Shown piece by piece: positions 1 through 64,000 of a DNA stretch of 64,000 bases; positions within the stretch are counted from its first letter, which is position 1, and each line of letters starts with the position of its first letter. The notes under the pieces were generated by a model. The model saw only the letters and a list, made by a program, of their open reading frames with translations. It was not told the DNA's origin and did no database searches. A program made the translations under genes and the position numbers. Origin of the DNA: Deltaproteobacteria bacterium (lineage in GTDB: Bacteria; UBA10199; SPLOWO2-01-44-7); contig JAUSII010000035.1 of NCBI GenBank assembly GCA_030648035.1, forward strand, positions 15,611 to 79,610, read 5' to 3'.

Positions 1-251
1 ATGGGCAAAGGGTGTATCCAAAGCCGGTTCGGTTGAAAGCGCAGATGTTGCATCCGGCGCACCATTTGACCGAGCTGTGCTCCCCTTTCGGAATCAAATC
101 GGGAAGTCGACATATCTGCAGGCGCGATTTCATCCGACGTATTCACTTGTCCTGAATAGACGAAATTTCCTGTAGTTCCCGTGTCCCAAGTGTTTCCCAG
201 AGGCGTGACAGAGATAGAAGCGAGCGCAGACGCGCAAAAAACGGCATACAT
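1..251 (-). CDS. 5' part of a hypothetical, possibly secreted protein that runs off the left edge
   Basis: The frame is open from the ATG at 251 to position 1 (83 codons, no stop). An AAGGAGAA Shine-Dalgarno at 259-266 lies 7 nt upstream. The N-terminus MYAVFCASALASISV is hydrophobic. No family recognised. Confidence 0.35.
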   Translation of the reverse strand, partial: MYAVFCASALASISVTPLGNTWDTGTTGNFVYSGQVNTSDEIAPADMSTSRFDSERGAQLGQMVRRMQHLRFQPNRLWIHPLP

Positions 252-375
252 ATGATGGTTCTCCTTAAATTTTTTAAGACCGGCCGGAACGAATGGCGGA
301 ATTTCAAAACGTTGAAAATGACAGGCGCCATATTGATTATTTTCTTTTTCAAGTCAACAAATATTGTTAGAAGTT

Positions 376-1344
376 ATGCAAATGTCACTGGAAAATTATA
401 TAAAAAAAACCGGCAAAGAATTGGGATTTGAAAAAGTCGCCATCGCAAAAGCAAAACGTTATGCGGAACATGACGCATTGCAAAATTGGCTCTCGCAAGG
501 TTTCCATGGAACCATGCAATATATGGAGCGCGGAGCCGAAAAGAGACAGGATCCTAGAAAAGTAATGCCGGAGGCCCGGTCGGTGATTACCTGTGCTCTC
601 AATTATAATACCGACCATCCTTATTCCACCGAGTGTCACGATTCTGGCAAAGGCTGGATCGCCCGTTATGCGTGGGGAGACGATTATCATCCGATTATGG
701 AGTCCAAGTTATCCAATCTTTCCGCACACATGATGCAAAACGTATCCCCGCCGGAGGGCGGGCAAGTCTCTTCTTCCTGCAAGTTTTATGTCGATACCGG
801 TCCTGTGATGGAGCGTGTTTTTGCCAAAAATTCAGGGATCGGCTGGATGGGAAAAAACACCTGCATCATCGATCCCAAGCTGGGGTCCTGGCTTTTCTTG
901 GGAGTCATTTTAACAGACTTGGAACTTCAACCCGATTCTCTCATTTCCGATCATTGTGGCAAATGCACGGCCTGTATCGACGCCTGTCCCACTCAAGCGA
1001 TCACGGAATCCTACAAAGTCGATGCAAGACGATGCATCTCTTATCTGACCATTGAGCATAAAGGGGAAATTGAGCCGGAGTTGGCCTCAAAAATGGGAAA
1101 TCACATTTTGGGGTGTGACATCTGCCAGGATGTTTGTCCCTGGAATCGCAAGGCACCGAAGACCGGGCTGCCCGCATTTCAACCTCGGCATGGATTTTTT
1201 AATCCCGATCTCGAGTCGTTTGAAAAAAAAGTGCGAGAAAGCTATCCTGGTGATTTTAAAAATTCGCCGCTCAAACGTCCCAAGCCGGCGGGATTGTTGC
1301 GTAATATCCAGATCGCTTTGACCAACCAGAAAAATAAAAAATAA
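376..1344 (+). CDS. queG: Epoxyqueuosine reductase (QueG)
   Basis: Two 4Fe-4S ferredoxin motifs (CGKCTACIDACP, CDICQDVCPWN) plus a conserved QueG-type N-terminal region (GWIARYAWGDDYH). The track ORF starts at TTG 364; ATG 376 is more likely. Confidence 0.85.
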   Translation: MQMSLENYIKKTGKELGFEKVAIAKAKRYAEHDALQNWLSQGFHGTMQYMERGAEKRQDPRKVMPEARSVITCALNYNTDHPYSTECHDSGKGWIARYAWGDDYHPIMESKLSNLSAHMMQNVSPPEGGQVSSSCKFYVDTGPVMERVFAKNSGIGWMGKNTCIIDPKLGSWLFLGVILTDLELQPDSLISDHCGKCTACIDACPTQAITESYKVDARRCISYLTIEHKGEIEPELASKMGNHILGCDICQDVCPWNRKAPKTGLPAFQPRHGFFNPDLESFEKKVRESYPGDFKNSPLKRPKPAGLLRNIQIALTNQKNKK

Positions 1345-1358
1345 AACCGGCAACCCCC

Positions 1359-1387
1359 TTGACGATAGTCCGTTTAACCGTTATTTT
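1359..1387 (+). promoter_or_regulatory. Candidate sigma70-type promoter for the TPR/erpA genes
   Basis: TTGACG (1359-1364), a 17-nt spacer, then TATTTT (1382-1387), in the 78-nt gap after queG. Confidence 0.25.
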
Positions 1388-1422
1388 AGGGGTTCCAAGA
1401 AACAACTTTGAAACAACTTTTT

Positions 1423-1908
1423 ATGGATACCTCCGAGAGAAAAAAAATGTCGGTGCAATACTTTCGTCAGGCCTACGAGGCCCAATCCCATGGGGATATG
1501 GGGGGAGCGATTGAGTTGTATCAAAAATCGGTCGACACCTTTCCCACGCCGGAAGCCCTCACTTTTTTGGGCTGGGCGCTCTCTTCTATGGGCAAATTCA
1601 ATGAATCTATTGAATTTTGCAAGAAAGCCATCGAGTTGGACCCCGAATTTGGCAATCCTTACAATGATATAGGCGCGTATTTGATCGAATTGGGCAAGGT
1701 CGATGAAGCTATTCCCTATTTGGAGAAGGCAACGCAGGTGGGCCGCTATGAAACCCCTTGGTTTTCCCATTACAATCTGGGGCGCATCTGGGAGAAAAAG
1801 GGAATGATTATCAAGGCCAGACAATCCTATCAAAGAGCTTTGGAGGAAAACCCGGAATATGTCACCGCCACAGAATGTTTGGATCGCTTGAAGTTTTCAC
1901 TCAACTAA
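1423..1908 (+). CDS. TPR-repeat protein
   Basis: Helical-repeat composition with TPR-like segments ([53 protein letters not shown]). ATG 1423 is preferred over TTG 1408. Confidence 0.6.
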
Positions 1909-1939
1909 TAATAGTCTTCCATTCAGAGGAGAAAAATTT

Positions 1940-2278
1940 ATGGAAACCACAGAATTGGTCAGTATCAGCGAAAAAGCCGTCGCAAAAATCAGGGAATATG
2001 CCGAGAAAATGCCGGAGGCCAAAGGCAAGAGCTTCAGGGTTTATGTTCAAGGCGGTGGATGTTCCGGTTTTTCTTATGGCTTCATGTTTGATGAATCACG
2101 TGAAGGGGATATCCATATTCAGGCCAGCGGCGTTACATGTCTGCTTGATCCTCAAAGCTTAATGCTCATCAAAGGAGCGACGGTCGATTTTCAGGAAGGG
2201 ATGACCGGCGCCGGCTTTACCGTCGAAAATCCGAATGCCAAAACCAGTTGCGGTTGTGGCAGTTCGTTCAGCGTTTAA
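1940..2278 (+). CDS. erpA: A-type iron-sulfur cluster carrier/insertion protein (HesB/IscA/ErpA family)
   Basis: 112 aa with [11 protein letters not shown] and the C-terminal CGCGSSF cysteine signature. An AGGAGA SD lies upstream. Confidence 0.85.
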
Positions 2279-2322
2279 ACCCGCCATTTTTTGTCTTTCC
2301 TAAAACAGATCAATCCAAAAGA

Positions 2323-2334
2323 TGATCCGTATCA
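2323..2334. promoter_or_regulatory. FNR/Crp-type palindrome TGATccgtATCA
   Basis: Exact TGAT-N4-ATCA with a...t flanks, 80 nt upstream of the Cyc2-like ATG. Same motif as sites at 13205, 14433, 18526, 18538 and 47644. Confidence 0.5.
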
Positions 2335-2414
2335 TTGTTGATATAAAAAAAACATGATACCCCGCCCTGGTATTTATAACTCGGCAAACAGATACTAATC
2401 TAGGGGGAGGAAAC

Positions 2415-3689
2415 ATGAAAAAGTTATTAGCGGTTCTTGGAACCGTCATGATGGTCTGGGCAATATTGGGAATTGGCCGTGAGGCACAAGCTGTTTCCCA
2501 GTGGGCACGGAAGTATAAAGTTAATTGTCAGACATGCCACACCGCTTTTCCGCGTCTGACGTATTTCGGCGAGAAGTTTCAAAGAAACGGTTACCAGATG
2601 CCGGATACGGAAGATGGTGATGAGGTGGGGAAGGAAAAAATCGGCGACAATCTTTTTATAGACGTGGTAAATGACTTTTTTGGTGCCCGCATGTCTGTTT
2701 CTCCGGCGACTATCACGACAAACGGATTGAAAGAGCACAATGCGGAAGGGACACTTCGCACAAAACTCAGCTTTGGAACAACGGATTGGCTTCAGTTTTT
2801 CACAGCCGGTAGTGTTTTCAAGGATGCCTCCATCTTTATTGAAACAGAGATTGGCAATACCTCGATCAAGAACAACTGGTTTTATCTGACCTACAACAAC
2901 ATTCTAAAAGGAGAGGGTTTTGGCAATCTGCTCAATTTGCGGGTTGGCAAACTCTCTGTTTTGAACTGGTTTCCGCAAAGCGGTCGTTTGAGAATGATAC
3001 CCAATATCAATATTGAGGGTTTGAATAATGTAAAATCCTCGGGTGGTGCACCCACGACTGTTACAGTTCAGGATCAGGTCAACTTTTCCAGTCCCGAAGC
3101 CGGTCTGGAACTCTTTGGTTATAAGGGACCTTTCCTTTATTCTGCGGGTGTGACCAATGGTGCTGGTATTACGGATGACAACCAATTCAAGAATGTTTTT
3201 GGAACACTTCGCATGGAAACCACGGGTGGGCCCATTGAAGGGAGCTCTGTTGCTGGTTCGGGCTATTGGGGAACGAACACCGGCTATACGGGTCTTTCCA
3301 CTCGCAAGGATCGATTCTGGCGCTGGGGTGCAGCAGCCAATCTTCGCTATAAAAAATGGGATGTTATCGGAAGTTATTTCTTCCAGCACGACAACAACTG
3401 GACATTGGCTTCCACGGGTCCTCTGGTTAACAAAAGCAAGATTCTTTCAGGACAGGTCGGTTATCTGATCGACCCGCTCTGGTTTGCCGCCTTGCAGTAT
3501 GACTATGTGACCGATTCGTTTAAAAACAGCACGACTGTTAATTCAAACTACTATAACAAAGTTTCTCCATCCATCTGGTATATGCCACGCGAGAATATGC
3601 GCATCGGTTTTGTGAATCGTTGGGAGTTGAGAGGAAGACCCGGTGGACGTCAGCAGGAGTTTCTGTTTAACGTCCGGTTCATGTTATAA
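2415..3689 (+). CDS. Cyc2-like fused monoheme cytochrome c-porin (outer-membrane candidate iron oxidase)
   Basis: Signal peptide (MKKLLAVLGTVMMVWAILGIGREAQA). A single N-terminal CQTCH followed by FPRLTYFGEKFQRNGY. About 380 aa of Gly/Tyr/Asn-rich alternating beta-strand sequence ending in RF-ML. GGGGGAGG SD. Architecture matches fused cytochrome-porins. Confidence 0.55.
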   Translation: MKKLLAVLGTVMMVWAILGIGREAQAVSQWARKYKVNCQTCHTAFPRLTYFGEKFQRNGYQMPDTEDGDEVGKEKIGDNLFIDVVNDFFGARMSVSPATITTNGLKEHNAEGTLRTKLSFGTTDWLQFFTAGSVFKDASIFIETEIGNTSIKNNWFYLTYNNILKGEGFGNLLNLRVGKLSVLNWFPQSGRLRMIPNINIEGLNNVKSSGGAPTTVTVQDQVNFSSPEAGLELFGYKGPFLYSAGVTNGAGITDDNQFKNVFGTLRMETTGGPIEGSSVAGSGYWGTNTGYTGLSTRKDRFWRWGAAANLRYKKWDVIGSYFFQHDNNWTLASTGPLVNKSKILSGQVGYLIDPLWFAALQYDYVTDSFKNSTTVNSNYYNKVSPSIWYMPRENMRIGFVNRWELRGRPGGRQQEFLFNVRFML

Positions 3690-3712
3690 GGGTGTTTGAA
3701 TGAGAAGGTTTG

Positions 3713-3756
3713 AAAATCCCCACAGAGGCGTTCTCTGTGGGGATTTTATTTTTTTA
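3713..3756 (+). terminator. Rho-independent terminator after the Cyc2-like gene
   Basis: Perfect 15-bp stem AAAATCCCCACAGAG / CTCTGTGGGGATTTT (3713-3727 / 3733-3747), 5-nt loop, followed by a T-run to 3756. Confidence 0.85.
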
Positions 3757-3822
3757 GAGATCTCTTTTCTGAAAACGCGTCAATCCGAAAGCGTTAAACC
3801 ATAAAAGAAATTTCAAAAGCAC

Positions 3823-3834
3823 TGACCCGTATCA
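3823..3834. promoter_or_regulatory. One-mismatch FNR/Crp-type box TGACccgtATCA
   Basis: 62 nt upstream of the decaheme cytochrome ATG. Same CCGT spacer as the box at 2323. Confidence 0.3.
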
Positions 3835-3896
3835 GCTTGTCGGATGATTGCCTTTGTGATACTTCCCCCCTCGAAATCAATCGTAAGGAGAAATTT

Positions 3897-4844
3897 ATGG
3901 GGGAGATGAAAAGGTGTTTCGTTCTTGTTTGCTTGTCTGTTTTCGTTTTTTCGACACAGGGTGCCGCCGCTTCCAATAAAACCAAATCCAAAAAAGTAGC
4001 TGTTTCTTCTTCTCCCTCTGGCCCTGTTATGGTGGGGGATTCCGTCTGTCAAGCCTGCCATCAAGATCAGTTTGTGAAATTCGGAAAAACCTTGATGGGC
4101 AAATATCTTTCCCAGAAGACAAAATCGGGAAATGAATCGTTTTCTTGTGAAACCTGTCACGGCCCCGGCAACCTCCATGCAGAAGCGGGGGGTGGTAGGG
4201 GGGTTGGCGGTCTCATTACGTTTGGCAAGGGGTCCACAACACCGGTTGAAAAACAGAATGCGGTTTGCCTTCAGTGCCATGAACAGGGAGATCGCCTGCT
4301 TTGGAAGGGGAGTTCACATCAGGCCAGGGATGTAGCCTGTACCAGCTGTCACACTGTCATGGAAAAAATATCGCCGCACGCACAGCTCGCCAAAACCAGC
4401 GAGATAGAAACCTGTGGCCAATGTCATGAACAGAAACGGGCACAGCAGATGCGGTTTTCGCACATGCCTGTGCGCGAGGGTAAGATGACCTGCACCAGTT
4501 GCCACAACCCTCATGGCACTCTGACTGAAAAATTGCTGAAGAGCACCTCTGCCAATGAAAACTGCTACAGTTGCCATACGGAAAAACGGGGCCCCTTTCT
4601 CTGGGAACATCCGCCTGTGATGGAAAATTGCATCAACTGCCACGATCCGCACGGCAGTAATCATGAAAAAATGCTCAAGTTGCCCAAACCACGATTGTGT
4701 CAACAGTGCCACGATGAGTCAAGGCACCCGACCAACCCACAAAGCTTGGGCGCAACAAGAACTTTGTTCGGTCGTTCGTGCAGTAACTGCCATTTTAATA
4801 TTCATGGCAGTAATCATCCATCGGGTTCTGCTTTCACCCGGTAG
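3897..4844 (+). CDS. Periplasmic decaheme c-type cytochrome, MtrA/DmsE/PioA/MtoA family
   Basis: Ten CxxCH motifs (CQACH, CETCH, CLQCH, CTSCH, CGQCH, CTSCH, CYSCH, CINCH, CQQCH, CSNCH) in about 315 aa. Signal peptide present. AAGGAGA SD before ATG 3897. A large barrel gene follows directly. Confidence 0.85.
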   Translation: MGEMKRCFVLVCLSVFVFSTQGAAASNKTKSKKVAVSSSPSGPVMVGDSVCQACHQDQFVKFGKTLMGKYLSQKTKSGNESFSCETCHGPGNLHAEAGGGRGVGGLITFGKGSTTPVEKQNAVCLQCHEQGDRLLWKGSSHQARDVACTSCHTVMEKISPHAQLAKTSEIETCGQCHEQKRAQQMRFSHMPVREGKMTCTSCHNPHGTLTEKLLKSTSANENCYSCHTEKRGPFLWEHPPVMENCINCHDPHGSNHEKMLKLPKPRLCQQCHDESRHPTNPQSLGATRTLFGRSCSNCHFNIHGSNHPSGSAFTR

Positions 4845-4853
4845 GAGGGGAAT

Positions 4854-7019
4854 ATGCGATTTTATAAAAAATATTTTTCAGTTCTGTTCTGTCTCGTGGG
4901 GATATTATTTTCTATGAGGGCTACAGCCGGACCAGAAGTGTTTAAAATGAAATCAAGCGGCGAGATCAATGCCGGCGGGAGATTTTACCTTCCCGGCCAG
5001 CTTCCCAGAACCCAGAGAGCGGAGTATGAAGAGTATCGCGATCTGCCCCAGCAGTTTTATCTGGAAAATCTCAATTTGAATCTGGAGAGTAAAGATCAAC
5101 AAAAATATCTCGATATCACAGCTACCGAGGCGGGCGCGCAGGATCAGAATTATTCTTTAACTGCTTCGGAATTGGGCCTTTACCGTTTTGAATTCGAATG
5201 GGATCAGACGCCGCACATCTTCTCCACCGATGGTCGGATGCTCGGCACGACAACAAGTCCCGGCGTCTACACTCTTCCGACGCCGCGCCCCACCGGCAAT
5301 GATTATAATAACGCACCCATTATTGACAAAATTGCCGTCCGCTGGGACACCGCCCGCTTTCTCTTCTCCTACGACCTTGGGAAGTATTGGGATGTCAAAG
5401 GGGAATATAAATGGATTGATAAAAGCGGCGATAGACCGATGGGGATGGCTTTTGGGAGTCCCGGGATTAATTTTCGTGAAATTTTGGAACCGGTGGATCA
5501 GAATGTCCACAATGTCCGCTTCACGGCCGGCATGAAAAAGGAAAAATACCAGCTTCAATTCAGCTATGATTTCTCCCTGTTTCAAAACGCCCTGAATCGC
5601 GTCATTTCGGATAACCCTCTTGCGGCTACCAATGGTGCTTTTGTCCCTTCTGCCACCGGAGGCAACAGTATAGAGGCCAGCGGACAGACCTCTCTGCCGC
5701 CTGGCAACATGGCCAACACTTGGAATTTCGCAGGCGGCGTGAATTTGCCGATGAACACCCGTATTAACAGTTCCTTTTCCTACAGTCTGCGCCAGCAGAA
5801 CGATTCTTTTTTGCCGCACACAAACAACCCCAATATTCCTTCAGGCAATCTGGCTCTCCCAAAATCGGGCTTGGATGGACAAGCGATGACACTACTTTAC
5901 AATTTTAGCGTGACCAACCGCCCTGCCGATAGCGTAAAGCTGACAACAAAGTATCGATATTTTCATTTGAGCGATAGCAGCAACATTTTGACTTTTCCAT
6001 CGCATGTTGTGAATGATCGGACATTGGTGAATAGCAGTCTCACCGCAGAACGATTCCCTTTTGATAAACACAACGCAAGTATGGATGCGCACTTTCAGAT
6101 TTTAGATCCACTGGAAGTTACCGTGGGGATGGGATGGGAACGTTGGGACCGTAGCCCCCAACGTGAAGCCCAGACAACCGACGAATATGCACCTCATATT
6201 TCGATGGATATAACACCGTCCGACTGGACCCTGATGCGCGTCACCTATACTCCTTCAATCAAAACTGTTGCCTATTACAATGTGGAGCTGATTCCGGCTC
6301 AAGAAAAACTGATGCGTAAATTTGACGAAGCCAGTCGCGATCGGCAGAAGGTCGATTTTTTTACCCAGTTCACGCCACTGGATATTTTTCAGATAAGTTT
6401 CAACGGAGGCATCATCAACGATTATTATCGAAACTCGGTTTATGGATTGCAGAACAGTCAAACTTGGTCGGTCGGAACCGATTTAAGCTGGAAACCGTTT
6501 GAACCTCTAACTATTTTTGGAGGTTATGTTCGTGAACAATATTCCGCCAGACAGGCTTCTCAGTATCGTGAACCGACTATTTTGGAGAATACGCGCTATG
6601 CTTGGGTAGCCAACACAAACGACATTATTGATACCGTTCGGGTCGGAGTCGATGTGGAGATTATTCCCAACAAACTGACTTGGAGCGGCAATTGGGATCT
6701 TTCACGCGAATGGAACAGAATGTATGCGAATAATCCGCAAACTCCCACAGGAGGAACGGCGGCGCAGAACGCTTCCGCTACGGCGTCTGATTTTCCGGCG
6801 ATCACCAGCACCCTCAACCGTCTGGAATCTGATTTGCGCTACAATATTAACAAATCATGGAATGCCAAAGTGGCCTATGTATTTGACGATTTTCATATCA
6901 ACGATTTTAGAACCAACGGCCTTTTGCCCGCCACGCAAGGCGATATTTTCTTGGGCAACGAGTTGCTCAACTACGCCGCCCATATGGTCGTGATGACTGT
7001 CGGGTATCGGTTTGATTAA
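4854..7019 (+). CDS. MtrB/PioB/MtoB-family decaheme-associated outer-membrane beta-barrel
   Basis: 721 aa with a signal peptide and Tyr/Asn/Ser/Gly-rich beta-strand periodicity throughout. It starts 10 nt after the decaheme gene, with an AGGAGGGG SD. Confidence 0.75.
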   Translation: MRFYKKYFSVLFCLVGILFSMRATAGPEVFKMKSSGEINAGGRFYLPGQLPRTQRAEYEEYRDLPQQFYLENLNLNLESKDQQKYLDITATEAGAQDQNYSLTASELGLYRFEFEWDQTPHIFSTDGRMLGTTTSPGVYTLPTPRPTGNDYNNAPIIDKIAVRWDTARFLFSYDLGKYWDVKGEYKWIDKSGDRPMGMAFGSPGINFREILEPVDQNVHNVRFTAGMKKEKYQLQFSYDFSLFQNALNRVISDNPLAATNGAFVPSATGGNSIEASGQTSLPPGNMANTWNFAGGVNLPMNTRINSSFSYSLRQQNDSFLPHTNNPNIPSGNLALPKSGLDGQAMTLLYNFSVTNRPADSVKLTTKYRYFHLSDSSNILTFPSHVVNDRTLVNSSLTAERFPFDKHNASMDAHFQILDPLEVTVGMGWERWDRSPQREAQTTDEYAPHISMDITPSDWTLMRVTYTPSIKTVAYYNVELIPAQEKLMRKFDEASRDRQKVDFFTQFTPLDIFQISFNGGIINDYYRNSVYGLQNSQTWSVGTDLSWKPFEPLTIFGGYVREQYSARQASQYREPTILENTRYAWVANTNDIIDTVRVGVDVEIIPNKLTWSGNWDLSREWNRMYANNPQTPTGGTAAQNASATASDFPAITSTLNRLESDLRYNINKSWNAKVAYVFDDFHINDFRTNGLLPATQGDIFLGNELLNYAAHMVVMTVGYRFD

Positions 7020-7825
7020 AGATCTCTTTTCTGAAAGCGTTTTAATCCGAAAAAAGTTGGGATAAAAATCCAGAGTCCCAAGGCTGTAAGGCCCAAAGCC
7101 ATTCCGAAAAAATTGCCGAGATATTTTTGGAAGAGGGCCCCCGAATACCCCATCATGGCGGAGAGGTCTATTTTAAGAAGCAGAATCACCCGTGAAAGAT
7201 CGATTGGATTTAAAAAAGTCATCAACAACATGGGGCCTTCCAAGGGGTAGTCGCCGAAAAGCAGAACAACGCCAAAAACAAGGGCATCATAGAGAATAAA
7301 GAAAAAAAACCAGAGCAATAGCATCCAGCCGAAGACCAATTCTTTTTTACGAACGACATTGACCACCCAAAAAGCGATGCTCAAGAAAACAAAGGTCAAA
7401 AGAACACCCAGCAACAATAGCAGTGTGTAGCTTCCAAAGCCGGTTTGTGAAAGGTTCATTTGTAATAAGGATCCGAGCCCCATTCCCAGCAGAAAACTCA
7501 AACTCAATCCGACCCCAAGGCCGATCCATTTTCCCAAAAAGATATCTCTTCTGGAAATGGGGAGTGAGACCAGCATTTCATGGAAGGGCAGTGATTCAGC
7601 AAAAGAAAGACTTCCGAAGACAAGCGAAAAAAGAGGAACCAAAAGCAAAACAAGATTCAGGAGAGAGGCACTGGCTTGCAGGGGATCCGAAGCACCAATG
7701 TAGGTGATGATGCCGCTGAAAAGAAGAAAAGAGAGGGCATAGATCAGAAGCCATTTGTTGCGGATGTTTTCATAAAATTCAAATAATGCGATGGTCGCCA
7801 AGGGGGTATTAAATATTTTTTTCAT
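7016..7825 (-). CDS. nosY: NosY, ABC-2-type permease of the nos maturation system
   Basis: 269-aa polytopic hydrophobic protein. Last gene of the nos string, overlapping nosF by 17 nt. Confidence 0.75.
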   Translation of the reverse strand: MKKIFNTPLATIALFEFYENIRNKWLLIYALSFLLFSGIITYIGASDPLQASASLLNLVLLLVPLFSLVFGSLSFAESLPFHEMLVSLPISRRDIFLGKWIGLGVGLSLSFLLGMGLGSLLQMNLSQTGFGSYTLLLLLGVLLTFVFLSIAFWVVNVVRKKELVFGWMLLLWFFFFILYDALVFGVVLLFGDYPLEGPMLLMTFLNPIDLSRVILLLKIDLSAMMGYSGALFQKYLGNFFGMALGLTALGLWIFIPTFFGLKRFQKRDL

Positions 7826-8537
7826 GATTTTTGGTCGTATTCCAAAATTGGTTGAGTGCTTCTTCCAGTGATGTTGTGTTTTTCTGTTTTTTCAACGCGG
7901 CAGGGGAAATGATAGTATAGACTTTTCCCTCCACCAGCAGGGCCATCTCATCAGCCATGGCGTCGACCTCAGCCATGACATGCGAGGTGAACAAAATAGT
8001 ATTTCCAACCTTCTTTTTTTCACAGATCAGTTGTTTGAGGTAATAAGCCACCTGGGGATCGAGGCCAGAAGTCGGTTCATCGAGAATGAAGAGGGAACTG
8101 TCGAACATGAAACATTGCAGGATGTTGATCTTCTGGGCCATGCCGCCGGAGAGTTCGCCAAAGACCTGATTCCAAAAAAGATTGATTTCCAGATCTTGAA
8201 TGAGCTGGTTTTTGTACAGCCCTTCTTTGTGCCGCAGTTTTTCAAAAAGGGTGATCAACTCTTTAACTTTGATGTGAGGAGGAAATTTCAGAAGTTGAGG
8301 CATATATCCCACCTCGGCTTTGAATCGGTTTGTGCCGACGATCGATTCACCGTTCCAAATGATTTCGGCATTTTTGGATGGCCTGACAATTTCCAATATC
8401 GATTTTAAAATAGTCGTCTTTCCAGAGCCGTTTGGCCCTAAAAGGGCAAAAATATTTCCGCCGGAAATCGTCAGATCGATCTGGTCCAGAATTTTATGGC
8501 CGTTATAACTTTTGCTTAAGTTTTTAATTGTAATCAT
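7809..8537 (-). CDS. nosF: NosF, ABC ATPase
   Basis: Walker A GPNGSGKTT, signature LSGGMAQK, Walker B LFILDEPTSGLD. ATGA overlap with the nosD stop. Confidence 0.85.
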   Translation of the reverse strand: MITIKNLSKSYNGHKILDQIDLTISGGNIFALLGPNGSGKTTILKSILEIVRPSKNAEIIWNGESIVGTNRFKAEVGYMPQLLKFPPHIKVKELITLFEKLRHKEGLYKNQLIQDLEINLFWNQVFGELSGGMAQKINILQCFMFDSSLFILDEPTSGLDPQVAYYLKQLICEKKKVGNTILFTSHVMAEVDAMADEMALLVEGKVYTIISPAALKKQKNTTSLEEALNQFWNTTKNHEKNI

Positions 8538-9784
8538 TTTATCGCCAGAATGGGTTTCATACTTGGAGTTTTGTCTTCCAATGTTTCAGGAGTTAACACA
8601 GGAAATACACGTTCCGCTACATTCAAAAATTCAATAATGGGGGAAGCCAGCAGGGCCACCAGCTCCGGGTAATGATTGATCCAGACGCTGAAAGCTCCCA
8701 TGGGTCGAAAAGGGATGTCGCCTTGCCCGTCGCGATTCAAATCATAGCCCTTGTAGTCGCTCCAATAATTAAATTCAAAGATGTTTAATGGACTTTTAGC
8801 GTTGGTGGAAACATCAAAGTAGTTCGATACGAAATTATTTTTGGTAAAACGATTGGTTTCGGAGTTTCCCAAAATATTGATGGCCCACCCGTTGGCGACA
8901 AAATCATTTCCACTGAAGGTGATGCGGCTGATTTCATCGGCAAAAAGGCCAACGGTGTTTCCGTAGAATGTATTGTCCTTCACGATGCTGTCGCTAATGT
9001 CTTTTAACAAAAGACCATAGGAAGTTCTCCCCCAGCTTTTTTCAAAACGGTTGCCGATCATCTCCACTCCGCGGGAATACATGACGGCAACGCCGGTCTG
9101 ATTTTTGCTGAAGGTGTTGTTTAAATAGCGGTTGCGATGGGAATACATGAAGTGGAGCCCATAGCGGATGTTAAGGCGGCTTATGTTGGATTCAATCAGG
9201 GAATCTCCACTGAATTCTATATAAATGCCATCCCGGTGGTTTTCAAAAAGATTGTTCCTGATGGTGATATTTTTTGAAGACCATAGATGAACGCCGTTAC
9301 CGCCGGAAACCTCACTTAAGGCATTGCCGTGGGCTTTGTTCCCCTCAACCCGGCAGGTATCCACCTTTGCCAGATAGATGGAATAGGTGTTGTTTTCAAA
9401 CCGGTTATTTTGAAGGGTGCAATTTTTGGCTTCTTCCGCACGAATGCCGGCGAATTCAGCAATATAACTTGCGCCACTGTTTTGAATGACAAAGCCTTCT
9501 ATCGTTACAGTGTCAGCGCGTATCCAGAAAACATTTCCTTCCTTGAGGCCATCGACAATGGGGATGCCGATGCCAACCAGATGCAGGGGTTTGCGAATGA
9601 CCACGGTCCCCTCCCGATATTCGCCTGTATGCACCCGAAGAGTATCGCCCTCTTTGGCCTGTTCAACAGCCTGACGGATAGAGCGAATGGGACAGGCAGG
9701 ACAAACCTCCAATATCGCAGCACTGCCGGGTAGGGTTAAAAATAAAAACCCGAAGAGCGTCATGAAAGACAAAAATAGTTTCAT
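8534..9784 (-). CDS. nosD: NosD, periplasmic parallel beta-helix copper-insertion accessory protein
   Basis: Signal peptide and repeated beta-helix turns (NNRFENNTYSIYL, GNKAHGN, IRNNLFENHRDGIY, NNTFSKNQTGVAV, DNTFYGNTVGLF). ATG 9784 overlaps the nosL stop (ATGA). Confidence 0.8.
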   Translation of the reverse strand: MKLFLSFMTLFGFLFLTLPGSAAILEVCPACPIRSIRQAVEQAKEGDTLRVHTGEYREGTVVIRKPLHLVGIGIPIVDGLKEGNVFWIRADTVTIEGFVIQNSGASYIAEFAGIRAEEAKNCTLQNNRFENNTYSIYLAKVDTCRVEGNKAHGNALSEVSGGNGVHLWSSKNITIRNNLFENHRDGIYIEFSGDSLIESNISRLNIRYGLHFMYSHRNRYLNNTFSKNQTGVAVMYSRGVEMIGNRFEKSWGRTSYGLLLKDISDSIVKDNTFYGNTVGLFADEISRITFSGNDFVANGWAINILGNSETNRFTKNNFVSNYFDVSTNAKSPLNIFEFNYWSDYKGYDLNRDGQGDIPFRPMGAFSVWINHYPELVALLASPIIEFLNVAERVFPVLTPETLEDKTPSMKPILAIK

Positions 9785-10206
9785 GGATTGTTTGGATGTA
9801 TCCATTCGCCGCCCGATCCCTTTTGGGCTTGCGTAAAATCTTCCATGCTGGAGTAGGCGGAAAGATATCCACCCATGGGAGAGGGGATGTTTTTACTTTT
9901 GAGAATAAACGCCTTTTCCAACCGGATCCATTTTTCGGGATGCAAAAAATCAGTCACCCAGCGGCTCTGAATCTCTTTCGAATGCTGAACAGCCCATTCA
10001 AACAGACATTCGATGGAATCAAAGAAATGGGGTTTTCCCTTGAGAGAAAGAATCTGTGTTTTGAAACGCATCTCTACAATCCCCATCTTGCAATGTTCAC
10101 AGAGGTGTTCGTTTGCCCGGATGTCGACCGGTTGTGAGCGGCCGCAGGCGGTAAACAGAAAGACCATCAAGAACAAGAGGATCGATTTTTTTAAAATGAG
10201 TTTCAC
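9781..10206 (-). CDS. nosL: NosL copper-chaperone lipoprotein
   Basis: Lipobox LFTAC, CEHCKM metal motif and SPMGG motif. The GTG start overlaps the nosB stop (GTGA). Confidence 0.7.
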   Translation of the reverse strand: MKLILKKSILLFLMVFLFTACGRSQPVDIRANEHLCEHCKMGIVEMRFKTQILSLKGKPHFFDSIECLFEWAVQHSKEIQSRWVTDFLHPEKWIRLEKAFILKSKNIPSPMGGYLSAYSSMEDFTQAQKGSGGEWIHPNNP

Positions 10207-10790
10207 GCCCTCTTTTTAAATCTTTCTGAATAAAGAATGTAGGATAAAATTATCCCGATGAGTAGAAGCGAAATTCCTCCGATATGGGGCCAACTGCAAG
10301 ATTCGATATTGAGGATCTGTTTGCATCCGAGGATGGGCGGCTGGTAGGCCATTCCTGGAATCGAGATGGGGGCTTCCGGGTTGAGATTGTGACCGTAGTT
10401 GTATTCCCATCTCCAAAAATCATAAAAACCGGCGGTGCCGACCAGGGCCAGATTAATCAATCCTGCCCAGACCAGAAAACGGCGCGGCCACAAAAAAGTC
10501 ACGAGAGCCCCTGCAATCATATAACCCAGGAGATAGGGCATGAACTGCAGTTCGGGTATCGATTCCTCCACAATCGGGGCCATGCCGATGTAGTGGTTCA
10601 GAATGTTGATGTTCTTGAGATCGAATTGCGCATGTCCGGTAATTTTGTTGACCCAGATATGCATTCCCATCCCCTCCGGATATTGCGGAGCGACGAGGCG
10701 AATAGACCAGAGCGGAGTAAAACAGGCCGCGATCAGTAATAGACCGACCAAAAGGACAAGAAACCGGTTTGGGGTCGAAAGTTTTTTCAC
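10203..10790 (-). CDS. nosB: NosB-like integral membrane protein (the gene found directly downstream of clade II nosZ)
   Basis: Several hydrophobic helices (FLVLLVGLLLIAACF, YLLGYMIAGALVTFLW, LINLALVGTAGFY, ISLLLIGIILSYILY). A GTG at 10790 overlaps the nosZ stop codon (10790-10792) by 1 nt; the track ATG at 10853 would overlap nosZ by 64 nt. Confidence 0.5.
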   Translation of the reverse strand: MKKLSTPNRFLVLLVGLLLIAACFTPLWSIRLVAPQYPEGMGMHIWVNKITGHAQFDLKNINILNHYIGMAPIVEESIPELQFMPYLLGYMIAGALVTFLWPRRFLVWAGLINLALVGTAGFYDFWRWEYNYGHNLNPEAPISIPGMAYQPPILGCKQILNIESCSWPHIGGISLLLIGIILSYILYSERFKKRA

Positions 10791-12697
10791 TATGGAGTCA
10801 CGCGCAAATATTGTTGCATCTCCTGATGCAAGGCCGAACAAAAATCGGTGCAATAAAAGGGGAAAATGCCCACTTTTTTTGCATCAAACCGGAGTGTCTT
10901 GGTTTGTCCCGGCATGAGAAGAATATTGGGTGTGTTGGCCCCCTGAACGGCAAAACCGTGATCGATATCGTAATCCTGTTCGAGATTGGTGATGTGAAAA
11001 AAGACAGTGTCGCCTACTTTTGCTTCCACCACATCGGGTTTGAAGTGCGAACGGATGGAGGTCATGTAGACATCGACCACATTTCCGTTACGAACCACTT
11101 TGGCATCATCCTCTTTTTTGGTGGCGAAAACATTTTGATTCTCTTCCAGAGAATAAATTTTCTGTGCCTTCTCAGCCAGCAAGCTGGCTGGAACGCCTTG
11201 TGCATAGTGCGGTTCTCCAACCATCGGAAAATCGAGAAGCATCTTCATTTTGGAGCCGCTGATGTCGTACAATTGGGCGCTTTGGCTGACTGCGGGACCG
11301 ACAGGAAGATAGCGATCCTTCGTGATTTTATTCAGAGAGAGCATGTATTTCGGAAAGGGTTTGGCTGAATCACCGCCGGCAATACTCAAATGGCCAATGC
11401 TGTAATAGGCTGGAACGCGATCAACCACTTCCCAGCTTCCCAGTTTCCATTTGATGATTTCTGAGCTGATGAAACACGAGGTGTAGGCATAACCTTTGCC
11501 GTCAAATTCGGTATGCAATGGTCCCAGGCACGGTTTTTGGACTTCACCGGCTAGAGTCGATTCATATTTTAATACCGGTATTCCGTCGATTTCTTTGATG
11601 ACATTGGTTTTATCCTCAATGGCTTTAAGCATTTTTTTAAAAGAGTGGACTGGAATAACAGTGGCCAGCTTGCCGCCGCCCACGATGTATTCGCCAGTCG
11701 GGTCGACATCGGAGCCGTGCGGGCTTTTGGGTGTGGGTAAATAATAGAGAACGCCGGAACAATCTTTGGGATCCAGCATTTTTACACCGCTTCTTTTTTC
11801 GGAGACGGTCGCATTATTTTCCGGATTGAAGTTGTTGTAGTAGGTGCCAGAAAAATCTTTGGCCTTGCCCTGGTCGATGCACTGCTTGGCCCGCACCCAG
11901 TTGAAGGCGGCAATGTAATCTTTGTCGTTCTTGGAGGCTTCAATCTCGAGCATTTTATAAGCCTGTTCGGTATTGTAGGTGCTGAAAAAACACCAGTCGT
12001 GCGACGGCCCTTTGCCGCAATGGGCGATGTCGTAATCAAAGCCAGGAACTATAATCTGTCCGTCAATGGACAAACGACCTGTTTGGGGATCGACTTTAAC
12101 CAATGTGATCGTTCCCTTGAAGGCCCCTTTTTCGGCATCCGCAACGGGAATGTCTCTTTGTGGAATGGGGACAGAAAAACGGGTGGTCGCCATCAGATAT
12201 TCGGTATTTTCAGTCAAAAAGGGAGAGGCATGATTGCCGGCGCTGTTGGGGATCTCGATAATTTCAGCCGTCTCGAATGTTTTGAGATCGAGGCGCGCAA
12301 TGCGCGGCGTGTTATTGCCGTTTATGAAAAGCCATCGACCATCTTGTACCCCTTTGGTGAGAGAGACTTCCGGGTGGTGGGCATCGTCCCACGGGACAAA
12401 ACCGTGGGAGGTCATCAGCATGTTTTTGGATTCTTCATCATACCCATAGCCGCTTTCCGGAAACTGTGAAAACACGGGGATGATTTTAAGCAACCGGGCC
12501 GAGGGGATTCCATAAACAGAAACTTGTCCGCTGTAGCCGCCTGACATAAACCAGTAGAATTCGTCTTTTTCGCCGGGTGCCACATAAACTCTTTGTGCGG
12601 CATCGCCCGCCAGAACATTTACAGCCTTGTTTCCCTTGCCGCAGGCAAGGCCTGTGGCTAAAGGCAAAATCAACAAAAAACCAAAAATGTTTTTCAT
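10790..12697 (-). CDS. nosZ: Nitrous-oxide reductase NosZ, Sec-type (clade II)
   Basis: 635 aa. The N-terminal signal has no twin-arginine (MKNIFGFLLILPLATGLACG). C-terminal CuA motif CTDFCSALHQEM follows DIDHGFAVQG. Followed by nosB-L-D-F-Y. Confidence 0.9.
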   Translation of the reverse strand: MKNIFGFLLILPLATGLACGKGNKAVNVLAGDAAQRVYVAPGEKDEFYWFMSGGYSGQVSVYGIPSARLLKIIPVFSQFPESGYGYDEESKNMLMTSHGFVPWDDAHHPEVSLTKGVQDGRWLFINGNNTPRIARLDLKTFETAEIIEIPNSAGNHASPFLTENTEYLMATTRFSVPIPQRDIPVADAEKGAFKGTITLVKVDPQTGRLSIDGQIIVPGFDYDIAHCGKGPSHDWCFFSTYNTEQAYKMLEIEASKNDKDYIAAFNWVRAKQCIDQGKAKDFSGTYYNNFNPENNATVSEKRSGVKMLDPKDCSGVLYYLPTPKSPHGSDVDPTGEYIVGGGKLATVIPVHSFKKMLKAIEDKTNVIKEIDGIPVLKYESTLAGEVQKPCLGPLHTEFDGKGYAYTSCFISSEIIKWKLGSWEVVDRVPAYYSIGHLSIAGGDSAKPFPKYMLSLNKITKDRYLPVGPAVSQSAQLYDISGSKMKMLLDFPMVGEPHYAQGVPASLLAEKAQKIYSLEENQNVFATKKEDDAKVVRNGNVVDVYMTSIRSHFKPDVVEAKVGDTVFFHITNLEQDYDIDHGFAVQGANTPNILLMPGQTKTLRFDAKKVGIFPFYCTDFCSALHQEMQQYLRVTP

Positions 12698-12712
12698 GGG
12701 CTCTCCTTAAAT

Positions 12713-13150
12713 TTATTTTGCGCCGTCGTTCTGCCGGAAATATTCCAGAATAGAACGGGCCTCTTCTTGCGTTACATTTTGAAAGGTCATTTGCGTAAAA
12801 TGAGTGGCCAACAGCTCTCTGGCGACAGGGTCTTTCTCTGTCATCTCCTGCGGGTTCAGGATCATGTTCATGATCCACTCCGGGGTGCGTCTTTGTGTGA
12901 CTCCTTTGATGGCGGGCCCCACGTATTTTTCACTCAATTTATGGCAGGCACTGCATTTGTTTTGAAATAGTTGCTGGCCTTTGGCCGCCAATGTCACATC
13001 CATTGGTCCGACGGTCATACTTTGAACCGGGCCGACCCCTTTGTTGCTCGCCGCTTCAGGCGCCGCCTCTTTTTTGCCACTGCAAGCGGTAAAGTTTAAA
13101 GCAACAAGAGCTAAAACTAAAATAGAAAAAGAACGAGTGGGTTTAAGCAT
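12713..13150 (-). CDS. Monoheme c-type cytochrome lipoprotein, likely electron donor to NosZ
   Basis: Lipobox NFTAC, a single CSACH, and distal Met candidates (MNMILNPQEM). AAGGAGA SD before ATG 13150. Sits 15 nt upstream of nosZ. Confidence 0.7.
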   Translation of the reverse strand: MLKPTRSFSILVLALVALNFTACSGKKEAAPEAASNKGVGPVQSMTVGPMDVTLAAKGQQLFQNKCSACHKLSEKYVGPAIKGVTQRRTPEWIMNMILNPQEMTEKDPVARELLATHFTQMTFQNVTQEEARSILEYFRQNDGAK

Positions 13151-13204
13151 GGTGTTTCTCCTTTTGTGGTCTGCGAATAAGATGAATTTTAACAAGGAGC
13201 AACA

Positions 13205-13216
13205 TGATCTACATCA
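13205..13216. promoter_or_regulatory. FNR/Dnr/NnrR-type palindrome TGATctacATCA
   Basis: Exact palindromic arms with a...t flanks, centred in the 119-nt divergent gap. It lies about 54 nt from both the cyt c/nosZ operon start (13150) and the nnrS start (13270). Confidence 0.6.
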
Positions 13217-13269
13217 TATTGAAGAGCTTGGAAATGATATTTAAACAGGGAAAGCTTCTGGAGAAATAT

Positions 13270-14430
13270 ATGACTACCGCCAATCGTCAGAGTGATCCAT
13301 ATCAGTGGTTTTTTCCCTTGGGAATTTTTTTTGGTTTGGCAGGGGTCGTGTTGTGGGTGCTATTTGGATTCAAGGTTTTGCCGATGTATCCAACACTTCC
13401 CCATGCCGAAATCATGACAGGCGGTTTTTTGACGGCGATCGTTACCGGTTTTTTAATGACAGCCGTTCCCCGTTTTACCGGAACGCGTTCGGCCGGTCCG
13501 ATCGAAAAATGGACTCTTTTGGTCGTATTTTTGCTGATGTTTGTTACGGCTTTTCGTCCGGATCGTATCTGGTTTCATCTCGGAGGTTTTCTGGCTTTTT
13601 GTCTTTTGATCCGTTTCGGAATTTCCAGACTTCGTGTTTCGGTTTTTAAGCCAGGCCCCCCTTTCGTGCTGGTCGCTTTTGGTATTTTTTCAGGCGTTTG
13701 TTCCTTTGGCCTTTTGTTAGCCAAGGATTTTTATCCCCTGCCTTCGACTTTTGTTTATTTAGCCAGAATGCTTTTGTATTATGGCCTCTTTTTCTTTCCA
13801 GCGTTGGGTGTGGGAACACAGCTCATCCCATCCATTCTAGGGGTGGCGGTTCCCGTTGCAAAACCGATCGGAGCGACGCCGTTTCATCAACCTATCGGTC
13901 GCATGAAGGTCTATTTTTTATTTTTAGTTTATGGCGCGGGGTTATTTTTCTCCTTTGTTCTGGAGGCGCTCGGATTTTTTTTCACCGCACGTTTATTAAG
14001 GGCCGTTCTTGTCAGTGCCATTTTATTCATTCATTGGCATTTGCATCGCAGACCGAAGCCGATTGTGTTGTTAACGGCTGCTCTTTGGCTGAGTGGGTGG
14101 ATGATGTTTGTTGGAGTCTGGGTGGTGGCTTTGTGGCGCGGATTTGCTGTGCATGGAGCGCACATTCTTTTTATTGGCAGTCTCTCTGTTATGATTTTTT
14201 CAGTGATGACCCGCGTTGTTATTTCCCATGGGGGACATAACCCTCAAGTGGAACGAAATTCCAAAGCATTACTGGCGATGCTGATTTTTTTTATGGTTGC
14301 CCTTGTGACCCGTGTGAGTGCGCCGCTGGTTCCAAACTATTATTTTCATTTGGCTTATGCCGCCTTTTTTTGGATTGCGGGAGTGGTTTGCTGGATGATA
14401 ATATTTTTTCCGAAAATAATCCGAAAATAA
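13270..14430 (+). CDS. nnrS: NnrS-family membrane protein (NO-stress-associated heme-copper protein)
   Basis: About 386-aa polytopic protein with HAEIMTGGFLTAIVTGFLMTAVPRFTG, matching the NnrS signature (H-x-H/E-M...GFLLTA-P-W/F-TG). Located beside nos genes. Confidence 0.7.
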   Translation: MTTANRQSDPYQWFFPLGIFFGLAGVVLWVLFGFKVLPMYPTLPHAEIMTGGFLTAIVTGFLMTAVPRFTGTRSAGPIEKWTLLVVFLLMFVTAFRPDRIWFHLGGFLAFCLLIRFGISRLRVSVFKPGPPFVLVAFGIFSGVCSFGLLLAKDFYPLPSTFVYLARMLLYYGLFFFPALGVGTQLIPSILGVAVPVAKPIGATPFHQPIGRMKVYFLFLVYGAGLFFSFVLEALGFFFTARLLRAVLVSAILFIHWHLHRRPKPIVLLTAALWLSGWMMFVGVWVVALWRGFAVHGAHILFIGSLSVMIFSVMTRVVISHGGHNPQVERNSKALLAMLIFFMVALVTRVSAPLVPNYYFHLAYAAFFWIAGVVCWMIIFFPKIIRK

Positions 14431-14432
14431 TA

Positions 14433-14444
14433 TGATTTGCATCA
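14433..14444. promoter_or_regulatory. FNR/Crp-type palindrome TGATttgcATCA
   Basis: Exact motif 26 nt upstream of the fnr/crp-1 ATG. The position suggests autoregulation. Confidence 0.5.
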
Positions 14445-14470
14445 GTCGGTTTGCTCCTTTATAAGGCGGC

Positions 14471-15181
14471 ATGGTTAAAGCACCCCCCGTTCATTGTCAG
14501 ACCTGTCAGAGTCGCGGAGAGGGTATTTTCTGCGATTTAAGCGCGGAACATCTCAAAGAGCTTGATGCGGCAAAGACGACAAACCATTACAAGCCGCATC
14601 AGGTTATTTTTCATGAGGGGAATCAACCTCAGGGGCTGCATTGTGTTTCCTCCGGAAAGATAAAAATCTACAAGATGGATGCACAGGGGCACCAACAGAT
14701 TGTCCGTCTGGCGGGGCCGGGTGACGTGATGGGGTATCGTTGCCTGCTCACGAATGAAGGTTATTCCGCTACGGCGGAAACATTGGAAGAGGCGACAATC
14801 TGCTTTATAAATAAAGAGACTTTTTTGCATATCATCGAAACACATCCTGTAACCGCTTTTCATATCCTTTCCTCTCTGGCCAAAGATCTGGGGCGCGCTG
14901 AAAATCAGACCATGAACATGGTTCATAAAAATATCAGGGAGAGGTTGGCGGAGTTATTTCTCGTTTTCCACAAAAAATATGGAAAAAAGACAAGTCAGGG
15001 GATTGAATTGGACATCCTTCTTTCTCGCGAAGAGATGGCAGAGCTCATCGGCACCACTCAGGAATCGGTTATTCGTCTGATCAGCGAATTTAAACAGGAC
15101 GGCCTGATTGCGGTGGATGGCCGGCATATCACCCTTTTGAATATCAAAAAAATAATGGACCTCGCCAACCTTCCCGATTAA
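14471..15181 (+). CDS. Crp/Fnr-family transcription regulator, paralog 1
   Basis: cNMP-binding-type beta-roll and C-terminal HTH (REEMAELIGTTQESVIRLISEF). N-terminal Cys cluster C9-x2-C12-x8-C21 plus conserved internal Cys (GYRCLL), as in Fe-S-sensing FNR proteins. Confidence 0.8.
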   Translation: MVKAPPVHCQTCQSRGEGIFCDLSAEHLKELDAAKTTNHYKPHQVIFHEGNQPQGLHCVSSGKIKIYKMDAQGHQQIVRLAGPGDVMGYRCLLTNEGYSATAETLEEATICFINKETFLHIIETHPVTAFHILSSLAKDLGRAENQTMNMVHKNIRERLAELFLVFHKKYGKKTSQGIELDILLSREEMAELIGTTQESVIRLISEFKQDGLIAVDGRHITLLNIKKIMDLANLPD

Positions 15182-16467
15182 GGCCGCAATTCGTAAATCA
15201 TCCACTCTGAAAAACTTGTCGGTCCGGCATGCTTGGGCTGGTCTCCATCCCAGAGTTCAAACGAAACGTAGCCCACATCTGTAAGGGGGGCTTTGTTGTC
15301 ATTCGAAGGAGCGCGGGATCGTTTCAAAATAACGTGCCATTCCCCCTGGTCATAAACGCCATTGGCCAAAACACCGTTGTCTTTCCATTGCCAGAGGTCG
15401 ATCTTTTGGGAAGAGCTTCCAATTCCCAAATAGGGGAGATCTGCGGGGTTCGAAATTTTGTCCATCGGAAGTTGAATGGCCACCCCGTCATTTTGATTGG
15501 AATCTCTGTCGGCTTTGTCGTCTGCCCATCGGAGATAAAAAGCGACCTCTTCCTCTGTATGAAGCGCCTGCACTGTTATCCACTCTGTATTGCCCGGCTC
15601 ATGCCAAAGCGGCTTTAAAAAGACGGGAATTTTGGGAGACTTGGCCCAGGCTTCTTCCTTATAGTTCATGGGAATTTTGCCGTTTATCTTGTTGATGATG
15701 AGCAGGTTTCTTTTCGGATTGGAAGGATCGTAGTCCTTGGGAAACGGTTTTTGTATCGACTGGATGTAGTGGACCAGCGACCACAACTCTTTTTTGGTGA
15801 AAGTCTGTTCATAGCTGGGCATCGGCGTTCCGGGAACGCCAATCATCAGTGTGCGATAGATATCTCTGGGAAGATTGCCCCATTTGAGTGGTCCTTCTGT
15901 CAGATCGCGTGGTGCAATGCGGTCGCCCCAGACATCTTTTAAAACAATGGCTCCGGGACCATCCCCTTTTCCTCCCGGACCATGGCAGGCAATACAGCCC
16001 CTCTTCTCATACAATTGTCTTCCTTCTTGTATCGATTCGGGTGTTGTCTTGGTCTCTTCTGGAATATCGATCGGTGCCCCCTGTTTTTCGCTCGAGAGCT
16101 TGGGGGAAAGGGTTTTGAAATAGGTCAAAATGGAATACCAATCGTTTGTTTTGAGCACATCCCAGCCCGGCATGGAGGAGCCGGGGATTCCCATTTTCAT
16201 GGTTTGCAAAAGATCGAGGTCAGTGGGTATCAGTCCGCGATGGGTCCGGTATTTGAAAATGCCGATGGTGAAATCTCTCGGCTTCGGCCAGAGCAAACTG
16301 GCGGCGGGTCCTTTTCCATCCCCCTGATTGCCGTGGCAGGAGGCGCAGTGGACTGTATACAGTGCTTTGCCGCGTTGCATGGAAACTTCGCTGCTGGAAT
16401 CGCGGCACGATTTTTGGCAAGAGGTTGTGAGTAGAAGCAGAGCGACCAGCAAAAGATTTTTTTTCAT
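15178..16467 (-). CDS. Diheme cytochrome c fused to an EB_dh/DOMON-like (ethylbenzene-dehydrogenase gamma-type) heme-binding domain
   Basis: Signal/lipoprotein-like N-terminus and two class-I-type sites (HCASCHGNQGDGKGP, GCIACHGPGGKGDGPG). The C-terminal part reads ITVQALHTEEEVAFYLRWADDKADRD...DGVAIQLP...IDLWQWK, typical of EB_dh-like domains. Confidence 0.55.
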   Translation of the reverse strand: MKKNLLLVALLLLTTSCQKSCRDSSSEVSMQRGKALYTVHCASCHGNQGDGKGPAASLLWPKPRDFTIGIFKYRTHRGLIPTDLDLLQTMKMGIPGSSMPGWDVLKTNDWYSILTYFKTLSPKLSSEKQGAPIDIPEETKTTPESIQEGRQLYEKRGCIACHGPGGKGDGPGAIVLKDVWGDRIAPRDLTEGPLKWGNLPRDIYRTLMIGVPGTPMPSYEQTFTKKELWSLVHYIQSIQKPFPKDYDPSNPKRNLLIINKINGKIPMNYKEEAWAKSPKIPVFLKPLWHEPGNTEWITVQALHTEEEVAFYLRWADDKADRDSNQNDGVAIQLPMDKISNPADLPYLGIGSSSQKIDLWQWKDNGVLANGVYDQGEWHVILKRSRAPSNDNKAPLTDVGYVSFELWDGDQPKHAGPTSFSEWMIYELRP

Positions 16468-16484
16468 CCATCCCCCGTTTATTT

Positions 16485-17162
16485 TTATTTCAGCTCATGA
16501 GGCTTGTGGCAACTGATGCACTCCGTATCTTTTGGAATAGGCGGGTGCAATTTTTCTGTCTGAATTCTGTCGTGGCAGGTTTTACAAGAAGCCGTTGTTG
16601 GTTTCAAGTCTTCTCCCTTCGCCAGAAAGTTGTGGCATTGCAGACAGTGGATAAAAGACATTTTGCTGTTCCCTTCCATTTTATCTGGATGACATCCGGC
16701 GCAACTGTCGACCGGGCGAACGAACTCGTGAAGCCCTTTCATGTGACATTCCAGGCAATCGATGCCAGCTTTTTCAAAATGGACTTTGTGTCCGGCGGTG
16801 TTTCCGACCAGTTTCCACTGTGTGTCCTGGCTCAGGTGGCATTGTGCGCAGACTTTTTGATCGAGATTGGGATGGTGCACGACAGACTTTGGTTGTTCGG
16901 TGATATACATCCAGACTTGGTGAAGACTCTGCCATTTGGTCTGTTTGTGGCATTCATGACAGCTCACCATGTGATGGGGGCTCTCCTGCCATTTTTTGAA
17001 GGGTTCATCCATGGTATGACACGATTGGCAAAAACGGGGATCATGTTCCATGTAATCGTAGCCTTTATAGGCACCCACGGCGAAGAGGGCTACAAGGACA
17101 ATAACCGCGATCAATATTATTTTAAGTTTTTTGGAAATCTTTCTGATTTCAGTTCGCATCAT
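16485..17162 (-). CDS. Membrane-anchored octaheme c-type cytochrome (NapC/NirT/NrfH-like candidate quinol dehydrogenase)
   Basis: One N-terminal TM helix (IILIAVIVLVALFAVGAY) and eight CxxCH motifs (CQSCH, CHECH, CAQCH, CLECH, CAGCH, CLQCH, CKTCH, CISCH). ATG 17162 avoids a 56-nt overlap with hemY. Confidence 0.7.
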   Translation of the reverse strand: MMRTEIRKISKKLKIILIAVIVLVALFAVGAYKGYDYMEHDPRFCQSCHTMDEPFKKWQESPHHMVSCHECHKQTKWQSLHQVWMYITEQPKSVVHHPNLDQKVCAQCHLSQDTQWKLVGNTAGHKVHFEKAGIDCLECHMKGLHEFVRPVDSCAGCHPDKMEGNSKMSFIHCLQCHNFLAKGEDLKPTTASCKTCHDRIQTEKLHPPIPKDTECISCHKPHELK

Positions 17163-18486
17163 AAATATTTTGGACTTCTTGAACAGCGTTTCGCATCGTA
17201 TCATTAATCGAGATGCCAGAAAAGTAATTTCCGGTTAGATAGAGTCCTTTTGATAATTGCAGTTGTTCTTGAATCCCTCTCAACTTATTTTTATGTCCCA
17301 GAGTATATTGAGGAATGGCATTGGAAATTTTGGTGACGACGGAATCGGTCACCTTTAAGGCGCGACCCAGGAGAGGGTGGAGCTCCTCCACCACTTTTTG
17401 TAAAATGGCCTCTTCTGAAAGCATCATGGCTGAAGGATTTTTGGCGCCTCCTACAAAACAGGTTAATAACACAGATTGATCATCGGGACAGCGGCTGTCA
17501 AAGATAGTAGAGGACCAGAGGCAGCCCAACAAAAGATTGCTTTCTTTGGTTCCGGTGAGAAAGCCAAAACCGTTGAGGGGGCGTTTTAGTGTCGAGCGGT
17601 CGACCACGAGATGTACGACACTGACCGAAACGTAAGGAATGCTTTTTAAAACAATCGATAAGTTGGGATCCACTGTTTCCAAAAGGGAGGCTGCGGCATA
17701 GGCGGGTAATGCCAGCAGTATGGAAGAGGCCTCTTCTTCATGGGTTTTATCGGCCTGCTTCCATTTCACCCGCCAAGTCGATTTTTCTTTTATCAGCCGG
17801 ATATCCTGGCAATCGAGAAGGCATTGTTCCCGAACCTCTTCGTAGAGACCGTTGACCAATGTTTGTAAACCGTCATGGAAAGAAGAGAGGGTCTGTCCCT
17901 TGGAAAAAAGACGGGCCTTTGAGAGGGCTTTGAAAAGGCTTCCATATTCTTGTTCCCATTTTGCAATATTCGGCGCAATGGCCGGCATGCTCAAGTTTGC
18001 CGCATTTCCGGCGTAGATGCCGTGGATCATGGGACCCACCAGATGGAGAGCTTCTTTACCGAGGCGTCTTGTTACAAATTGGGCAACGCTCTCTTCTTCG
18101 GAAGAGTTTGCGGGAATAAGGGGCTCCATGAGCAGTCTCATTTTTCCCATGGGGCTAAGCAGGGATGTTTTAAAAAAATCAAAACCACTTTTGGGAACGC
18201 GTCTCAATTTGCGTTTGTGGAGGATGTAGCGGTTTTTGGCCGCCGGCTTTGAAGGGGTTTTTTGTTTTTGAATGTCCAATTCCCGGATGTGGTCCGCCAG
18301 CGTTTCCTGATTTTCCAAAAAACTGTTGGGCCCCATTTCCAACAGAAATCCATGATGTCGAAGGCTTTGAATGCGGCCCCCCCAACGGGAAGATTTTTCG
18401 AGCAAAAGAAAGGGTTTTCCCGCCTTTTTGAGTTGATAAGAAGCGGTCAGACCGGCGATGCCGGCGCCCAACACGATTGTTTTCAT
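17149..18486 (-). CDS. hemY: FAD-dependent protoporphyrinogen/coproporphyrinogen III oxidase (HemY type)
   Basis: N-terminal dinucleotide fold VLGAGIAGLTASYQL...LLEKSSRWGGRI. Size of 445 aa and overall pattern fit the HemY family. Confidence 0.75.
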   Translation of the reverse strand: MKTIVLGAGIAGLTASYQLKKAGKPFLLLEKSSRWGGRIQSLRHHGFLLEMGPNSFLENQETLADHIRELDIQKQKTPSKPAAKNRYILHKRKLRRVPKSGFDFFKTSLLSPMGKMRLLMEPLIPANSSEEESVAQFVTRRLGKEALHLVGPMIHGIYAGNAANLSMPAIAPNIAKWEQEYGSLFKALSKARLFSKGQTLSSFHDGLQTLVNGLYEEVREQCLLDCQDIRLIKEKSTWRVKWKQADKTHEEEASSILLALPAYAAASLLETVDPNLSIVLKSIPYVSVSVVHLVVDRSTLKRPLNGFGFLTGTKESNLLLGCLWSSTIFDSRCPDDQSVLLTCFVGGAKNPSAMMLSEEAILQKVVEELHPLLGRALKVTDSVVTKISNAIPQYTLGHKNKLRGIQEQLQLSKGLYLTGNYFSGISINDTMRNAVQEVQNIYDAN

Positions 18487-18525
18487 AATAAGAATTGGTT
18501 ATACACAGAATGGTTTTTACAAAAA

Positions 18526-18549
18526 TGATGTGTATCATGATTTATATCA
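18526..18549. promoter_or_regulatory. Two abutting FNR/Crp-type boxes, TGATgtgtATCA followed by TGATttatATCA
   Basis: Two exact motifs back to back in the 108-nt divergent gap between hemY (start 18486) and the giant cytochrome (start 18595). A perfect TATAAT lies at 18574-18579, 33 nt from the centre of box 2. Confidence 0.6.
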
Positions 18550-18594
18550 TTGGTAATATGATGAGTCTCTCCTTATAATGAGGGCGGTCAATTT

Positions 18595-21084
18595 ATGCCT
18601 ATATCAGGTCTGTCTAAGCGGTTTTCCTTTTCATTTTTATTGTGCCTCTTTCTTTTTTTTGTTGTGGGTTGCGGTCAGTCCAAGCCCTTGGGGTCCGGCT
18701 CCGTAGCGCAGGGTGATGCCAATCAGAACATATCCCCGGGTGGTAGTATTCCTATTGCTTCCAGCATTTTTCCCCATTCAGACAATTGGGCTGAACCGGC
18801 GCAACATGGAGGTTGGGTCAATCGGGATGGAGCCGAAACCTGTCTTAAGTGCCATGTCGAAATGGGCCCTGCAGATGGAGCCCCTTCTTGCAGTTCCTGC
18901 CACGCCTTGTTCCCGCATAAAGAAAACTGGGTGAAGAAGGAAAATCACGGGGAGTTTGTAACAAAAAATGGCCAAGCCTCTTGTGCCACCCAGTGCCATG
19001 GCACTGATTTGAAAGGGGGGCTGTCAGGAATCTCCTGCAGTTTGTGTCACACGATCTTTCCCCATTCCAGAACCTGGAAAAATGCGGAAGAGCATGGACC
19101 GGTAGCGAAAGAGGGCGGTAAAAATTTGTGCAAAGGGTGTCATGGCAATGATTTCCGTCGTGAAGTGAACGGTAAAAATTGTTTTAGCTGTCATGCTCTC
19201 TATCCGCATGAAGCTGGCTGGTTTGAGTTGGGCAAACACGGTGAATATGTGGTGCAAAATGGCACAGCTGGCTGTGCCACCCAATGTCACGGCCCCAATT
19301 TACAAGGAGGACTGTCGGGGAGGGCCTGTGATAGTTGTCATGTCATGATGCCGCATGCGGCCGGTTGGGGAACGTTTGAAGGACACGCCCGGCATATTGC
19401 GACAACCCTGGATCACAACCTGGTGACCTGCCAACGCTGTCATGGAGAAGATTATAGTCGCGAGATAAATGGCAAAAATTGTTTTAGCTGTCATGCCGGA
19501 TATCCTCATACCTCCAATTGGGGAGAGGGGAGTCAGCATGGGCCCATGGCTTATGGTTTGGGCAAACAGGGTTGTGCCACTTCCAATTGTCATGGAACCC
19601 GTTTTGAAGGCAATGTCCAGACCGGAGCCCCTTCTTGCACTGGATCCTGTCATGGGGTCACACCGCATGCCGATTATCCACATGAGTTGTCGCCAAAATG
19701 GATGACATTAGAAACCAGAAGAGAATCTTTGAGAGACGAAGCGTTTCATGGCGATCGATTTATTCGGGAACTTCAGCGGGGTGATGCGGCTCCGTGCAGT
19801 GCTTGCCATGGTGTCAATTATGACCGACCGGTCGGAGGCGCTCAATGTACCGTTTGCCATTCGCAAGGTGTAAGCCATAGGACTGTCGACGGTGTGGCCT
19901 GGAATTCTGGTACGGGTCATGGAAAGTTTTTTTCGAGTCAATTTAATGCAGTCAATCCCTCTTCCACTTGTCGCGCTTGCCATGGTAGCGCGATCGATTT
20001 TAATGCAACCCAAACGAGAGATGAGTTGCAAAGGCAATCCTTATGTTACACTTGTCATCTGGCGTATCCGCACATTGCCTTCCGCAACGACGGAAATAAT
20101 CATGCATGGGAACCGGTGGTGGCCAATGAATGTGGTCCACGCAATGTTACCAATTGGGGACATATTTTTGCTTTGATGAACGGCCCTCTTTTTTCGGATA
20201 CCCGCGCTACTTGCGGTGGAGGTGCTGGTGGCAGTTGCCATGCAGATGGTTTGAGAGCCTATCGAACCGGTAATGCAGCGGAGCCATGTGCTCTCTGCCA
20301 TAACGTGGCGACTACTTTGCCGCCACCCGATTTGCCGGAGTGCGAAGTCCCTCCTTCGGATCAACAGATTGCCGGGGCACCCATGGTGATCAGAACCTGG
20401 CCTCCAAGTGGAGAGCAAAATGCGGGTGTTTCTGGAACCGTCGTTGTGTATTTCAATGAGGCGATGTTCAGTCCCAGCGTCAAGCAGGCAGGGACAGTGG
20501 TTTTGCGTAAGGTGAGTGATGATTCCATAGTCCCGACAAGTCTGACTTGTCCCGACAATAATTGGTGCAAAACGACAACGCTACGACCCCTCAATCCTCT
20601 TCAAAACAACACAAACTATGAAATTCGTGTGACCACGGTTGCCAAAGATTGGGGTGGAACGCCGATGGCCGCAGAATATCGCGGGACTTTCAAAACGGTT
20701 CCTCTCGACGTCACTCGGCCGACGGTTGTCTCCACGGTTCCGGTCTCCGGTGCTGTTGGCATATCCGCCGACCTGCCGCAAATTGATGTTTTTTTTAGTG
20801 AATCGCTACGCCCTATCGGCCATCTTGGTTTCACCATAAAAGTGGTGAGAGTGTTCGATCCCAATCCGGAGGGGGGCGTTCTTAATGTGAGAGAGGGTTT
20901 TCTGGATTGTGTGACAGCCGACTGTCGGCAAACAAGATTTTCCATACCGGCACCACGCAGAGGATACCCACACCGGTTTGTTATTGGTGAAGCCTATACC
21001 GTGACCATTTTTGCCAGCCAGATTAAAGATCTGATGGGTAATGCGATGGCGGCAGATTATCACTGGACATTTACAACGCGTTAG
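18595..21084 (+). CDS. Giant lipoprotein multiheme c-type cytochrome with two C-terminal Ig-like domains
   Basis: Lipobox FVVGC. Thirteen CxxCH motifs plus CX3CH (three), CX4CH (one) and one CX7CH variant. A repeated CxxCH-xx-(F/Y/M)PH module. The C-terminal 240 aa are beta-rich and SbsA/Big-like (APMVIRTWPPSG..., RPTVVSTVPVSG...). Confidence 0.8.
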   Translation: MPISGLSKRFSFSFLLCLFLFFVVGCGQSKPLGSGSVAQGDANQNISPGGSIPIASSIFPHSDNWAEPAQHGGWVNRDGAETCLKCHVEMGPADGAPSCSSCHALFPHKENWVKKENHGEFVTKNGQASCATQCHGTDLKGGLSGISCSLCHTIFPHSRTWKNAEEHGPVAKEGGKNLCKGCHGNDFRREVNGKNCFSCHALYPHEAGWFELGKHGEYVVQNGTAGCATQCHGPNLQGGLSGRACDSCHVMMPHAAGWGTFEGHARHIATTLDHNLVTCQRCHGEDYSREINGKNCFSCHAGYPHTSNWGEGSQHGPMAYGLGKQGCATSNCHGTRFEGNVQTGAPSCTGSCHGVTPHADYPHELSPKWMTLETRRESLRDEAFHGDRFIRELQRGDAAPCSACHGVNYDRPVGGAQCTVCHSQGVSHRTVDGVAWNSGTGHGKFFSSQFNAVNPSSTCRACHGSAIDFNATQTRDELQRQSLCYTCHLAYPHIAFRNDGNNHAWEPVVANECGPRNVTNWGHIFALMNGPLFSDTRATCGGGAGGSCHADGLRAYRTGNAAEPCALCHNVATTLPPPDLPECEVPPSDQQIAGAPMVIRTWPPSGEQNAGVSGTVVVYFNEAMFSPSVKQAGTVVLRKVSDDSIVPTSLTCPDNNWCKTTTLRPLNPLQNNTNYEIRVTTVAKDWGGTPMAAEYRGTFKTVPLDVTRPTVVSTVPVSGAVGISADLPQIDVFFSESLRPIGHLGFTIKVVRVFDPNPEGGVLNVREGFLDCVTADCRQTRFSIPAPRRGYPHRFVIGEAYTVTIFASQIKDLMGNAMAADYHWTFTTR

Positions 21085-21115
21085 ATGAAAAAGGAATGCA
21101 AGGGGAGGGACGCGG

Positions 21116-22381
21116 TTGAAAAATGGACCTGTTTTTTTGAAGGGATGTTTTTTTCTCCTTTTTTTATTTTTTTCTCCTCTAAGCCTCCATGCGGCGGATT
21201 ATAGCGTTGATCTTTTGTCCATTGGTCAGGTTCGCAAAGCTCCCATCACCAACCAACAACAGATTCCTGAAAATGGTTATGTAGGTGGCACAGCCCATTT
21301 TGAAAAATGGAATTTTTCAAATCAGACCAACATGCGTTTCTTTCGGGATTTCGACAGCAAACTGGATGAATATGATCTCTACCAGACCGTTTTTCATCTG
21401 GAACCTGCAAAGGCATTGACACTTGATTTGGGAAGACAGTTCGTTAATCAGGGATTCATGGTGGAAATTTTGGATGGGATTCAGGCGACTGTCATTCCGG
21501 AGGAGCATGTTGCTGTCACTGGTTTTTCAGGTATTCCCCGGAGCATGGAATTTGGACAATTCAGAAAAAATGATCTTTTATTGACGGGCTTGTCGGTCGG
21601 TTTGAAAAATGTGGCCAGGACAAAGGCCTCCGTTCATGGCGCCTGGCGCTCCAACAATCTACATATCATGGATCTGAACAGCAATGATCAGGTGCAGGTG
21701 GGTGGAAATTTTTCACACCAGTTTGCGGTTAATATGATGCCGATGTTTTATAGTTTGGCGGAGTATGATACCACCGGAAAAGTTTTTAATACTGCCACGG
21801 TCGGGTTTGACCTCTACCCCTCCTCACGTTTTTCAATAAATGGTGAGGGAAATTATTACAACTTAAGCCGGGATCTTGACCTTCAAACCGTTCAAGCCAC
21901 TTATTCCAAGGGGCCCACGTTGAATGGGCGTTTTGCTTTCACTTGGAAAGTCGTTCCGCAGTTTCTCAATCTGGTTCCCAGTTACACTTTCAACCGGATG
22001 GGAGTCACGGCAACGAATGATTTTAAAAATGCCCATCAAGTCGATGCCGCTCTTCAACTGTTGCTGGAAGACGTGGGTCTTCGTGTGGAGCCGGCGTATT
22101 ATTATGCCAAAAGTTTTGGCGGAAGTTTGAAAGGGGCGAGGCTCGGTCTCCATAAAACATTCAATGACCGGTTGTATGCCGATTTGACTTTCGACTTTAC
22201 AGCCTACAAAAAAATTACCAACGACAATGACAACGCCTACTCCACCATTTTTTGGACCGGTTATGAGGTGGCGAAGGGGCTGACTCTTTCCGGAGGAATG
22301 GAATACAACAAGAACAATCTGTTTGATAAAGATATCAGGGGCTCTTTCAGACTCGATTATCATCTGAATCGTGGGAGTTAA
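21116..22381 (+). CDS. Predicted outer-membrane beta-barrel (porin partner of the cytochrome cluster)
   Basis: Signal peptide ending LSLHA-AD. Alternating hydrophobic beta-strand periodicity, rich in Tyr/Gly/Asn/Phe. TTG start with a GGGGAGGGA SD. No family recognised by eye. Confidence 0.45.
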   Translation: MKNGPVFLKGCFFLLFLFFSPLSLHAADYSVDLLSIGQVRKAPITNQQQIPENGYVGGTAHFEKWNFSNQTNMRFFRDFDSKLDEYDLYQTVFHLEPAKALTLDLGRQFVNQGFMVEILDGIQATVIPEEHVAVTGFSGIPRSMEFGQFRKNDLLLTGLSVGLKNVARTKASVHGAWRSNNLHIMDLNSNDQVQVGGNFSHQFAVNMMPMFYSLAEYDTTGKVFNTATVGFDLYPSSRFSINGEGNYYNLSRDLDLQTVQATYSKGPTLNGRFAFTWKVVPQFLNLVPSYTFNRMGVTATNDFKNAHQVDAALQLLLEDVGLRVEPAYYYAKSFGGSLKGARLGLHKTFNDRLYADLTFDFTAYKKITNDNDNAYSTIFWTGYEVAKGLTLSGGMEYNKNNLFDKDIRGSFRLDYHLNRGS

Positions 22382-22382
22382 A

Positions 22383-22955
22383 ATGAGAAAGAATTTATTG
22401 AAATCGGGATTTCTTCTGCTGATGGCGCTTTTTCTTTTGTATGCCGGAAGCGTGCAATCCAAAGCCAAAAAACAGACACATCCCTTTGATCTGTTCGATC
22501 ATGAAATGCACACCGGCATTTTTGAGGGGGTCAGTTTTTCGTGCGAAAACTGCCATGCCGATCCCGAATCGTTTCAGGATCGCAAAAAGATAAACCGGTT
22601 GGGATGTCATATGTGCCATAACAATCCCAATCCACCGGTGCCGGGCACGCAGGATTGCAAAGTTTGTCATGCCAGTGGGTTTCCAAAACCGGAAAGTCAT
22701 AAAACCGCATGGATTGCCAAACATCAGACCTACGCCAAACAGGATCCGCAATATTGCACCCAGTGTCATTCCAATGCGATGTTCTGTGTCGATTGTCATC
22801 AGCGTCGTGACACGATCCAGACCAAGATGCACCAGAGGAATTTTTTATTTTATCACTCGATCGAAGCGAGGGCCAACCCGCGCAAGTGTGACGAATGTCA
22901 TAGTATCAACTATTGTGAGCAGTGCCATTCTGGAAAGGGGAATTCCAAAAAATGA
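22383..22955 (+). CDS. Periplasmic heptaheme c-type cytochrome
   Basis: Signal peptide and seven CxxCH motifs (CENCH, CHMCH, CKVCH, CTQCH, CVDCH, CDECH, CEQCH) in 190 aa. The ATG lies 1 nt after the barrel gene's stop. Confidence 0.8.
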   Translation: MRKNLLKSGFLLLMALFLLYAGSVQSKAKKQTHPFDLFDHEMHTGIFEGVSFSCENCHADPESFQDRKKINRLGCHMCHNNPNPPVPGTQDCKVCHASGFPKPESHKTAWIAKHQTYAKQDPQYCTQCHSNAMFCVDCHQRRDTIQTKMHQRNFLFYHSIEARANPRKCDECHSINYCEQCHSGKGNSKK

Positions 22956-23260
22956 AGGGGCTGTTTTTAATCATATTGTTTTGTTCTTTAGCCGTGGTTA
23001 CTAGTTGCGGCGGGAGCGCCTTCAATGAAGGAGAAAATTTCGGCAATCTTCTCGACACCACTGGCGGTTTGACCTTAAGCCAATCCGAGCATGAAATTGG
23101 CTGGGGGCAGGCGGATTGTTTGCCTTGTCATAATCTGGAGAATATTCATCTGGTCAACCGGACGGGAACCGCCATTGATATCGTCGCCATTCACAATCAG
23201 GCCTTGAGCGGGGGCATTGCCAGCTGTGCCAGCTGTCACGGCAATAATGGGGCTCCGTAA
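22952..23260 (+). CDS. Small diheme c-type cytochrome lipoprotein
   Basis: Lipobox VVTSC, with CLPCH and CASCH. ATGA overlap with the heptaheme gene's stop. Confidence 0.7.
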   Translation: MKGLFLIILFCSLAVVTSCGGSAFNEGENFGNLLDTTGGLTLSQSEHEIGWGQADCLPCHNLENIHLVNRTGTAIDIVAIHNQALSGGIASCASCHGNNGAP

Positions 23261-23280
23261 AAATATGGGATGGGGGGAGT

Positions 23281-23970
23281 ATGAAGAAAATAACGGTCAT
23301 TGGGAGTATTTGTCTGGTTTTTCTGTTTTCTTCCGATCGGGCTTGGGGAAAAAACAGCTGTATTTCTTGCCATCAGGAGCAGACCCAGTCCAAGCGCCTC
23401 GAACATAATTATGCCGACTGGAAAAAATCGATTCATGCCTCCAAGGGGATAGGATGTGATGCCTGTCATGGTGGTCATTCCGACACCTTCAATCCGGTCA
23501 ATGCTCATGAGGGGGTGTTGTCCTCCCGCGATAAAAATTCACCCATCTATTTTCAGAATATTCCCAAAACCTGCGGGCAATGTCATGTGGAGGAGCTGAA
23601 GGAATTTCAAAAAAGCGTTCACTATAAATTGCTCGAGGATTCCGGCAAAGGTCCAAATTGTCTGACTTGTCATGGGTCGATGGCAACCACCATTCTGGCC
23701 CACTCGCAACTCGATCAGACCTGTTCTCTTTGCCACGGCAAACCGATTCAGGCAGCCAAGGCGTTGAGCCTCATACAGTCGATTAAAAACTCACTGGATG
23801 TGCTGCAGAAAAAAAAGGGCCAATATGAAAATAAAGAAAAGATCACCGAATTTTGGGCGCGTTACAGGGAAATTCAAAAAAAATGGCACTCTTTTGATAT
23901 TGCCGCTTTGACAAATAAGTCCAAAGAGTTGTTGAAAGAGATCAAGGAGTTTGAAAAAAAATGCAAATAG
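23281..23970 (+). CDS. Pentaheme c-type cytochrome
   Basis: Signal peptide and five CxxCH motifs (CISCH, CDACH, CGQCH, CLTCH, CSLCH). Helical, Lys/Glu-rich C-terminal tail. Confidence 0.8.
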   Translation: MKKITVIGSICLVFLFSSDRAWGKNSCISCHQEQTQSKRLEHNYADWKKSIHASKGIGCDACHGGHSDTFNPVNAHEGVLSSRDKNSPIYFQNIPKTCGQCHVEELKEFQKSVHYKLLEDSGKGPNCLTCHGSMATTILAHSQLDQTCSLCHGKPIQAAKALSLIQSIKNSLDVLQKKKGQYENKEKITEFWARYREIQKKWHSFDIAALTNKSKELLKEIKEFEKKCK

Positions 23971-24443
23971 ATCGGCGCGATTTTTTGAAATATTCCATTT
24001 GGGGTTTGGGCCTTCTGGCAGGGGCCTCCCTCTTTGTTCCGGGAGCCGGATATTTTTTGTCGCCGGCATGGAAGGAGATGACGGAAGACTGGATTTTGTT
24101 GGGAGATGCCGACAAAATTCCGGTGGGAGAGCCAACCAAGCTGGAGTTCGTGCAACGGCGCAAAGATGGATGGATGACGGTGGAAAAAAAACGTTCAGCG
24201 TGGATTTTAACTCAAGACGGAAAATCTTTTACCGCTTTTGATCCGCATTGCACGCATTTGGGATGCCCTTACCGATGGGATGTCTCCAAACAGGAATTTC
24301 TTTGCCCGTGCCACAATGCCGTGTTCGGTATCAATGGCAATGTCATTTCCGGTCCGCCACCCAGGCCCCTGGATCGCTACGCGACACGCATGGAAGATGG
24401 AAAGTTGTGGCTACTCCCCGTGCTGGAAAAGGAAAAAACTTAA
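23961..24443 (+). CDS. Rieske [2Fe-2S] protein (Tat-exported) of a bc/b6f-type complex
   Basis: Twin-arginine signal MQIDRRDFLK. Rieske boxes CTHLGC and CPCHNAVF. Overlaps the pentaheme gene by 10 nt. Confidence 0.9.
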   Translation: MQIDRRDFLKYSIWGLGLLAGASLFVPGAGYFLSPAWKEMTEDWILLGDADKIPVGEPTKLEFVQRRKDGWMTVEKKRSAWILTQDGKSFTAFDPHCTHLGCPYRWDVSKQEFLCPCHNAVFGINGNVISGPPPRPLDRYATRMEDGKLWLLPVLEKEKT

Positions 24444-24447
24444 AAAA

Positions 24448-26055
24448 ATGCATCGTCTTTCAAAATGGGTTCAGGAACGGTTGGGGTGGAAAGATATTCG
24501 TGAGACTCTGCTCGATCGGAAAATCCCCAGTCCCGGCCGTTGGGGATGGCTCTACACACTCGGTTCGGCCACTCTCGCCGTTTTTATTTTGCAGGTTGTT
24601 ACCGGCACGCTACTCGGGATGAATTATTCCCCCTCGCCGGATCATGCCTACGATTCCATCCGCTACATCATGACGCAGGTGCCCATGGGGAGTCTCATCC
24701 GGGGACTCCACAAATGGGGAGCAACCGCCATGATCGTGCTGTTGCTTCTGCACATGCTTCGCATTTATGTAATGGCCTCTTACAAGCGCCCCCGGGAAAT
24801 AACCTGGATGGTCGGTATCATTCTCCTGTTGGTCGGTTTTGGTTTGGGGTTCACCGGCTATCTTCTCCCGTGGGATCAGAAAGCCTATTGGGCAACCGCT
24901 GTGGGGGCCAACATTGCCGCGCAAGCCCCTTTTTTTGGGCCCATGATTGCCAAGATTTTAAAGGGAGGCGAAGAATTGGGAGCCCTCACACTGACCCGCT
25001 TCTATGGGCTTCATGTTCTGGTTTTGCCGATCACGATGGGGCTCCTGATTGGAGCGCATCTTTTTCTGGTGATATACCACGGTATTTCGGCGCCGCCCTC
25101 TCGCAAGGTGCCTCCGCCCGACTATCAGGATCTTAAGGCAAAAGGAAAACCATTTTATCCGCACAGCATTTTCAAAGATGTGGTGATGGTGCTGATTGTC
25201 TTTGCCATCATTTTTTTTCTGGCCCTTCATTATGGCGCAGGACTTGAAGATCCGGTCAATCCAAATGATACAAGCTACAATCCAAGGCCGGAATGGTATT
25301 TTCTTTTCCTGTTTCAAATGTTGAAACTGTTTCCGGGCAAGTGGGAGCCGATTGCCGCTGTGGTTATCCCGACGCTTATTGTCGCTTTTTTGTTTTTTCT
25401 TCCGCTTCTGGATAGAAGAGAAGACAGGCATCCACTTGCAAGACCCTTTTGGATGGGCATTGGAAGTGCGGCGCTTTTTTTTGTGATTTGGCTTTCATAT
25501 CAGGGGTGGAAGTCGCCTCTGCTCAATCCGCAAATTGAAAAAAATCCGATGGTTTTGCAGGGAAAAAAACTCTATGACGATCTCCGCTGTTCCTATTGCC
25601 ACTCCATGAAGGGAGAAGGGGGAACTATCGGCCCCGATCTCATCCAAACCGTTTCTACCCGGTCAGATGAGTGGATCATGGAACATTTTAAAAAACCACG
25701 GGCGAAAGTGGCACAGTCGATGATGCCGGAGCTCAATCTTTTGGACGAGGAGATACAGGCTCTCATTGCCTATTTGCGGGAAGTCGGAGGCGGTGGCGCT
25801 TCGGTGACATCGGCCATGAAAATTTATGTTGAAAATTGCCAGGACTGTCATCGGTTGGGAAAAAGGGGGGAAGATGTTGGGCCCAACTTAAGTCAGATTG
25901 GAAGTTTTCGCGAGGCCAGCTGGATTCAAAATTATATTTCCAATCCGAAGCTTCTCAATCCCGATTCCGTCATGCCGGAATTTGGAACCAGTCTGTCCAA
26001 AGAAGAAATTGAAAATATGGCCCGGTTTCTAGCCGGTCAAAAAGGGATGCCCTAA
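24448..26055 (+). CDS. Cytochrome b (b6 plus subunit-IV-like) fused to a C-terminal diheme cytochrome c
   Basis: Heme-ligand helices (GLHKWGATAMIVLLLLHMLRIY), GYLLPWDQ and the Qo-site PEWYFLFLFQ motif. C-terminal CSYCH and CQDCH class-I domains. ATG 24448 lies 4 nt after the Rieske stop. Confidence 0.85.
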   Translation: MHRLSKWVQERLGWKDIRETLLDRKIPSPGRWGWLYTLGSATLAVFILQVVTGTLLGMNYSPSPDHAYDSIRYIMTQVPMGSLIRGLHKWGATAMIVLLLLHMLRIYVMASYKRPREITWMVGIILLLVGFGLGFTGYLLPWDQKAYWATAVGANIAAQAPFFGPMIAKILKGGEELGALTLTRFYGLHVLVLPITMGLLIGAHLFLVIYHGISAPPSRKVPPPDYQDLKAKGKPFYPHSIFKDVVMVLIVFAIIFFLALHYGAGLEDPVNPNDTSYNPRPEWYFLFLFQMLKLFPGKWEPIAAVVIPTLIVAFLFFLPLLDRREDRHPLARPFWMGIGSAALFFVIWLSYQGWKSPLLNPQIEKNPMVLQGKKLYDDLRCSYCHSMKGEGGTIGPDLIQTVSTRSDEWIMEHFKKPRAKVAQSMMPELNLLDEEIQALIAYLREVGGGGASVTSAMKIYVENCQDCHRLGKRGEDVGPNLSQIGSFREASWIQNYISNPKLLNPDSVMPEFGTSLSKEEIENMARFLAGQKGMP

Positions 26056-26760
26056 TCAGCCTGGTGTCTGTTTCACGACATAAATTCCATCGGCAATTTC
26101 ACGATCGATCGCCACTTCTGTTTCATCCACCTTTAAAACAAAAGTAGGACGTTTCTGCAAAAGATGGAGGGATGCGCCTGGCAAGACGCCAAGACCTGAA
26201 AGTCTCTCCAATAGGGCGTGATATTTTGGTGCGATAAAAATAATGCGATAATTGTCGCCGGTCTCTTCCTGACTTAAGGGTGTTACCAAGGGGCGAACCG
26301 CATTGACAAACGATTTGCAACAATCTCCCGGCGGGATCGGTCTGCCGTGCGGGCAGGTGGGGGGATGCCCCAAAAAAGAACAGATCCCCTCGACGGCTTC
26401 GGGGGTTAAAACTTTTTCGTGTTCCATGCGGCAGGCTTGAGCGCGGACCGCCTCTTCTGAAAGATTGAAGACCACCGCAAAGAGTCTCTCGGCCAATCGG
26501 TTTCTGCGAATAAGAGAGCTGGCCCGTTCTTCTCCTTTTGTGGAAAGTTTTACAAAAACACCATGGGGAAGTACCAGATTTTCCTGCCCCAATTCGAGGG
26601 TTGCCTTGGATACCTCTTGGGGATTCACTTTGGATAGGCAGTGGTCGAGCTCCTCTTTTCCGTTTTCACGGTTGAGCCATGCGCGGACCAGAATATGGTC
26701 TTTGATTTCGTCAATCCCCAATGCTTCGTCGTTATCGTGGTGATGATCGTGATTGTTCAT
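26056..26760 (-). CDS. DtxR/MntR-family metal-dependent regulator fused to a C-terminal FeoA/SH3-like domain
   Basis: RRNRLAERLF...MEHE...FLGHPPTCPHGRPIP (DtxR metal/dimerisation signature). His-rich N-terminus MNNHDHHHD. C-terminal small beta-domain (VLPGASLHLLQKRPTFVLKVDETEVAIDREIADGIYV). ATGA overlap with the upstream small ORF. Confidence 0.65.
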   Translation of the reverse strand: MNNHDHHHDNDEALGIDEIKDHILVRAWLNRENGKEELDHCLSKVNPQEVSKATLELGQENLVLPHGVFVKLSTKGEERASSLIRRNRLAERLFAVVFNLSEEAVRAQACRMEHEKVLTPEAVEGICSFLGHPPTCPHGRPIPPGDCCKSFVNAVRPLVTPLSQEETGDNYRIIFIAPKYHALLERLSGLGVLPGASLHLLQKRPTFVLKVDETEVAIDREIADGIYVVKQTPG

Positions 26761-26987
26761 GATTGTTTCCTTTTGAATAATTTTTGAAACCATTTCACTA
26801 TTTTGGAATCTCCGACAAATTCATAGCGGCAGTTGGGGCACCGGATCATATTGCATCCGCCGAACATCGCGCATCCGCCACAGGCGGCCGCACCCGAATC
26901 AAAAACAAAACCGCACAAGGGGCAATTTTGTGGATGAGCCTCCTTCGCCGGAGCCCTGGAGGCACTGGGGAGTTGCAGGTCGGCCAT
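26757..26987 (-). CDS. Small Cys-rich (zinc-ribbon-like) protein in the feo operon
   Basis: 76 aa with CPLCG...CGGC...C..IRCPNC and an amphipathic basic tail. Wedged between feoB and the regulator, with coupled junctions. Confidence 0.5.
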   Translation of the reverse strand: MADLQLPSASRAPAKEAHPQNCPLCGFVFDSGAAACGGCAMFGGCNMIRCPNCRYEFVGDSKIVKWFQKLFKRKQS

Positions 26988-26992
26988 TGTGT

Positions 26993-28990
26993 TTAGCGAA
27001 GTATCCAATTTAAAATGCCTCCGACTAAAAATGCGAATGGAAAAATAAAAAACACCATTCTCGCCGCCACTTTTCCACCATGTTCTTTCACCATCATGAA
27101 TACGTTGGCAACACAGGGAACAAACAGTGTGATGACGACCAGTGCGACGAGGGCCTGTACCACGGTGAGCCGGCCGTGGCTATACATGTCAAAAAAACCG
27201 GTAGCGCCGTAATCTCTGCGTAAAAATCCGATCAGAAAAGCGTTGGAGGCCTCCATGGGAAGCCCCAGCACTTTGACAACCAGCGGCGCGGCCAGTTTCT
27301 GAATGGAAGTCAAAAGATGCAGGGCATCGAGCAAAAATAAAATAAAAGTTCCGAGCAAGAAGAGAGGGATGGCTTCTTTGACATACCATTCCAGATGGGA
27401 GAGCGTTTTTTTTGCGACGTTTGAAAATTGTGGCACCCGCAATGGAGGGATTTCCATCACGAAAGCATTTCCTTCCCCTTTGAGAATTTTGTCGCAGGCG
27501 AAGCCGACAAAAAACATGACACCCCCCATGACACAGAGCCAGACCCAGAAAGTCCACATCGGCATCGTGCCGAACATCCCCAGCAAAACGCCAAGTTGCG
27601 CGGAACAGGGGACCGCCAGCGCCAACAACAGCGTGACAATCACGCGCTGTTTTTTTGATTCGAGAATGCGTGTGGTCAGTGTGGCCATGGTGTCGCAACC
27701 CAGCCCCAACACCATCGGAAGGACCGCTTTGCCGTTCAACCCCATCCATTTAAAGAGGCGATTGACCATCACCGCCAGGCGCGGCAGATAGCCCGAATCT
27801 TCCATTAGGCTGAAGGCGATGAAAAAAGTGGTGACGATCGGCAGAACAATCGCAATTCCGTAGGAGAGTCCCATGGTAATGAGTCCATAGGGTCCGACAA
27901 AACAATCGTGAATCGTTTTGACGATGATGTTGGCCTGACCATTCAGGGTATAGGCTCCCAAAAGCAACCCGTTTTTAAGTTCATGCGTGTGTGGAAAAAT
28001 GCAGAGGTGATCAAAAAGCCATATGCTGGGCGGCGAGATGTATCTTCCAAAAATATTATTTTCGATAAAATTAACCGCGGTGCCAGCACCAAATTTTCCG
28101 ACAAAAAGATAGACCGCCTCCAGAATTCCCGCCAGTATCACGATGCCAATAAAAGGATGCATGGTCCAGGCGGAGAGCTTGTTTTTCCAGAAGTGATTCG
28201 ACTGTGTGGTGGTGGTTGTTGTGCCGAGCACCGATTGTGCGAGAGCGCTTCTCTCGCGGTTGAGCAGAAAACTGACCGGCTCTGCAAACTGCGCCGCCAC
28301 CTGCTGGCATTTGGCTTCAATGGCATTCCACTCGGTTGGAGCCACTTTTATTTTGAGGCGCAGATGAATATGTTTGTCTCCTGCCAACAACATTCCGGCC
28401 AGGGAATGTTTGTTTTCCAAATCCTCCGGCAACAGATCGTTGATGTATTGGATGGCCTCTTCAAAAACGGGAGAATATTTCCAGCGGAACCGGCAGACTT
28501 TGGCTTCTTTGAGGCGCTCTTTTAAAAGAGGGATTCCCAGTTTTTGTGTGGCAACGGTGGTGATGATGGGGATGCCGAGTGCCGCTTCCAATTTTTGCGC
28601 ATCGATTTTAATGCCGGTTTTTGCCGCTTCGTCGCACATGTTGATCACCAGAACCATGCGGACCCCCATCTCTTGCAACTGAAAAGTGAGGGGGAGGGCG
28701 CGCATCAGATTTTTGGCGTCGGCCACCTGAATAACGAAACCGTCATTATCGAGCAAAACGTTCCGTGTAACGCTCTCATCCTCCGACATCGGGATCAGCG
28801 AATTGATGCCTGGAGTGTCGATCACCTGATAGGTATGTCCCTCGATGAGCGCCTCTCCTTTGGAGAGGGCAACCGTGGTGCCGGGATAGTTGGAAACGGT
28901 GGCGTAGGAGCCGGTCAAACAACCAAAAATAACGCTTTTGCCCACATTGGGATTGCCGACCAGAAAAATATTTTGCGCGCCAGAATTCAT
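26993..28990 (-). CDS. feoB: Ferrous iron transporter FeoB
   Basis: N-terminal G-domain (GNPNVGKS, DTPG) followed by a large polytopic membrane domain. 665 aa. Confidence 0.9.
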   Translation of the reverse strand: MNSGAQNIFLVGNPNVGKSVIFGCLTGSYATVSNYPGTTVALSKGEALIEGHTYQVIDTPGINSLIPMSEDESVTRNVLLDNDGFVIQVADAKNLMRALPLTFQLQEMGVRMVLVINMCDEAAKTGIKIDAQKLEAALGIPIITTVATQKLGIPLLKERLKEAKVCRFRWKYSPVFEEAIQYINDLLPEDLENKHSLAGMLLAGDKHIHLRLKIKVAPTEWNAIEAKCQQVAAQFAEPVSFLLNRERSALAQSVLGTTTTTTQSNHFWKNKLSAWTMHPFIGIVILAGILEAVYLFVGKFGAGTAVNFIENNIFGRYISPPSIWLFDHLCIFPHTHELKNGLLLGAYTLNGQANIIVKTIHDCFVGPYGLITMGLSYGIAIVLPIVTTFFIAFSLMEDSGYLPRLAVMVNRLFKWMGLNGKAVLPMVLGLGCDTMATLTTRILESKKQRVIVTLLLALAVPCSAQLGVLLGMFGTMPMWTFWVWLCVMGGVMFFVGFACDKILKGEGNAFVMEIPPLRVPQFSNVAKKTLSHLEWYVKEAIPLFLLGTFILFLLDALHLLTSIQKLAAPLVVKVLGLPMEASNAFLIGFLRRDYGATGFFDMYSHGRLTVVQALVALVVITLFVPCVANVFMMVKEHGGKVAARMVFFIFPFAFLVGGILNWILR

Positions 28991-28994
28991 GAGG

Positions 28995-29012
28995 TGTTAG
29001 CCAATACTAACA
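28995..29012. promoter_or_regulatory. Palindrome TGTTAG-N6-CTAACA, a candidate DtxR-family operator
   Basis: 6-bp perfect arms only 4 nt upstream of the feoB ATG. The TTAG/CTAA arms resemble DtxR/IdeR half-sites. Confidence 0.35.
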
Positions 29013-29101
29013 GAGGGCAGTCATGTCAAACTTTATTTATAGGCTTGTATTGACAGCCTCTTTTTAAGATAATGCCCCCTCACTTTTGAAAGGGGGACAT
29101 C

Positions 29102-29407
29102 ATGTCTGGAATGGGATTGCATGGGTTTAGTCAGTTTAGTGTGCACAATGTTGTGTTTCTGGGGCTGATTGCCTTAGGCGTCGGTTATTGGGTTTTAACC
29201 CTTTCCAAGACAGATATTACCTGTCCAAAATGGGGAAAATTTATCGGATATTTTATCTCCATTGCTTCTATTGCGGGTCTTATTTGCGTTACCTATATGA
29301 CCGTACGCGACCATTGTTTCAAAGGCCACGACGATCAGTGGAGCAAAGACCATATGAAGATGATGGAAGGGAAAATGCCATCGATGCCACCGATGCCGCA
29401 AAAATAG
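29102..29407 (+). CDS. Small two-TM membrane protein with a Met/His-rich tail
   Basis: Two hydrophobic helices. The C-terminal tail HDDQWSKDHMKMMEGKMPSMPPMPQK resembles Cu(I)-binding Met motifs. AGGGGGA SD present. Confidence 0.45.
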   Translation: MSGMGLHGFSQFSVHNVVFLGLIALGVGYWVLTLSKTDITCPKWGKFIGYFISIASIAGLICVTYMTVRDHCFKGHDDQWSKDHMKMMEGKMPSMPPMPQK

Positions 29408-29480
29408 CCATTCTAAATCATATATTCGTCTGAGCAACATCATTGTCCCCGCTTGGTTTCAATGAGAAGTTGCCTGGACG

Positions 29481-30002
29481 ATGCAGAACTCGAAACATTA
29501 TTTTAGAGCTGGAGCCCTTGTTATTGGAGGGCTTTTCCTCTTTCTTTTGGTCCGTAGCTTTCTAGTCCCCTCTTCCTTCGGTAAATATGGACCTTATAGG
29601 GGAGATAATGTTCGGGAACAGATGGCCAAGCCGACCAGTTATAGTGCCCCCAATGCCTGCGCCGATTGCCATCCCGATGTTTGGAAAAAGCATTCAGCAG
29701 GAAAACATGCCCCTCTTCCCTGTCAGGATTGTCATGCGCCGTTAAGTCAGCATTTTGATTTGGAAAAAGGAGAATTGATTGGTCCGATGCCAATTCAAAA
29801 AACATCCAAATTATGTTTGCGCTGTCATCTGAAGCTTCCATCGAGACCGGCGTCATTCCCGCAAATCAACCCGGAAGATCATTTGATTCGTGTGCCGGAA
29901 GCGCGTCAGGCCGATGTCTGTTTCCGTTGCCATAATCCCCATAGTCCCGCGCTTCGCAAAAAAAATGTTGAAGCGGTTCCGGTTGGAGAAATCCCCCAAT
30001 GA
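29481..30002 (+). CDS. Membrane-anchored tetraheme c-type cytochrome
   Basis: N-terminal TM helix and four CxxCH motifs (CADCH, CQDCH, CLRCH, CFRCH). ATGA overlap with the next gene. Confidence 0.75.
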   Translation: MQNSKHYFRAGALVIGGLFLFLLVRSFLVPSSFGKYGPYRGDNVREQMAKPTSYSAPNACADCHPDVWKKHSAGKHAPLPCQDCHAPLSQHFDLEKGELIGPMPIQKTSKLCLRCHLKLPSRPASFPQINPEDHLIRVPEARQADVCFRCHNPHSPALRKKNVEAVPVGEIPQ

Positions 30003-30808
30003 AAAAACAAAATGAAACAGCAAAGCCAATTTGTGAGGAAATGGGAAGACGCGATTTTATCAAGAAAGGTTGTGAGTTGGCGGCCGCCGCTCTTTTTGTC
30101 GGCATTTTGCCAATCAAAAAGGTTTTTGCATTGGGAGAGCAACCTGCTCCTGTGCCGGGGGCGCCAGAAGGCTACGATTGGTTGGAACATCTCTATGCCT
30201 ATGTCATCGACACCACCAAATGCATCGGTTGCGGCATGTGTGTTGAGGCCTGTCGCAAAGAAAACAATGTGCCGGAGGGATTTTCCAGAACATGGGTGGA
30301 GCGCTATGAGATTTCTGAAAGGGGGGAAGTCGAGGTCGACTCACCCAAAGGGGGGGAGGAAGGATTCGGCCTGATCAGCCCAGGCTTCAATGTTTCCAAA
30401 GGCTATTTTGTTCCAAAGATGTGCAACCATTGCTCCAACTCTCCCTGTATTCAGGTCTGTCCGGTTGGAGCCTCTTATCGGACAAAAGATGGTGTGGTTT
30501 TGGTGGATGATAAGCGTTGCGTCGGTTGTGGGTATTGCGTGCAGGCCTGCCCCTACGCCAGCCGCTTTATTAATCCGGAAACGAAAACAGCGGAAAAATG
30601 CACCTGGTGTTATCACCGCATTACCAAGGGTTTGAAACCGGCTTGTGTTCAGGCGTGTCCAACCGGCGCCAGAATGTTTGGCGATCTGAAAAATGAGGAC
30701 GATCCGGTTCGTAAAATTATTGCAACCGAAAGACTCGCAGTGTTGCAACCGGAAAAACTGACGAAGCCCAGCTGTTTTTATCTGGGACTTGATAAGGAGG
30801 TCCGGTGA
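29999..30808 (+). CDS. Tat-exported 4Fe-4S ferredoxin-type subunit (NrfC/DmsB/PsrB-like)
   Basis: RRDFIKK twin-arginine signal. Four Cys clusters (CIGCGMCVEACR, CNHCSNSPCIQVCP, CVGCGYCVQACP, CTWC...CVQACP). Confidence 0.85.
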   Translation: MKKQNETAKPICEEMGRRDFIKKGCELAAAALFVGILPIKKVFALGEQPAPVPGAPEGYDWLEHLYAYVIDTTKCIGCGMCVEACRKENNVPEGFSRTWVERYEISERGEVEVDSPKGGEEGFGLISPGFNVSKGYFVPKMCNHCSNSPCIQVCPVGASYRTKDGVVLVDDKRCVGCGYCVQACPYASRFINPETKTAEKCTWCYHRITKGLKPACVQACPTGARMFGDLKNEDDPVRKIIATERLAVLQPEKLTKPSCFYLGLDKEVR

Positions 30809-32028
30809 TTTCCGAAGCACTACAATTTCTTTTTCCAAACGACATGCACATTCATTGGAGTCTGATGATTGTGATGTATCCCTACCTTACCGGTTTTGTG
30901 GCGGGCGCTTTTGTCGTTTCAGCGTTGTATCATCTTTTTAATATGGAGCCGCTCAAACCGGTGGGCCGTTTTGCTCTGCTCACCTCCTTTGCTTTTCTGT
31001 GTGTGGCCACGCTGCCCTTGCTGAACCATCTGGGACATCCAGAGCGGGCGCTCAATATCATGATTACGCCGAATTTTTCCTCCGCCATGGCGGGGTTCGG
31101 CATCATCTTCAATTTCTATCTGATTCTGGTGTTGCTGGAAATCTGGCTTGTTTATCGTGCCGATATTGTTCGTTTGGCAATGACCTCGCACGGCTTGCTC
31201 CGCCTGTTTTATAGGGGACTGACGTTGGGGGTCTATGATGCCAGTCCAGAATCGATTGAAAAAGATCATCGCATGGTAAAAGTGCTGGCGGCTATCGGCA
31301 TTCCGGGGGCCTGTATTTTGCACGGGTATGTCGGCTTCCTCTTCGGCGCCTTAAAAGCCAACCCGTGGTGGTCCACGCCGCTTATGCCGATTATTTTTCT
31401 TTTTTCAGCCATGGTGTCGGGCATTGCTCTGCTCATCGTTTTGTATCAGACGGTGATGAAAATACGCGGCCAGGAGATTGATCAGCCCTGCATCTCCAAA
31501 CTCTCTCAACTGCTTTGGCTCTTCATGACGATCACCGTCTCTTTGGAATTGTTGGAGATTACCACATTGGCTTATGAGCAGAACGATGCGTGGGAGGTAA
31601 TTAGCCGCCTGCTCACCGATCAGCTTTCGTTTTCTTTTATTTCGGTGCAGATGATTTTGGGGTCGCTCATTCCTTTTATTATTCTGCTGATTTTAAATCT
31701 GATGGACCGCTATCTGCATCCAAAAGTGCGCAACACTCTTTCGTTTGTTGCCTCTTTTCTTCTGCTGATTCAGGTTTTTGCGATGCGCTGGAATGTGGTG
31801 ATCGGTGGACAGATTTTTTCAAAAAGCTTTCGTGGTTTCAGAGACTATCACCCTCAATTTCTGGAGAAAGAGGGAATCCTGGCCGCCATTGGCATTTTCT
31901 GTCTCCCCTTTATTATTCTGTTCGTGCTCACCCGTCTTTTTCCTCCTTTCGAAGAAGAGTTGCCGCACACTTGTGCGTGCGGGCCTGGCGAAAAGAAGAT
32001 CGGGTGCCGAAGAGATCTCCCGGCATAA
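30805..32028 (+). CDS. NrfD/PsrC-family polytopic quinone-interacting membrane subunit
   Basis: 407-aa protein with about 8-10 helices. GTG start overlaps the FeS gene's stop (GTGA) and follows an AAGGAGG SD. Confidence 0.75.
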   Translation: MISEALQFLFPNDMHIHWSLMIVMYPYLTGFVAGAFVVSALYHLFNMEPLKPVGRFALLTSFAFLCVATLPLLNHLGHPERALNIMITPNFSSAMAGFGIIFNFYLILVLLEIWLVYRADIVRLAMTSHGLLRLFYRGLTLGVYDASPESIEKDHRMVKVLAAIGIPGACILHGYVGFLFGALKANPWWSTPLMPIIFLFSAMVSGIALLIVLYQTVMKIRGQEIDQPCISKLSQLLWLFMTITVSLELLEITTLAYEQNDAWEVISRLLTDQLSFSFISVQMILGSLIPFIILLILNLMDRYLHPKVRNTLSFVASFLLLIQVFAMRWNVVIGGQIFSKSFRGFRDYHPQFLEKEGILAAIGIFCLPFIILFVLTRLFPPFEEELPHTCACGPGEKKIGCRRDLPA

Positions 32029-32033
32029 ATGAA

Positions 32034-33680
32034 TCAGGAAATTTTTTTAAACGGCAGGTAGACAGGCTCCCACATCTTGTCTTTTATTATATTGAGTGGA
32101 GTCTGCTTTGGTGTGGGGGCAAGACCTTCGTGAAGCACCTCTTCAAATACGGCAGTGGCCACTTGAACAGAGACCGAACGGATCTTCTGGATAGGGGGAA
32201 AAATATGTCCCTGTTCCAATTCTGCGCCGGAGACCTGCTTTGAAAGAGCATCCGCCGCCGCCGCAAACATCGTGTCGGTCACTTTTTTAGCCTTCGCCGC
32301 CAAAACACCAAGACCCACCCCCGGAAAAATGAAGGCGTTGTTTCCCTGTCCGATGGTGTAGGTTTTTCCCTCGTATGAAACCGGCGCAAATGGAGAACCG
32401 GTGGCCACAATGGCCTGCCCCCGGCTCCATGCGATCAGGTCTTTGGGAGAGGCCTCCGCTTTGGAGGTCGGATTGGAGAGTGGAAAAATAATAGGTTTCG
32501 GCGTGTTTTGTAGCAGGGCTTCCACCATCGGTTTTGTAAAAGAGCTGGTGGCGCCGGAGAGCCCCAGCAAAACGGTTACTCTCATTTTTTGAATAACCTC
32601 CAACAGCGTGTATCTTTCAGAAAAATTCGCCGCGAAGGGCCGCTTGTAATCTTCCAGATTTTTTTGGGTGGTGGTGATGAGTCCCTTGCTGTCCAGAACA
32701 AATATTCTTTGATGCGCCTCTTCGGGGTTGAGGCCCTCTCTCAACAGTGTGTTATAAATCTGCCCTGCCACGCCGATGCCGCCAGCCCCCGCGCCGTAAA
32801 TGCAAAAAATCTGATCGGTAATTTTTTCGTTTTTAATTTTCACCGCATTCAGCAGGCCGGCTACCGCCACCGCCCCCGTTCCCTGAATGTCGTCATTAAA
32901 AGAGAGAAGATTGTCTCGGTAACGGTTCAAAATATAAAAAGCATTTTGTTTGCTTAAATCTTCCCATTGCACCAGCACTTGAGGGTAGAGTTTTTTGATT
33001 TTCACAACAAAGGTTTCAATAAAATCGGCGTATTCTTTGCCGGTCAGGCGTTTATGCTTCATCCCCAGATAGAGAGGATCTTCCAAAAGTGTCTGGTTGT
33101 CGGTGCCGACATCAAGACTGATCGGCAGACAGGCGGCGGGATCGATGCCGGCGGCCAGTGTGTAGAGTGAGAGTTTGCCGATGGGGATTTCCATTCCGCC
33201 AATACCCTGATCGCCGATCCCCAAAATGCCCTGATTGTCGGTGGCCACAATGAGTTCGATGTTGCGGCTGGGAAGATTTTCAGCCATCTCTTCCATGTAT
33301 CCGATATTTTCGGGTGAAATATAGAGACCGCGCGGTGAGCGATAGATATGACTGTGCAGTTGCACCGCTTCGCCCACCGTCGGTGTGTAAATAATGGGGA
33401 TCACCTCTTCCAGATGTCTGCTCAAAAAAGCGAAAAATAAAACCTCGTTTCTCTCCTGCAGTGCCCTGAGTTGGACATATTTTTCGAGGCTCGTTTTTTT
33501 CTGACTGAAATGTTCGTGAATTCTTGTGATCTGTTCTTCCAGCGTGGCCACGCGCGGCGGCAGAAGCCCTTGCAGCCCAAAAGAAATTCTCTCCTCCAGC
33601 GTGAAGGATGTCCCTTTGTTGAGATAAGAATTTTCCAACAATTGATGGCCATGCAGGGATGTTTCGATCGGTTTTTTCAT
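32034..33680 (-). CDS. maeA: NAD(P)-dependent malic enzyme
   Basis: N-terminal LNKGTSFTLEERISFGLQGLLPP, IYTPTVG, and dinucleotide motif GAGAGGIGVA. ATG 33680 overlaps the korB stop (ATGA). Confidence 0.85.
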   Translation of the reverse strand: MKKPIETSLHGHQLLENSYLNKGTSFTLEERISFGLQGLLPPRVATLEEQITRIHEHFSQKKTSLEKYVQLRALQERNEVLFFAFLSRHLEEVIPIIYTPTVGEAVQLHSHIYRSPRGLYISPENIGYMEEMAENLPSRNIELIVATDNQGILGIGDQGIGGMEIPIGKLSLYTLAAGIDPAACLPISLDVGTDNQTLLEDPLYLGMKHKRLTGKEYADFIETFVVKIKKLYPQVLVQWEDLSKQNAFYILNRYRDNLLSFNDDIQGTGAVAVAGLLNAVKIKNEKITDQIFCIYGAGAGGIGVAGQIYNTLLREGLNPEEAHQRIFVLDSKGLITTTQKNLEDYKRPFAANFSERYTLLEVIQKMRVTVLLGLSGATSSFTKPMVEALLQNTPKPIIFPLSNPTSKAEASPKDLIAWSRGQAIVATGSPFAPVSYEGKTYTIGQGNNAFIFPGVGLGVLAAKAKKVTDTMFAAAADALSKQVSGAELEQGHIFPPIQKIRSVSVQVATAVFEEVLHEGLAPTPKQTPLNIIKDKMWEPVYLPFKKIS

Positions 33681-34453
33681 AAATTTGAATCGTTCTGACG
33701 CCGATAAATAACTCCCAGAGCCCACGGATCTTTGCGCGCGATTTGGAATGCGGCATCTTCATCAGAGACGTCATAATTTTCGGGAAGAAGATGAATTCTT
33801 TTTTCCAAATCTTCCTGAAATTCTTTTCCCTGATAAGTAACACAGACCGAAAGGCAATGCACAAAAGAAAAGCCCGGATAGCGGATCGCTTGCAAGAGCA
33901 TTTCGGTCATGTGTTGCATGTCTCCCGCTTGTGTTCGGGCCACAAAACCGGCACCCGCCGCCAAAACAAAAAGAAGCGGGTTGATCGGTATTTCATCGGC
34001 GCCGATCAACTCTTTTTTCTCCTTAAAAGCCGTCGAAGTGGTCGGCGAAGCTTGCCCCTTGGTCAAACCATAGATGGAATTATCCATGACAAAATAGGTG
34101 ATGTTGATATTGCGTCGCACGGCGTGCGGAATGTGTCCTCCGCCGATGGCGAAGGCATCGCCATCTCCGCCGCAGGCGACCACTGTCAAGTCCGGACGGG
34201 CGGTTTTCAATCCGGTCGCGATTGGCAGGGCCCGGCCATGCACGGTGTTGAATCCGTAGGTGTTGCAGTAACCGGGCAGGCGGCTCGAACAGCCGATGCC
34301 GGAGATGATAGCGATCTCTTCGTTTTTCAGGTTGAGTTTTGCAAAAGCACGGGTGAAACTTTTTAAAACGCCGTAGTCTCCGCAGCCGGCGCACCAGACT
34401 GGGGACATTTCATTGCGGTATTCCATCGGTTTGCGTGCTTGTGTTTGTGTCAT
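33677..34453 (-). CDS. korB: 2-oxoglutarate/2-oxoacid:ferredoxin oxidoreductase beta (TPP) subunit
   Basis: WCAGCGDYG, GIGCSSRLPGY and the TPP motif GGDGDAFAIGGGH...MDN. ATGA overlap with korA. Confidence 0.8.
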   Translation of the reverse strand: MTQTQARKPMEYRNEMSPVWCAGCGDYGVLKSFTRAFAKLNLKNEEIAIISGIGCSSRLPGYCNTYGFNTVHGRALPIATGLKTARPDLTVVACGGDGDAFAIGGGHIPHAVRRNINITYFVMDNSIYGLTKGQASPTTSTAFKEKKELIGADEIPINPLLFVLAAGAGFVARTQAGDMQHMTEMLLQAIRYPGFSFVHCLSVCVTYQGKEFQEDLEKRIHLLPENYDVSDEDAAFQIARKDPWALGVIYRRQNDSNL

Positions 34454-36189
34454 AGGGCTTCTCCTTGGTTAAATGATCGCGATAAATTTTCGGTTTGAAA
34501 AGGGAGGCCGCCCGAACGGCTGATCTGGATAGCCTTTTCATCCAAGACCCCAATTGCTTTAAGATGATGACAAAGTTGCCCCTGAAAGTTCATTTCCCAA
34601 ACAACCACAGATTTTTTTTCGGCCAGAAAATTTTTCAATCCCTTTTGCGGAAAAGGATGCAAAATCTCCGGAATAAAAACGGCATAATCAGGATTTTCTA
34701 AAACCCATTCTCTGGCCACACCGGCGGAGCTTCCCCAGGCAATCAGGGCATGCGTGGCCTTGAGGTTGCCATAAATATGAAACCAGTCTGCGGTGGTCTC
34801 TTTCAATAATTCCATTTTTTTGAAACGCTTGAGGTTCATCTCTTCATGCAGATCGCCATCGGCAGAAGGGCTTCCCTTTTCCGTGTGCTCAATGCCGGCA
34901 ATGCAGTGCATTCCGCCGGACATTCCGGGAAGGGCCGTCGCATTGATCCCGTTTTGGTCGGAGAGAGCTTCCAGATTAAAGCGTTTATAATTTTCATCGA
35001 TGCGCTCAGGGAGCAGTCTTTTGGCGACCGGAAAATGGGATGTGTCGACCGGATCAATCACCTCGGAACGTTGGGCAATGTTGGCATCGGACAAAACAAT
35101 CACCGGCAACTGAAAATTTTCAGCGCAATGGAAAGCGCGAAACAGGGTGCGATAACAATCGCGCACATCGGTCGGAGCCAATACGACGCGCGGAAAATCA
35201 CCATGCCCACCGTAAATAGCGTGCCATAAATCAGACTGCTCGGTGCGCGAGGGGAGGCCGGTGGCCGGTCCCGCTCTTTGACAGTCGACCACCACCACTG
35301 GAATCTCCACCATGCTCGAGAGCCCCAGCAACTCGGTCATCAAAGAGAGTCCCGGTCCGCTGGTGGCGGTCATGGCGGGGATGCCTCCAAAACTGGCACC
35401 AATCACCATCCCCAATGCCGCGATTTCGTCTTCAGCCTGAATCAATCTCCCCCCGACTTTAGGGAGCAGTTCGTACATCGTCTCTAAAATTTCAGAGGAG
35501 GGGGTAATCGGATAGCCGGCGTAGAAACGGCAACCAGCGGCCACAGCGGCATGAGCAGAGGCCTCATTGCCGGTGAAAACCGGTCTCACCATCTCTTGTT
35601 CAATCAAAAGTTTTTCAATCCCCAAATCGTCCTTTTGAAGATAATGATAGCCGATTTCCAACGCGCGCAGATTGGAAGAAACCGTCGCCACCGTTTTATG
35701 GGCGAAAATATCTTGCACGCATTTTTTCCCATGTTCCAAATCCATTTCCAACGCTTTCAAAATAATGCCAAAGACCAAAATATTTTTTGCGATTTCAGGA
35801 AGCTCATTTTTTTCTAAAATTTCGTTAAAGGCGATGGGGATTTGTTGCTGGCTGTTATCCCTGAATATTTTTGGAATATCCTTTTCCTCTGCGCCGTAAA
35901 GAATAATGCATCCTTTTTTGGGTTGGATCTCTTTTTCAAAACGAACCGCATCTGAAAATCGGAAGCAGACGATAAGATCTTTTATTTTGTCGACGGTCCT
36001 CACCGGCTCTGTTCCCAATGTTATGTGTGCTGCCGCTTCTCCGCCGCGTATTTGCGGACCGTAACTCTGCATCATCATGCCGTAGAGACCCATTTGGGCC
36101 GCGGTTTTGAGCAACATGGAGGCAGAACTCATTACGCCATCTCCACCGCTGCCGATCAGGGAAATGTTGAGGGACTGGTTGTTTTTCAT
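34450..36189 (-). CDS. korA: 2-oxoglutarate/2-oxoacid:ferredoxin oxidoreductase alpha subunit (fused gamma-alpha type)
   Basis: IGSGGDGVMS gamma-type N-terminus and YAGYPITPSSEILE alpha motif. ATG 36189 overlaps the rnfB stop (ATGA). The 71 upstream codons of the track ORF lie inside rnfB. Confidence 0.8.
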   Translation of the reverse strand: MKNNQSLNISLIGSGGDGVMSSASMLLKTAAQMGLYGMMMQSYGPQIRGGEAAAHITLGTEPVRTVDKIKDLIVCFRFSDAVRFEKEIQPKKGCIILYGAEEKDIPKIFRDNSQQQIPIAFNEILEKNELPEIAKNILVFGIILKALEMDLEHGKKCVQDIFAHKTVATVSSNLRALEIGYHYLQKDDLGIEKLLIEQEMVRPVFTGNEASAHAAVAAGCRFYAGYPITPSSEILETMYELLPKVGGRLIQAEDEIAALGMVIGASFGGIPAMTATSGPGLSLMTELLGLSSMVEIPVVVVDCQRAGPATGLPSRTEQSDLWHAIYGGHGDFPRVVLAPTDVRDCYRTLFRAFHCAENFQLPVIVLSDANIAQRSEVIDPVDTSHFPVAKRLLPERIDENYKRFNLEALSDQNGINATALPGMSGGMHCIAGIEHTEKGSPSADGDLHEEMNLKRFKKMELLKETTADWFHIYGNLKATHALIAWGSSAGVAREWVLENPDYAVFIPEILHPFPQKGLKNFLAEKKSVVVWEMNFQGQLCHHLKAIGVLDEKAIQISRSGGLPFQTENLSRSFNQGEAL

Positions 36190-37046
36190 ACCGATTCCTT
36201 TCTGGATATTTCCGGCAACGGATTTTGCCCCGGCCGGTGAAGTATAAAAGTGGGACAGACATCGACGCAAATTTCTTTGCATTCCGGACCGAAGGCGACA
36301 CACGCTTTGTGATTGATCAAAATTGTCGTGCCGTTCCAGCCGATCGCTTTGGTTGGACAGGCGTTCACACATTTTTGGCAGGTGGTGCAACCGATGAGGC
36401 ACTTGGCCCGAACAGCCGAGACTTTTTCTTTAGCCACACACGAGAGTTCAATGCGGCGCTGTCGCGGATACATTTCGAGAATATTTTTTGGGCAGACCGC
36501 AATGCAGAGCGCGCATCCCGTACATTTTTGAGAATCGATTTCAACGATTCCCTTGTTGTCGATCTGCATCGCATCAAAAGGACAGGCTCGCACGCAGTCG
36601 GCCAATCCCAAACAGCCGTTTTTGCAGGCCCTCGGTCCGCCAAAAATGAGAGCCGCGCCGGCACAACTGTGAATGCCAAGATACTCTGCCTGATCTTTCA
36701 CATAGGCGGTGGTGCCGTGACAGCGGAGAACGGCAATTCTTTCTTCGACCACCTCCGGCATTTTGCCGGTCAGCTCTGCAACAATTTTTGCCGTGTCTGC
36801 ACCCCCCGGAACACAAAGGCTGGCCGATGTTTCCTTGTTTTCGACTGTGGCTTCAGCATAGGCTTCACAGCCGGCAAAACCGCAGGCGCCGCAATTGGCC
36901 GATGGAAGTTGCGAGCGGACTTTATCAACCGTCGGATTCGATGGAACATAAAAGCGCCTTGCGGTTGCGGCGAGCGCAAATCCGAAAAAAATACCGAGCA
37001 ATGTAAAGACGGCCACTCCCCAAAGCGCCATCGATGTCAGTTCCAT
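36186..37046 (-). CDS. rnfB: Rnf complex subunit B
   Basis: N-terminal TM helix, CGACGFAGCEAYAEA motif and several 4Fe-4S motifs (CLGLADCVRACP, CTGCALCIAVCP, CTTCQKCVNACP, CKEICVDVCP). ATG 37046 is preferred; a GTG at 37094 is also possible. Confidence 0.85.
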   Translation of the reverse strand: MELTSMALWGVAVFTLLGIFFGFALAATARRFYVPSNPTVDKVRSQLPSANCGACGFAGCEAYAEATVENKETSASLCVPGGADTAKIVAELTGKMPEVVEERIAVLRCHGTTAYVKDQAEYLGIHSCAGAALIFGGPRACKNGCLGLADCVRACPFDAMQIDNKGIVEIDSQKCTGCALCIAVCPKNILEMYPRQRRIELSCVAKEKVSAVRAKCLIGCTTCQKCVNACPTKAIGWNGTTILINHKACVAFGPECKEICVDVCPTFILHRPGQNPLPEISRKESV

Positions 37047-37063
37047 AGATTTCCAGTCAAAGT

Positions 37064-37209
37064 GGTTGTGTGAATTATTGATTTGGAAAGGCACACGGCT
37101 CCTGGCGGGTCGGCCCGCCAGGCCCGCTTGGTGTCGGCGATTTTATTTTATATCCCGTTTGATAAAATCGCCTTCCGCAAGCCTTTCCAAATCAATAATT
37201 CACACAACC
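37064..37209. repeat. 146-nt structured element bounded by a perfect 29-bp inverted repeat, in the rnfA-rnfB gap
   Basis: GGTTGTGTGAATTATTGATTTGGAAAGGC (37064-37092) is the exact reverse complement of 37181-37209. The 88-nt interior holds two more perfect hairpins: 9-bp CCTGGCGGG/CCCGCCAGG at 37101-37122, and 11-bp GGCGATTTTAT/ATAAAATCGCC at 37136-37172. Confidence 0.9.
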
Positions 37210-37217
37210 TCCTCGTG

Positions 37218-38051
37218 TTAAATTTTCAAACCCGAAAAGCCCAAAAACGCCAAGGCAAAAAGACCGGCCAAAATAAAAGCAATTGGCAAACCTTTGAAAA
37301 ACGCCGGCACAGGTGCGAGGTCGGCCTTCTCTCTCGCGCAACTCATCAAAAATAGGGCCAGCGCAAATCCAAGACCGGAGCCTATTGCCAGTGCCAATGA
37401 TTCCCAAAAGCCGGTGTTGTTCATGGCGTTGAGCAGGGGGACCGCCAAAATAATGCAATTAGTTGTGATCAAAACAACATAGATGCCGAATTTTTTATGG
37501 AGTGGGCGGTTTATTTTTTTCAACACGGTGTCTGTCATTTGCACCAGAAAAGAGATGATGCCGATGAAGACGATGATCTGGAGAAAATCGAGTTTGAGCG
37601 GCCCCAGCACAAAACGGTTGATAATCCACGCCAACAGTCCCGAAAGAATGCCGACAAAAGTAAAAGTGACCCCCATGCCGATGGCAGTTTCGCGTTTGCG
37701 GCTCACACCAAAAAAAACGCACAGACCCAGATAGCGGGTGAAAACAAAATTCTGCACCAGACAGGCCGTGAGCAAAACGCTGAGAACTGTGCCTACCAAA
37801 GAGGGGGCCATATGCCATTGCATTCCCGTTGGGCGAAGTGTCAGTTGATAAGAGCCGTTTGGATCGAGTGTGGTCTGTGTTGTCAGAAGAATATGTTGTG
37901 GTCTTCCCTGCACACTTTCCGTTTTTGTAATGGCCAGCGGAATATCGGGGTCCTGTTTTGTTTGAAGCCGAAAATCATTTGGGGCGACCGTTAACGGCTG
38001 TGGAAGAATAATTTCTATTTGATGATCGTTTAAAAATTGGGCATCAGACAT
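37218..38051 (-). CDS. rnfA: Rnf complex subunit A with an in-frame N-terminal extension of about 80 aa
   Basis: The C-terminal 197 aa, from M at 37811, form a canonical six-helix RnfA (FTRYLGLCVFFGVSRKRETAIGMG). The frame stays open upstream to ATG 38051, which overlaps the rnfE stop (ATGTCTGA). Confidence 0.8.
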   Translation of the reverse strand: MSDAQFLNDHQIEIILPQPLTVAPNDFRLQTKQDPDIPLAITKTESVQGRPQHILLTTQTTLDPNGSYQLTLRPTGMQWHMAPSLVGTVLSVLLTACLVQNFVFTRYLGLCVFFGVSRKRETAIGMGVTFTFVGILSGLLAWIINRFVLGPLKLDFLQIIVFIGIISFLVQMTDTVLKKINRPLHKKFGIYVVLITTNCIILAVPLLNAMNNTGFWESLALAIGSGLGFALALFLMSCAREKADLAPVPAFFKGLPIAFILAGLFALAFLGFSGLKI

Positions 38052-38664
38052 GGCCGCCTCCCGACTGCGGCAATTTTCCGCCGCGCCAGACATCGATGGC
38101 GTTCATCGCCGCCATCAGAAGACCGATCGTGAAAAATCCGCCGGCTGGAAGAATAAAAAGCAGAATCGGCTTTTCAGTCGTCAGCGGAAATCCCCAAAAA
38201 GTTCCGTTGCCCAGCACCTCTCTAAATGCGCCGATCAACACCATCGCAAACAAAAATCCCAAACCCATTCCCAATCCGTCGATGAGAGAGGGAATCAGCG
38301 GATATTTGGAAGCAAACACCTCGAGGCGTGAAATGATAATGGCAAACGCAACGATCAATTTGATGTAGAGACCCACCTGCGCATAAATAGTCGGAGCCAC
38401 CGCCGCCAGAGTCATGTCAATCACGCTCACCCAGAGGGCAATGATAATCGTGTAAACCGGAATGCGAACCTTGTCATGAATCCATGGTTTGAATAGGGAC
38501 GCGGTGGCACTCGACAAGACCTGCACCGCCAACACGGCGACCCCCATCATCAATCCGTTTTTGACCGAGGTTGTCACGGCCACCGCCGGGCATAAGCTGA
38601 GAGCCAGGCGAAAGACCGGGTTTTCGGCAAAAAATCCGCGCCAGAGAAGTTGTCCGTAGTTCAT
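38044..38664 (-). CDS. rnfE: Rnf complex subunit E
   Basis: 206-aa RnfE/NqrD-type polytopic protein (NPVFRLALSLCPAVAVTTS). ATGA overlap with rnfG. Confidence 0.85.
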   Translation of the reverse strand: MNYGQLLWRGFFAENPVFRLALSLCPAVAVTTSVKNGLMMGVAVLAVQVLSSATASLFKPWIHDKVRIPVYTIIIALWVSVIDMTLAAVAPTIYAQVGLYIKLIVAFAIIISRLEVFASKYPLIPSLIDGLGMGLGFLFAMVLIGAFREVLGNGTFWGFPLTTEKPILLFILPAGGFFTIGLLMAAMNAIDVWRGGKLPQSGGGHV

Positions 38665-39425
38665 GGTTGCACCTGTTTCAATCTCTGCTGTAAATGCAGA
38701 ACGGCTCGCTTCACGCCGTCAGTCAGGGCGCGTGAGCTGATGGTGGCCCCCGTTACGGCGTAAATCGGCCCGTCGTTTTTCACCTCTTTGGGAATCGGTC
38801 CCTTGACCACTTCGAGCGAAGCCAATGTTTCCATTTTTCTGCCGACGAACTGATTTTTGAAAAGGGGCGTTGTAATTTCAGCCCCCAATCCCGGGTCTTC
38901 TTCGTGCGATACCACCTCGACATCATGAATCGTAAAATCGGGGGAGAGGGCCACAAAAAAACGGATGGGACTTTTGAAACCGAACTGCACCGCTTCAGTC
39001 ACATAACCCTGCACCCTGTTTTCTGCATCCTTCGCGACGAAAAAACGTCCCGCGAAATGTCCTCCCGCAAAATTTTTAAGAACCCAATCCTCTTTTTGTT
39101 CGGCAGCTTTGAAATTTTCATCTGCCACTGGGATTGATTTTAAAAGTTTTCCATCCATATTGTAGAAGACAAACTGTCCGGGGAGCCAATAACCGATACT
39201 GCTTTCAGTCTGGTAGCGGCGGATTTCCATAACAGTAGAACCGGTCGAAAGATTCAAAAGCTTCTCAACCAATTCTTGTTCATGTTTCACCGCGTATTTT
39301 CTTTTTACCGGTTCGGTAAAATTGTAGGTCAGCCCCAAAATGATGCTGGCAATCAAACAGGTGGCGGCCAGGCAGAAAACCATGCGTCGTATTTCTACAG
39401 AATCGACAGAGCCCTTGTCGTTCAT
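38661..39425 (-). CDS. rnfG: Rnf complex subunit G (FMN-binding)
   Basis: N-terminal anchor helix and the flavinylation motif VTGATISSRA. ATGA overlaps at both ends. Confidence 0.85.
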   Translation of the reverse strand: MNDKGSVDSVEIRRMVFCLAATCLIASIILGLTYNFTEPVKRKYAVKHEQELVEKLLNLSTGSTVMEIRRYQTESSIGYWLPGQFVFYNMDGKLLKSIPVADENFKAAEQKEDWVLKNFAGGHFAGRFFVAKDAENRVQGYVTEAVQFGFKSPIRFFVALSPDFTIHDVEVVSHEEDPGLGAEITTPLFKNQFVGRKMETLASLEVVKGPIPKEVKNDGPIYAVTGATISSRALTDGVKRAVLHLQQRLKQVQP

Positions 39426-40354
39426 GACGGGCTCCCCTCTGTGGAGGTGCGTTGCGGTTTAAACCAGTGGTTCAAGGCCGGCGTCACTGCGTTCAAAATT
39501 AAAATCGCGTAGCAAATACCTTCGGGATAGCCGCCCCAAAGCCGAATCACGCCTGTTAAAACTCCGATGCAAAATCCAAAAATAATTTGTGCGGTGGGCA
39601 TCAGTGGTGCGGTGACGGTGTCGGTGGCCATGTAGAAGGCGCCAAAAAATAATCCTCCCGACAAAAGATGAAAGAGAGGCACCTTTGAAAAAAGAGAGAT
39701 TGCAAAGAGACCTGCAAGTACAGAAAGGGGGATGGTCAGTTTGATAATTTTTTTCCATACAAGCAGGCTGGCACCCAGCAAAATCAAAACAACAGAGACT
39801 TCGCCGATGGAACCGGAGCGCAGTCCCAAAAAAAGGTGGAGGGGATCGACCGAAACAATTTTATCCATCTTCCAGATATTCAAAGGTGTGGCTTGCGTGA
39901 TGGCATCAAATGGTTTGAGCCATGTGGTGGTCATGGCGAGTGGAAAGGTGGCCATTAAAAAAGCCCTCCCGATAAGCGCCGGGTTGAAAACGTTGAAACC
40001 CAGCCCGCCAAAGAGCATCTTCGCAAAAACAATTCCGAAAAACCCACCCGCAGAGGGCATCCAGATTGGCATTCCGGGTGAGAGGGTCCCAACCAGAAGC
40101 AGTCCGGTCAAGACAGCACTACCATCTTGGAGTGTCTGTTTCTGTTTTCTCAAACGGCAGACGAGCCACTCTCCCAGCGCGGCCCCCACTACACCGCTCA
40201 TCGTCAACAAAAGAACGCGCCATCCGTAGAGATAAATTGCCCAGATAAAAATCGGGACCAAAGAGATATTGACCCACCACATGATTTGCCCTGTGGTGAT
40301 GCCGCTTTGAAGGTGAGGGCCGGGAGAAAGAATGAGAGAGGGATTTTTGTTCAT
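39422..40354 (-). CDS. rnfD: Rnf complex subunit D
   Basis: RnfD/NqrB-type polytopic protein with a C-terminal TGVIRLWGGYPEG-type region. ATG 40354 overlaps the rnfC stop (ATGA). Confidence 0.85.
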   Translation of the reverse strand: MNKNPSLILSPGPHLQSGITTGQIMWWVNISLVPIFIWAIYLYGWRVLLLTMSGVVGAALGEWLVCRLRKQKQTLQDGSAVLTGLLLVGTLSPGMPIWMPSAGGFFGIVFAKMLFGGLGFNVFNPALIGRAFLMATFPLAMTTTWLKPFDAITQATPLNIWKMDKIVSVDPLHLFLGLRSGSIGEVSVVLILLGASLLVWKKIIKLTIPLSVLAGLFAISLFSKVPLFHLLSGGLFFGAFYMATDTVTAPLMPTAQIIFGFCIGVLTGVIRLWGGYPEGICYAILILNAVTPALNHWFKPQRTSTEGSPS

Positions 40355-41703
40355 GCCACCCTCCGAAAAGAGTTTTTGGCCATCTGGATGAATTGAACAA
40401 GCGGCCTCTGTGCGGGGCAGACAAAGGCGCAGCAGCCGCACTCAAAACAATCTTTTGTGCCAAAGGTTTCTGTCTCCAAAGGGCGTCCCGCTTCGGTGTA
40501 GATGGAGATCTGATTTGGTTCCAGTCCGAGGGGACAGACTTCCAGACAGCGACCACAAGAGATGCATGGGCCGAAGCCCTCTTTTGAAACCTCTTCTTCG
40601 CGCAGAAAAATGAGACCGCTCGTCCCCTTGATCACCGGCACATCGAGTCTTCCGAGCGCTCTTCCCATCATTGGGCCTCCGGCAATTGCTTTGACCGTTT
40701 TGTAATGAAGGCCGCCGCAATAATCGGCAATATCTTGCACGAGAGTACCAATAGGCACCGAGAGATTTTTTGGATTTTGAATGCCGCTGCCGGTGACTGT
40801 TAAAACACGGTCGATCAGTGGCTTATGGAAAGCAATCGCATCAAGGCAGGCCAGCACCGTGGCGACATTTTGAACCATCACGCCGACATGCATTGGCAGT
40901 TTTCGGGCCGGAACGACTTTGCCGGTCAGTGCCTCCACCAGTTGTCTTTCAGAACCTTGAGGGTATCTTGTTTTGCAAAGCCGGATTTCAACCGGAACGG
41001 TGGAGGGATGTTTTTCGAGAGCCGCCTTTAAAACTTTTGCAGCATCGATTTTGTTGTCTTCAATGCCCAAAATAATTTTTTTCGCTCCGAGAATTTTGGC
41101 TACAAGAGCGGCTCCATTCAAAATTTCAACCGGATGCTCCAATATAAGACGGTGATCTGCAGTAAGATAAGGCTCGCATTCGGCACCATTGATGAGCAGA
41201 GTGTCGATAGTTATCCCCGGGGGACATTTCAACTTGCGATGGGTCGGAAAGGCAGCACCGCCAAGGCCTACAATGCCGGCAGCGCGGATGCTTTCCAAAA
41301 GAATTTCATTTGAAAAATTATTCCAATCTGGAGCCTCTTCCCAGACTGGTGGTGTCGCTTCAAAATCGGTTTCAATCACGATGGCCGTGGCTTCTGTTAA
41401 AAGAGGGTGTGGTGCCAGAGCTACTCGTTTGACCGTGCCACTTACAGAGGCATGAACCGGAACGCCGCCCGGCCCCGCTTCGGCAATGACATCGCCCCGG
41501 ACCACTTTTGTTTTTCTTTCGACGATGGCACGGGCCGGTTCACCGATATGCTGCGACAGCGGGATGGTCACCTCTTTGGGAACAAAGCGTTCAATCGGGT
41601 GATAGCGGGTTTTCTTTTTCCACGCATCTTCTGGATGAACGCCGCCCCGCAGAAACGTCAATGTTTTAAGAAAATCCATGGAAGTAAATATCCTTCGCCA
41701 CAT
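40351..41703 (-). CDS. rnfC: Rnf complex subunit C
   Basis: FLRGGVHP N-terminus, nucleotide-binding region GLGGAAFPTHRK, and two 4Fe-4S motifs CISCGRCLEVCP and CFECGCCAFVCP. The start may be ATG 41679. Confidence 0.85.
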   Translation of the reverse strand: MWRRIFTSMDFLKTLTFLRGGVHPEDAWKKKTRYHPIERFVPKEVTIPLSQHIGEPARAIVERKTKVVRGDVIAEAGPGGVPVHASVSGTVKRVALAPHPLLTEATAIVIETDFEATPPVWEEAPDWNNFSNEILLESIRAAGIVGLGGAAFPTHRKLKCPPGITIDTLLINGAECEPYLTADHRLILEHPVEILNGAALVAKILGAKKIILGIEDNKIDAAKVLKAALEKHPSTVPVEIRLCKTRYPQGSERQLVEALTGKVVPARKLPMHVGVMVQNVATVLACLDAIAFHKPLIDRVLTVTGSGIQNPKNLSVPIGTLVQDIADYCGGLHYKTVKAIAGGPMMGRALGRLDVPVIKGTSGLIFLREEEVSKEGFGPCISCGRCLEVCPLGLEPNQISIYTEAGRPLETETFGTKDCFECGCCAFVCPAQRPLVQFIQMAKNSFRRVA

Positions 41704-42688
41704 CGGAGAAATGTTTTTTGCCTTTGGGCCCCATGAGAAAAATACTGGTGCTCAGAGCATCGGAAAGGGTTCCGTTTTTGGCGACCACTGTGGCGCTCGT
41801 GCCGCCATTGGAATATTGACCACTGCGCATGTCAAAGAGATGGCCCAACTTGCGTCCATCGAGCCAATGCATCTGTTCGTAGTTGCCGCTTGTGGCAACC
41901 GACTCATTTTTCAGCAGAAGCGTTTCAAAATAGGGTTCCTCCGTGCCGACAACAGGATTGCGGATGGCAACCTTCCACCCTTGCCGAGACCCCTCTTCGG
42001 TTTGCGGAAAACCGATCGCCACCATATTGCCGCCGATGTCGATCAATGCGTTTTCAATTCCCACTTTATGGAGTGCATCGATGGCTCGATCGGCGGCATA
42101 ACCTTTTCCGATGGAGCCGAGATCAATGGCGCTCCCTTCATGTGTGAGCCCCGCTTCGTTTTTTATCGGATCAATGAAAATAAATTTGGAACCGACAACA
42201 TCGAGTGTCTGCTGAATAATTTTATCGCTGGGGTAATGCTGTTTTTCAGATTCGTTTGCGTAGAGTCCATACAATTTCAGCATTGGCAGGCAGGTGACAT
42301 CGTAGGCTCCTTCAGTTCGGCCGTAAAATTCTTTGGCGGTCTGCAAAATGTCGCAGAGGGAAGAGTCAACGCGAACAATTTCCCGACCCGCCATCTGATT
42401 TATGCGGGAGAGATCACTGTCTCTTCGGTGAAGGCTCATGATTCGGTCGACTTTTTCAATCGCCGCAAAAGCATCGATCATTGCCTTTTGTCCCTCTTCA
42501 AAGTCGGGGTGATGGAGGGTGATAGTCGCCATGGTCCCCAAAAGTGGTTTTGCATGCTGAACGACAAGGGGATTTTTAATGGAGCGCCATCGGTTGAGTC
42601 CTGTTTTCATCAGGAGGCCGGCCCCGATGCCGCCTCCCAGAATCTGTAAAAATTGTCGGCGTGTTATTTTGGAGATGGATTCTTTCAT
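41666..42688 (-). CDS. apbE: ApbE-family FAD:protein FMN transferase (Tat signal)
   Basis: Twin-arginine signal KITRRQFLQILGGG and an ApbE signature around DLGSIGKGYAADRA. It lies directly upstream of rnf, whose G and D subunits need flavinylation. Confidence 0.8.
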   Translation of the reverse strand: MKESISKITRRQFLQILGGGIGAGLLMKTGLNRWRSIKNPLVVQHAKPLLGTMATITLHHPDFEEGQKAMIDAFAAIEKVDRIMSLHRRDSDLSRINQMAGREIVRVDSSLCDILQTAKEFYGRTEGAYDVTCLPMLKLYGLYANESEKQHYPSDKIIQQTLDVVGSKFIFIDPIKNEAGLTHEGSAIDLGSIGKGYAADRAIDALHKVGIENALIDIGGNMVAIGFPQTEEGSRQGWKVAIRNPVVGTEEPYFETLLLKNESVATSGNYEQMHWLDGRKLGHLFDMRSGQYSNGGTSATVVAKNGTLSDALSTSIFLMGPKGKKHFSDVAKDIYFHGFS

Positions 42689-42814
42689 GGTGTAGGAGAC
42701 CCTAGCACCAAGCCTTTGGTCGCCATATGACACGGATCAGCCAAAGAACTGACGTGCGTCATTAGAAAAAAATAGAAAAATGGGTAGATCCAAATTTGAA
42801 AATGGAGGAACGAT

Positions 42815-43012
42815 ATGTCGGATGAAACCCGAGAATTTTTTGTCGATCAGGATTTGTGTACCGGATGCGGCGATTGCATCAAGGCGATGCCGGAGCATTT
42901 TGAAGATACCGGTGAAGACACAGCAGATGTGACAGCCTCCGAAGGTGCTGATGCATCAAAGTTGGAGAAGGTGATGAAAGAGTGCCCCGGCAAGGCAATC
43001 AAATGGAAATGA
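42815..43012 (+). CDS. Small single-cluster ferredoxin
   Basis: 65 aa with CTGCGDC...CP. Acidic. A GGAGGAA SD is present. Confidence 0.75.
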   Translation: MSDETREFFVDQDLCTGCGDCIKAMPEHFEDTGEDTADVTASEGADASKLEKVMKECPGKAIKWK

Positions 43013-43950
43013 TCCACAAAAAATTGGGACAGATTTTGAATGAATCGGTGCTTGAAATCCGGGGCGACGGTCGTGCCGGCAGCGGTCTGTTGTTGACCCT
43101 GCAAAGTCTGGCCGGCGTGGCGGTGGAAGACCCCCGTCTTTATGTTCAGGAATGGCCCTTTTTCAGCTCCGCCAGAAAAGGGGCGCCGACTCGCGGTTTT
43201 TTGCGCCTGAGCCGCAAATCGATTGAAAAAGCCTCCGGCATTACGACTCCCCACATCGCCATCATGATGGATGAGGGGGTAACAAAAATGGTCGACTTTG
43301 CCGAAGGGGTTCAGCGGGGAGGATTATTTATTCTCAATACTCCGCGTACACCCGAAGAGGCGGCCAAAAAATTTCGTCTCTCTGGACGGGTCTACACAAT
43401 TGATGGAGATGCTTTGGCTGAAAAATTTTTGAAGAAACCTTTGGGCAATGTCTCCGTCTTCGCCCTATTGAGTAGCATTCTCCCCGGGTTCGATTTCAAA
43501 ACAGCGCGTGAACATCTTCTGCATCATCTGCAAAAAAGGCGTTTGCCGGAGGCTCTCGTAGAGGCCAATGCAGAACTTTTCGATGCGAGTCTGGGTCAGT
43601 CGAAAATGGCCGATTGTGATTTTGCCTTTCCTTCCGATCATCTGCTCCCTGCGTTTCAAGGGTATGGCGAGCTCATGCCTGGAGGACAGTCTCGCTTAAG
43701 ACTTTCCAAAACTCATTTTACTTCGGCGTTTGCGCGGACCGGTTTTGAACTCCGCTTTTCCGATCCCGAAAACAGTTGCAACGGTTGTGGCCACTGCATC
43801 ATCAATTGCCCTGAAAATATCATCCAATTTTGTGCGGATGAGGAGCGGGGTGTAAAGGTGACTGGGGCCGACGTGGCCCGCTATTGCAAGCTCTGCCGTG
43901 AGTGCATTGAAATCTGCCCCAAAAAACTTTTTCAGGAGGTGGCGGTATGA
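43009..43950 (+). CDS. 2-oxoacid:ferredoxin oxidoreductase gamma-delta fusion subunit
   Basis: Gamma-type N-terminus (IRGDGRAGSGLLL) and two C-terminal 4Fe-4S motifs CNGCGHCIINCP and CKLCRECIEICP. ATG 43009 overlaps the ferredoxin stop (ATGA); ATG 43003 is also possible. Confidence 0.7.
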   Translation: MIHKKLGQILNESVLEIRGDGRAGSGLLLTLQSLAGVAVEDPRLYVQEWPFFSSARKGAPTRGFLRLSRKSIEKASGITTPHIAIMMDEGVTKMVDFAEGVQRGGLFILNTPRTPEEAAKKFRLSGRVYTIDGDALAEKFLKKPLGNVSVFALLSSILPGFDFKTAREHLLHHLQKRRLPEALVEANAELFDASLGQSKMADCDFAFPSDHLLPAFQGYGELMPGGQSRLRLSKTHFTSAFARTGFELRFSDPENSCNGCGHCIINCPENIIQFCADEERGVKVTGADVARYCKLCRECIEICPKKLFQEVAV

Positions 43951-45275
43951 ACCTCGAACCGTTGATTACAGAGACGGCTGCGGGAGCCCTTTTTAACGAC
44001 GCAATCCATCTCGAAAAAGTTCGTTCGGCGCACAGACCTTTGGTGCTGGAGCAGAAAGTGGCCGATGCCGATGGCAACACTGCGGCGGCATATGCCTGCC
44101 TGCAGATGTGGCGCTCGGTTTTGTTTGCCGGTTTTCCGATCACCCCTTCCACCAAATGGCTGGAGACGGTGACCTCGGTGGTACGTAGCGGCAAGGTGGG
44201 AATCAAACAGGTCAAAATCATGGAGGCTGAACATGCCGTGGCCGATTATATGGCCGGTGTTGCCGCCGCGTGCCGCGATCTGATTGTAAGTTCCGCCACC
44301 AGTTCGGTCGGATTGGATCACATGACCGAGTCGATTCGTTCTCTGGGGGCGAGCGGTTTGGGAAATCTGATTTTGGTCAATGTCTATCGCGCGACGGCAA
44401 ATTACCCCCTCTGTATTGAAGGAGATCCTTCCGACACACTGGCGCATCGTGATGACGGCTGGATTCAAATTTGCTGTCGTGGCGTCCAACAAATATACGA
44501 CACCATTTTGCAGGCGCCTTGTCTGGGGATGCATCCGGAAATTTTAACGCCGGTGATGCCCGGTTTTTATGGCATTAAAGACAGTCACCGCAGTTCGCGC
44601 CTGATGATGGAGGCCGATTCAGAGATCCATGCGTTTCAGGATCGCTGGATTTCCCCCTCCCGTCTTCCGGGTCTTATTAATGGTGATACCGCCATGGGCA
44701 ACTGCGTGACCTCGAACTATTTTCAGGGTTTTAAAATCGACCAGAAAAAAAGACTGGAGAGGGTGATAGAAATTCTGCCGGAGATTGGAAAAGATTTCGA
44801 AAAAATTTTTGGACGATCCGGTCTTGATTTTGTCGAAAAAATTTATTGGCCGGCCAATGACAAAGTCGATCTGGCGATTATCGGCATGGGGCCCGATATT
44901 GGCACCGCTGCCGCCCTTGCCAAAGAAGAAGAGAAAAAACGCGGCATCAAAATTGGTGTGCTGGCCGCACGCTTGCTGACACCGTTTCCCAAATCGGTTT
45001 ACGCAAAACTGTTGCGTTACTCCAAAACAGTTCTCATTTTGAATCAGGCCTTCCATTATGGGTCGGGGCATTTGGCTCTCGACTTGGCGGAGGCCTGCTA
45101 TCCACTTCGTTCGAGGCCGACACTCGTGAATTGTTTTGCAGGATTGGGTGGCGCGGTTGTTTCCGATGAGACTTGGAGAACCATGATACGCCATGCTCTG
45201 GAGGTAACCGGCAACAAACCCGCCGTGGCCCCCCCGATTGTGGTGCACGATGGGAGGGTTGTATGGCCACAGTAA
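43947..45275 (+). CDS. 2-oxoacid:ferredoxin oxidoreductase alpha subunit (POR/VOR-like)
   Basis: GNTAAAYACLQ...FAGFPITPSTKWLE N-terminal motif, 442 aa. ATGA overlap with the preceding gene. Confidence 0.75.
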   Translation: MNLEPLITETAAGALFNDAIHLEKVRSAHRPLVLEQKVADADGNTAAAYACLQMWRSVLFAGFPITPSTKWLETVTSVVRSGKVGIKQVKIMEAEHAVADYMAGVAAACRDLIVSSATSSVGLDHMTESIRSLGASGLGNLILVNVYRATANYPLCIEGDPSDTLAHRDDGWIQICCRGVQQIYDTILQAPCLGMHPEILTPVMPGFYGIKDSHRSSRLMMEADSEIHAFQDRWISPSRLPGLINGDTAMGNCVTSNYFQGFKIDQKKRLERVIEILPEIGKDFEKIFGRSGLDFVEKIYWPANDKVDLAIIGMGPDIGTAAALAKEEEKKRGIKIGVLAARLLTPFPKSVYAKLLRYSKTVLILNQAFHYGSGHLALDLAEACYPLRSRPTLVNCFAGLGGAVVSDETWRTMIRHALEVTGNKPAVAPPIVVHDGRVVWPQ

Positions 45276-46261
45276 ACGACATTTTGCAGAGGGAGAGCTG
45301 TTTTCAACCCGGTTCGACTCTTTGCAAAGGGTGCATGGAGGGAATCTCTTTTCAGAATATCGGCAAGTTGACTGACAACGGCAAAAAAACAATTTTCTCT
45401 CTGGGAACTTTCTGTGGGGAGGTTTCCACCCTGCAATTTCCAAATCCTGTTGCCTGGGGAAGAGGAGAGAACACGCCTGAAGATTGGAGCAAAAGTTTCG
45501 GTGTCATGCATCACGTTTTTGAGTCGGCCCCGTCTGTGGCGGAAGGAATTCGCGATACGGCCGATATTTTGTTGCAGATGGGGGCTCTGTCTCGACCGAT
45601 TCAAGTCGTCGCCATTTCTGGCGATGGGGGCGCGTTGTCGATAGGTCTTCGCACCCTTTTGCATACTATTCAGCGCCGCTCTCGCATCGTCATTTTTGTT
45701 TTGGTCAATGAAATTTTTGCGAATACCGGTTTTCAGCAGAGTCCAACCACGTCGATCGGTGCCGATACCAGCACCTCTCCCTCTTCGGAATATTTTCCGG
45801 GAAATTTGGTGGCACCCATGGATTATCTGTCGCTGGTTATGGCCGCCGGTGCTGGCTTGGTGGCGCAAGTGAGCCCGGCTTACCCCAAATTTTTTTACAA
45901 AACAGTTGAGAAGGCATTGGAATGTCAGGAGACTGCTGTTATTTTTATTCCCAGCCCCTGCATTACCGGATGGAAATATGAGGATGGAGAGACGATACGT
46001 CTGGCCCAGTTGGCCTGTGAAACCGGATTTTTCCCGTGCTATATAAAAGAAAAAGGGGATAATGGGGGGACTCTCAAATTCGTTGAAACGGATCCGGTTA
46101 AAAGACCACCCATTGAAGAATTCATGGGGCCACAACGACGGTTTCAACATCTTGTTTTTAAAAATCGGGAGACGGGGCGTTATGAGGTTCGCCCTGGAAA
46201 GGAGCCTGTTCTTGAAAAAATTCGGGAATGGATTCAAAATCAGCTCGAAAATTTGTCGTGA
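45263..46261 (+). CDS. 2-oxoacid:ferredoxin oxidoreductase beta (TPP) subunit
   Basis: CKGCMEG Cys motif and TPP motif ISGDGGALSIG...LVNE. ATG 45263 overlaps the alpha subunit gene by 13 nt. Confidence 0.75.
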   Translation: MATVNDILQRESCFQPGSTLCKGCMEGISFQNIGKLTDNGKKTIFSLGTFCGEVSTLQFPNPVAWGRGENTPEDWSKSFGVMHHVFESAPSVAEGIRDTADILLQMGALSRPIQVVAISGDGGALSIGLRTLLHTIQRRSRIVIFVLVNEIFANTGFQQSPTTSIGADTSTSPSSEYFPGNLVAPMDYLSLVMAAGAGLVAQVSPAYPKFFYKTVEKALECQETAVIFIPSPCITGWKYEDGETIRLAQLACETGFFPCYIKEKGDNGGTLKFVETDPVKRPPIEEFMGPQRRFQHLVFKNRETGRYEVRPGKEPVLEKIREWIQNQLENLS

Positions 46262-46362
46262 GGGGAAATAGTGTAATATATGAGCAATATCATTGTTTGT
46301 TTGCCAAAATAATATATGAGTGTCGCAGTAGAGGGTGTTCCAAAAACTCAAAGGAGGAAGTC

Positions 46363-46635
46363 ATGAAATATGTTCTAACAGCAGTGCTGGTGTTGGGGTT
46401 GGCGGTTGCAGGTGGTTCTTCCGCTTATGCTGTAGGTGCCAGTTTTTGCAAGGCTTGCCACGGGCCGGGCAAAAAAGGTGGGGATCTTAAAGATTGCAAT
46501 ACGAGTAAGGCGGATATGATCAAATATTCCAAAGATCCCAAAGCATCCAATCCGAAAGCCACGATGCCCCCTATCAAGGCTACAGATGCGGAACTGGGTG
46601 CCATTATCGAAGAGTTGGTGCCGGGCAAGAAATAA
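46363..46635 (+). CDS. Small soluble monoheme cytochrome c
   Basis: Signal peptide MKYVLTAVLVLGLAVAGGSSAYA, CKACH, and distal Met candidate (ATMPP). AAGGAGGA SD lies 4 nt before ATG 46363. Confidence 0.75.
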   Translation: MKYVLTAVLVLGLAVAGGSSAYAVGASFCKACHGPGKKGGDLKDCNTSKADMIKYSKDPKASNPKATMPPIKATDAELGAIIEELVPGKK

Positions 46636-46642
46636 AAACCTT

Positions 46643-47677
46643 ATGAGGTTAATGGTATTAGGCTTGAATCACAAGACAGCCTCCATCGCCGATCGAGAGC
46701 GGTGGGGGCTCTCTTCTTTTGGGGTTCCACTATTTTTAAAAGAAATTCTCAAAATACCTTCTGTGTGCGGGGCCGTCTATGTGGCCACATGCAATCGGGT
46801 GGAGTTTTATCTTTCCGTGGAAAAAGAGTTTTCCATTTCCAGTGTGATAGAACTTTGGAAAGCGGAACCCTCTTACGTTTATGGAGGCGAACAGGCATTC
46901 AGCCATCTGTTGCGGGTGGCAGCCGGGCTTGATTCTCTGGTGTTGGGTGAAAATCAGGTCATGGGGCAGATCAAACAGGCCTACCTGCAATCGGTTGAAA
47001 TCAAAACGGCCGATGCTCTCATACACTTTGCTTTTCAGCGCGCACTGAACGTGGCCAAAAAAATTCGAACGGAAACCGGTATTGCCAAATCGCCAACCTC
47101 GGTCAGTTCTGTCGCCGTCATGTTGATAGAACAGATTTTTGGTGATTTTTCAAAGCTGAAAACGCTCGTGGTGGGGACGGGTGAAACCGGTTCGCAGACG
47201 GCCGAGCTTTTGGTAAAACGGGGTGTGAAAAATTTGATCGTTGCGAACCGCACACTGTGTGCCGCAGAAACTTTGGCCGCGTCTCTGAAAGCCTCGGTTT
47301 GTCCCTTTGAAGAATTGGAAAAGGCCTTGGCCCTCTCCGACATGGTCATTACGGCGACTGCGTCTTCAACGCCGATTATTTTCAAAGAGATGTTTTTGAG
47401 AAAAAACTCACCGACTGTTCTGGTCGATCTGGGTGTTCCGCGCGATGTGGACCCGGAGGTGGGGAATGCAGAGGGCATTTATCTCTACAACGTCGATGAT
47501 TTAAAAACCATTGCCGACAAGAATCGTGTTTTTAGAACGCAGGAGGCAATGCTTGCCGAAAAAATTGTCAGTTATGCCGCAGAATCGTTTCAGATGGAGT
47601 GGAAAAAAAGAAGTCGACGCATGATGGATATCAGTATCCTGCCTGATTCAGATCATTTGGGATGGCAAAAAAGTTGA
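46643..47677 (+). CDS. hemA: Glutamyl-tRNA reductase
   Basis: MRLMVLGLNHKTASIADRE N-terminus, catalytic-Cys region ATCNRVEFY, and NADPH fold VVGTGETGSQTA. Confidence 0.85.
   Translation: MRLMVLGLNHKTASIADRERWGLSSFGVPLFLKEILKIPSVCGAVYVATCNRVEFYLSVEKEFSISSVIELWKAEPSYVYGGEQAFSHLLRVAAGLDSLVLGENQVMGQIKQAYLQSVEIKTADALIHFAFQRALNVAKKIRTETGIAKSPTSVSSVAVMLIEQIFGDFSKLKTLVVGTGETGSQTAELLVKRGVKNLIVANRTLCAAETLAASLKASVCPFEELEKALALSDMVITATASSTPIIFKEMFLRKNSPTVLVDLGVPRDVDPEVGNAEGIYLYNVDDLKTIADKNRVFRTQEAMLAEKIVSYAAESFQMEWKKRSRRMMDISILPDSDHLGWQKS
47644..47655. promoter_or_regulatory. FNR/Crp-type palindrome TGATtcagATCA
   Basis: Exact motif inside the last codons of hemA, 35 nt upstream of the fnr/crp-2 ATG. 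This parallels the box upstream of paralog 1. Confidence 0.45.
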
Positions 47678-47690
47678 TTATGAATACTGC

Positions 47691-48413
47691 ATGTCGAAAC
47701 CCTCCTTTTTTCATTGCAAGGAATGCACTTCGAAAGAGGGAAGCGTCTTTTGCGATCTCAAAGAGGCCCAGCTCGATATTATGGATGAGGCCAAGATATG
47801 TAATGTTTACAGGCCCCATCAGATGATTTTTTATGAAGGGAATCTGCCGTACGGTCTCTACTGCATTGTCTCTGGAAAAGTAAAAATCTATAAAATGGAC
47901 AAAGAGGGTCACCAGCACATTGTGCGTTTGCTGGGGCCGGGTGAGATGGTTGGCTATCGCTGTCTCTTGGCGAATGAACCCTACTCTGCCACGGCGGAGA
48001 CTTTGGAAGAGACGCAAGTCTGTTTTATCGACAAAAAAAGTCTGTTTCATATTTTGGAGAGCCATCCTGCCACCGCTTTCCATGTGATGTGTTCCTTGGC
48101 CAAAGATCTGGGCAAGGCCGAATATCAAATGGTCAACATCGTACACAAAAATATTCGTGAAAGATTGGCGGAGCTGTTGCTTGTTTTTCTCAAAAAATAT
48201 GGAAAAAAAGAAGAAAAGGGTATTCGATTGAATATCTCTCTCACGCGCGAAGAGATGGCGGAGCTTATCGGCAGCACGCAGGAGTCGGTCATTCGTCTCA
48301 TGAGTGAATTTAAACAGGATGGTATCATTGCCGTGGATGGACGCAGTATCACGATTTTGAATGCCGAAAAACTCGTCAAAACGGCTAATGTTTCCGACGG
48401 CTCCACTGCATAA
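47691..48413 (+). CDS. Crp/Fnr-family transcription regulator, paralog 2
   Basis: 153 of 236 positions (about 65%) are identical to the 14471-15181 protein in an ungapped hand alignment. Same N-terminal C-x2-C-x8-C cluster (CKECTSKEGSVFC) and HTH (REEMAELIGSTQESVIRLMSEF). Confidence 0.8.
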   Translation: MSKPSFFHCKECTSKEGSVFCDLKEAQLDIMDEAKICNVYRPHQMIFYEGNLPYGLYCIVSGKVKIYKMDKEGHQHIVRLLGPGEMVGYRCLLANEPYSATAETLEETQVCFIDKKSLFHILESHPATAFHVMCSLAKDLGKAEYQMVNIVHKNIRERLAELLLVFLKKYGKKEEKGIRLNISLTREEMAELIGSTQESVIRLMSEFKQDGIIAVDGRSITILNAEKLVKTANVSDGSTA

Positions 48414-48774
48414 TGGTGTAGATTAAAAAAAGACCACCGCCGAGCAGGATAAGCAGAGGCAAAACCCAGATGGTCAGATTCATTCCCTTCGGCTTGGGTT
48501 CCAGCAAAATCCATTCGCCATAACGGTCAACAAAGTAGTTGAGAATTTGTTCTTCGCTTTCTCCCTGTTCCAGTTTTTCACGGACTGTTTTTGTCATGTT
48601 CTGGGCCAGTTCAGATGGGGAATCGGAGACCGGAATGCCGCGGCAGACGGGACAACGCAGTTGATCGGCGATTTGACGAGCACGCTGGTCGATGGAATCA
48701 ACGCCCAGCGCCAAACGTCCGACGCCTAAAAAAATTCCAAAACAGAAAACAAAAAATAACAGGGTTTTATTCAT
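48385..48774 (-). CDS. ccmH: Cytochrome c maturation protein CcmH
   Basis: Signal sequence, LRCPVCRG motif and C-terminal TM helix. The ATG overlaps the ccmG stop (ATGAATAA). The 3' end overlaps the convergent fnr/crp-2 by 29 nt. Confidence 0.8.
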   Translation of the reverse strand: MNKTLLFFVFCFGIFLGVGRLALGVDSIDQRARQIADQLRCPVCRGIPVSDSPSELAQNMTKTVREKLEQGESEEQILNYFVDRYGEWILLEPKPKGMNLTIWVLPLLILLGGGLFLIYTIMQWSRRKH

Positions 48775-49282
48775 GGAGCCCTTGCCCAATCTTTCTTTCC
48801 AGGTAATCGGCGGTCATGATGCCGGAAAATTTGTCATAAATTGTTCCGTGGGAATCAATAAAAAAAGTTTCCGGAACGCCGCCAACGCCGTAATCGATTG
48901 CCGTTTTACTCTCTTTATCCGTAAGGACCGTAAACGGTTCTCCATATTCTTTCAGGAATCTCTGTACAGATTCTTTTTTGTCCTGATAGACAACCCCCAA
49001 AAACACAACACCCTCTTTTTCATAAATTTTACGGCCTTCGTTGAAAATTTTGTGTTCCATAAGACAGGGGCCGCACCAGGTGGCCCAAAAATTCAGGACC
49101 ACAGGATGTCCCTCAAACGATTTCAGGGAGATTTCTTTACCCTCCAGCGTTTTAAGGGAAAAATCGGGGGCTTTTTTGCCGGTCATGGTGGAGGGAAGCT
49201 CTCTGGCATCGCGGGTCAAACCAAAAGCAAGGAGTGCCAGAATCGGAACAACAATGACAAAAAATAAAATCCAGCGTTTCAT
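48767..49282 (-). CDS. ccmG: Thiol:disulfide oxidoreductase CcmG/DsbE (TlpA family)
   Basis: N-terminal anchor helix and thioredoxin motif NFWATWCGPC. ATG 49282; the 115 upstream codons of the track ORF are not credible. Confidence 0.8.
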   Translation of the reverse strand: MKRWILFFVIVVPILALLAFGLTRDARELPSTMTGKKAPDFSLKTLEGKEISLKSFEGHPVVLNFWATWCGPCLMEHKIFNEGRKIYEKEGVVFLGVVYQDKKESVQRFLKEYGEPFTVLTDKESKTAIDYGVGGVPETFFIDSHGTIYDKFSGIMTADYLERKIGQGLHE

Positions 49283-49369
49283 GGGGCGTTTTATATGCCT
49301 GATCGGCATCTTGGTAAAGTTGTTTTTATGGACTTCTGCGAGGGGGATTGTTATGAATGCGCCCATCCC

Positions 49370-50749
49370 ATGATTCACGCTACTATCGAAGGTCAGCGGG
49401 TGGAGCTCTCCCCGGAGTTGGTCGAAAAATACAATCGGCCGGGGCCCCGCTATACCAGCTATCCCACCGCCCCGACCTGGTCGGAAAATTTTTCTTCCGC
49501 CGATTATCAAAAGCAGTTGGAGACCAGCAATACCAAACATCTTCCACTGTCCCTTTATTTTCATATTCCGTTTTGTGAAGAGCGGTGCACCTTTTGTGCC
49601 TGTTCGGTGGTGGCAACCAAAAAACATGCGGTGGCAGAACCCTATCTGAATATTTTGCTGGGTGAAGTGGATCGTGTTGCGTCATACATCGATCGGTCCA
49701 GGCTGGTGGAACAGATCCATCTGGGCGGCGGAACACCGACTTATCTTGATTGTGGTCAGTTGGAAAGTTTGGTTGGGGCCATTCATAAAAATTTTTCAAT
49801 TTCAAAAAATGCCGAAATTTCGATTGAAATTGACCCGCGCGTTACTACCGATGCCCAGCTCACAACGTTGAGAAAATTGGGCTTCAACCGGACGAGTCTG
49901 GGGCTACAGGATTTTGACGCCGAAGTGCAGGATGCCTCCGGTCGTATTCAGACCGAAAACGAAACGAGACATGCCATTGAAACCTGCCGCGCTTTGGGAT
50001 TTTCCAGTGTCAACGTTGATCTGGTTTATGGCCTTCCCAGACAGACGCCAGAGAAGTTTCAGTCCACGCTTAAAAAGGTTCTCTCTTTGAATCCTGATCG
50101 CATCGCCCTTTTCAACTTCGCCTATGTGCCGTGGTTACACGCGCATCAGAGAAAAATTTCCGAGGGCGATTTGCCCGGTGGTTGGACCAAACTGGAAATG
50201 TTTTGCACGGCGATCGATATTTTTCAGAATGCCGGGTACGATTTTATCGGCCTTGATCATTTTGCCAAACAGGGAGACGAACTTTTAAAAGCCCGTCGCG
50301 AGGGGACGATGTATCGCAATTTTCAGGGCTACACCACCAAGGCCCAATGCGACATGCTGGCCTTTGGTGTCACCGCGATCGGTTATGTTGACGGGGCTTT
50401 TGTGCAGAACGCCAAAAAATTGAAGGACTATGAAGACGCCATTTCTCAAAAAGGATGGGCAACCTGCCATGGGATGAAATTAAGTGGGGATGACCTGAAA
50501 AGGCAGTGGGTCATTCGTGAAATTTTTTGCCATCAAAAAATAGACAAGAAAAAATTCGATGGTGATTTTGACCTCTATTTTGAAAAGGAAATAAAAAGTC
50601 TGGAGGTTTTGGAGCAGGACGGCATCGTCGCTTTGGGCCGGGATCAAATTACAATCACACCATTGGGGCGGTTCTTTCTAAGAAACGTCGGCATGGTTTT
50701 CGACGCCTACTTCAAAGAGGGTCAAAAGAAGTTTTCAAAAATCATTTAA
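49370..50749 (+). CDS. hemN: Oxygen-independent coproporphyrinogen III oxidase (radical SAM)
   Basis: YNRPGPRYTSYPTAP N-terminal motif and radical-SAM CEERCTFCAC. The start is ambiguous (49295, 49328 or 49370). 49370 gives an E. coli-like N-terminal length and leaves room for a promoter. Confidence 0.8.
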   Translation: MIHATIEGQRVELSPELVEKYNRPGPRYTSYPTAPTWSENFSSADYQKQLETSNTKHLPLSLYFHIPFCEERCTFCACSVVATKKHAVAEPYLNILLGEVDRVASYIDRSRLVEQIHLGGGTPTYLDCGQLESLVGAIHKNFSISKNAEISIEIDPRVTTDAQLTTLRKLGFNRTSLGLQDFDAEVQDASGRIQTENETRHAIETCRALGFSSVNVDLVYGLPRQTPEKFQSTLKKVLSLNPDRIALFNFAYVPWLHAHQRKISEGDLPGGWTKLEMFCTAIDIFQNAGYDFIGLDHFAKQGDELLKARREGTMYRNFQGYTTKAQCDMLAFGVTAIGYVDGAFVQNAKKLKDYEDAISQKGWATCHGMKLSGDDLKRQWVIREIFCHQKIDKKKFDGDFDLYFEKEIKSLEVLEQDGIVALGRDQITITPLGRFFLRNVGMVFDAYFKEGQKKFSKII

Positions 50750-50752
50750 AAA

Positions 50753-52648
50753 TCAGACTCTTTTTTTCCAGGCAGAAATAAGAACGCCGGCGATAATAAA
50801 AAGACCGCCACTCCATATCCAGGAGACAGCGGGTGTCAGCAAAATGCGGAAGGTGGCTTGCTCTGTGGCGGGGTCAAAGGCCATGAGTGTCAGGTAAAGA
50901 TCATCTACTATGGTCGAGCGGATAGCAGGGGAACCGATCGGTTCGCGGCTGTTGGTGTAATAATTGAGCGTTGGTTTTAAAAACCCGATCGGATTTCCAT
51001 TTTTTGAAATAAGGGCCTGGGCCACGATTTCAAAACGCTGCGGTTTTTCCCTCGCAAAAAGATTGTCGAGTTGAATGCCATAATTTCCAATTTGCAGGGT
51101 CTCCCCCTTTTTCAGGGTAACCTGTAGTTCTTCCTGATAACTGCCAGAAAGAGAGATGCCGATGGCGATGACAATGATACCGATATGAGTGACAAAGCCG
51201 CCATAACGTCTCGGGTTGATCGAAAAAATTTTCAGAACAGATCTGTTTTGACGGGCTATTTGACCCATTTCTATCAGCATGATGCTCAAAGAGAGAGTTG
51301 AGAAACCGATGGTGGTCAGCACAAACCCTTTTTGAATGCCCAGAGCAAAAGCGCAGACAACGGTGACAATAGCCAATAAAAAAGGAGGTAATAAAATTTT
51401 GGAAAAGAGCGTTTTCGCGTCGGCTTTTTTCCACGGTACTGCAGCGCCCACCCCCATCAGCAGAATAATGGCCAAGGCCAGCGGGACGGTCATCTGATTG
51501 AAGAAAGGCCCGCCCACCGTCACCTTGATTCCTTTGAGGGCCTCCACAATGAGAGGATAGAGTGTTCCCAATAAAACGACGAAACAGAAAGTAACGAACA
51601 AAAGATTGTTGAAGAGAAAGAAAGATTCCCGGCTTAAAGGATGATCGAGTTTTCCGATGCTTTTAAATTGGGGTCCTTTCCAAAGTAACAGCGCTGTGGA
51701 AACGATGAGTGTTACTGCAATGGCCATCAGAAAATAGTGGCCGATGCCCGACTCACTGAAGGCATGCACACTCTCAAGGACGCCACTGCGAGTCAGAAAA
51801 GTTCCGAGGAGGGTGAGCAGAAAGGTGACAATGATAAGAAATAGATTCCAGATTTTGAGCATGTCGCGGCGTTGTTGCACCATGATAGAATGAAGAAAAG
51901 CGGTGGCGGTGAGCCACGGCATGAAGCTGGCGTTTTCAACCGGGTCCCACGCCCAATAGCCGCCCCATCCCAGCACGGCATAGGACCACCATCCGCCCAG
52001 AATAATGGCAACCGAGAGAAACATCCAGGCGAGCAGTGTCCATCGACGGGTGACTTCGACCCAACTGCGGGTCAGGTCGCCTGTAACCAGTGTGGCCACA
52101 GCAAAAGAAAATGGAATACTCATGCCGACATAACCCAAATACAGCATGGGGGGGTGTATCGCCATGAGCCAATGATTTTGCAGTAAAGGATTGGGACCGG
52201 GGCCATTGTCGGGAACAGGAAATACCGTTTGAAACGGGTTCGCCGGAATGGCCAGCACCATATAGAAAAAAAGACCGATGGCAAAAAGAGTGATGGCCAC
52301 CCACGGCATCCATTTTTCAAAATCGTTTCGATAATGATAGAGGCAGGCGGCAGTGTAGGCCGACAAGATCCATCCCCATAAAAGAATCGAACCCTCCAGA
52401 GAACTCCAAAGAGAGATGGCGGCAAAAAAGCGCGGCGTTTCCACTGCGCCAACATGCGCCACATAGCTGACGCTGAAGTCGTTGGTGAGCAGGGCATAGA
52501 CCATGCTTAAACTGGCCAGCGTCATGGCAAAAAAATTGAAATAGGCAAAACGGCGAAAACCTTTTCCAAAATAGGCAGAAATAATGCCAATCAGGCAGGA
52601 GGCCAAACTCGAATAAATTAAAATGTTTCCAAAAAGATTGATATTCAT
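50753..52648 (-). CDS. ccmF: Cytochrome c heme lyase subunit CcmF
   Basis: 631-aa polytopic protein with the WWSYAVLGWGGYWAWDPVEN tryptophan-rich motif. Confidence 0.9.
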   Translation of the reverse strand: MNINLFGNILIYSSLASCLIGIISAYFGKGFRRFAYFNFFAMTLASLSMVYALLTNDFSVSYVAHVGAVETPRFFAAISLWSSLEGSILLWGWILSAYTAACLYHYRNDFEKWMPWVAITLFAIGLFFYMVLAIPANPFQTVFPVPDNGPGPNPLLQNHWLMAIHPPMLYLGYVGMSIPFSFAVATLVTGDLTRSWVEVTRRWTLLAWMFLSVAIILGGWWSYAVLGWGGYWAWDPVENASFMPWLTATAFLHSIMVQQRRDMLKIWNLFLIIVTFLLTLLGTFLTRSGVLESVHAFSESGIGHYFLMAIAVTLIVSTALLLWKGPQFKSIGKLDHPLSRESFFLFNNLLFVTFCFVVLLGTLYPLIVEALKGIKVTVGGPFFNQMTVPLALAIILLMGVGAAVPWKKADAKTLFSKILLPPFLLAIVTVVCAFALGIQKGFVLTTIGFSTLSLSIMLIEMGQIARQNRSVLKIFSINPRRYGGFVTHIGIIVIAIGISLSGSYQEELQVTLKKGETLQIGNYGIQLDNLFAREKPQRFEIVAQALISKNGNPIGFLKPTLNYYTNSREPIGSPAIRSTIVDDLYLTLMAFDPATEQATFRILLTPAVSWIWSGGLFIIAGVLISAWKKRV

Positions 52649-52655
52649 CGCGGCA

Positions 52656-53087
52656 CTATTGCACTAAATCTTTATAAAGAATAGCAGGCTTTTCTCCTTC
52701 TTGCGGAGGGCGGTATTCATTGGAGTGTTTGACCATCAATCTTTCAGCTTGAAAGGTCCCCTGTGCCAGCAATTTTCCTTCAAGCACAACCCCCATTTCA
52801 TCTTGAAACATCTGTGGAGGCGTCTCTTCGCTCACGATAGGAATTTCATGGGTGCCATCGGTAACAATAAAATGAAGCACGGGTGGAGATGGTTTCCAGT
52901 CGATCGTCCCCTTTTTCACCGTTCCCCCCAAACGGACCGAACGGCCAAAAGCATGGTCTCCCTTGGCCAACAATTCTGTGGGGGTGACAAAATAGACGAT
53001 GTTTTTCTCGAGCTTGCCGAAAAGAAGAAAGCCGATCGACCCCAAAATAACGACCAGACCCAAAATTATGCCGATTCTTTTTTGCAT
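52656..53087 (-). CDS. ccmE: Heme chaperone CcmE
   Basis: N-terminal anchor, OB-fold body and C-terminal heme-binding KHSNEY motif. ATG 53087. Confidence 0.85.
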   Translation of the reverse strand: MQKRIGIILGLVVILGSIGFLLFGKLEKNIVYFVTPTELLAKGDHAFGRSVRLGGTVKKGTIDWKPSPPVLHFIVTDGTHEIPIVSEETPPQMFQDEMGVVLEGKLLAQGTFQAERLMVKHSNEYRPPQEGEKPAILYKDLVQ

Positions 53088-53194
53088 TGTTTGATCCTTA
53101 TAAAAAGTGAAATGGCGTAACCTGCCAAAACAATCCATGTCAACGCATAACCGGCTACCACAAATTCCTGTCCCCCTTGTATGACGCCTGTCAT
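53066..53194 (-). CDS. ccmD: Heme exporter protein CcmD (42 aa, absent from the ORF track)
   Basis: Hand translation gives MTGVIQGGQEFVVAGYALTWIVLAGYAISLFIRIKQCKKESA. The ATG overlaps the ccmC stop (ATGA), and the 3' end overlaps the ccmE start by 22 nt. Single TM helix in the canonical ccmC-D-E position. Confidence 0.75.
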   Translation of the reverse strand: MTGVIQGGQEFVVAGYALTWIVLAGYAISLFIRIKQCKKESA

Positions 53195-53847
53195 ATTTTT
53201 TCCTCCATTCTCTTGTCTTCGAGTTTTTCGCGGCTCCTGCTTAATTGAAAACGATAATAGATGAAGGAAATGAGCACCAGAAGAAAGGCAATCGCACCCA
53301 GCCGCAAGCTCATCACCATCTGCGGATCAACTGTTGAGGGAGAAGATTGCACCTGATGGAGCGTGCGCCACCAGCGAACCGACATATAGACAATGGGGAC
53401 GTTTAAGAAAATAATCACACCCAGCGGAGCACTCAAACGGGCTCGCCGGGTTCTATCTTCAATAAACCCGCGAAAGGTCAGATAGCCGACATACAAAAAA
53501 AGCAGAATCGCCGTGGTGGTGAGCCGGGCATCCCATGTCCACCAGACCCCCCAGGTCGGTTTTCCCCAGATGGAGCCCAGGCAGAGTGTCAGTGCGGTCA
53601 GAGTGCAACCCACTTCTGCCGCAGAGCTGGCAAGATGATCCCAGAAAATATTTTTGCGGAACAGATACATCAGGCTCGCGATGAAGACGACAAAGAAGGC
53701 GATGAAAGAATTCCATGCGGCGGGAACATGCACATACATCAGCTTTTGCACCTCACCCATGAGTGAATCGGTTGGCGAATGAAACAGTCCCCAGTATTGG
53801 GCGAACAGAAAGAAAGCCACCACAAAGAGTATCCAAATTTTTTTCAT
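53191..53847 (-). CDS. ccmC: Heme exporter protein CcmC
   Basis: Trp-rich WGKPTWGVWWTWDARLT motif and a six-helix profile. Confidence 0.9.
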   Translation of the reverse strand: MKKIWILFVVAFFLFAQYWGLFHSPTDSLMGEVQKLMYVHVPAAWNSFIAFFVVFIASLMYLFRKNIFWDHLASSAAEVGCTLTALTLCLGSIWGKPTWGVWWTWDARLTTTAILLFLYVGYLTFRGFIEDRTRRARLSAPLGVIIFLNVPIVYMSVRWWRTLHQVQSSPSTVDPQMVMSLRLGAIAFLLVLISFIYYRFQLSRSREKLEDKRMEEKI

Positions 53848-54525
53848 TTATGCCTCCATTAACGGTCCAATCACCAAAAGAGTAGCCGATAAAAAGACGG
53901 CATCAAATACAACCAGCATTTGAAGCCACGACTGCAACTGATTGATCAGCGATTCTTCAAGCGAGAGTTGTGTCGCATAGACCGCCGCCAAAAGCAAGGG
54001 AGTGAGCATCGGAAAAAGGAGTAGCGGAAGCAGGGTGGCCTTCGCTTTTGTTTTGGCGATAAGGGCCGCGTAGAAAGTTCCCAGCGTGGCCACACCCAGA
54101 ATACCCAGAAAAAAGGTCAGGAAGAGAGAACCGATATTTTGCGGCGCGGGCAGGTTAAACAAAATAGTCATCAATATCATCACCAAAAAACCCACCAGTG
54201 CGATGAAAATAAAATTGGTCAGCAGTTTTCCCAAAAACGTGGCGTGATGGCTTCGGGAATACAAAAGAAGATGGTCGAAACAACCCTCTTCCATTTCGGA
54301 TTGATAGGATTTTTCCAATGCCAGAATGGCGCTGAAGAAAACCACGAGCCATAAAAGTCCCGGAGCCATTTTTTTAAGAAGTGTTGGGTCGGTGCCGATG
54401 GCAAAACTGAAAAGAAAAATAATGATGGCGCTGAAAAAGAAAAGGGTGTTGAGGATCTCTCTTTTTCTCAATTCAGAGAGAAGATCTTTGTGGCAGATGG
54501 CATAGAGAGCCCGCAGGAATTTCAT
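53848..54525 (-). CDS. ccmB: Heme exporter permease CcmB
   Basis: 225-aa polytopic protein between ccmA and ccmC. ATGA overlap with ccmA. Confidence 0.85.
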   Translation of the reverse strand: MKFLRALYAICHKDLLSELRKREILNTLFFFSAIIIFLFSFAIGTDPTLLKKMAPGLLWLVVFFSAILALEKSYQSEMEEGCFDHLLLYSRSHHATFLGKLLTNFIFIALVGFLVMILMTILFNLPAPQNIGSLFLTFFLGILGVATLGTFYAALIAKTKAKATLLPLLLFPMLTPLLLAAVYATQLSLEESLINQLQSWLQMLVVFDAVFLSATLLVIGPLMEA

Positions 54526-55196
54526 AGAACAATCTCCCCCGGCATCTCTTTGACGTTGCCAAACCAGGCCAAATGCCCTGCATTCAAAACAAGCGCTTTG
54601 TCACACAGGGGCAAGACCTCCGGATGGTCGTGAGAGGCCAGCACAACGGTAATCCCTTCCCGTTTCCATTCCGCAATCAGCTTGTTCATCAGGATTTTGC
54701 CGATCCGGTCGAGGTTGGTGTGGGGTTCGTCGAGCAGAATCAGCTCGCAAGGCATCGATAATATTTTGGCCAGCGCCAGGCGCTTCCGCATGCCGGTGGA
54801 AAAAGAGCCGACCGGTTTGTCTTTCAATCCCGCCAGCCCGACTTGGGCCAACACCTCCTCCATACAATGAAGCGAAATTTTTTCGCCACGCATATTGGCG
54901 GCAAATTTCAAATTCTCCCCGGCGGTGAGTGTTTTATAAAGCCCCAATTCATGGCCCAGCCATTGCATTTTTTTGCGGATGGCACCAACCCCTTTTTGAA
55001 GATTGTGCCCCAAAATTTCGCCCTCACCTGCGGAAGGCGAAAGAAGGGTGGCCATAATTTTAAGCAGTGTCGATTTGCCGCAACCATTGGGACCCAGAAG
55101 GGCGATACATTCACCGGACTTTGCCGAAAAATGGATATCCTTCAGCGCCCATTTGGAAACATAGCGATGACGAATTTTTTGGAGTTCAATAGTCAT
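54522..55196 (-). CDS. ccmA: Heme exporter ATPase CcmA
   Basis: Walker A GPNGCGKST, signature FSTGMRKR, Walker B LILLDEPHTNLD. Confidence 0.85.
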   Translation of the reverse strand: MTIELQKIRHRYVSKWALKDIHFSAKSGECIALLGPNGCGKSTLLKIMATLLSPSAGEGEILGHNLQKGVGAIRKKMQWLGHELGLYKTLTAGENLKFAANMRGEKISLHCMEEVLAQVGLAGLKDKPVGSFSTGMRKRLALAKILSMPCELILLDEPHTNLDRIGKILMNKLIAEWKREGITVVLASHDHPEVLPLCDKALVLNAGHLAWFGNVKEMPGEIVL

Positions 55197-55243
55197 TGTT
55201 ACAATGGATTTGTGTTGAGCGGAGAGGGATTGTCAAGCAGAGG

Positions 55244-57328
55244 TTAAGCAGGTATTTTTATTCTCCACCCATCGGCCACCGCTTGCACCGCTTTTTTGAG
55301 GTTCGGAAAAGATGTTTCATTGAGTTCTGTGAGAATAGCAACCCTTTCTTCCACCGGTCTGACTTTCAAAAGCTGGTGAAGATAATAGGGTAATTGTTCA
55401 CCAAAACCGTCGGTGCAATCCAGATATTCCAGCATCAAATAGGTCGCCTCCATATAGCGACGCCCCAGATATCTTTCCGGTTCCGCCAACGCTCCTGTGT
55501 TGCGCCCCTTCCAAACAACACGCTCAATATTTTTTCTGACAGTGGAAGAATTTAATAATCGCCTTAAATCTTTGGCGCGCGAAAGCCGAGCCAAAAAGAG
55601 ATCTCTGGCATCATCACTTTGCCCCTCAAAAAAGTTTTTTTGAATCGCTTCAAAAACGGTGGCGATGACCATTTCATGAACAGAGTCCTTAGAAGCGGTT
55701 TTGCTCATCAGTATTTCAAGGCGATGATGGAGGCGTATTAGCCTCACTTCCAAAAGACTCAAATCCTTCTCTTTAAACAGGCCTTGCACCGTCTTTTTTG
55801 CCTCGTCCTGAAGCATTAGAAGCGGTTTTGTGGAGGGTTTTTGTAAAATCATCTGAAAGTGGGCCCAAAGTGCCGCCCATGTTTCAGATAGTTTTTCCAA
55901 TTGCGGGTGTAAAAGAATTCTTCGAATAGCCTGGGGGATCCTCTCCTCAAACGCATTCTGAAAGGTCTCGAAATAGACCGCCATGTCGGAATCGACTGCG
56001 CACAAAGTTTTGTCCGTGGCGAGAACGGCCGCAAGAATCTTGTTCATCATGGGAGTGTCCAACATCCACCCTAAAAGGTTGTCTGTGAGCCATTTTTCAA
56101 AAGAGAGTCGAATGAGAGATTGATACTGTTCCCCTTTCATTTCTTTCTCCAAAAGGGCTAAAAAAGTGGCCCACAGATTCAGGCTTGTGGGATCTACATA
56201 AAGCTCTTTGGTAAAAATGGCTCTGAATTGTTCCTCGTATTTTTGAAGAGGGGGATGTTTTGAAAACAGGACAATCGCATTGCAAATCCACAAGGCTTTT
56301 GAATTGCCGCGGTTTGTCTCCTGAACCATGCTGGAGAAAAGTTCCTCGCGCCTTGTCTGATATTTAAATGCAAAATCAGGTATTTCATCCCACTTTCTGT
56401 CATGGGCCAGTTGTTCCAGTTTTTGAATGGCCGCGGCATTGTGTGTTTGCCATGCGGTCAATAAGGTATCGAGAATTATCCGTTGAAAATCGTCGGTGTC
56501 GAAACCGTTTCTTTGGAGGAAAACTTCCAGAACCCCCACCTTTTTAAAATCGTAGGCGGGATCGAGCATGGCCTGAATAATGGCGTGGCCAAACCAAGGT
56601 TCCTCTTCCTCTTTTGCTCCGATGAGAACCTGTATGCGATCAAAAAGAGTTTCCATTCTGGCATCGCTTTTCAAAATCACCCCCTTTAAAATTCGCGCCG
56701 GAATTTCAGCCTTTATTTCCGGAACCAGATCCTGAAAACGGGGGAGAAAACGGGTTTGAATGACTGCCGCGACATGACTAAAATGGGGCATGTCCAGATA
56801 GCCTGAAATAAATTCCTGAAACAGGGACTCCCAGAAAGCGTGAATATCCCCCCTGCCTCTAAGAATGGAGTGAATTTCAAAAAGATCGCCCAGAAGAATA
56901 TCCGATTTTTCCCCGTCGAGCGCTTTTGGAAAATGGACATCGACAGGTTTGTGCCTTAAAAAAAGAGCGTTCATTTCACGCGTGGCATAATCGGTATTTC
57001 CATCGTCCGGTTTTGGAAGCCCCACTTTTTGGGAGCGAACCCCCGGATCTTTTTCAAAGGTCGGGAGAATTGGGGTGATCGAGAAGCCGGGAGGAACACT
57101 TTTTCTGCCAACCTGCGGACCCGGTGCCGCCGCAAAAAGACGGGGTTGCATGGGAATGGGGTGAAGTGTGTCGATAAACAGTTTTGTCCAGAGTGGAAGT
57201 GGAGAAGAGACGACAAACAATGATTGCGACAAATCCGTTTCTGTCTGTGCGAGCGCTGTTTCCCCAAGATTCGCCATTTGAACGGCCGAGACAAAACTGG
57301 GGATGTTTGTAAAATCGATTGTGGCCAT
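55244..57328 (-). CDS. Hypothetical 694-aa helical-repeat protein with a Pro-rich N-terminal region
   Basis: Long clean ORF with no TM helix or signal peptide. The Pro-rich first ~130 aa are followed by an all-helical composition. Starts 2 nt after the preceding ORF and ends 47 nt upstream of ccmA. No family recognised. Confidence 0.6.
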   Translation of the reverse strand: MATIDFTNIPSFVSAVQMANLGETALAQTETDLSQSLFVVSSPLPLWTKLFIDTLHPIPMQPRLFAAAPGPQVGRKSVPPGFSITPILPTFEKDPGVRSQKVGLPKPDDGNTDYATREMNALFLRHKPVDVHFPKALDGEKSDILLGDLFEIHSILRGRGDIHAFWESLFQEFISGYLDMPHFSHVAAVIQTRFLPRFQDLVPEIKAEIPARILKGVILKSDARMETLFDRIQVLIGAKEEEEPWFGHAIIQAMLDPAYDFKKVGVLEVFLQRNGFDTDDFQRIILDTLLTAWQTHNAAAIQKLEQLAHDRKWDEIPDFAFKYQTRREELFSSMVQETNRGNSKALWICNAIVLFSKHPPLQKYEEQFRAIFTKELYVDPTSLNLWATFLALLEKEMKGEQYQSLIRLSFEKWLTDNLLGWMLDTPMMNKILAAVLATDKTLCAVDSDMAVYFETFQNAFEERIPQAIRRILLHPQLEKLSETWAALWAHFQMILQKPSTKPLLMLQDEAKKTVQGLFKEKDLSLLEVRLIRLHHRLEILMSKTASKDSVHEMVIATVFEAIQKNFFEGQSDDARDLFLARLSRAKDLRRLLNSSTVRKNIERVVWKGRNTGALAEPERYLGRRYMEATYLMLEYLDCTDGFGEQLPYYLHQLLKVRPVEERVAILTELNETSFPNLKKAVQAVADGWRIKIPA

Positions 57329-57330
57329 GG

Positions 57331-57639
57331 TCAGATTTCCACTTTATCGTCGGAGAGGGGCACTCGTTCCGGCAAAACAGCATTGGGAAGATAGAGATGT
57401 GGGGGAGCCACTTCATATGTTACCCATTCAGGAGAGATAGAGGTCATGCTTCTATCTTCTTTTCGATGATAAACGCTTTGTGCCAGTATCTCCCCACTTG
57501 TCCCCTGCAGAGCAAATTCCAAAACGCCCTCAAAATCGAGATATTTTATAAACCCACCAGCCAGCCAGCTGTCCAGCAGAGATTGAAAATTGTCCGCCGA
57601 TATTTTACCCCCGGGGAGTTGAGGTATGACCATCGTCAT
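57331..57639 (-). CDS. Hypothetical 102-aa protein
   Basis: Tightly packed between two hypothetical genes (3-nt and 2-nt gaps). GKISADNFQSLLDSWL...GVLEFALQGTSGEILAQSV faintly resembles DUF4388/PATAN-type small domains; this is speculative. Confidence 0.5.
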   Translation of the reverse strand: MTMVIPQLPGGKISADNFQSLLDSWLAGGFIKYLDFEGVLEFALQGTSGEILAQSVYHRKEDRSMTSISPEWVTYEVAPPHLYLPNAVLPERVPLSDDKVEI

Positions 57640-57642
57640 TTT

Positions 57643-58713
57643 TTAAAGCCCATCTCTCCTGGCAACAATCAAAATGGCCTGCTGTAAAAATTGTTGCCAC
57701 AATTGCAAATTCACCAACACCGCCAGTTGTGGATCCATATAGACAAAGGCCCCAGTCTTATTTGTTTTTTTACGCATGGCCAGCAGATGAAAATGCCTGT
57801 CATCGATGTTAATTTCCAGAATATCCCAACGACGGCCTTCTTTGTCCCACATGAAAATGCGGACCGCATGTTCTTTTCGCACGACACCATAGTTGATGAT
57901 CCCGGAGCTATCGGCATTTTTCAAAATAACCCAGAAAACCTGACGCAGAGGAAAACTCTCGGGATGATTGGTGGTCAGAGCAAGAACAAGCGGCCAGGTG
58001 ATCGCCAGAGGATTTTGCACGAGAGGTTTATTTTGCGCCGGTTTATCCAGCGTAATGACGAGTCCCTCCGCCATTCTTCCCGAGGCCATATTTCTTTGAA
58101 GACGCCTGGCCAGCAGATTCATATTATCTGGATTCAAAACTTCCTGTTCGGAAAGTGAAAGTCGATAGAGTGGCCTGCCAAGACCCATTGCAAAATTTTG
58201 CACCGCCGAATGAGCCGGATCAAAACGAATTTCCCAATGGACGATTTGTGTCTCGGTAAATTTTGTCTCGATGGCGGCTTTGAGTGCCGCAAACCATTTT
58301 GAGTCCACTTGTGAAGCGATGGCCGAAATATCGAGAGAGATAATTGCTTTGCGGGGCTGTCTGGCGGTGACATACCAGGTGAAAAGATCCATTGCCACCG
58401 CCTCTGGATTCAAATCTTTTACTTTCAACGTCAGACCCTTGGTGGAGGGGGTGCGTGTTGCTTCCGGGGGAGTGGTAGGCGCTTGTGGGAAAAGGGCGTC
58501 AGGCTTTGAAAGTCCGGGCCCGATAGTGGTGTCGGCGGCACGCCAAAGGGCGCTGGTGTTTGACGGTAATCTGCCTGCAACAGCTTCAATCATCCAAGCC
58601 GGTAATGTCGCGTCCACAATGGTATTTTGGAAGCCCTCTCCCTGTGCAAAAGGAAGCGTCAGGGGATTTGGAATGAGGGTCCCCAAAAAATTGAGAGGCA
58701 GTATCAATCCCAT
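57643..58713 (-). CDS. Hypothetical protein of about 356 aa
   Basis: The ORF is open to 58869, but that start would overlap the divergent gene. ATG 58713 (MGLILPLNF...) is preferred. Pro/Thr-rich linker (QAPTTPPEATRTPSTKG). No family recognised. Confidence 0.5.
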   Translation of the reverse strand: MGLILPLNFLGTLIPNPLTLPFAQGEGFQNTIVDATLPAWMIEAVAGRLPSNTSALWRAADTTIGPGLSKPDALFPQAPTTPPEATRTPSTKGLTLKVKDLNPEAVAMDLFTWYVTARQPRKAIISLDISAIASQVDSKWFAALKAAIETKFTETQIVHWEIRFDPAHSAVQNFAMGLGRPLYRLSLSEQEVLNPDNMNLLARRLQRNMASGRMAEGLVITLDKPAQNKPLVQNPLAITWPLVLALTTNHPESFPLRQVFWVILKNADSSGIINYGVVRKEHAVRIFMWDKEGRRWDILEINIDDRHFHLLAMRKKTNKTGAFVYMDPQLAVLVNLQLWQQFLQQAILIVARRDGL

Positions 58714-58742
58714 AGGTTCAATAGCTGTATCGGTCCCTTCAT

Positions 58743-58773
58743 AAAAAAGTTGCGTGCAATAAGCAACTTTTTT
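58743..58773. promoter_or_regulatory. 11-bp perfect palindrome AAAAAAGTTGC-N9-GCAACTTTTTT in a divergent gap
   Basis: Arms at 58743-58753 and 58763-58773 lie between the minus-strand hypothetical operon and the plus-strand PP2C-like gene. The shape is that of a bidirectional terminator, but the position is that of an operator. Confidence 0.5.
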
Positions 58774-58799
58774 TGAGATTGGACGATAAGATTTATAGT

Positions 58800-60095
58800 A
58801 TGAGCATAGCCACATTAACCCAATCTGCCGCAGGTGTTTTAATGAACCAGAGCGCTGTGGCCGCCGCACTGACTTATGTTCCTGTCGGTCAGATGGGTTC
58901 CGGTGCGGAATTGCTGGGCCAGTGTATGGCCCAGATCAATGTCTCTCATGGCGATGCTTTTATCAGCCAGCTTCATCTTTCGCGCCGTCTGGTCCGGGCT
59001 GGCGAGTCTTGGGATGCCACTCTGGCGCAGTATAGTCTGGGTCAGATTGGACAAAAAGTTCCCAAAAACCATTGGGCCTCTCTGGTAAACCAGTTTGTGG
59101 ACCTGCATATCCAGGAACGATTTGTGTCTCCCGATGATTTTTTAACCCGTCAGAGTGAAAGCCTTTCCCGTCTCGTCTCCCCAACAATAAATCGCGGCTC
59201 CCATTGGAGACTTATGAATGGAGGAGATTCGAACCGGCAGGAAATTGAAACGGCCCTGGCTCCTTTGCAGCGCCGACTTCAATTTAAAAAAGAAAAATTC
59301 GATCCGATGAATGATGATGTCGTCGCCGAGCTTTTGAAAGGTCATTTGACGCGCTATCGCGAATTGCTTCAGCCAGTGGCACGATCAAATATGGGGATCG
59401 CTGAAAATATCGGCAACGATCCGAGAAGGCCTTTGCAGCAGGATTTTGTCTGGGGGCATGAAGGGATGCTGGCGGATGGGACGCCGGTTGTTGTCTCTAT
59501 TGTGGCCGACGGCTTTGGTCCCGACGGTCATAAAGTCAGCCAATCTGCGGCAGAATCTTTTTCCAAGCGTTTTTATCATCTGATGCTTCTGGAGCCGACC
59601 CTCCCTGTTTTAACAATGATTGCCCATGCCCTTCAGTTCGCCGACGAAAATGTTTCCAGATTTTATCCGAATGGCGGCACCACCTTTTGTGCGTTTGTGC
59701 AGGTCGGCACCGAACAATACTTTATCAATATTGGCAACTCGCGTGGCGCCTTTCTCTCCGATGATCTCGATTGGACTGAGGTTGCCATAGCTCAGTCGGT
59801 CGATGATGGAAAACCGCTCCGTTTTTTGGGCTACCCATCGGCCAAGCAGGAAACAAATTCCTTTTTTCTTCCCTATCCCGATATTTTTGTGAAAGATCCG
59901 CGTGTGGGTGGTTTGGTTTATCTCGCCTCCGATGGATTATCTTGGGCAGATGATTTTGATGCCCTTTCGGTTCTGACAAAATCATCCAGTTTTGAAGCCG
60001 CCGCCCGTGCCCTGATCGCGCAGGCTTTGCAACCGGGCAGAAGAACTGAAAATATGGCCGTCTCCCTGATCCGCGTCCGTGCAATTTCCAGTTGA
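58800..60095 (+). CDS. PP2C-like (SpoIIE/PPM-fold) protein with partly degenerate catalytic motifs and a ~200-aa N-terminal domain of unknown function
   Basis: PPM-like motif series: VSIVADGFGPDGHKVSQSAA, GGTTFCAFV, INIGNSRGAFL (N where GDSR has the metal-binding D), LASDGL, TENMAVSLIRV (E for D). ATG 58800 is preferred over TTG 58773. Confidence 0.5.
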   Translation: MSIATLTQSAAGVLMNQSAVAAALTYVPVGQMGSGAELLGQCMAQINVSHGDAFISQLHLSRRLVRAGESWDATLAQYSLGQIGQKVPKNHWASLVNQFVDLHIQERFVSPDDFLTRQSESLSRLVSPTINRGSHWRLMNGGDSNRQEIETALAPLQRRLQFKKEKFDPMNDDVVAELLKGHLTRYRELLQPVARSNMGIAENIGNDPRRPLQQDFVWGHEGMLADGTPVVVSIVADGFGPDGHKVSQSAAESFSKRFYHLMLLEPTLPVLTMIAHALQFADENVSRFYPNGGTTFCAFVQVGTEQYFINIGNSRGAFLSDDLDWTEVAIAQSVDDGKPLRFLGYPSAKQETNSFFLPYPDIFVKDPRVGGLVYLASDGLSWADDFDALSVLTKSSSFEAAARALIAQALQPGRRTENMAVSLIRVRAISS

Positions 60096-60144
60096 AATAC
60101 TCTCTCCTTGGGACTAGAAGGGCCCCATTCCAAAGGAGACTTTC

Positions 60145-62421
60145 ATGCAATCTGTCGAAACTACAAAAGAAATGGTGGCCCTCTCGTATGCTCGCATGCG
60201 ACAGAATCTGGAAGTCGTTCGCCAGAGATTAAACCACCCCTTAACGCTCGCTGAAAAAATTGTTTATGGTCATCTGGAAGATCCCCAAAATCAGGAATTG
60301 AACCGCGGCAAAAGTTTTCTGTTTTTGCGTCCCGATCGCGTGGCGATGCAGGATGCCACCGCGCAGATGGCGCTGTTGCAGTTTATGACGGCCGGTCGCA
60401 AACAGGCGGCGGTGCCGACAACGGTTCATTGCGATCATTTGATTCGCGCGCAGGTGGGGGCCCAGAATGATTTGATGGTGGCTTTGCAGGAAAATTTTGA
60501 AGTCTACGAATTTTTGCAAACCTGTTCACAAAACTACGGCATCGGTTTTTGGAAGCCCGGCTCCGGCATCATCCATCAGGTGTTGTTCGAAAATTATGCT
60601 TTTCCGGGCGGGCTGATGATTGGCACCGATTCACATACCCCCAATGCGGGCGGTTTAACGATGGTGGCGGTCGGTGTGGGTGGGGCCGATGCGGTCGATG
60701 TGATGGCCGGCATGCCGTGGGAAGTTTTGGCGCCAAAATTTGTAGGCATCAAACTGACCGGCAAGTTGAACGGCTGGACCGCACCGAAAGATGTGATTTT
60801 AAAAGTCTGCGAAATTTTGACTGTGAAGGGTGGCACCAATAAAATCATCGAATATTTTGGGGACGGTTGCGAATCGATTTCAGCCACCGGCAAGGGGACC
60901 ATCACCAACATGGGGGCCGAGCTGGGGGCTACCACTTCGATATTTCCCTACGACTCACGCGCTCGCGATTATCTGAACGCCACGGCACGCGGTGACTTGG
61001 CGGCACTGGCGGATCAGAATATGGACCTTTTGACAGCCGATGCCGAAGCGCTGGCCTCGCCGGAAAAACATTTCGACGAAGTTTTTGAAATTGATCTCTC
61101 CACGCTGGAGCCGCATGTGGTGGGGCCGCACTCTCCCGACGTCTCCCGTTCCATCTCCAAAATGAAGGAAGACGCTGAAAAAAACAAATATCCGAAAGAA
61201 ATTCGCTATGCGTTGATCGGCTCCTGCACCAATTCTTCTTACGAAGATATCGAACGCGCGGCCGATGTGGCACGACAAGCGGCAGAGCATGGCGCCAAAA
61301 CAAAAATTCCGTTGATGGTGACACCCGGTTCTGAACAGGTTTTTGAAACGATCCGCCGCGATGGCCAACTGGCCGCGCTGGAAAAAATAGGGGCCAATGT
61401 TTTGGCCAACGCTTGCGGGCCGTGCATAGGCCAATGGAAGCGCGAAGATCTAAAACAAAACGAGATGAACACGATCATCACTTCTTATAATCGCAACTTT
61501 CCGCGCCGCAACGACGGCAATCCGCAGACGCTGGCTTTTATTGCTTCACCCGAGCTGGTGGTGGCGATGAGTCTGGGGGGCACACTCGATTTTAATCCCC
61601 TGACAGATGAAATTGAAACAGACGGAAAACGATGGAAGTTGAAACCGCTGGCCAAGGCAGACGACATTCCCAAAAAAGGTTTTGTCCGTGCGGCCAAGGG
61701 TTATGTGGCACCGGCCCAAGATGCGGGTGAGGTGGCGGTGCAGGTCAACCCCAAGAGCGATCGCTTGCAGTTGTTGGCGCCGTTCACACCATGGGATGGA
61801 AAAGATTTCACCGATTGCCCTATTCTTCTTAAAGCCAAAGGGAAATGCACGACCGATCATATTTCACCCGCAGGGCCGTGGTTGAAATATCGCGGGCATC
61901 TTGATCATATCAGCGACAACATGTTTCTGGGAGCGACGAATGCCTTCACCGGAGAATCGGGAAAGGGGAAAAACATTCTGACCCACGAGACAGAAAAAAC
62001 ATTTTCCGAAATCGCGCGCGACTACAAAACCAAAGGTTTAAATTGGGTGGTGGTGGGTGATGAAAATTATGGCGAAGGTTCTTCACGCGAACACGCGGCC
62101 ATGGAACCCCGCTTTTTAAATGGCGTGGTGATTATTGTGAAAAGTTTCGCCCGTATCCACGAAACGAACCTCAAAAAACAGGGGATGTTGCCGCTGACTT
62201 TTGCGAACCCGGCCGATTATGACAAAGTGCAGGAGGAAGATCGCATCTCTATTCTCGGCCTGACCCACTTTGCCCCGGGCCATTCTTTGGAAGTGGTATT
62301 GCACCATAAAGATGGCCACGAAGATCGCTTTTTAGCCAACCACTCTTTCTCGGCCGAACAGATCGTCTGGTTTAGGGCCGGAGGCGCACTGAATTTAATC
62401 AAACAACAGGTGGGGACTTAA
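60145..62421 (+). CDS. Aconitate hydratase (monomeric ~750-aa, mitochondrial-like type)
   Basis: LRPDRVAMQDATAQMA, GTDSHTPNAGG, IGSCTNSSYED and ANACGPCIGQW cluster-ligand motifs. 758 aa. Confidence 0.9.
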   Translation: MQSVETTKEMVALSYARMRQNLEVVRQRLNHPLTLAEKIVYGHLEDPQNQELNRGKSFLFLRPDRVAMQDATAQMALLQFMTAGRKQAAVPTTVHCDHLIRAQVGAQNDLMVALQENFEVYEFLQTCSQNYGIGFWKPGSGIIHQVLFENYAFPGGLMIGTDSHTPNAGGLTMVAVGVGGADAVDVMAGMPWEVLAPKFVGIKLTGKLNGWTAPKDVILKVCEILTVKGGTNKIIEYFGDGCESISATGKGTITNMGAELGATTSIFPYDSRARDYLNATARGDLAALADQNMDLLTADAEALASPEKHFDEVFEIDLSTLEPHVVGPHSPDVSRSISKMKEDAEKNKYPKEIRYALIGSCTNSSYEDIERAADVARQAAEHGAKTKIPLMVTPGSEQVFETIRRDGQLAALEKIGANVLANACGPCIGQWKREDLKQNEMNTIITSYNRNFPRRNDGNPQTLAFIASPELVVAMSLGGTLDFNPLTDEIETDGKRWKLKPLAKADDIPKKGFVRAAKGYVAPAQDAGEVAVQVNPKSDRLQLLAPFTPWDGKDFTDCPILLKAKGKCTTDHISPAGPWLKYRGHLDHISDNMFLGATNAFTGESGKGKNILTHETEKTFSEIARDYKTKGLNWVVVGDENYGEGSSREHAAMEPRFLNGVVIIVKSFARIHETNLKKQGMLPLTFANPADYDKVQEEDRISILGLTHFAPGHSLEVVLHHKDGHEDRFLANHSFSAEQIVWFRAGGALNLIKQQVGT

Positions 62422-62468
62422 GTAGTTATACGTTGACTTAAATGTTTTTGGAATGTTAACGTATAGTC

Positions 62469-63503
62469 ATGGAAATCGATATTGCCGTTCGAACCCTCTT
62501 TGCAGAATTCCAGGAAGCTGTTTTCAGGCGTTTTGAGCTGGAACATCCACCAGATGAAAGCGGAACGTTTGTCAGCAAAACCCTTAAAGGCAAAAAATAC
62601 TGGTATGGTCAGCGCTATGTCGATGGCAAAATGGTCCAAAAATACCACGCTCCCTCTACGCCCCAAAATGACCACGATATTTTTAATATCCGCAAGGATC
62701 GGCAGGGGAAAAAAATATTATTAAGAAAATTGTTGGCGGATGAACAAAACAGGGCGGCTATGCTCAAGCGTGGCGGACTTCCGATTTTGGATCCGCTTAC
62801 CTCTTCTGTTTTGAAAGCACTTTCAGATGCCCTGCTTATTTATAAGGGGGGTGTTTTGGTTGGGTCTTATGCTTTTTGGGCTTATGCCGGTATGTTGGGA
62901 CAGCGCTTTGAAGGGGGACTTTTAAAAACACTGGATATCGACATGGCCTTCGATCCGTTAGTTGCCATGCCACTGGAGGTTCCCGTCTCTCTGCTTAAAT
63001 TGCTGAAATCGGTGGATGAACACTTTCGAGAGGTTCCCGGTTTTTTGCCCAAATATTCTCCCCATTCTTATATTGGACTTCATGGCTTGCGCGTGGATGT
63101 TTTGGCCCCTCTAAGGGGTAAACATCGTGGCAGTGTTCGGCTCGAAAAAATTATTGGAGCCGCGGCAGAGCCGGTTCGGTTTCTCGATTTCTTGATGAAA
63201 AAATCTGTTTCAGCGGTTTTGATCGGCCCGGGTGGCGGCATTCCGGTAACGGTTCCGCATCCGGCACGATATGCCGTGCACAAGCTGATTGTGGCCGCCA
63301 GAAGGCCGGTTACTGAATCGTCCAAAAGAGCCAAGGATATTGCACAAGCTGGAACTTTGATTGATATTTGTCTTAAAGAAGAACCTGCGGAATTAAAAAA
63401 CGCATTTCGGGAGGCGCAAAAAGAGGGAAAAAAGTGGCGAGCCTATTTATTGCAAAGTCTCAAACGGCTTCCAACCGAAACACAAGCCGCATTGTCGGTT
63501 TGA
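62469..63503 (+). CDS. Nucleotidyltransferase-fold protein (AbiEii/GSU2403-like minimal NTase)
   Basis: LVGSYAFWAYAG...LKTLDIDMAF fits the hG[GS]...D-x-D pol-beta-type NTase pattern in its AbiEii-like long-spacer form. The family name is from memory, not from a search. Confidence 0.35.
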   Translation: MEIDIAVRTLFAEFQEAVFRRFELEHPPDESGTFVSKTLKGKKYWYGQRYVDGKMVQKYHAPSTPQNDHDIFNIRKDRQGKKILLRKLLADEQNRAAMLKRGGLPILDPLTSSVLKALSDALLIYKGGVLVGSYAFWAYAGMLGQRFEGGLLKTLDIDMAFDPLVAMPLEVPVSLLKLLKSVDEHFREVPGFLPKYSPHSYIGLHGLRVDVLAPLRGKHRGSVRLEKIIGAAAEPVRFLDFLMKKSVSAVLIGPGGGIPVTVPHPARYAVHKLIVAARRPVTESSKRAKDIAQAGTLIDICLKEEPAELKNAFREAQKEGKKWRAYLLQSLKRLPTETQAALSV

Positions 63504-63644
63504 TTACCACCCCACCAGCGGCGGCAGAGGGCAAAAAATATTGCAACAATTTCAAGATGTTAAAATCTTTTCAAAATTTGAAGCAACTTTTCCATCTGCC
63601 ATGCCGATAACTAAACCAGAGGCAATTTAAGAAAGGATGTATTT

Positions 63645-63956
63645 ATGGGATTCGGAACAACGAAAATTGGAAAGTCTGCATCAGTAGAGGTTGCCGCTCC
63701 AGTCGACGAGACGGGGAAAACTTCTGGGGGAAAAGGGGCAACGGCACCGGATTCGTTTCGATTTCCGACGCCAGCAGAGAAGCAAGTAGCGCAGCATGAT
63801 GAAACGGTGAGACTTGCACAGATTTCTAAGTGCACTTCTATGGCAATAAGACTTTCAACAATAGATCCAGAGGCGGCATTAAATATGCTACAAAATTGCA
63901 AGTCGCAACCAGACCCGATTTTAAGACTTTTTGGTTCTGGAGAGTTAAAAAAGTAA
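63645..63956 (+). CDS. Hypothetical small hydrophilic protein (103 aa)
   Basis: AAAGGA SD lies 8 nt upstream. The composition is natural-looking and hydrophilic, unlike the overlapping minus-strand ORF. AT-richer neighbourhood. No family recognised. Confidence 0.35.
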   Translation: MGFGTTKIGKSASVEVAAPVDETGKTSGGKGATAPDSFRFPTPAEKQVAQHDETVRLAQISKCTSMAIRLSTIDPEAALNMLQNCKSQPDPILRLFGSGELKK

Positions 63957-64000
63957 CAGAATTTTAAAAAAAAGGAGAATACGATGTCAAACATATACCC

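Follow-up and report, generated by a model that had tools for sequence, protein, structure and literature searches.

A lipoprotein cytochrome built from repeated diheme modules and the putative electron-conduit operon that it heads

A 64,000-nucleotide stretch of DNA from a bacterium labelled as a deltaproteobacterium (contig JAUSII010000035.1 of assembly GCA_030648035.1, positions 15,611 to 79,610; hereafter the window, whose own numbering is used throughout) contains a gene for a cytochrome in which a heme-binding module recurs many times, and this raises the question of how the protein is built, whether it belongs to a known family, and what it might do for the cell. The original prediction had described a giant cytochrome made of exact 300-nt tandem units, with an invariant Pro-His after the heme motif, several non-canonical heme motifs and two Ig-like domains at the C-terminus.

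Heme sites, modules and candidate distal histidines of the cytochrome

The predicted open reading frame does encode a protein of 829 amino acids, in which the following features were distinguished.

18595..21084, + strand: gene for an 829-aa lipoprotein cytochrome with 18 heme sites and two Ig-like domains (open reading frame; identical protein annotated in a public assembly; Pfam Big_5, Cytochrome_C7 and Cytochrom_c3_2)
18595..18672, + strand: signal peptide and lipobox (…FFVVG-C26), read from the sequence
18757..18840, + strand: heme-less leading half unit (FPH61-x3-W-x5-H71G), whose two conserved His precede the first heme pair; P60, H61, W65, H71 and G72 nearly invariant
18841..19572, + strand: five well-conserved diheme units (residues 83-129, 130-178, 179-226, 227-278, 279-326) forming an A/B super-repeat (unit alignment and statistics; AF2 helix spacing)
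19573..20349, + strand: four degenerate diheme units (residues 327-400, 401-458, 459-539, 540-585; motif inventory, unit alignment, conservation)
20377..20697, + strand: Ig-like domain 1, Big_5 (Pfam stretch 595-701; AF2 beta-sandwich with pLDDT about 90 or higher; Foldseek)
20707..21081, + strand: Ig-like domain 2, Big_5 (second Big_5 stretch in Pfam; AF2; Foldseek)

Cys26 is the predicted lipidated N-terminus and is followed by Gly at position +2. The lipobox Cys is unchanged in seven orthologues, and N-termini are lipobox-like in 52 of 97 relatives, many of the 97 being fragments. Behind this lipoprotein signal peptide, about 515 residues hold 13 CxxCH, three CX3CH, one CX4CH and one Cx7CH site, as found in class III multiheme cytochromes. 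These 18 predicted heme sites use 36 of the 44 Cys at about 29 residues per heme, and all heme Cys and His are nearly invariant among 50 relatives. All six CxxCH-xx-[FYM]PH strings quoted earlier were found (residues 99, 148, 196, 245, 296 and 484), as were the CX3CH and CX4CH sites (CATQCH at 130 and 227, CATSNCH at 327, CTGSCH at 348), but the conserved Cx7CH at residues 540-549, which makes up the 18th site, had been overlooked. The label "giant" is only relative, as relatives reach 43 CH sites and published multiheme cytochromes reach 85 heme-binding sites (PMC5566968).

The protein is a c-type multiheme cytochrome made from a repeated module, with the invariant Pro-His and a W...HG element after the second heme motif. 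However, the primary unit is not the 100 residues that had been proposed but a diheme module of about 48-49 residues, C-x2-4-CHG-x11-12-CxxCH-xx-[YF]PH-x3-W-x5-HG, present in nine copies, and the longer period of about 97-100 residues and four hemes arises from alternation of A and B types in paired units. The first heme motif of the module is often atypical, either CATQCHG (CX3CH) or CX4CH, and the degenerate units carry CX4CH (327), CX3CH (348) and Cx7CH (540-549), the last of them (540-585) being without PH/HG. At the protein level the expected periodicity is highly significant: super-units share 39-52% identity, their similarity lies at z = 20-34 against shuffles, and the observed score was reached by 0 of 300 shuffles; single units, too, resemble one another far more than shuffles do. 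In the AF2 model, which has a pLDDT of 85-90 across the repeats, helices are predicted at residues 68, 115, 164, 212, 261 and 312, a spacing of 47-51. The 97 relatives contain 593 occurrences of CxxCHxxxPH, with Tyr (423) or Phe (131) before the Pro, and 64 occurrences of CATQCHG, and their length clearly changes in steps of entire super-units through duplication, the number of heme sites ranging from 18 to 43.

Nearly invariant non-motif His residues in the same 50 relatives are H61, 71, 108, 118, 157, 167, 205, 215, 254, 264, 305, 315, 363, 385, 428, 442, 493 and 523. They equal the heme sites in number and form nine pairs, each ahead of a heme-motif pair, an arrangement that accounts for a leading half unit with no heme and a last unit with no PH/HG. 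These counts agree with the proposal of the PH histidine as a distal ligand. Each [YF]PH...W...HG element would thus offer two His, most likely as distal ligands of the next heme pair, and the sequence pattern suggests that all 18 hemes are bis-His electron-transfer centers, which would be low-spin and not catalytic. In some enzymes atypical motifs mark active-site or special hemes, such as CX15CH in MccA or CxxCK in NrfA, and the Cx7CH site is conserved here, so that one could also think of a catalytic multiheme enzyme for soluble nitrogen, sulfur or metal species with an open-coordination active site at a CX3CH, CX4CH or Cx7CH heme. This we consider very unlikely, because a conserved non-motif His matches every heme site (18/18), because CATQCHG returns with each super-repeat, in the manner of a structural element, and not once per protein, and because no catalytic domain was detected in the cytochrome by profile scans.

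For the two predicted C-terminal Ig-like domains three lines of evidence agree. The Big_5 profile (PF13205) matches in two stretches (E 6.5e-23, 81.9 bits against a cut-off of 23.6), AF2 predicts beta-sandwiches with pLDDT above 90, and Foldseek finds tandem Ig-like domains (E 5e-10), the matches including those of LdtMt2 and the S-layer proteins Sap and SbsC. When the full-length AF2 model was used as Foldseek query, matches were confined to the Ig domains.

Age and family placement of the repeat array

At the DNA level, two exact words had been reported in the gene.

19174..19196, + strand: exact 23-mer, copy 1, encoding KNCFSCHA of unit 179, within an 81-nt repeat of 75% identity
19474..19496, + strand: exact 23-mer, copy 2, in unit 279, 300 nt downstream of copy 1 (exact word match)
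18877..18892, + strand: exact 16-mer, copy 1, encoding GAPSC ahead of the second heme motif of unit 83 (exact word match)
19624..19639, + strand: exact 16-mer, copy 2, GAPSC of unit 327 (exact word match)

Each word is present exactly twice, starting at 19174 and 19474 and at 18877 and 19624, respectively, and shuffled sequence gave 0 matches for either. The idea of exact 300-nt tandem units, however, has to be abandoned, as super-units span 288-366 nt and are only 57-65% identical in DNA. The best DNA repeat in the gene is the one of 81 nt and 75% identity, and Tandem Repeats Finder reported no tandem repeat inside the gene because the DNA repeat is too diverged. Units are closer to orthologous units (47-67%) than to their sister units (34-54%); the array is therefore old, and on these identities the idea of recent or concerted repeats was rejected. 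Only the small 23-mer patch looks locally homogenized: only in this protein, and not in its orthologues, do units 179 and 279 have the string RE[VI]NGKNCFSCHA in common, which suggests gene conversion over a short patch.

Besides Big_5, Pfam places the cytochrome only in generic c7/c3 families, Cytochrome_C7 (PF14522; 35.6 bits against a gathering threshold of 24.8) and Cytochrom_c3_2 (PF14537; 30.4 against 25 bits), with scores that are summed over the repeats while single super-units stay below the cut-off. The diheme module itself was matched by no dedicated Pfam or NCBIfam model. Two families of short diheme modules that, like our unit, pair an atypical with a typical heme motif were tried as candidates and rejected: TIGR01904/PF09698 gave no whole-protein match and at best E 1.5 with single units (8.6 bits against a cut-off of 27), and PF09699/TIGR01905 (Paired_CXXCH_1) gave at best E 1.2-6, far under its cut-off. 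Some distant relatives do carry PF09698, as a separate single C-terminal module (CSNIYCHG…CGTCHGLPPxGH) that is not the repeated unit.

The module, which the original prediction did not recognize from MtrC/OmcS/OmcZ-type cytochromes, belongs to no curated repeat family in these scans, and no solved structure matches it by sequence or fold. A Foldseek search of the PDB with a cytochrome-only AF2 model (pLDDT 78.8) yielded nothing at E <= 0.001, apo models being a weak basis for heme-packed proteins. PDB searches with the family profile, with two unit profiles in different registers and with the leading half unit gave weak, heme-motif-driven matches only, and no PDB sequence matched the [YF]PH-x3-W-x5-HG signature. 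The best PDB sequence match, weak, heme-motif driven and of high bias, is the periplasmic 16-heme HmcA (E 3e-5). A profile of 81 isolated units, a short query for the method, was compared with an index of 5.8 billion proteins and returned 25 candidates, none of which was a match. Literature searches on this lineage or on Big_5-containing cytochromes turned up nothing specific.

The class III cytochromes (c3/c7; HmcA, 1z1n; nine-heme 9HcA, 1ofw; poly-c7 GSU1996) resemble our protein in a density of one heme per 27-30 residues or so, presumably in bis-His ligation, and in being polymers of one small multiheme domain. In c3, CX4CH motifs are found as well, and both c7 and c3 start with an F-(P/x)-H distal-ligand motif. 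The paired CxxCH-x12-CxxCH of the cytochrome aligns with segments of 9HcA, HmcA and OmcA. In contrast to class III, our unit has two hemes per 48 residues (four per 97-100 residues) and the [YF]PH-x3-W-x5-HG signature, and the protein carries a lipid anchor and Ig-like domains.

The very high heme density could also be that of a subunit of a polymerizing extracellular filament such as OmcS, OmcE or OmcZ, and the profile partially matches chain 8e5g (E 1e-3), which we take to be an archaeal cytochrome filament. OmcZ has an Ig-like fold, another trait in common with our protein. It too contains an atypical motif (PMC4245776). We nevertheless regard a filament as highly improbable: the 8e5g match does not include the PH/HG part, and beyond it the cytochrome resembles filament cytochromes (OmcS/OmcE/OmcZ, archaeal ECNs) neither in fold nor in sequence. 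Moreover, the predicted lipid anchor speaks against release, and the protein's own His ligands suffice in number, so that none need come from another subunit.

The operon and related loci

The cytochrome gene heads a row of seven genes on the same strand, which overlap or are separated by gaps of no more than 52 nt and in which terminator-like sites are not commoner than in shuffled sequence. The six genes downstream are the following.

21137..22381, + strand: 414-aa secreted, heme-free, Cys-poor putative outer-membrane beta-barrel, porin-like (signal …SLHA/ADY, composition, beta pattern, synteny in loci L001-L005)
22383..22955, + strand: 190-aa periplasmic cytochrome with seven CxxCH, candidate barrel-inserted partner (motifs; synteny in L001, L003, L004 and L005)
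22952..23260, + strand: 102-aa diheme lipoprotein, lipobox VVTS-C (synteny in L003, L004 and L005)
23281..23970, + strand: 229-aa secreted pentaheme cytochrome (sequence, motif and profile scans)
23961..24443, + strand: Rieske iron-sulfur protein with a Tat-type signal (RRDFLK; sequence, profile scans)
24448..26055, + strand: cytochrome b fused to a diheme cytochrome c, core of a bc-type complex (Pfam Cytochrome_B 2.8e-46, Cytochrome_CBB3; six TM-like segments)

The 414-aa protein has a Sec signal, no TM helix, an OMP-like composition and amphipathic beta segments. No Pfam, NCBIfam or PDB entry matched it, and its 43 homologues are all unnamed and without Pfam assignment. On the strength of signal peptide, composition and amphipathic beta pattern only, it is a putative porin-like beta-barrel. 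An MtrB-like barrel was considered and rejected, as TIGR03509/PF11854 did not match and hhalign gave a probability of 1.1% against the MtrB-family protein encoded elsewhere in the window. The 7-heme cytochrome resembles MtrA at the heme motifs only.

Related loci were searched for with an alignment of seven orthologues, and five loci from MAGs (L001-L005) were obtained, the cytochromes of which are 30-45% identical to ours. The pair of cytochrome and barrel genes is adjacent in all five; the 7-heme gene follows the barrel gene in four, L002 ending inside the barrel gene; and the gene for the diheme lipoprotein comes next in three (L003, L004 and L005). A paralogue in a Bdellovibrionota MAG adjoins homologues of neither the barrel nor the 7-heme cytochrome, and the fold is therefore not restricted to such conduits.

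A candidate porin-cytochrome conduit

We consider it probable that the operon encodes a porin-cytochrome (Pcc-like) conduit, of which the 829-aa cytochrome is the outer-face component. In line with this reading, genes for the Ccm system I are present in the window. From the sequences we infer that the atypical sites are heme-loaded, that ligation is bis-His, that the 414-aa protein folds as a barrel, that the cytochrome is exposed at the surface and that the proteins form a complex. The Geobacter Pcc systems (OmbB-OmaB-OmcB; Shi et al., 2014, PMC4245776) are likened to our operon by layout and features, as they likewise combine genes for a porin-like protein, a periplasmic multiheme cytochrome and an outer-membrane lipoprotein cytochrome. 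In Pcc systems small porins of 18-22 strands occur together with periplasmic cytochromes of 5-14 hemes, a range that includes our 7-heme protein, and with outer-membrane cytochromes of 1-15 typical heme motifs (PMC4245776). Atypical CX3-15CH motifs are frequent in Pcc outer-membrane cytochromes in particular, a hallmark that our three CX3CH, one CX4CH and one Cx7CH fit, and the non-canonical motifs are thus not the oddity that had been implied (PMC4245776). Our system differs from Pcc by its 18 heme sites, the regular diheme repeat and two Big_5 domains, by the gene order (cytochrome, barrel, periplasmic cytochrome), and by an operon that runs on into Rieske and cytochrome b genes.

In the proposed mechanism, the cytochrome would be lipidated at Cys26 after signal-peptide cleavage and act as an outer-membrane lipoprotein and electron wire, in which nine tandem diheme modules in about 515 residues would bind 18 c-type hemes covalently, and the two Big_5 domains would probably anchor this wire, be it to a partner, to the cell surface or to a solid substrate. 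The 7-heme periplasmic cytochrome would sit in or under the putative 414-aa barrel and relay electrons between the pentaheme, diheme, Rieske and cytochrome b carriers and the 18-heme lipoprotein, which could exchange electrons with an extracellular mineral, most plausibly iron, in the direction of either Fe(II) oxidation or Fe(III) reduction.

By analogy with OmcB and MtrC the cytochrome would be exposed at the cell surface, and the surface display that had been predicted is plausible from lipobox and operon. Bacterial lipoproteins by default face the periplasm, however, and beside the operon we saw no secretion system that would bring lipoproteins to the surface. The protein might instead be a periplasm-facing electron store or wire, comparable to HmcA or to the "nanowire" cytochrome GSU1996 of Geobacter. 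It would then hang from the inner leaflet of the outer membrane, without exposure at the surface, and shuttle or buffer electrons between Rieske/cytochrome b and periplasmic reductases such as clade II NosZ. A bc-type complex in the operon and HmcA as the best PDB match would agree with this, as would the neighborhood, in which a clade II NosZ is encoded 6 kb upstream and NnrS and a cytochrome c/EB_dh protein are encoded nearby. But a periplasmic store would give no role to the close and conserved association with a small periplasmic heptaheme cytochrome and a secreted, beta-rich protein that lacks hemes, Big_5 domains typically occur in surface proteins, with S-layer proteins among the Foldseek matches, and the HmcA match is driven by heme motifs with high bias. 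This alternative we judge unlikely, though by no means negligible. A point against the Pcc-like reading is that, to our knowledge, operon linkage to Rieske/cytochrome b is untypical of characterized Fe(III)-reducing Pcc systems.

In overall logic, MtrCAB/MtoAB/PioAB also place a periplasmic cytochrome inside a barrel and add a surface lipoprotein cytochrome. The window itself encodes a bona fide MtrA/MtrB-type pair (3837-7019), but our barrel candidate has 414 residues compared with the 721 of the MtrB-family protein of that pair, and our periplasmic partner has seven hemes as opposed to ten and is not MtrA-like. The PCC3 systems of iron oxidizers (He et al., 2017, PMC5566968) resemble our operon in combining an extracellular, highly repetitive and very heme-dense cytochrome, with heme sites in each repeat unit, with a porin and a periplasmic cytochrome. 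Porins of PCC3 are very large, with up to 42 strands, the median numbers of hemes are 34 (extracellular) and 21 (periplasmic), and a conserved inner-membrane protein of about 300 residues and five TM segments is present (PMC5566968), whereas our operon encodes a 414-aa barrel candidate, a 7-heme partner and Rieske/cytochrome b, but no 5-TM inner-membrane protein.

Taken jointly, these features might define a distinct, so far unclassified class of conduit in groundwater lineages that are uncultivated and for the most part carry the label "Deltaproteobacteria" (one relative is from Bdellovibrionota), a proposal that we put forward as tentative and rather doubtful. Such a class would combine a family of barrels of about 410 residues, unrelated to MtrB/PioB and possibly to OmbB, with a family-specific heptaheme insert and with a surface wire whose diheme module is specific to the family. 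The [YF]PH/HG His of one module would ligate hemes of the next in a domain-swapped manner, and each super-unit duplication would add four hemes. The one-operon link to Rieske/cytochrome b would be as expected for oxidation of mineral Fe(II) feeding reverse electron flow.

Multiheme cytochromes built from repeats (PMC5566968), atypical heme motifs and porin-cytochrome clusters are already established, and our cytochrome is an uncharacterized variation on known electron-conduit machinery that brings no new principle. If the conduit reading is true, it would represent another independently assembled outer-membrane electron route, from lineages without cultured representatives, and a very regular, extensible heme-wire scaffold with two hemes per 48 residues. 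Modules of such regularity would be useful both in studies of how a sequence specifies distal ligands and heme packing and as building blocks of engineered protein wires, and the operon link to Rieske/cytochrome b could help to decide how subsurface bacteria couple mineral redox reactions to the quinone pool.

Repeat structure of the cytochrome gene

The open reading frame at 18595..21084 on the forward strand encodes a protein of 829 amino acids, and an identical protein is called in a public assembly. The original prediction had described the gene as built from exact 300-nt tandem units. Two DNA words, a 23-mer at 19174 and 19474 and a 16-mer at 18877 and 19624, do occur exactly twice each (0 matches in shuffled sequence), but the repeats have diverged at the DNA level: the longest direct repeat in the gene is 81 nt with 75% identity at 300-nt spacing, the three super-units share 57-65% DNA identity, and Tandem Repeats Finder detected zero tandem repeats within the gene. 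The protein-level repeat is beyond doubt, with 39-52% identity among the super-units, similarity z-scores of 20-34 and the observed score being reached in 0 of 300 shuffles.

The heme sites fall into nine pairs (residues 83/99, 130/148, 179/196, 227/245, 279/296, 327/348, 401/418, 459/484 and 540/565), and the basic unit is therefore a diheme module of about 48-49 residues, for which the unit alignment gives the form C-x2-4-CHG-x11-12-CxxCH-xx-[FYM]PH-x3-W-x5-HG-x~9. The 100-aa unit proposed earlier corresponds to a four-heme super-repeat of about 97-100 residues that arises because A and B units, with CxxCHG and CATQCHG, respectively, alternate; likeness is greatest between units i and i+2 (scores 131 and 159), whereas adjacent units score 87-107. 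Conservation is good in units 1-5; units 6-9 are degenerate or stretched. The same period is obtained independently from an AF2 model, in which helices start at residues 68, 115, 164, 212, 261 and 312 with a pLDDT of about 85-90. At the N-terminus a lipoprotein signal is present (…FFVVG-C26), its Cys26 being invariant in 7 orthologues, and the C-terminal 235 residues form two Big_5 Ig-like domains according to Pfam. AF2 models both domains confidently as beta-sandwiches, and the structures they resemble most are tandem Ig-like domains from LdtMt2 and from two S-layer proteins, Sap and SbsC.

Heme sites and putative distal ligands

Eighteen Cys-His heme sites were counted in the protein, namely 13 CxxCH, 3 CX3CH, 1 CX4CH and 1 Cx7CH. 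The motif inventory places the longer motifs as follows:

Residues 130 and 227, CX3CH sites of the form CATQCH
Residue 348, CX3CH site of the form CTGSCH
Residue 327, CX4CH site, CATSNCH
Residues 540-549 (20212-20241), Cx7CH site, CGGGAGGSCH

The last of these had not been listed previously; it is conserved (consensus TCGGxxxGSCH) and is probably heme site number 18, in which the spacer is rich in glycine and unusually long. The heme cysteines and histidines are all invariant, or nearly so, whether 50 relatives or the 7 orthologues are aligned, and conservation is just as high at 18 further histidines (residues 61, 71, 108, 118, 157, 167, 205, 215, 254, 264, 305, 315, 363, 385, 428, 442, 493 and 523). 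These additional residues form nine PH/HG pairs, each of which precedes one heme-motif pair, and this order explains why a heme-less half unit (FPH61…H71G) lies ahead of the first heme and why the final unit lacks PH/HG. On counts and order, the simplest reading is that the two extra histidines of each module would act as distal ligands for the hemes of the following module, which would give 18 low-spin bis-His hemes. The earlier suggestion of a ligand function for the PH histidine thus agrees with the finding of 18 extra conserved histidines for 18 sites, and the module probably does encode distal ligands. An F-(P/x)-H distal-ligand motif also stands at the start of cytochromes c7 and c3, which provides a lead. 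At 19636-19686 (residues 348-363) CTGSCH is followed by GVTPHADYPH in this protein alone, the orthologues having C-x2(-4)-CHADFPH, and a 5-residue insertion appears to have doubled the PH. The cysteine spacing at the residue-348 site differs among orthologues (CX2, CX3 or CX4).

Module family and evolution of the array

Apart from Big_5, the Pfam families assigned to the cytochrome are just two generic ones, Cytochrome_C7 and Cytochrom_c3_2, which pass the threshold through summed repeats; single super-units stayed below threshold for every family scanned, and the NCBIfam scan gave no relevant match. Assignment of the module to TIGR01904/PF09698 (CxxxxCH…CXXCH) or to Paired_CXXCH_1 was rejected as the super-units match neither profile, and distant relatives with PF09698 carry it as another module, present once at the C-terminus (CSNIYCHG…CGTCHGLPPxGH). 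When a family profile and two unit profiles were compared with all PDB sequences, matches were confined to heme-motif stretches of HmcA, 9HcA, OmcA, MtrF and NrfB and amounted essentially to paired CxxCH-x12-CxxCH; the PH…W…HG part found no match in this set. Foldseek with the cytochrome-only model returned zero matches at E <= 0.001. The module is thus conserved but uncurated, with no dedicated Pfam or NCBIfam family and no relative of solved structure, and nevertheless falls within the broad class III (c3/c7-like) multiheme group.

A word-indexed search retrieved 97 relatives, nearly all of them unnamed MAG proteins, labeled 'Deltaproteobacteria bacterium' (RIFCSP, NC_groundwater and others), Bdellovibrionota FG-2, Nitrospirales or Calditrichaceae. 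These contain 18-43 CH sites, with CxxCHxxxPH occurring 593 times (the residue before Pro being Y in 423 and F in 131 cases) and CATQCHG 64 times. When 1.84 billion cluster representatives were scanned exhaustively with HMMER, the number of proteins was 632 at E <= 1e-3, 407 at E <= 1e-10 and 165 at E <= 1e-30; at least two such modules are present in 92 of 109 additional representatives.

Among relatives the number of units changes by whole super-units. The orthologue P0003 has a clean extra super-unit of 98 aa (columns ~236-333 of the orthologue alignment) comprising two diheme modules, the second half of which is almost identical to the adjacent unit. To judge from the alignment, this insertion is recent and is direct evidence of array growth via recent four-heme duplications. 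The units of the present protein are 47-67% identical to orthologous units versus 34-54% to sister units, and the array is therefore old. Only in the patch RE[VI]NGKNCFSCHA, which contains the exact 23-mer, do units 179 and 279 agree in a way peculiar to this protein, and this suggests a small local gene conversion. A Bdellovibrionota FG-2 paralogue of 762 aa (P0037, loci L008/L009) is followed directly by a B12-binding radical-SAM protein (DUF4080) and not by a homologue of the putative barrel or the heptaheme, with a Paired_CXXCH cytochrome and unannotated ORFs about 4 kb away; because of these different neighbors, the cytochrome fold serves in more than one genomic setting.

Operon, proposed function and genomic surroundings

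Seven same-strand genes with tiny gaps or overlaps follow one another, and a search for an internal terminator gave none that was convincing:

18595-21084 (+), first gene, 18-heme lipoprotein
21137-22381 (+), second gene, putative beta-barrel of 414 aa with Sec signal, its sole Cys in the signal peptide, no heme motif or TM helix, OMP-like composition and an amphipathic beta pattern
Third gene, periplasmic cytochrome of 190 aa with 7 CxxCH
Fourth gene, diheme lipoprotein of 102 aa
Fifth gene, pentaheme cytochrome of 229 aa
Sixth gene, Rieske protein with Tat signal
Seventh gene, cytochrome b fused to diheme c

In five MAG loci, whose cytochromes are 30-45% identical to this one, the cytochrome adjoins the putative barrel gene; the heptaheme gene is next in 4 of the 5 (L002 stops inside the barrel gene) and the small lipoprotein is next in three. 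The 414-aa protein belongs to a family of 43 members, every one of them a hypothetical protein that matches nothing in Pfam or the PDB. A relationship of the putative barrel to the MtrB/PioB-family barrel in the same window was rejected (hhalign probability 1.1%), as was an MtrA-like nature of the heptaheme protein.

According to PMC4245776, a porin-cytochrome (Pcc) conduit combines a small porin-like protein (18-22 strands) with a periplasmic cytochrome carrying 5-14 hemes and with a lipoprotein cytochrome of the outer membrane that frequently shows atypical CX3-15CH motifs; CX3-4CH is reported there as previously confirmed. The operon architecture fits this description, and the cytochrome is therefore read, with somewhat better than even confidence, as the probable outer, mineral-facing wire of a Pcc-type conduit; the surface display predicted earlier is plausible. 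That it might instead be a periplasm-facing electron store is considerably less probable, a catalytic enzyme is unlikely, and a filament subunit more improbable still. Comparison with the Mtr/Pio, PCC3, TIGR01904 and Paired_CXXCH families did not support membership in any of them. Non-canonical motifs, repeat construction and high heme number, which had been held unusual, are already described for this protein class (PMC5566968; PMC11492766; PMC4245776). The original observation is real in its essentials, yet was mis-described, and its interpretation is partly right. The main value of the cytochrome lies in its very regular heme-wire scaffold and in its use as a marker for a probably unclassified conduit type of uncultivated subsurface bacteria.

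The operon is flanked by the genes listed here and by those for a cytochrome c/EB_dh protein, Crp and NnrS:

16485-17204 (-), membrane-anchored 8-CxxCH cytochrome, NapC/NrfH-like quinol dehydrogenase (matches NapC/NirT and NrfH)
17149-18486, PPOX/HemY-type protoporphyrinogen oxidase, adjoining the operon
26056-26793 (-), DtxR/MntR-like metal-dependent regulator, directly downstream
26993-28990 (-), FeoB, downstream

The regulator and FeoB keep this synteny with the operon in the related locus L003, and L005 also has a homologue of the regulator close to the cluster. Their placement speaks circumstantially for a role connected with iron, and the Rieske/cytochrome b link together with these iron-uptake neighbors would suit Fe(II) oxidation.

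A second putative outer-membrane conduit, of canonical type, is located about 12 kb upstream of the operon at 2415-7019 (+), so that the organism has at least two different putative conduits. A nitrous-oxide reductase cluster occupies 7809-12697 (-), and genes for heme supply and cytochrome maturation, including Ccm system I, are grouped at 46586-55196:

2415-3689 (+), 424-aa ORF ahead of the decaheme gene, no family match
3837-4844 (+), DmsE/MtrA-family decaheme cytochrome (TIGR03508, E 2.6e-79)
4854-7019 (+), MtrB/PioB-family barrel (TIGR03509, E 2.7e-64, slightly below the curated cut-off)
7809-8537 (-), ABC ATPase
8534-9805 (-), NosD
10790-12697 (-), clade II (Sec-dependent) NosZ
13204-14430, NnrS protein, between the Nos cluster and the cytochrome operon
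14471-15181, Crp-family regulator, likewise between them
46586-47677, HemA
49295-50749, HemN
50753-52648, CcmF
52656-53138, CcmE
53191-53847, CcmC, with neighboring ORFs also in the cluster

A public gene call on a Logan contig places a 236-aa forward-strand ORF with no Pfam match at 16485-17207, where it overlaps the reverse-strand cytochrome ORF; the strand chosen in the public call is probably the wrong one.

Follow-up and report, generated by a model that had tools for sequence, protein, structure and literature searches.

The 171 nt that separate rnfA from rnfB in the 64,000-nt stretch of DNA analysed here (the window) are a lineage-specific insertion: the closest relatives lack them, their sequence is not conserved and they fold into an unusually stable structure. 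The best reading, and in our judgement probably the right one, is that the 146-bp palindrome filling most of the insertion is a MITE- or REP-like element lodged in an intercistronic slot that is permissive and perhaps favoured. The element would then be of an ordinary and known kind, a small palindromic repeat that has come to sit within an operon, and not a new regulator. An operon of overlapping genes for a membrane redox complex tolerates a 171-nt, -93 kcal/mol hairpin between two of its subunits. The recurrent occupation of the rnfA-rnfB junction is of more use than the element itself.

The insertion lies in a string of ten genes on the minus strand, apbE-rnfCDGEAB-korAB-mae, which includes those of the energy-conserving Rnf complex; the identities of ApbE, the Rnf subunits, the two oxidoreductase subunits and malic enzyme are backed by Pfam. 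The initial annotation had described a 171-nt gap between rnfA and rnfB in a string whose other junctions all overlap, and the junction sequences agree. From the rnfA TAA to the rnfB ATG is the only gap in the operon string, and the remaining junctions comprise six ATGA overlaps and one 8-nt overlap, ATGTCTGA, at rnfE/rnfA. This last overlap had been put forward as a candidate. The start that it implies gives RnfA an N-terminal extension of ~85 aa, which is clade-specific and kept in five orthologues. Because the extension is conserved across the clade, it is coding, the rnfE/rnfA overlap is genuine and rnfA/rnfB is the sole gap; a hidden second gap at rnfE/rnfA is thereby ruled out. An rnfB start at the in-frame GTG 37094, inside the element, was likewise rejected, as all homologues begin MEL/MDL. 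Two long RnfB homologues, P0017 and P0020, were considered as cases of upstream insertion and discarded because their added length is C-terminal.

What does the insertion consist of? A palindrome of 146 bp is preceded on the mRNA by 8 nt (CACGAGGA) and followed by 17 nt (ACTTTGACTGGAAATCT); Table 1 lists the parts. The terminal arms, 29 nt each, are 100% complementary at a spacing of 88 nt and form the sole inverted repeat with a seed of at least 12 and separated arms in the 64 kb. The 29-mer occurs in the window as these two arms only, even when 3 mismatches are allowed, against 0 expected from 100 shuffles. Within the arms, the 9-bp inner hairpin is perfect (arms 37101-37109/37114-37122), and the 11-bp inner hairpin (arms 37136-37146/37162-37172) can be extended to a 21-nt arm at 81%. 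The repeat search thus recovered both the perfect 29-bp arms enclosing 88 nt and the two perfect inner hairpins that had been noticed at the outset, and the coordinates confirm that the element begins 8 nt past the rnfA stop and ends 17 nt before the rnfB ATG. The open frames that cross the element are by-products of the palindrome, which has no gene of its own.

Table 1. Features at the rnfA-rnfB junction of the window, with positions in the window, and the corresponding spacers of related lineages, with their loci.
Feature	Position or locus	Strand	Remarks
rnfA CDS	37218..38051	-	278 aa; stop TAA 37220-37218; Pfam Rnf-Nqr E 9e-51; five orthologues aligned
Whole intercistronic insertion, 171 nt	37047..37217	-	extra relative to orthologues with overlapping rnfA/rnfB
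5' flank on mRNA, CACGAGGA	37210..37217	-	GAGGAGG, Shine-Dalgarno-like
5' arm of 29-bp terminal inverted repeat on mRNA, GGTTGTGTGAATTATTGATTTGGAAAGGC	37181..37209	-	first 13 nt = IS630 terminal-repeat core GGTTGTGTGAATT
Inner hairpin, 11-bp stem GGCGAUUUUAU / AUAAAAUCGCC, 15-nt loop	37136..37172	-	repeat search and fold
Inner hairpin, 9-bp G+C-rich stem CCUGGCGGG / CCCGCCAGG, 4-nt loop	37101..37122	-	no U-tract after it
3' arm of 29-bp terminal inverted repeat on mRNA	37064..37092	-	repeat search
3' flank, ACUUUGACUGGAAAUCU	37047..37063	-	bears GGAAA 37054-37050, 3 nt before rnfB AUG
rnfB CDS	36186..37046	-	286 aa; start ATG 37046-37044
Spacer of P0006 (RnfB 74%)	L086-88		rod of 171 nt, -91 kcal/mol; palindromic core enclosed by perfect outer stems of 10 bp and 16 bp
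Spacer of P0012 (RnfB 71%)	L089		140-nt spacer; 14-bp stem and inner hairpin
Spacer of P0020 (RnfB 71%)	L090		103-nt spacer; ~25-bp near-perfect TA-flanked hairpin and second hairpin
Spacer of P0011	L093		spacer of at least 53 nt, rich in hairpins; cut off by the contig end 53 nt before rnfB
Spacer of P0014	L091/92		rnfA-rnfB spacer merely 15 nt

The sense RNA folds to -92.9 kcal/mol, compared with -43.9 +/- 3.9 kcal/mol for shuffles (z = -12.5), and the antisense RNA of the element to -87.3 kcal/mol. All 29 stem pairs have a pair probability of at least 0.99, and in a sliding-window fold the element is the lowest-energy segment of the whole window. The fold agrees with the long-stem, three-way-junction-like mRNA structure originally proposed for it. 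In the minimum-free-energy fold, CGAGG (37215-37211) and CUUUG (37062-37058) could add a basal helix of 5 bp, three of them G-U; such pairing of the two flanks does not exceed chance. The GGAAA in the 17-nt flank is the only Shine-Dalgarno-like motif for rnfB, and this flank has an unpaired probability of 0.3-0.5 in the ensemble. As a substrate RNase III requires an unbroken RNA duplex that spans about two helical turns or more, and the 29 consecutive Watson-Crick pairs are long enough to supply one.

Comparison with orthologues establishes the status of the insertion. Among 5.8 billion proteins, the nearest RnfB relative, an identical one aside, has 76% identity, and at its loci (L012-14) rnfA and rnfB overlap in TTATGA, that is, by ATGA. 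The next case, L015 (RnfB 72%), of the type 'Deltaproteobacteria bacterium RIFCSPLOWO2_12_FULL_44_12', has a TAATG overlap; its final RnfA codons and initial RnfB codons match those of the window, and its blastn alignment with the window stops at 37218, the rnfA stop, and resumes at 37046, the rnfB start. Since rnfA and rnfB overlap in the closest relatives checked, the stretch 37047-37217 (171 nt) is a lineage-specific insertion and not a conserved rnf regulator. The orthologous site shows a presence/absence polymorphism, the element being absent in L012-14, L015 and L091. The initial annotation had reckoned with a mere mobile repeat, absent from orthologous operons and present at many unrelated loci: the first part holds for the closest orthologues, while no second locus was found.

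Does the element qualify as a miniature inverted-repeat transposable element? In size and form it does, with 146 bp (below ~300 bp), no coding capacity and 29-bp perfect terminal inverted repeats. Its copy number is one in the 64 kb and zero in outside collections. The flanks, ...GAGGA/GGTTG...CAACC/ACTTT..., lack any direct repeat of at least 2 nt, in line with the earlier remark that no target-site duplication is visible. TA dinucleotides lie solely where the 171-nt insert begins and ends, and no viable empty site could be reconstructed from them, and the 8-nt and 17-nt flanks are not explained by simple insertion of 146 bp into TAATG. Nor does the element qualify as a RAYT-associated REP/BIME, whose self-complementary units measure ~20-40 nt and carry a GTAG-type 5' tetranucleotide: its 29-nt arm is not self-complementary and lacks the GTAG motif. 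Of the three roles first suggested for the element, the MITE is nonetheless the best supported, by absence from the closest orthologues, perfect arms, a length of ~150 bp without an ORF and a 13-nt IS630 core; the lack of a second copy, of a duplication and of the outer terminal repeat speaks against it. Membership in a MITE family is not demonstrated. That the 29-bp arms are perfect speaks for youth, or else for homogenisation of the arms at the DNA level.

Further copies were sought widely. Neither the exact 29-mer nor an inner-arm gapped pattern was found in 185,579 GTDB genomes, the window-specific 21-mer had no match in JGI metagenomes, the core pattern none in viral contigs, and six-frame peptides of the element none among 5.8 billion proteins; in plasmids and phages, blastn with the 171 nt gave just chance matches of ~40 nt in coding genes. 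The initial annotation had proposed to look for further copies in the rest of the genome or metagenome bin, as the way to recognise a multi-copy repeat; none turned up in the window, nor in GTDB genomes, JGI metagenomes, viral contigs, plasmids, phages or protein databases. Several matches were inspected and rejected. The single JGI match to the core pattern with a non-T flank (L029) is a eukaryote-like tandem repeat and due to chance, an exhaustive phmmer search of 1.84 billion representatives returned a spurious tandem-repeat ORF only, and a 16-nt match to the inner arm (L058) sits by chance in a coding gene. Single-arm 19-mer matches in Bacteroidota represent a conserved coding gene, and another single-arm match (L071) falls within a REP-like tandem. 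In public data the element stands alone, and this is what tells most against the mobile-element reading. The search for copies in its own organism covered the 64-kb window, so the single-copy result is weak.

Among known systems, the Correia/NEMIS elements of Neisseria are similarly non-coding, 100-155 bp long, bounded by terminal inverted repeats of ~24-26 bp and often co-transcribed in operons, and their transcripts fold into a long hairpin that RNase III cuts in the repeats (PMC10969869, PMC2229807). Unlike the window element, with its one known copy, lack of duplication and unrelated sequence, they number hundreds of copies, have a defined consensus and are flanked by a TA duplication. The ERIC/IRU and REP/BIME repeats of enterobacteria are imperfect palindromes in transcribed intergenic regions of operons, where they shift the stability of upstream versus downstream mRNA (PMC2229807); ERIC elements change mRNA stability if co-transcribed (PMC10969869; PMC2229807). 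REP sequences differ in being ~35 nt long and tied to RAYT transposases, ERIC sequences in their 7-bp contiguous terminal repeats and RNase E mechanism, and neither has sequence in common with the window element.

How might the element have arrived, and what could it do? On the preferred reading, a 146-bp non-coding palindrome would have inserted into a junction with an ancestral TAATG or ATGA overlap, or taken the place of what stood there, and left both reading frames intact. It would be co-transcribed on the apbE-rnfCDGEAB-korAB-mae mRNA, where a perfect 29-bp duplex, up to 34 bp with the weak basal helix, would close a three-way junction. Direct stop-start coupling from rnfA to rnfB would be lost and rnfB would rely on the weak GGAAA just 3' of the stem; self-pairing would keep the rnfA stop and the rnfB start only ~25 unpaired nt apart. 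RNase III could plausibly cut the long duplex, which might also hold up 3'-exonucleases, and the ten-gene transcript could so be split into rnfCDGEA and rnfB-korAB-mae parts with different lifetimes. By analogy with Correia and ERIC elements (PMC10969869, PMC2229807), the amounts of the two parts relative to each other could shift. Different mobile-type palindromes would have settled at the junction in different lineages, the window carrying one of them. We infer in this way the mobility of the element, the processing of its RNA and its effects on expression. A role in RNase III/E processing or stabilisation, one of the three first suggested, is plausible in that it is compatible with the structure, and it gains some backing from the unrelated long hairpins found at the same junction in four of seven related lineages.

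Could the element have been mobilised in trans, as a non-autonomous MITE of the IS630 family related to an insertion sequence of Chlamydiota and Verrucomicrobiota? We entertain this origin tentatively. A GTDB search with the outermost 12 nt of both arms, suitably spaced (GGTTGTGTGAAT-N95-125-ATTCACACAACC), yielded 13 loci against ~0.1 expected for random sequence, all of them in Chlamydiota/Verrucomicrobiota MAGs, with 2-3 copies in several genomes. These 13 loci belong to a single family, whose conserved terminal repeat, TATACCGCGCCCGCTTAGGTTGTGTGAATTT, is longer and whose interiors are variable and hairpin-forming, and a single-arm search gave 57 loci, including ~20 copies in one Chlamydiae MAG. 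One locus (L031:5195-6369) is a full-length element of 1,175 bp with 28-nt perfect terminal repeats; its coding sequence, for HTH_23/HTH_33 and DDE_3 domains, is split by an A9 run, and its product is named IS630 family transposase by NCBI. Given this transposase and the shared terminal repeat, the Chlamydiota/Verrucomicrobiota family is an IS630 insertion sequence together with its MITEs, which measure 125-140 bp (L016-L028) and are multi-copy in MAGs of both groups. We found no description of an IS630 insertion sequence and MITE family common to Chlamydiota and Verrucomicrobiota in a limited literature search, and a literature search for the 12-mer returned PCR primers only.

The outer 13 nt of the window element (GGTTGTGTGAATT) are the invariant core of the 28-31-nt terminal repeat of this family and are present in both arms at comparable spacing. 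In size class and hairpin interior, too, the element resembles these MITEs and the RUP of S. pneumoniae, and RUP/IS630-Spn1 provides a precedent for the proposed origin (PMC2229807). However, just 13 of the 28-31 terminal-repeat positions are in common, and the outer 17 nt (TATACCGCGCCCGCTTA), where cleavage would occur, are missing at both ends. The Chlamydiota/Verrucomicrobiota copies all start TATAC, whereas the arms of the element have no adjoining TA and its inverted-repeat ends no TA duplication; its interior is unrelated, the window contains no IS630 transposase, no transposase partner is known in the organism, and the host lineage belongs to a different phylum-level group. The motif is also not a trait of the wider family: IS630 transposases 50-54% identical are flanked by unrelated terminal repeats in which it is not present, and because the ends of those elements differ we discarded the idea that it marks related IS630 termini. 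Since 596 Gb must contain a great many families of inverted repeats, coincidence in a single 12-mer is non-negligible. The IS630 link is on these sequences a lead, possible though rather doubtful, and not membership. An insertion sequence ending in GGTTGTGTGAATTATTG... would mark the parent of the element.

Long structured rnfA/rnfB spacers are found in five of eight lineages when the window is counted and in four of seven without it (Table 1), whereas a long spacer occurs at rnfE/rnfA in none of the eight and at rnfB/korA in one. The comparison of orthologous spacers called for in the initial annotation thus gave no sequence conservation, but did reveal recurrence of hairpins at this junction. 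In a neighbour-joining tree of RnfB, spacer-bearing and spacer-free lineages are interleaved. Local alignment of the window spacer with each of the others gave no significant similarity (z below 0), and similarity among the L086, L089 and L093 spacers is marginal. The core of L086 matches WsnRNA46 (RF02625), an Rfam family named for a Wolbachia sRNA, with 39.8 bits and E 3e-7, below the gathering score of 65.3; the match spans the motif GUCAyCCC...GGGaUCCAGAa...CUGGAuUCC...UGAC. L089 has no WsnRNA46 match and aligns to L086 with z 2.4, and bears the core motif GGGG-TCCAGAA...CTGG by eye. These WsnRNA46-like repeats share with the window element the junction (L086-88, and L089 for the core motif), a long rod-like hairpin and a similar length; the window element differs in having neither a match nor the GTCA...TCCAGAA...CTGGA...TGAC motif. 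To judge from its sequence, the WsnRNA46-type pattern looks like a dispersed palindromic repeat rather than an rnf-specific RNA. In all five spacers the sense fold beats the antisense fold, by 1.2-6 kcal/mol, and G-U pairs are commoner in sense than in antisense; together these modelled biases are a weak hint that the mRNA form matters. The rnfA-rnfB junction is at least permissive for such insertions and possibly favoured.

Why should hairpins recur here? One answer is a clade-wide ancestral rnfA-rnfB stem-loop, kept by selection on the mRNA for differential stability or translation of rnfCDGEA against rnfB-korAB-mae; co-evolution of its arms would have wiped out the resemblance in sequence between lineages, three of which would have lost it. 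Besides the five occupied junctions among eight lineages, with almost none at neighbouring junctions, this answer draws on the equal length of the window and L086 spacers (171 nt each), on the short basal helix, A-A mismatch, long stem and subsequent GGAA and AUG that both display, and on the greater sense-strand stability and G-U content of all five spacers. It is nevertheless unlikely. The window spacer has no significant similarity to any other (z below 0), the architectures vary between a rod, a three-way junction and two separate hairpins, and the interleaved tree with an ATGA overlap in the window's nearest relative would need several precise losses. The WsnRNA46-like sequence of L086 and the core motif of L089 point to imported rather than inherited sequence, and stems perfect over 16-29 bp look young.

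For ERIC/REP-type repeats, different repeat types in the same intergenic slot of related genomes are a known pattern from the BIME literature. An account that overlaps with the ancestral stem-loop, and that we would also call improbable, makes the junction a selected 'hairpin slot': the presence of a very stable stem-loop would be conserved and not its sequence, the stem-loop would split rnfCDGEA from rnfB-korAB-mae on the mRNA, and the slot would be refilled by whichever palindromic mobile element lands, among them that of the window and WsnRNA46-like repeats. Such domestication would be by position and shape, not by sequence. If selection and not tolerance were at work, the junction would be a clean example from nature of how mobile palindromes can be taken up as interchangeable modules that partition an mRNA, and it would offer a testable handle on the levels of RnfB and 2-oxoglutarate:ferredoxin oxidoreductase relative to the Rnf membrane core.

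A dedicated cis-regulatory RNA for rnfB-korAB-mae, be it a riboswitch, a protein-binding site or an attenuator, is very improbable, although the three-way-junction shape and the position directly upstream of rnfB would suit one. The closest orthologues are without the element, a comparison that largely refutes this explanation, and its loops and junction nucleotides are not common to the other, dissimilar spacers. No Rfam family was detected in the window at gathering thresholds, nor in a permissive E-value search of the whole window; at the element locus generic miRNA-hairpin noise alone came up. Perfect Watson-Crick arms are typical of DNA repeats and not of aptamers. The ligand- or protein-binding regulatory RNA suggested at the outset, having neither an Rfam match nor sequence conservation with the relatives' spacers, is therefore not upheld. 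We also rejected an intrinsic terminator or attenuator, as the G+C-rich hairpin lacks a U-tract and neither strand carries a hairpin-plus-U-tract terminator or a sigma-70-like promoter. Sequestration of the rnfB ribosome-binding site by the rnfA 3' end fared no better, flank-flank duplex energies in four lineages being no better than those of shuffles.

Finally, that an assembler made a spurious palindrome is scarcely credible: assemblies can indeed be upset by palindromes, as where the contig of L093 breaks off within its spacer and L025 has an inverted duplication at a contig end, but the window element is internal to a long contig, its arms are not copied from neighbouring sequence and both flanking reading frames are intact. 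The window and a second assembly (Logan SRR13727527, L010) agree at 100% identity along 5,360 bp (5.4 kb), element included, so the palindrome is not an assembly artefact.

In the related lineages L086 and L089, the spacer between rnfA and rnfB likewise harbours a palindromic repeat, with the pattern GTCAYCCC...GGGRTCCAGAA...CTGG...TGAC. When compared with Rfam, the L086 spacer gave a match under the gathering score to WsnRNA46 (Wolbachia sRNA 46), whereas the L089 spacer gave no Rfam match despite carrying the palindromic motif. Together these spacers suggest that the Rfam family WsnRNA46 may be a widespread MITE-like repeat. One further relative, L090, has a G+C-rich spacer of 109 nt between rnfB and korA as well, 17 nt of which resemble part of the rnfA-rnfB spacer of the L093 lineage in the opposite orientation (z 5.7 against shuffled sequences).

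In the IS630-family insertion sequence at locus L031, the transposase is split at an A9 run; this may represent a frameshift. MITE derivatives of this element are 125-140 bp long with variable interiors. A single Chlamydiae MAG, CAVSSM01, carries approximately 20 copies, and other Chlamydiota and Verrucomicrobiota MAGs contain several each. The CAVSSM01 subfamily has two unlike ends, with GGTTGTG versus TTTTGAG preceding TGAATTTTG. A 19-mer of the IS630 terminal repeat, GCTTAGGTTGTGTGAATTT, is also present in the spacer unit of a 56-nt tandem with REP-like hairpins in a Chromatiales MAG (L071); its occurrence there is probably a coincidence.

Assembly problems coincide with palindromic elements at two loci, L025 and L093. 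At the L025 contig end, an inverted duplication reaches at least 46 nt past the MITE. In L093, the contig is interrupted within the spacer between rnfA and rnfB. On scaffold L011, one of those carrying the 76% RnfB relative, approximately 185 nt of G+C-rich foreign sequence replace the 3' part of rnfA. The rnfA region is intact in three other contigs encoding the same RnfB, and the L011 scaffold is probably a chimeric assembly.

Canonical RnfA proteins (~190 aa) lack the N-terminal extension found in the RnfA of this clade. Its invariant residues include H10, R28, L29, D36, I37, T57, T58, D63, and Y68, and no Pfam domain covers this stretch. Downstream of rnfA, the 5' edge of the insert contains a strong Shine-Dalgarno-like motif followed by mini-frames reading GUG-UGA or GUG-AAU-UAU-UGA, all inside or adjoining the stem.

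Coordinates of the spacers, mobile elements, and operon features
Feature	Location	Strand	Remarks
rnfA-rnfB spacers with palindromic repeat	L086:1030-1200; L089:1061-1200		
rnfB-korA spacer	L090:2215-2323		
Partial rnfA-rnfB spacer	L093:1-53		
IS630-family insertion sequence, 1,175 bp	L031:5195-6369		Perfect 28-nt terminal repeats (TATACCGCGCCCGCTTAGGTTGTGTGAA)
MITE copies of IS630 family	L016-L028, L030-L078		
REP-like tandem	L071:2900-3030		GTAGGGYCGAAT...
Foreign sequence in rnfA	L011:3576-3760		
RnfA N-terminal extension, ~85 aa	window 37797-38051	-	Conserved in this clade's orthologues
5' edge of insert	window 37198-37216	-	GAGGAGGUUGUGUGA

Follow-up and report, generated by a model that had tools for sequence, protein, structure and literature searches.

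The slot between ccmA and the aconitase gene acnA, in the 64-kb window analysed here (the whole stretch of DNA under study), is in our judgement best explained as a variable one, occupied by four genuine, native genes of a narrow, poorly sampled lineage that do not make up a conserved multi-gene system. We hold this reading with moderate confidence. Our verdict is that these are ordinary taxonomically restricted accessory genes, and nothing shows a conserved system formed by the four. Against this reading, the tight packing of three of the genes and the divergent promoter region shared with the fourth resemble a functional operon.

Three of the genes lie on the minus strand and encode proteins of 356, 102 and 694 aa (p356, 57643-58713; p102, 57331-57639; p694, 55244-57328; all from the ORF listing). 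They are separated by 3 nt (57640-57642) and 2 nt (57329-57330), and a 47-nt gap (55197-55243) leads from p694 to ccmA (54522-55196, minus strand), the first gene of ccmABCEF, in exact agreement with the layout given in an earlier note on this DNA. The length of p356 is counted from an ATG; its open frame extends to a GTG at 58869, which would give 408 aa. On the plus strand p431 diverges from the trio (58800-60095 in the ORF listing, 431 aa from an ATG, or 440 aa from an alternative TTG start at 58773), and acnA (60145-62421) follows 49 nt downstream on the same strand. The identity of CcmA and CcmB is backed by Pfam, with ABC_tran matching the ccmA gene and CcmB the next gene.

The four ORFs look like genuine, compositionally native genes, p102 being the weakest case. 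Per-codon log-likelihoods in the called frame were 0.25 (p694), 0.12 (p102), 0.25 (p356) and 0.27 (p431), against 0.27 +/- 0.06 for 36 reference genes; the other frames scored about zero or below, and the low-complexity N-terminal segments were coding by this score too. All four proteins have negative GRAVY values and N-termini that lack the basic n-region of Sec/Tat signals. The surroundings are housekeeping respiratory genes in what is a cytochrome-rich island, and the block shows no tRNA and no flanking repeats, with a GC content that matches its surroundings; no phage or plasmid relatives of its proteins appeared in the searches made. The DNA comes from an uncultivated respiratory generalist; its closest relatives in the databases carry the labels 'Deltaproteobacteria' or Bdellovibrionales. 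The description of the block as dark matter devoid of placeable motifs holds, in that none of the four proteins matched a Pfam, PADLOC or PHROG family at E <= 0.1.

Calling the cluster 'orphan', on the other hand, is wrong for p694. A word-indexed search with this protein returned only itself, but when 1.84 billion representatives were scanned in full with HMMER, three distant relatives (26-30% identity) came up, namely P0004 (E 7e-23, aligned over 108-686 at 26% identity), P0005 and P0006. Because relatives at 26% identity were missed by the word-indexed search, those of p356, p102 and p431 may likewise have been overlooked; distant relatives of these three proteins may exist, and their orphan status is unproven. 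An AlphaFold2 model of p694, built with the four-sequence alignment A1 of p694 and its relatives (pLDDT 70.6, pTM 0.57), predicts that the ~100 N-terminal residues are disordered and that residues ~114-687 form an all-alpha body of ~30 helices, in keeping with the helical, scaffold-like protein that had been anticipated. Foldseek, which the earlier note had proposed as a check and which was run on the p694 model, gave generic HEAT/ARM solenoids as top matches (E 3e-3 or worse, TM 0.1-0.21); none was significant, no specific structural relative was found at E below 1e-3, and Pfam detected no HEAT, ARM or TPR repeat. p694 is a member of a tiny, fast-diverging, unnamed family of cytoplasmic proteins that are predicted to be all-alpha and solenoid-like. 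Identity within this family is 26% where aconitase keeps ~74%, and most of the positions invariant in it are hydrophobic or structural. The protein could serve as a protein-binding scaffold lacking catalytic residues.

The four genes had been expected to travel together if they formed a unit; as far as testable, they are not syntenic in any of three comparison loci (L084, L082 and L002). In L084, the sole p694 relative with readable flanks on both sides, a divergent acnA is followed after 85 nt by the p694-like gene and then by a convergent cytochrome c/EB_dh gene; neither p356, p102 or p431 nor ccm genes lie beside the p694-like gene, an absence that concerns this neighbourhood and says nothing on the rest of the L084 genome. 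In L082, a gene for a VIT1 iron transporter follows the p694-like gene after 8 nt. In L002, the nearest reference genome, five unrelated secreted or membrane ORFs occupy the space between ccmA and acnA. Searches with aconitase found 593 relatives (best 73% identity), and none of the other 80 aconitase loci gave a p694 family member with the A1 profile. acnA is the conserved neighbour of the p694 family, seen in the window and in L084, that is, in at least two organisms. Compared with the L084 arrangement, p356-p102 would separate p694 from the shared promoter region, and p431 would separate that region from acnA; either gain here or loss in L084 could account for this difference.

The divergent gene was proposed to encode a PP2C-like protein, and matches in NCBIfam, the PDB and Deinococcus bear this out. 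NCBIfam Stp1_PP2C_phos (NF033484) matches p431 with E 6.8e-7 and 29 bits, below the Stp1/IreP equivalog cutoff of 230 bits, and Pfam returned no PP2C-type family at E <= 1. Residues 221-419 match PstP in the PDB (1txo, 2cm1; E 0.017-0.019) and MspP (E 0.26), and the annotated PP2C of Deinococcus sp. QL22 is 27% identical (pairwise E 2e-10). The phosphatase domain occupies aa ~206-431 (59415-60095) and carries the motifs RRPLQQD215, ADG237-238, GGTT, GNSR (Asn313 for Asp), SDG378 and EN417. D237-G238, D378 and E417 were placed by alignment with PstP, and D215 by alignment with the Deinococcus PP2C together with the PstP N-terminus; the binuclear metal ligands of PstP are Asp25, Asp38/Gly39, Asp191 and Asp229. 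In p431 the residue is kept at four of the five core metal-ligand positions, and at the fifth Glu replaces Asp (E417). The Asp replaced by Asn313 aligns with the third-metal ligand of PstP, and the substitution touches the third-metal site only. On the combined basis of profile similarity and conserved acidic ligands in its sequence, p431 is assigned to the PPM/PP2C superfamily. Since the core ligand positions are retained to this degree, it is likely to be active as an Mn/Mg-dependent Ser/Thr phosphatase, and from its matching catalytic motifs most likely a metal-dependent phosphoprotein phosphatase. The N-terminal ~205 residues (aa 1-205, 58800-59414) are a novel region by sequence comparison, covered by no family or PDB match. 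p431 might act in the cytoplasm as a phospho-signalling enzyme, and its gene may share a transcript with acnA.

Between p356 and p431 lies an 86-nt divergent region (58714-58799) with a perfect palindrome, AAAAAAGTTGC-N9-GCAACTTTTTT, at 58743-58773 and a promoter-like site on the plus strand at 58773-58801. As RNA, the palindrome folds into a hairpin of -13.8 kcal/mol (z = -3.5), and it may serve as an operator or form a hairpin in a 5' UTR. It occurs once within the window; its 12-base core, with up to 2 mismatches allowed, is not rarer than chance. A further feature is common to the three large proteins: the first 47-61 residues of p694, p356 and p431 are free of Lys and Arg and rich in S/T/Q/A/G/P. 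The first Lys or Arg stands at residue 49, 48 and 62, respectively (the first 61 residues of p431 having neither), compared with a median of ~4 for 37 genes, and a single reference gene, encoding a membrane protein, has its first such residue beyond position 29. The relative P0004 is less extreme, with its first Lys or Arg at residue 39 and 11 charged residues among the first 60. These shared N-termini hint at a common mechanism and to that extent speak against the accessory-gene reading; disordered and Lys/Arg-free, they may serve all three proteins as a recognition or regulatory tail.

Such features would suit a cohesive, lineage-specific phospho-signalling module, in which the PP2C has the products of the divergent operon as its targets or its regulators, with p694 as scaffold, p102 as adaptor and p356 as substrate or regulator. 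The divergence of the genes around one palindrome-bearing region, the translational coupling of the p356-p102-p694 trio, the plausibly active PP2C, the solenoid-like model of p694 and the common N-termini are all consistent with it. We nevertheless consider it unlikely: no kinase, FHA, STAS or HATPase_c partner is encoded in the cluster or the window, p694 homologues occur without the other three in L084 and L082, and the sole conserved neighbour is acnA and not the PP2C. The earlier claim of a self-contained signalling or conflict module finds no support, given the missing kinase, FHA, STAS or anti-sigma partner in the window and the lack of any PADLOC match.

Co-transcription of the trio with the ccm genes, also suggested earlier, is conceivable: the 47 nt from the stop of p694 to the start of ccmA (minus-strand sequence CCTCTGCTTGACAATCCC...) contain no predicted terminator, and read-through from p694 into ccmA is therefore possible. 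This would fit a role as accessory factors of iron, heme or cytochrome homeostasis, with the trio co-transcribed with ccmABCEF and the p694 family acting with Fe-S or heme proteins. Both in the window and in L084, a p694-family gene adjoins that of the Fe-S enzyme aconitase, and the convergent cytochrome c/EB_dh gene of L084, the VIT1 gene of L082 and the cytochrome-rich character of the window point the same way. However, these are three contexts only, and chance may explain the association, since heme genes abound in these genomes. Linkage to ccm is seen in the window only, p694 relatives in L082 and L084 not being beside ccm genes and ccmA in L002 lacking the block genes. In L002, moreover, the gene before ccmA is divergent, and ccmA must therefore have its own promoter, and the spacer before ccmA in the window carries a TTGACA hexamer. 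No heme, Fe-S or metal-binding motif is present in these proteins, and they do not qualify as Ccm accessory proteins like CcmH or CcmI, having no Ccm, TPR or thioredoxin family match. We regard a role of this kind as improbable.

The remaining two proteins offer few clues. p356 is basic (pI 9.5), with ~100 Pro/Thr/Ala-rich N-terminal residues followed by a mixed domain. It retrieved itself alone among all 4612 word-sharing candidates, and it has no Pfam, PADLOC or PHROG family and no plasmid, phage or viral relative; residues 278-342 give weak matches to a DNA ligase OB domain (NCBIfam, E 0.011) and uL24 (E 2). p102 is small and acidic (pI 4.55) and matched nothing in Pfam, NCBIfam, PADLOC, PHROG or the PDB, nor any plasmid protein; in the large protein databases it was compared by exact-sequence cluster look-up only. 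Its supposed resemblance to DUF4388/PATAN modules found no support, since no Pfam family matched at E <= 1. Part of the block could be non-functional, p102 being a chance ORF or the C-terminus of p356 severed by a nonsense mutation. Its codon score is the lowest of the four (0.116, against a reference minimum of 0.110), it continues the p356 frame with TAA AAA alone between them, it lacks good Shine-Dalgarno spacing, and it has no relatives in the searches made. On the other side, the called frame gives the best score for each half of p102, a shared frame is expected by chance in one of three cases, and the TAA before p102 is also present in a second contig (L001) assembled from run SRR13727527. 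We attach a low probability to this alternative.

It is similarly doubtful that the four proteins make up a previously undescribed module, in which the disordered, Lys/Arg-free tails of ~50-60 residues would be a shared signal for export, degradation control or assembly on the p694 solenoid. If they did, p102 would be an adaptor or chaperone and the PP2C a switch, and shared transcription would tie the module to aconitase and cytochrome biogenesis. Very improbable, in our estimate, is a locus of secreted effectors and a chaperone, with the unstructured, uncharged N-termini of the three large proteins as export signals and p102, small and acidic (102 aa, pI 4.55) and encoded between two of them, as the chaperone. 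p694 does diverge fast relative to housekeeping genes, and fast divergence is typical of effectors. However, the 64-kb window contains no secretion-system gene, the organism looks like a free-living respirer, and the P0004 N-terminus is less extreme. An anti-phage defence or conflict system can hardly be credited: the variable slot between conserved genes, the rapid divergence of the proteins and an NTP_transf_8 nucleotidyltransferase gene 2.4 kb away would suit one, but the PADLOC check proposed in the earlier note (PADLOC-DB 2.0) matched none of the four proteins to a defence-system family at E <= 1, and there is no nuclease, NTPase, TIR, SIR2 or other effector domain, no mobile-element hallmark, no phage or plasmid relative and no departure from native codon usage.

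In its architecture, with an N-terminal region preceding a C-terminal PP2C domain and a small acidic protein of ~100 aa encoded nearby, p431 recalls RsbU, RsbP and SpoIIE. Unlike in the partner-switching modules RsbU/V/W and SpoIIE/AA/AB, there is no STAS antagonist or HATPase_c anti-sigma kinase here, neither domain being found in p102, p356 or p694 (Pfam, E <= 1) or in the window neighbours scanned, and the p431 N-terminal region matches no known RsbU or SpoIIE domain. In bacterial PPM/PP2C phosphatases such as M. tuberculosis PstP, M. smegmatis MspP and Stp1/IreP, the catalytic domain aligns with the C-terminal ~225 residues of p431, and R-x-x-x-Q-D215, A-D237-G238, GTT, S-D378-G and E417-N are motifs in common. 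p431 differs from the PstP type in having GNSR for GDSR, EN for the final DN and a 2-residue insertion within the DGxGG motif. PstP has a TM segment, whereas the apparently novel 205-residue N-terminal region of p431 appears to have none. The Deinococcus hit sits in a VWA-STK-FHA-PP2C operon; p431, in contrast, has no adjacent Hanks kinase or FHA gene, and none occurs in the cluster, the window or the 1.6 kb past the window end. With HEAT/ARM scaffolds (the importin-beta family, the PP2A A subunit) the p694 model shares a run of ~30 helices, a likeness at the level of fold class only, with no significant match. A further parallel is with ORFan genes in variable inter-operon slots, which the block resembles in having few or no relatives, native composition and a slot content that differs between genomes. 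It departs from usual ORFans in two respects: p694 keeps its place next to acnA in at least two organisms, and three of the four block proteins have the unusual Lys/Arg-free N-terminus.

The four ORFs lie where the earlier note had put them and with the same spacers. In the ORF listing, p694 (55244-57328), p102 (57331-57639) and p356 (57643-58713; the open frame extends to a GTG at 58869), each named for its length in amino acids, occupy the minus strand, with 3 nt between p356 and p102, 2 nt between p102 and p694, and then 47 nt to ccmA (54522-55196), the first gene of ccmABCEF. p431 (58800-60095, with a TTG at 58773 as an alternative start) is on the plus strand and diverges from p356 across an 86-nt intergenic region. 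With 36 assignable genes of the window as the training set, a codon-usage log-likelihood came to 0.25, 0.12, 0.25 and 0.27 per codon for the called frames of p694, p102, p356 and p431, respectively (reference genes, 0.27 +/- 0.06), and to values near or below zero for the other five frames; the low-complexity N-terminal stretches scored as coding too. The GC content of the block is that of its surroundings, and no Rfam RNA elements were found at it. An origin as a mobile element was ruled out, since neither a tRNA nor flanking direct or inverted repeats were found around the block and its GC content and codon usage are native. The four ORFs are real, native-looking genes, and p102 is the least certain of them.

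The block is also as dark as had been claimed. No Pfam, PADLOC or PHROGs profile matched any of the four proteins, and when NCBIfam was included a weak PP2C match alone survived. Sequence searches of the PDB, using the individual proteins or a profile of the p694 family as the query, yielded nothing beyond PstP and MspP for p431, and the sole match among viruses, plasmids and phages was a generic PP2C carried by a Deinococcus plasmid. Nothing relevant came up in the literature under the accessions or for PP2C orphans, and no paralogues of the four proteins were found in the window or among themselves. p356 and p102 stay unassigned, the sole lead being that residues 278-342 of p356 weakly resemble small beta-barrel domains (ligase OB domain, E 0.011; uL24, E 2). 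Word-indexed homologue searches with p694, p431 and p356 each retrieved only the query, which in the case of p694 was the sole match among 5.8 billion proteins; p102 had no match in family libraries, the PDB or plasmids, and in the large databases it was covered by an exact-sequence cluster look-up. Elsewhere in the window, ORFs without a Pfam match encode a 421-aa secreted protein (21116-22381, after a 13-haem, 829-aa cytochrome) and a 191-aa basic protein (48692-49267), and the block at 55-60 kb is therefore not its sole dark matter.

Orphan calls from fast searches need caution, since the fast search missed relatives of p694 that exhaustive HMMER found. A phmmer scan of 1.84 billion representatives recovered three: P0004 (728 aa, 26% identity, E 7e-23, spanning residues 108-686 of p694), P0005 (partial; NCBI MDP2599965.1, from a 'Deltaproteobacteria' MAG) and P0006 (from a JGI metagenome). 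The exhaustive scan covers p694 alone, and p356 and p431 are orphans only by the word-indexed searches that missed these relatives. A genome scan with p694 found no relatives, and metagenome scans with the p694-family alignment and with CcmB found no matches. On a 1.1-kb contig (L083, JGI 3300035310, 27-1095), a p694-family gene lies in two overlapping ORFs, both matched by the profile; this points to a frameshift or a misassembly.

Modeled by AlphaFold2 from its single sequence, p694 reached a pLDDT of 45, which is unusable, and Foldseek on that model was uninformative. With four family sequences the pLDDT was 70.6 and the pTM 0.57; in this model a disordered stretch (residues 1-97) precedes about 30 helices over residues 114-687, and residues 250-600 have a pLDDT of 80-93, which bears out the helical, scaffold-like protein that had been proposed within the block. 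Foldseek of the four-sequence model against the PDB and BFVD returned only generic HEAT/ARM solenoids (E > 1e-3, TM 0.1-0.2) and no specific structural neighbor, and the PDB sequence search gave a non-significant match to the HEAT region of eEF3 (E 0.39). Most of the positions invariant in the family are hydrophobic or structural, with no His, Cys or Ser among them, and p694 thus fits better as a binding or scaffold protein than as an enzyme.

Comparison with other loci, a check that the earlier note had itself proposed, bears on whether the four genes belong together. P0004/P0008 occur in the assemblies of SRR14366766 and ERZ27297570. A contig (L084, 1-3437, Logan SRR14366766) carrying P0008, a near-identical twin of P0004, has acnA (the aconitase gene), 85 nt, a divergent p694-like gene and a convergent cytochrome c/EB_dh gene; p356, p102, p431 and ccm are all absent from this contig. 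The N-terminus of the aconitase on this contig shares 74% identity with that of the window, and the cytochrome c/EB_dh shares 57% with the product of the window gene at 15178-16467; the contig therefore comes from a related organism, whose p694 counterpart has diverged to 26% identity. The nearest reference genome (L002, JACQMB010000148.1, 135-4006) has the counterpart ccmA and acnA on either side of a 3.9-kb stretch with five unrelated ORFs; these encode a membrane protein of 123 aa, a TPR/barrel-like lipoprotein of 473 aa and three secreted proteins (148, 272 and 182 aa). A p694-family profile run over the other 80 aconitase loci found no member; a 12-bit match upstream of a Chlamydiae aconitase was to an AhpD-like protein and was dismissed as chance. 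The gap between ccmA and acnA is thus a variable slot, and the association of a p694-family gene with acnA is the only conserved relationship. Compared with L084, the window has p356 and p102 separating p694 from the shared promoter region, and p431 separating that region from acnA; this could reflect gain in the window or loss in L084.

On balance, we lean towards reading the block as taxonomically restricted accessory genes in this variable slot, including a divergent, probably active PP2C and a tiny new family of helical proteins positionally tied to aconitase. The earlier note had interpreted the four genes as a self-contained signaling or conflict module. Its dark block with a PP2C-like and a helical, scaffold-like protein stands; the module itself finds no support, as the four do not travel together where synteny could be checked (L084 and L002) and PADLOC gave no match, and a cohesive phospho-signaling module is unlikely.

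By gene content, the window is a respiration island. It encodes an MtrAB/PioAB-type porin-cytochrome pair, nosZ, nosD with two ABC-transporter genes, NnrS, two CRP/FNR regulators, multihaem cytochromes, a cytochrome b/c fusion, FeoB, NrfD, malic enzyme, 2-oxoacid:ferredoxin oxidoreductases, Rnf, ApbE, hemA, a radical-SAM enzyme and ccmFECBA, and the block is followed by the aconitase and then an NTP_transf_8 nucleotidyltransferase (62469-63503, Pfam E 2e-47). Past the latter (63645-63956 onward, L086) come two ORFs without assignment (103 aa and, beyond the window end, 297 aa) and a coproporphyrinogen oxidase gene. Three proteins make up the porin-cytochrome module (2415-7019): one of 424 aa that is secreted, has a single CXXCH and lacks a Pfam match, an MtrA-like cytochrome with 10 haems, and an outer-membrane barrel of the MtrB/PioB type (E 2.5e-84). 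The CRP/FNR-type regulators have identical architecture (cNMP_binding + HTH_Crp_2), one (14471-15181) beside nnrS near the nos genes and the other (47691-48413) beside hemA. Among 185,579 species genomes, the best relatives of the aconitase were in Deltaproteobacteria-labeled MAGs (73% and 66% identity), followed by Bdellovibrionales and Oligoflexia (about 63-64%), and the source lineage is therefore thinly sampled; the only other find of the locus was a contig assembled from run SRR13727527, and no strain variants of it turned up in the collections searched.

On another contig (L082, GCA_030688705.1, JAUYJH010000083.1, 1-2273), the P0005 gene is truncated by the contig end, and a VIT1-family iron-transporter gene lies 8 nt downstream of it. 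Together with the aconitase, ccm and cytochrome neighbors elsewhere, this hints weakly at an accessory role linked to iron or heme, a reading that we rate as improbable. No terminator was predicted between p694 and ccmA, but a TTGACA hexamer stands in their spacer; the trio may be co-transcribed with ccm.

p102 and p356 share a reading frame, with TAA AAA (57637-57645) as the sole separator, and p102 may be a gene coupled to p356 in translation, or the C-terminal piece cut off from what was once a single 460-aa protein. We give a low likelihood to p102 lacking a function or being a piece severed from p356; this covers one gene and is compatible with the other readings, so the likelihoods assigned need not add up to one.

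The N-termini of p694, p356 and p431 comprise 47-61 residues without Lys or Arg, the first of these falling at residue 49, 48 and 62, respectively. For 37 other genes of the window the median position is about 4, and one membrane protein alone has it beyond residue 29. Ser, Thr, Gln, Ala, Gly and Pro abound in these heads, which alongside the small, acidic p102 (pI 4.55) could recall an effector-chaperone locus; however, no secretion apparatus is visible within the 64-kb window and the organism resembles a free-living respirer, and we consider this very unlikely. A defense system, also left unsupported by PADLOC, is barely credible. Between the divergent genes p356 and p431 lies a perfect palindrome with 11-bp arms (58743-58773, AAAAAAGTTGC-N9-GCAACTTTTTT; as RNA, -13.8 kcal/mol, z = -3.5) that may serve as an operator or form a hairpin in both directions; with no second copy within the window, it was rejected as a regulon motif.

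If the reading as accessory genes in a variable slot holds, the block adds a tiny new helical-protein family kept beside aconitase, two taxon-restricted genes from an undersampled lineage and a very divergent PP2C, which is helpful to annotation and no surprise; what would merit further work is limited to the K/R-free N-termini that three of the proteins share and the repeated occurrence of acnA, iron and heme genes as neighbors. The PP2C-like character of p431, proposed earlier, agrees with matches to NCBIfam Stp1_PP2C_phos (E 6.8e-7), to PstP (E 0.017) and MspP (E 0.26) in the PDB over residues 221-419, and to an annotated PP2C on the Deinococcus plasmid (27% identity, pairwise E 2e-10); nothing matched residues 1-205. 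Alignment places the motifs RRPLQQD215, A-D237-G238, GGTT, GNSR, S-D378-G and E417-N, with Asn313 of GNSR at the position of the usual PP2C Asp and Glu instead of Asp in E417-N. Read against the ligand residues of PstP, p431 retains four of the five ligand positions of the binuclear centre and has a conservative substitution at the remaining one, and it is likely an active phosphatase.
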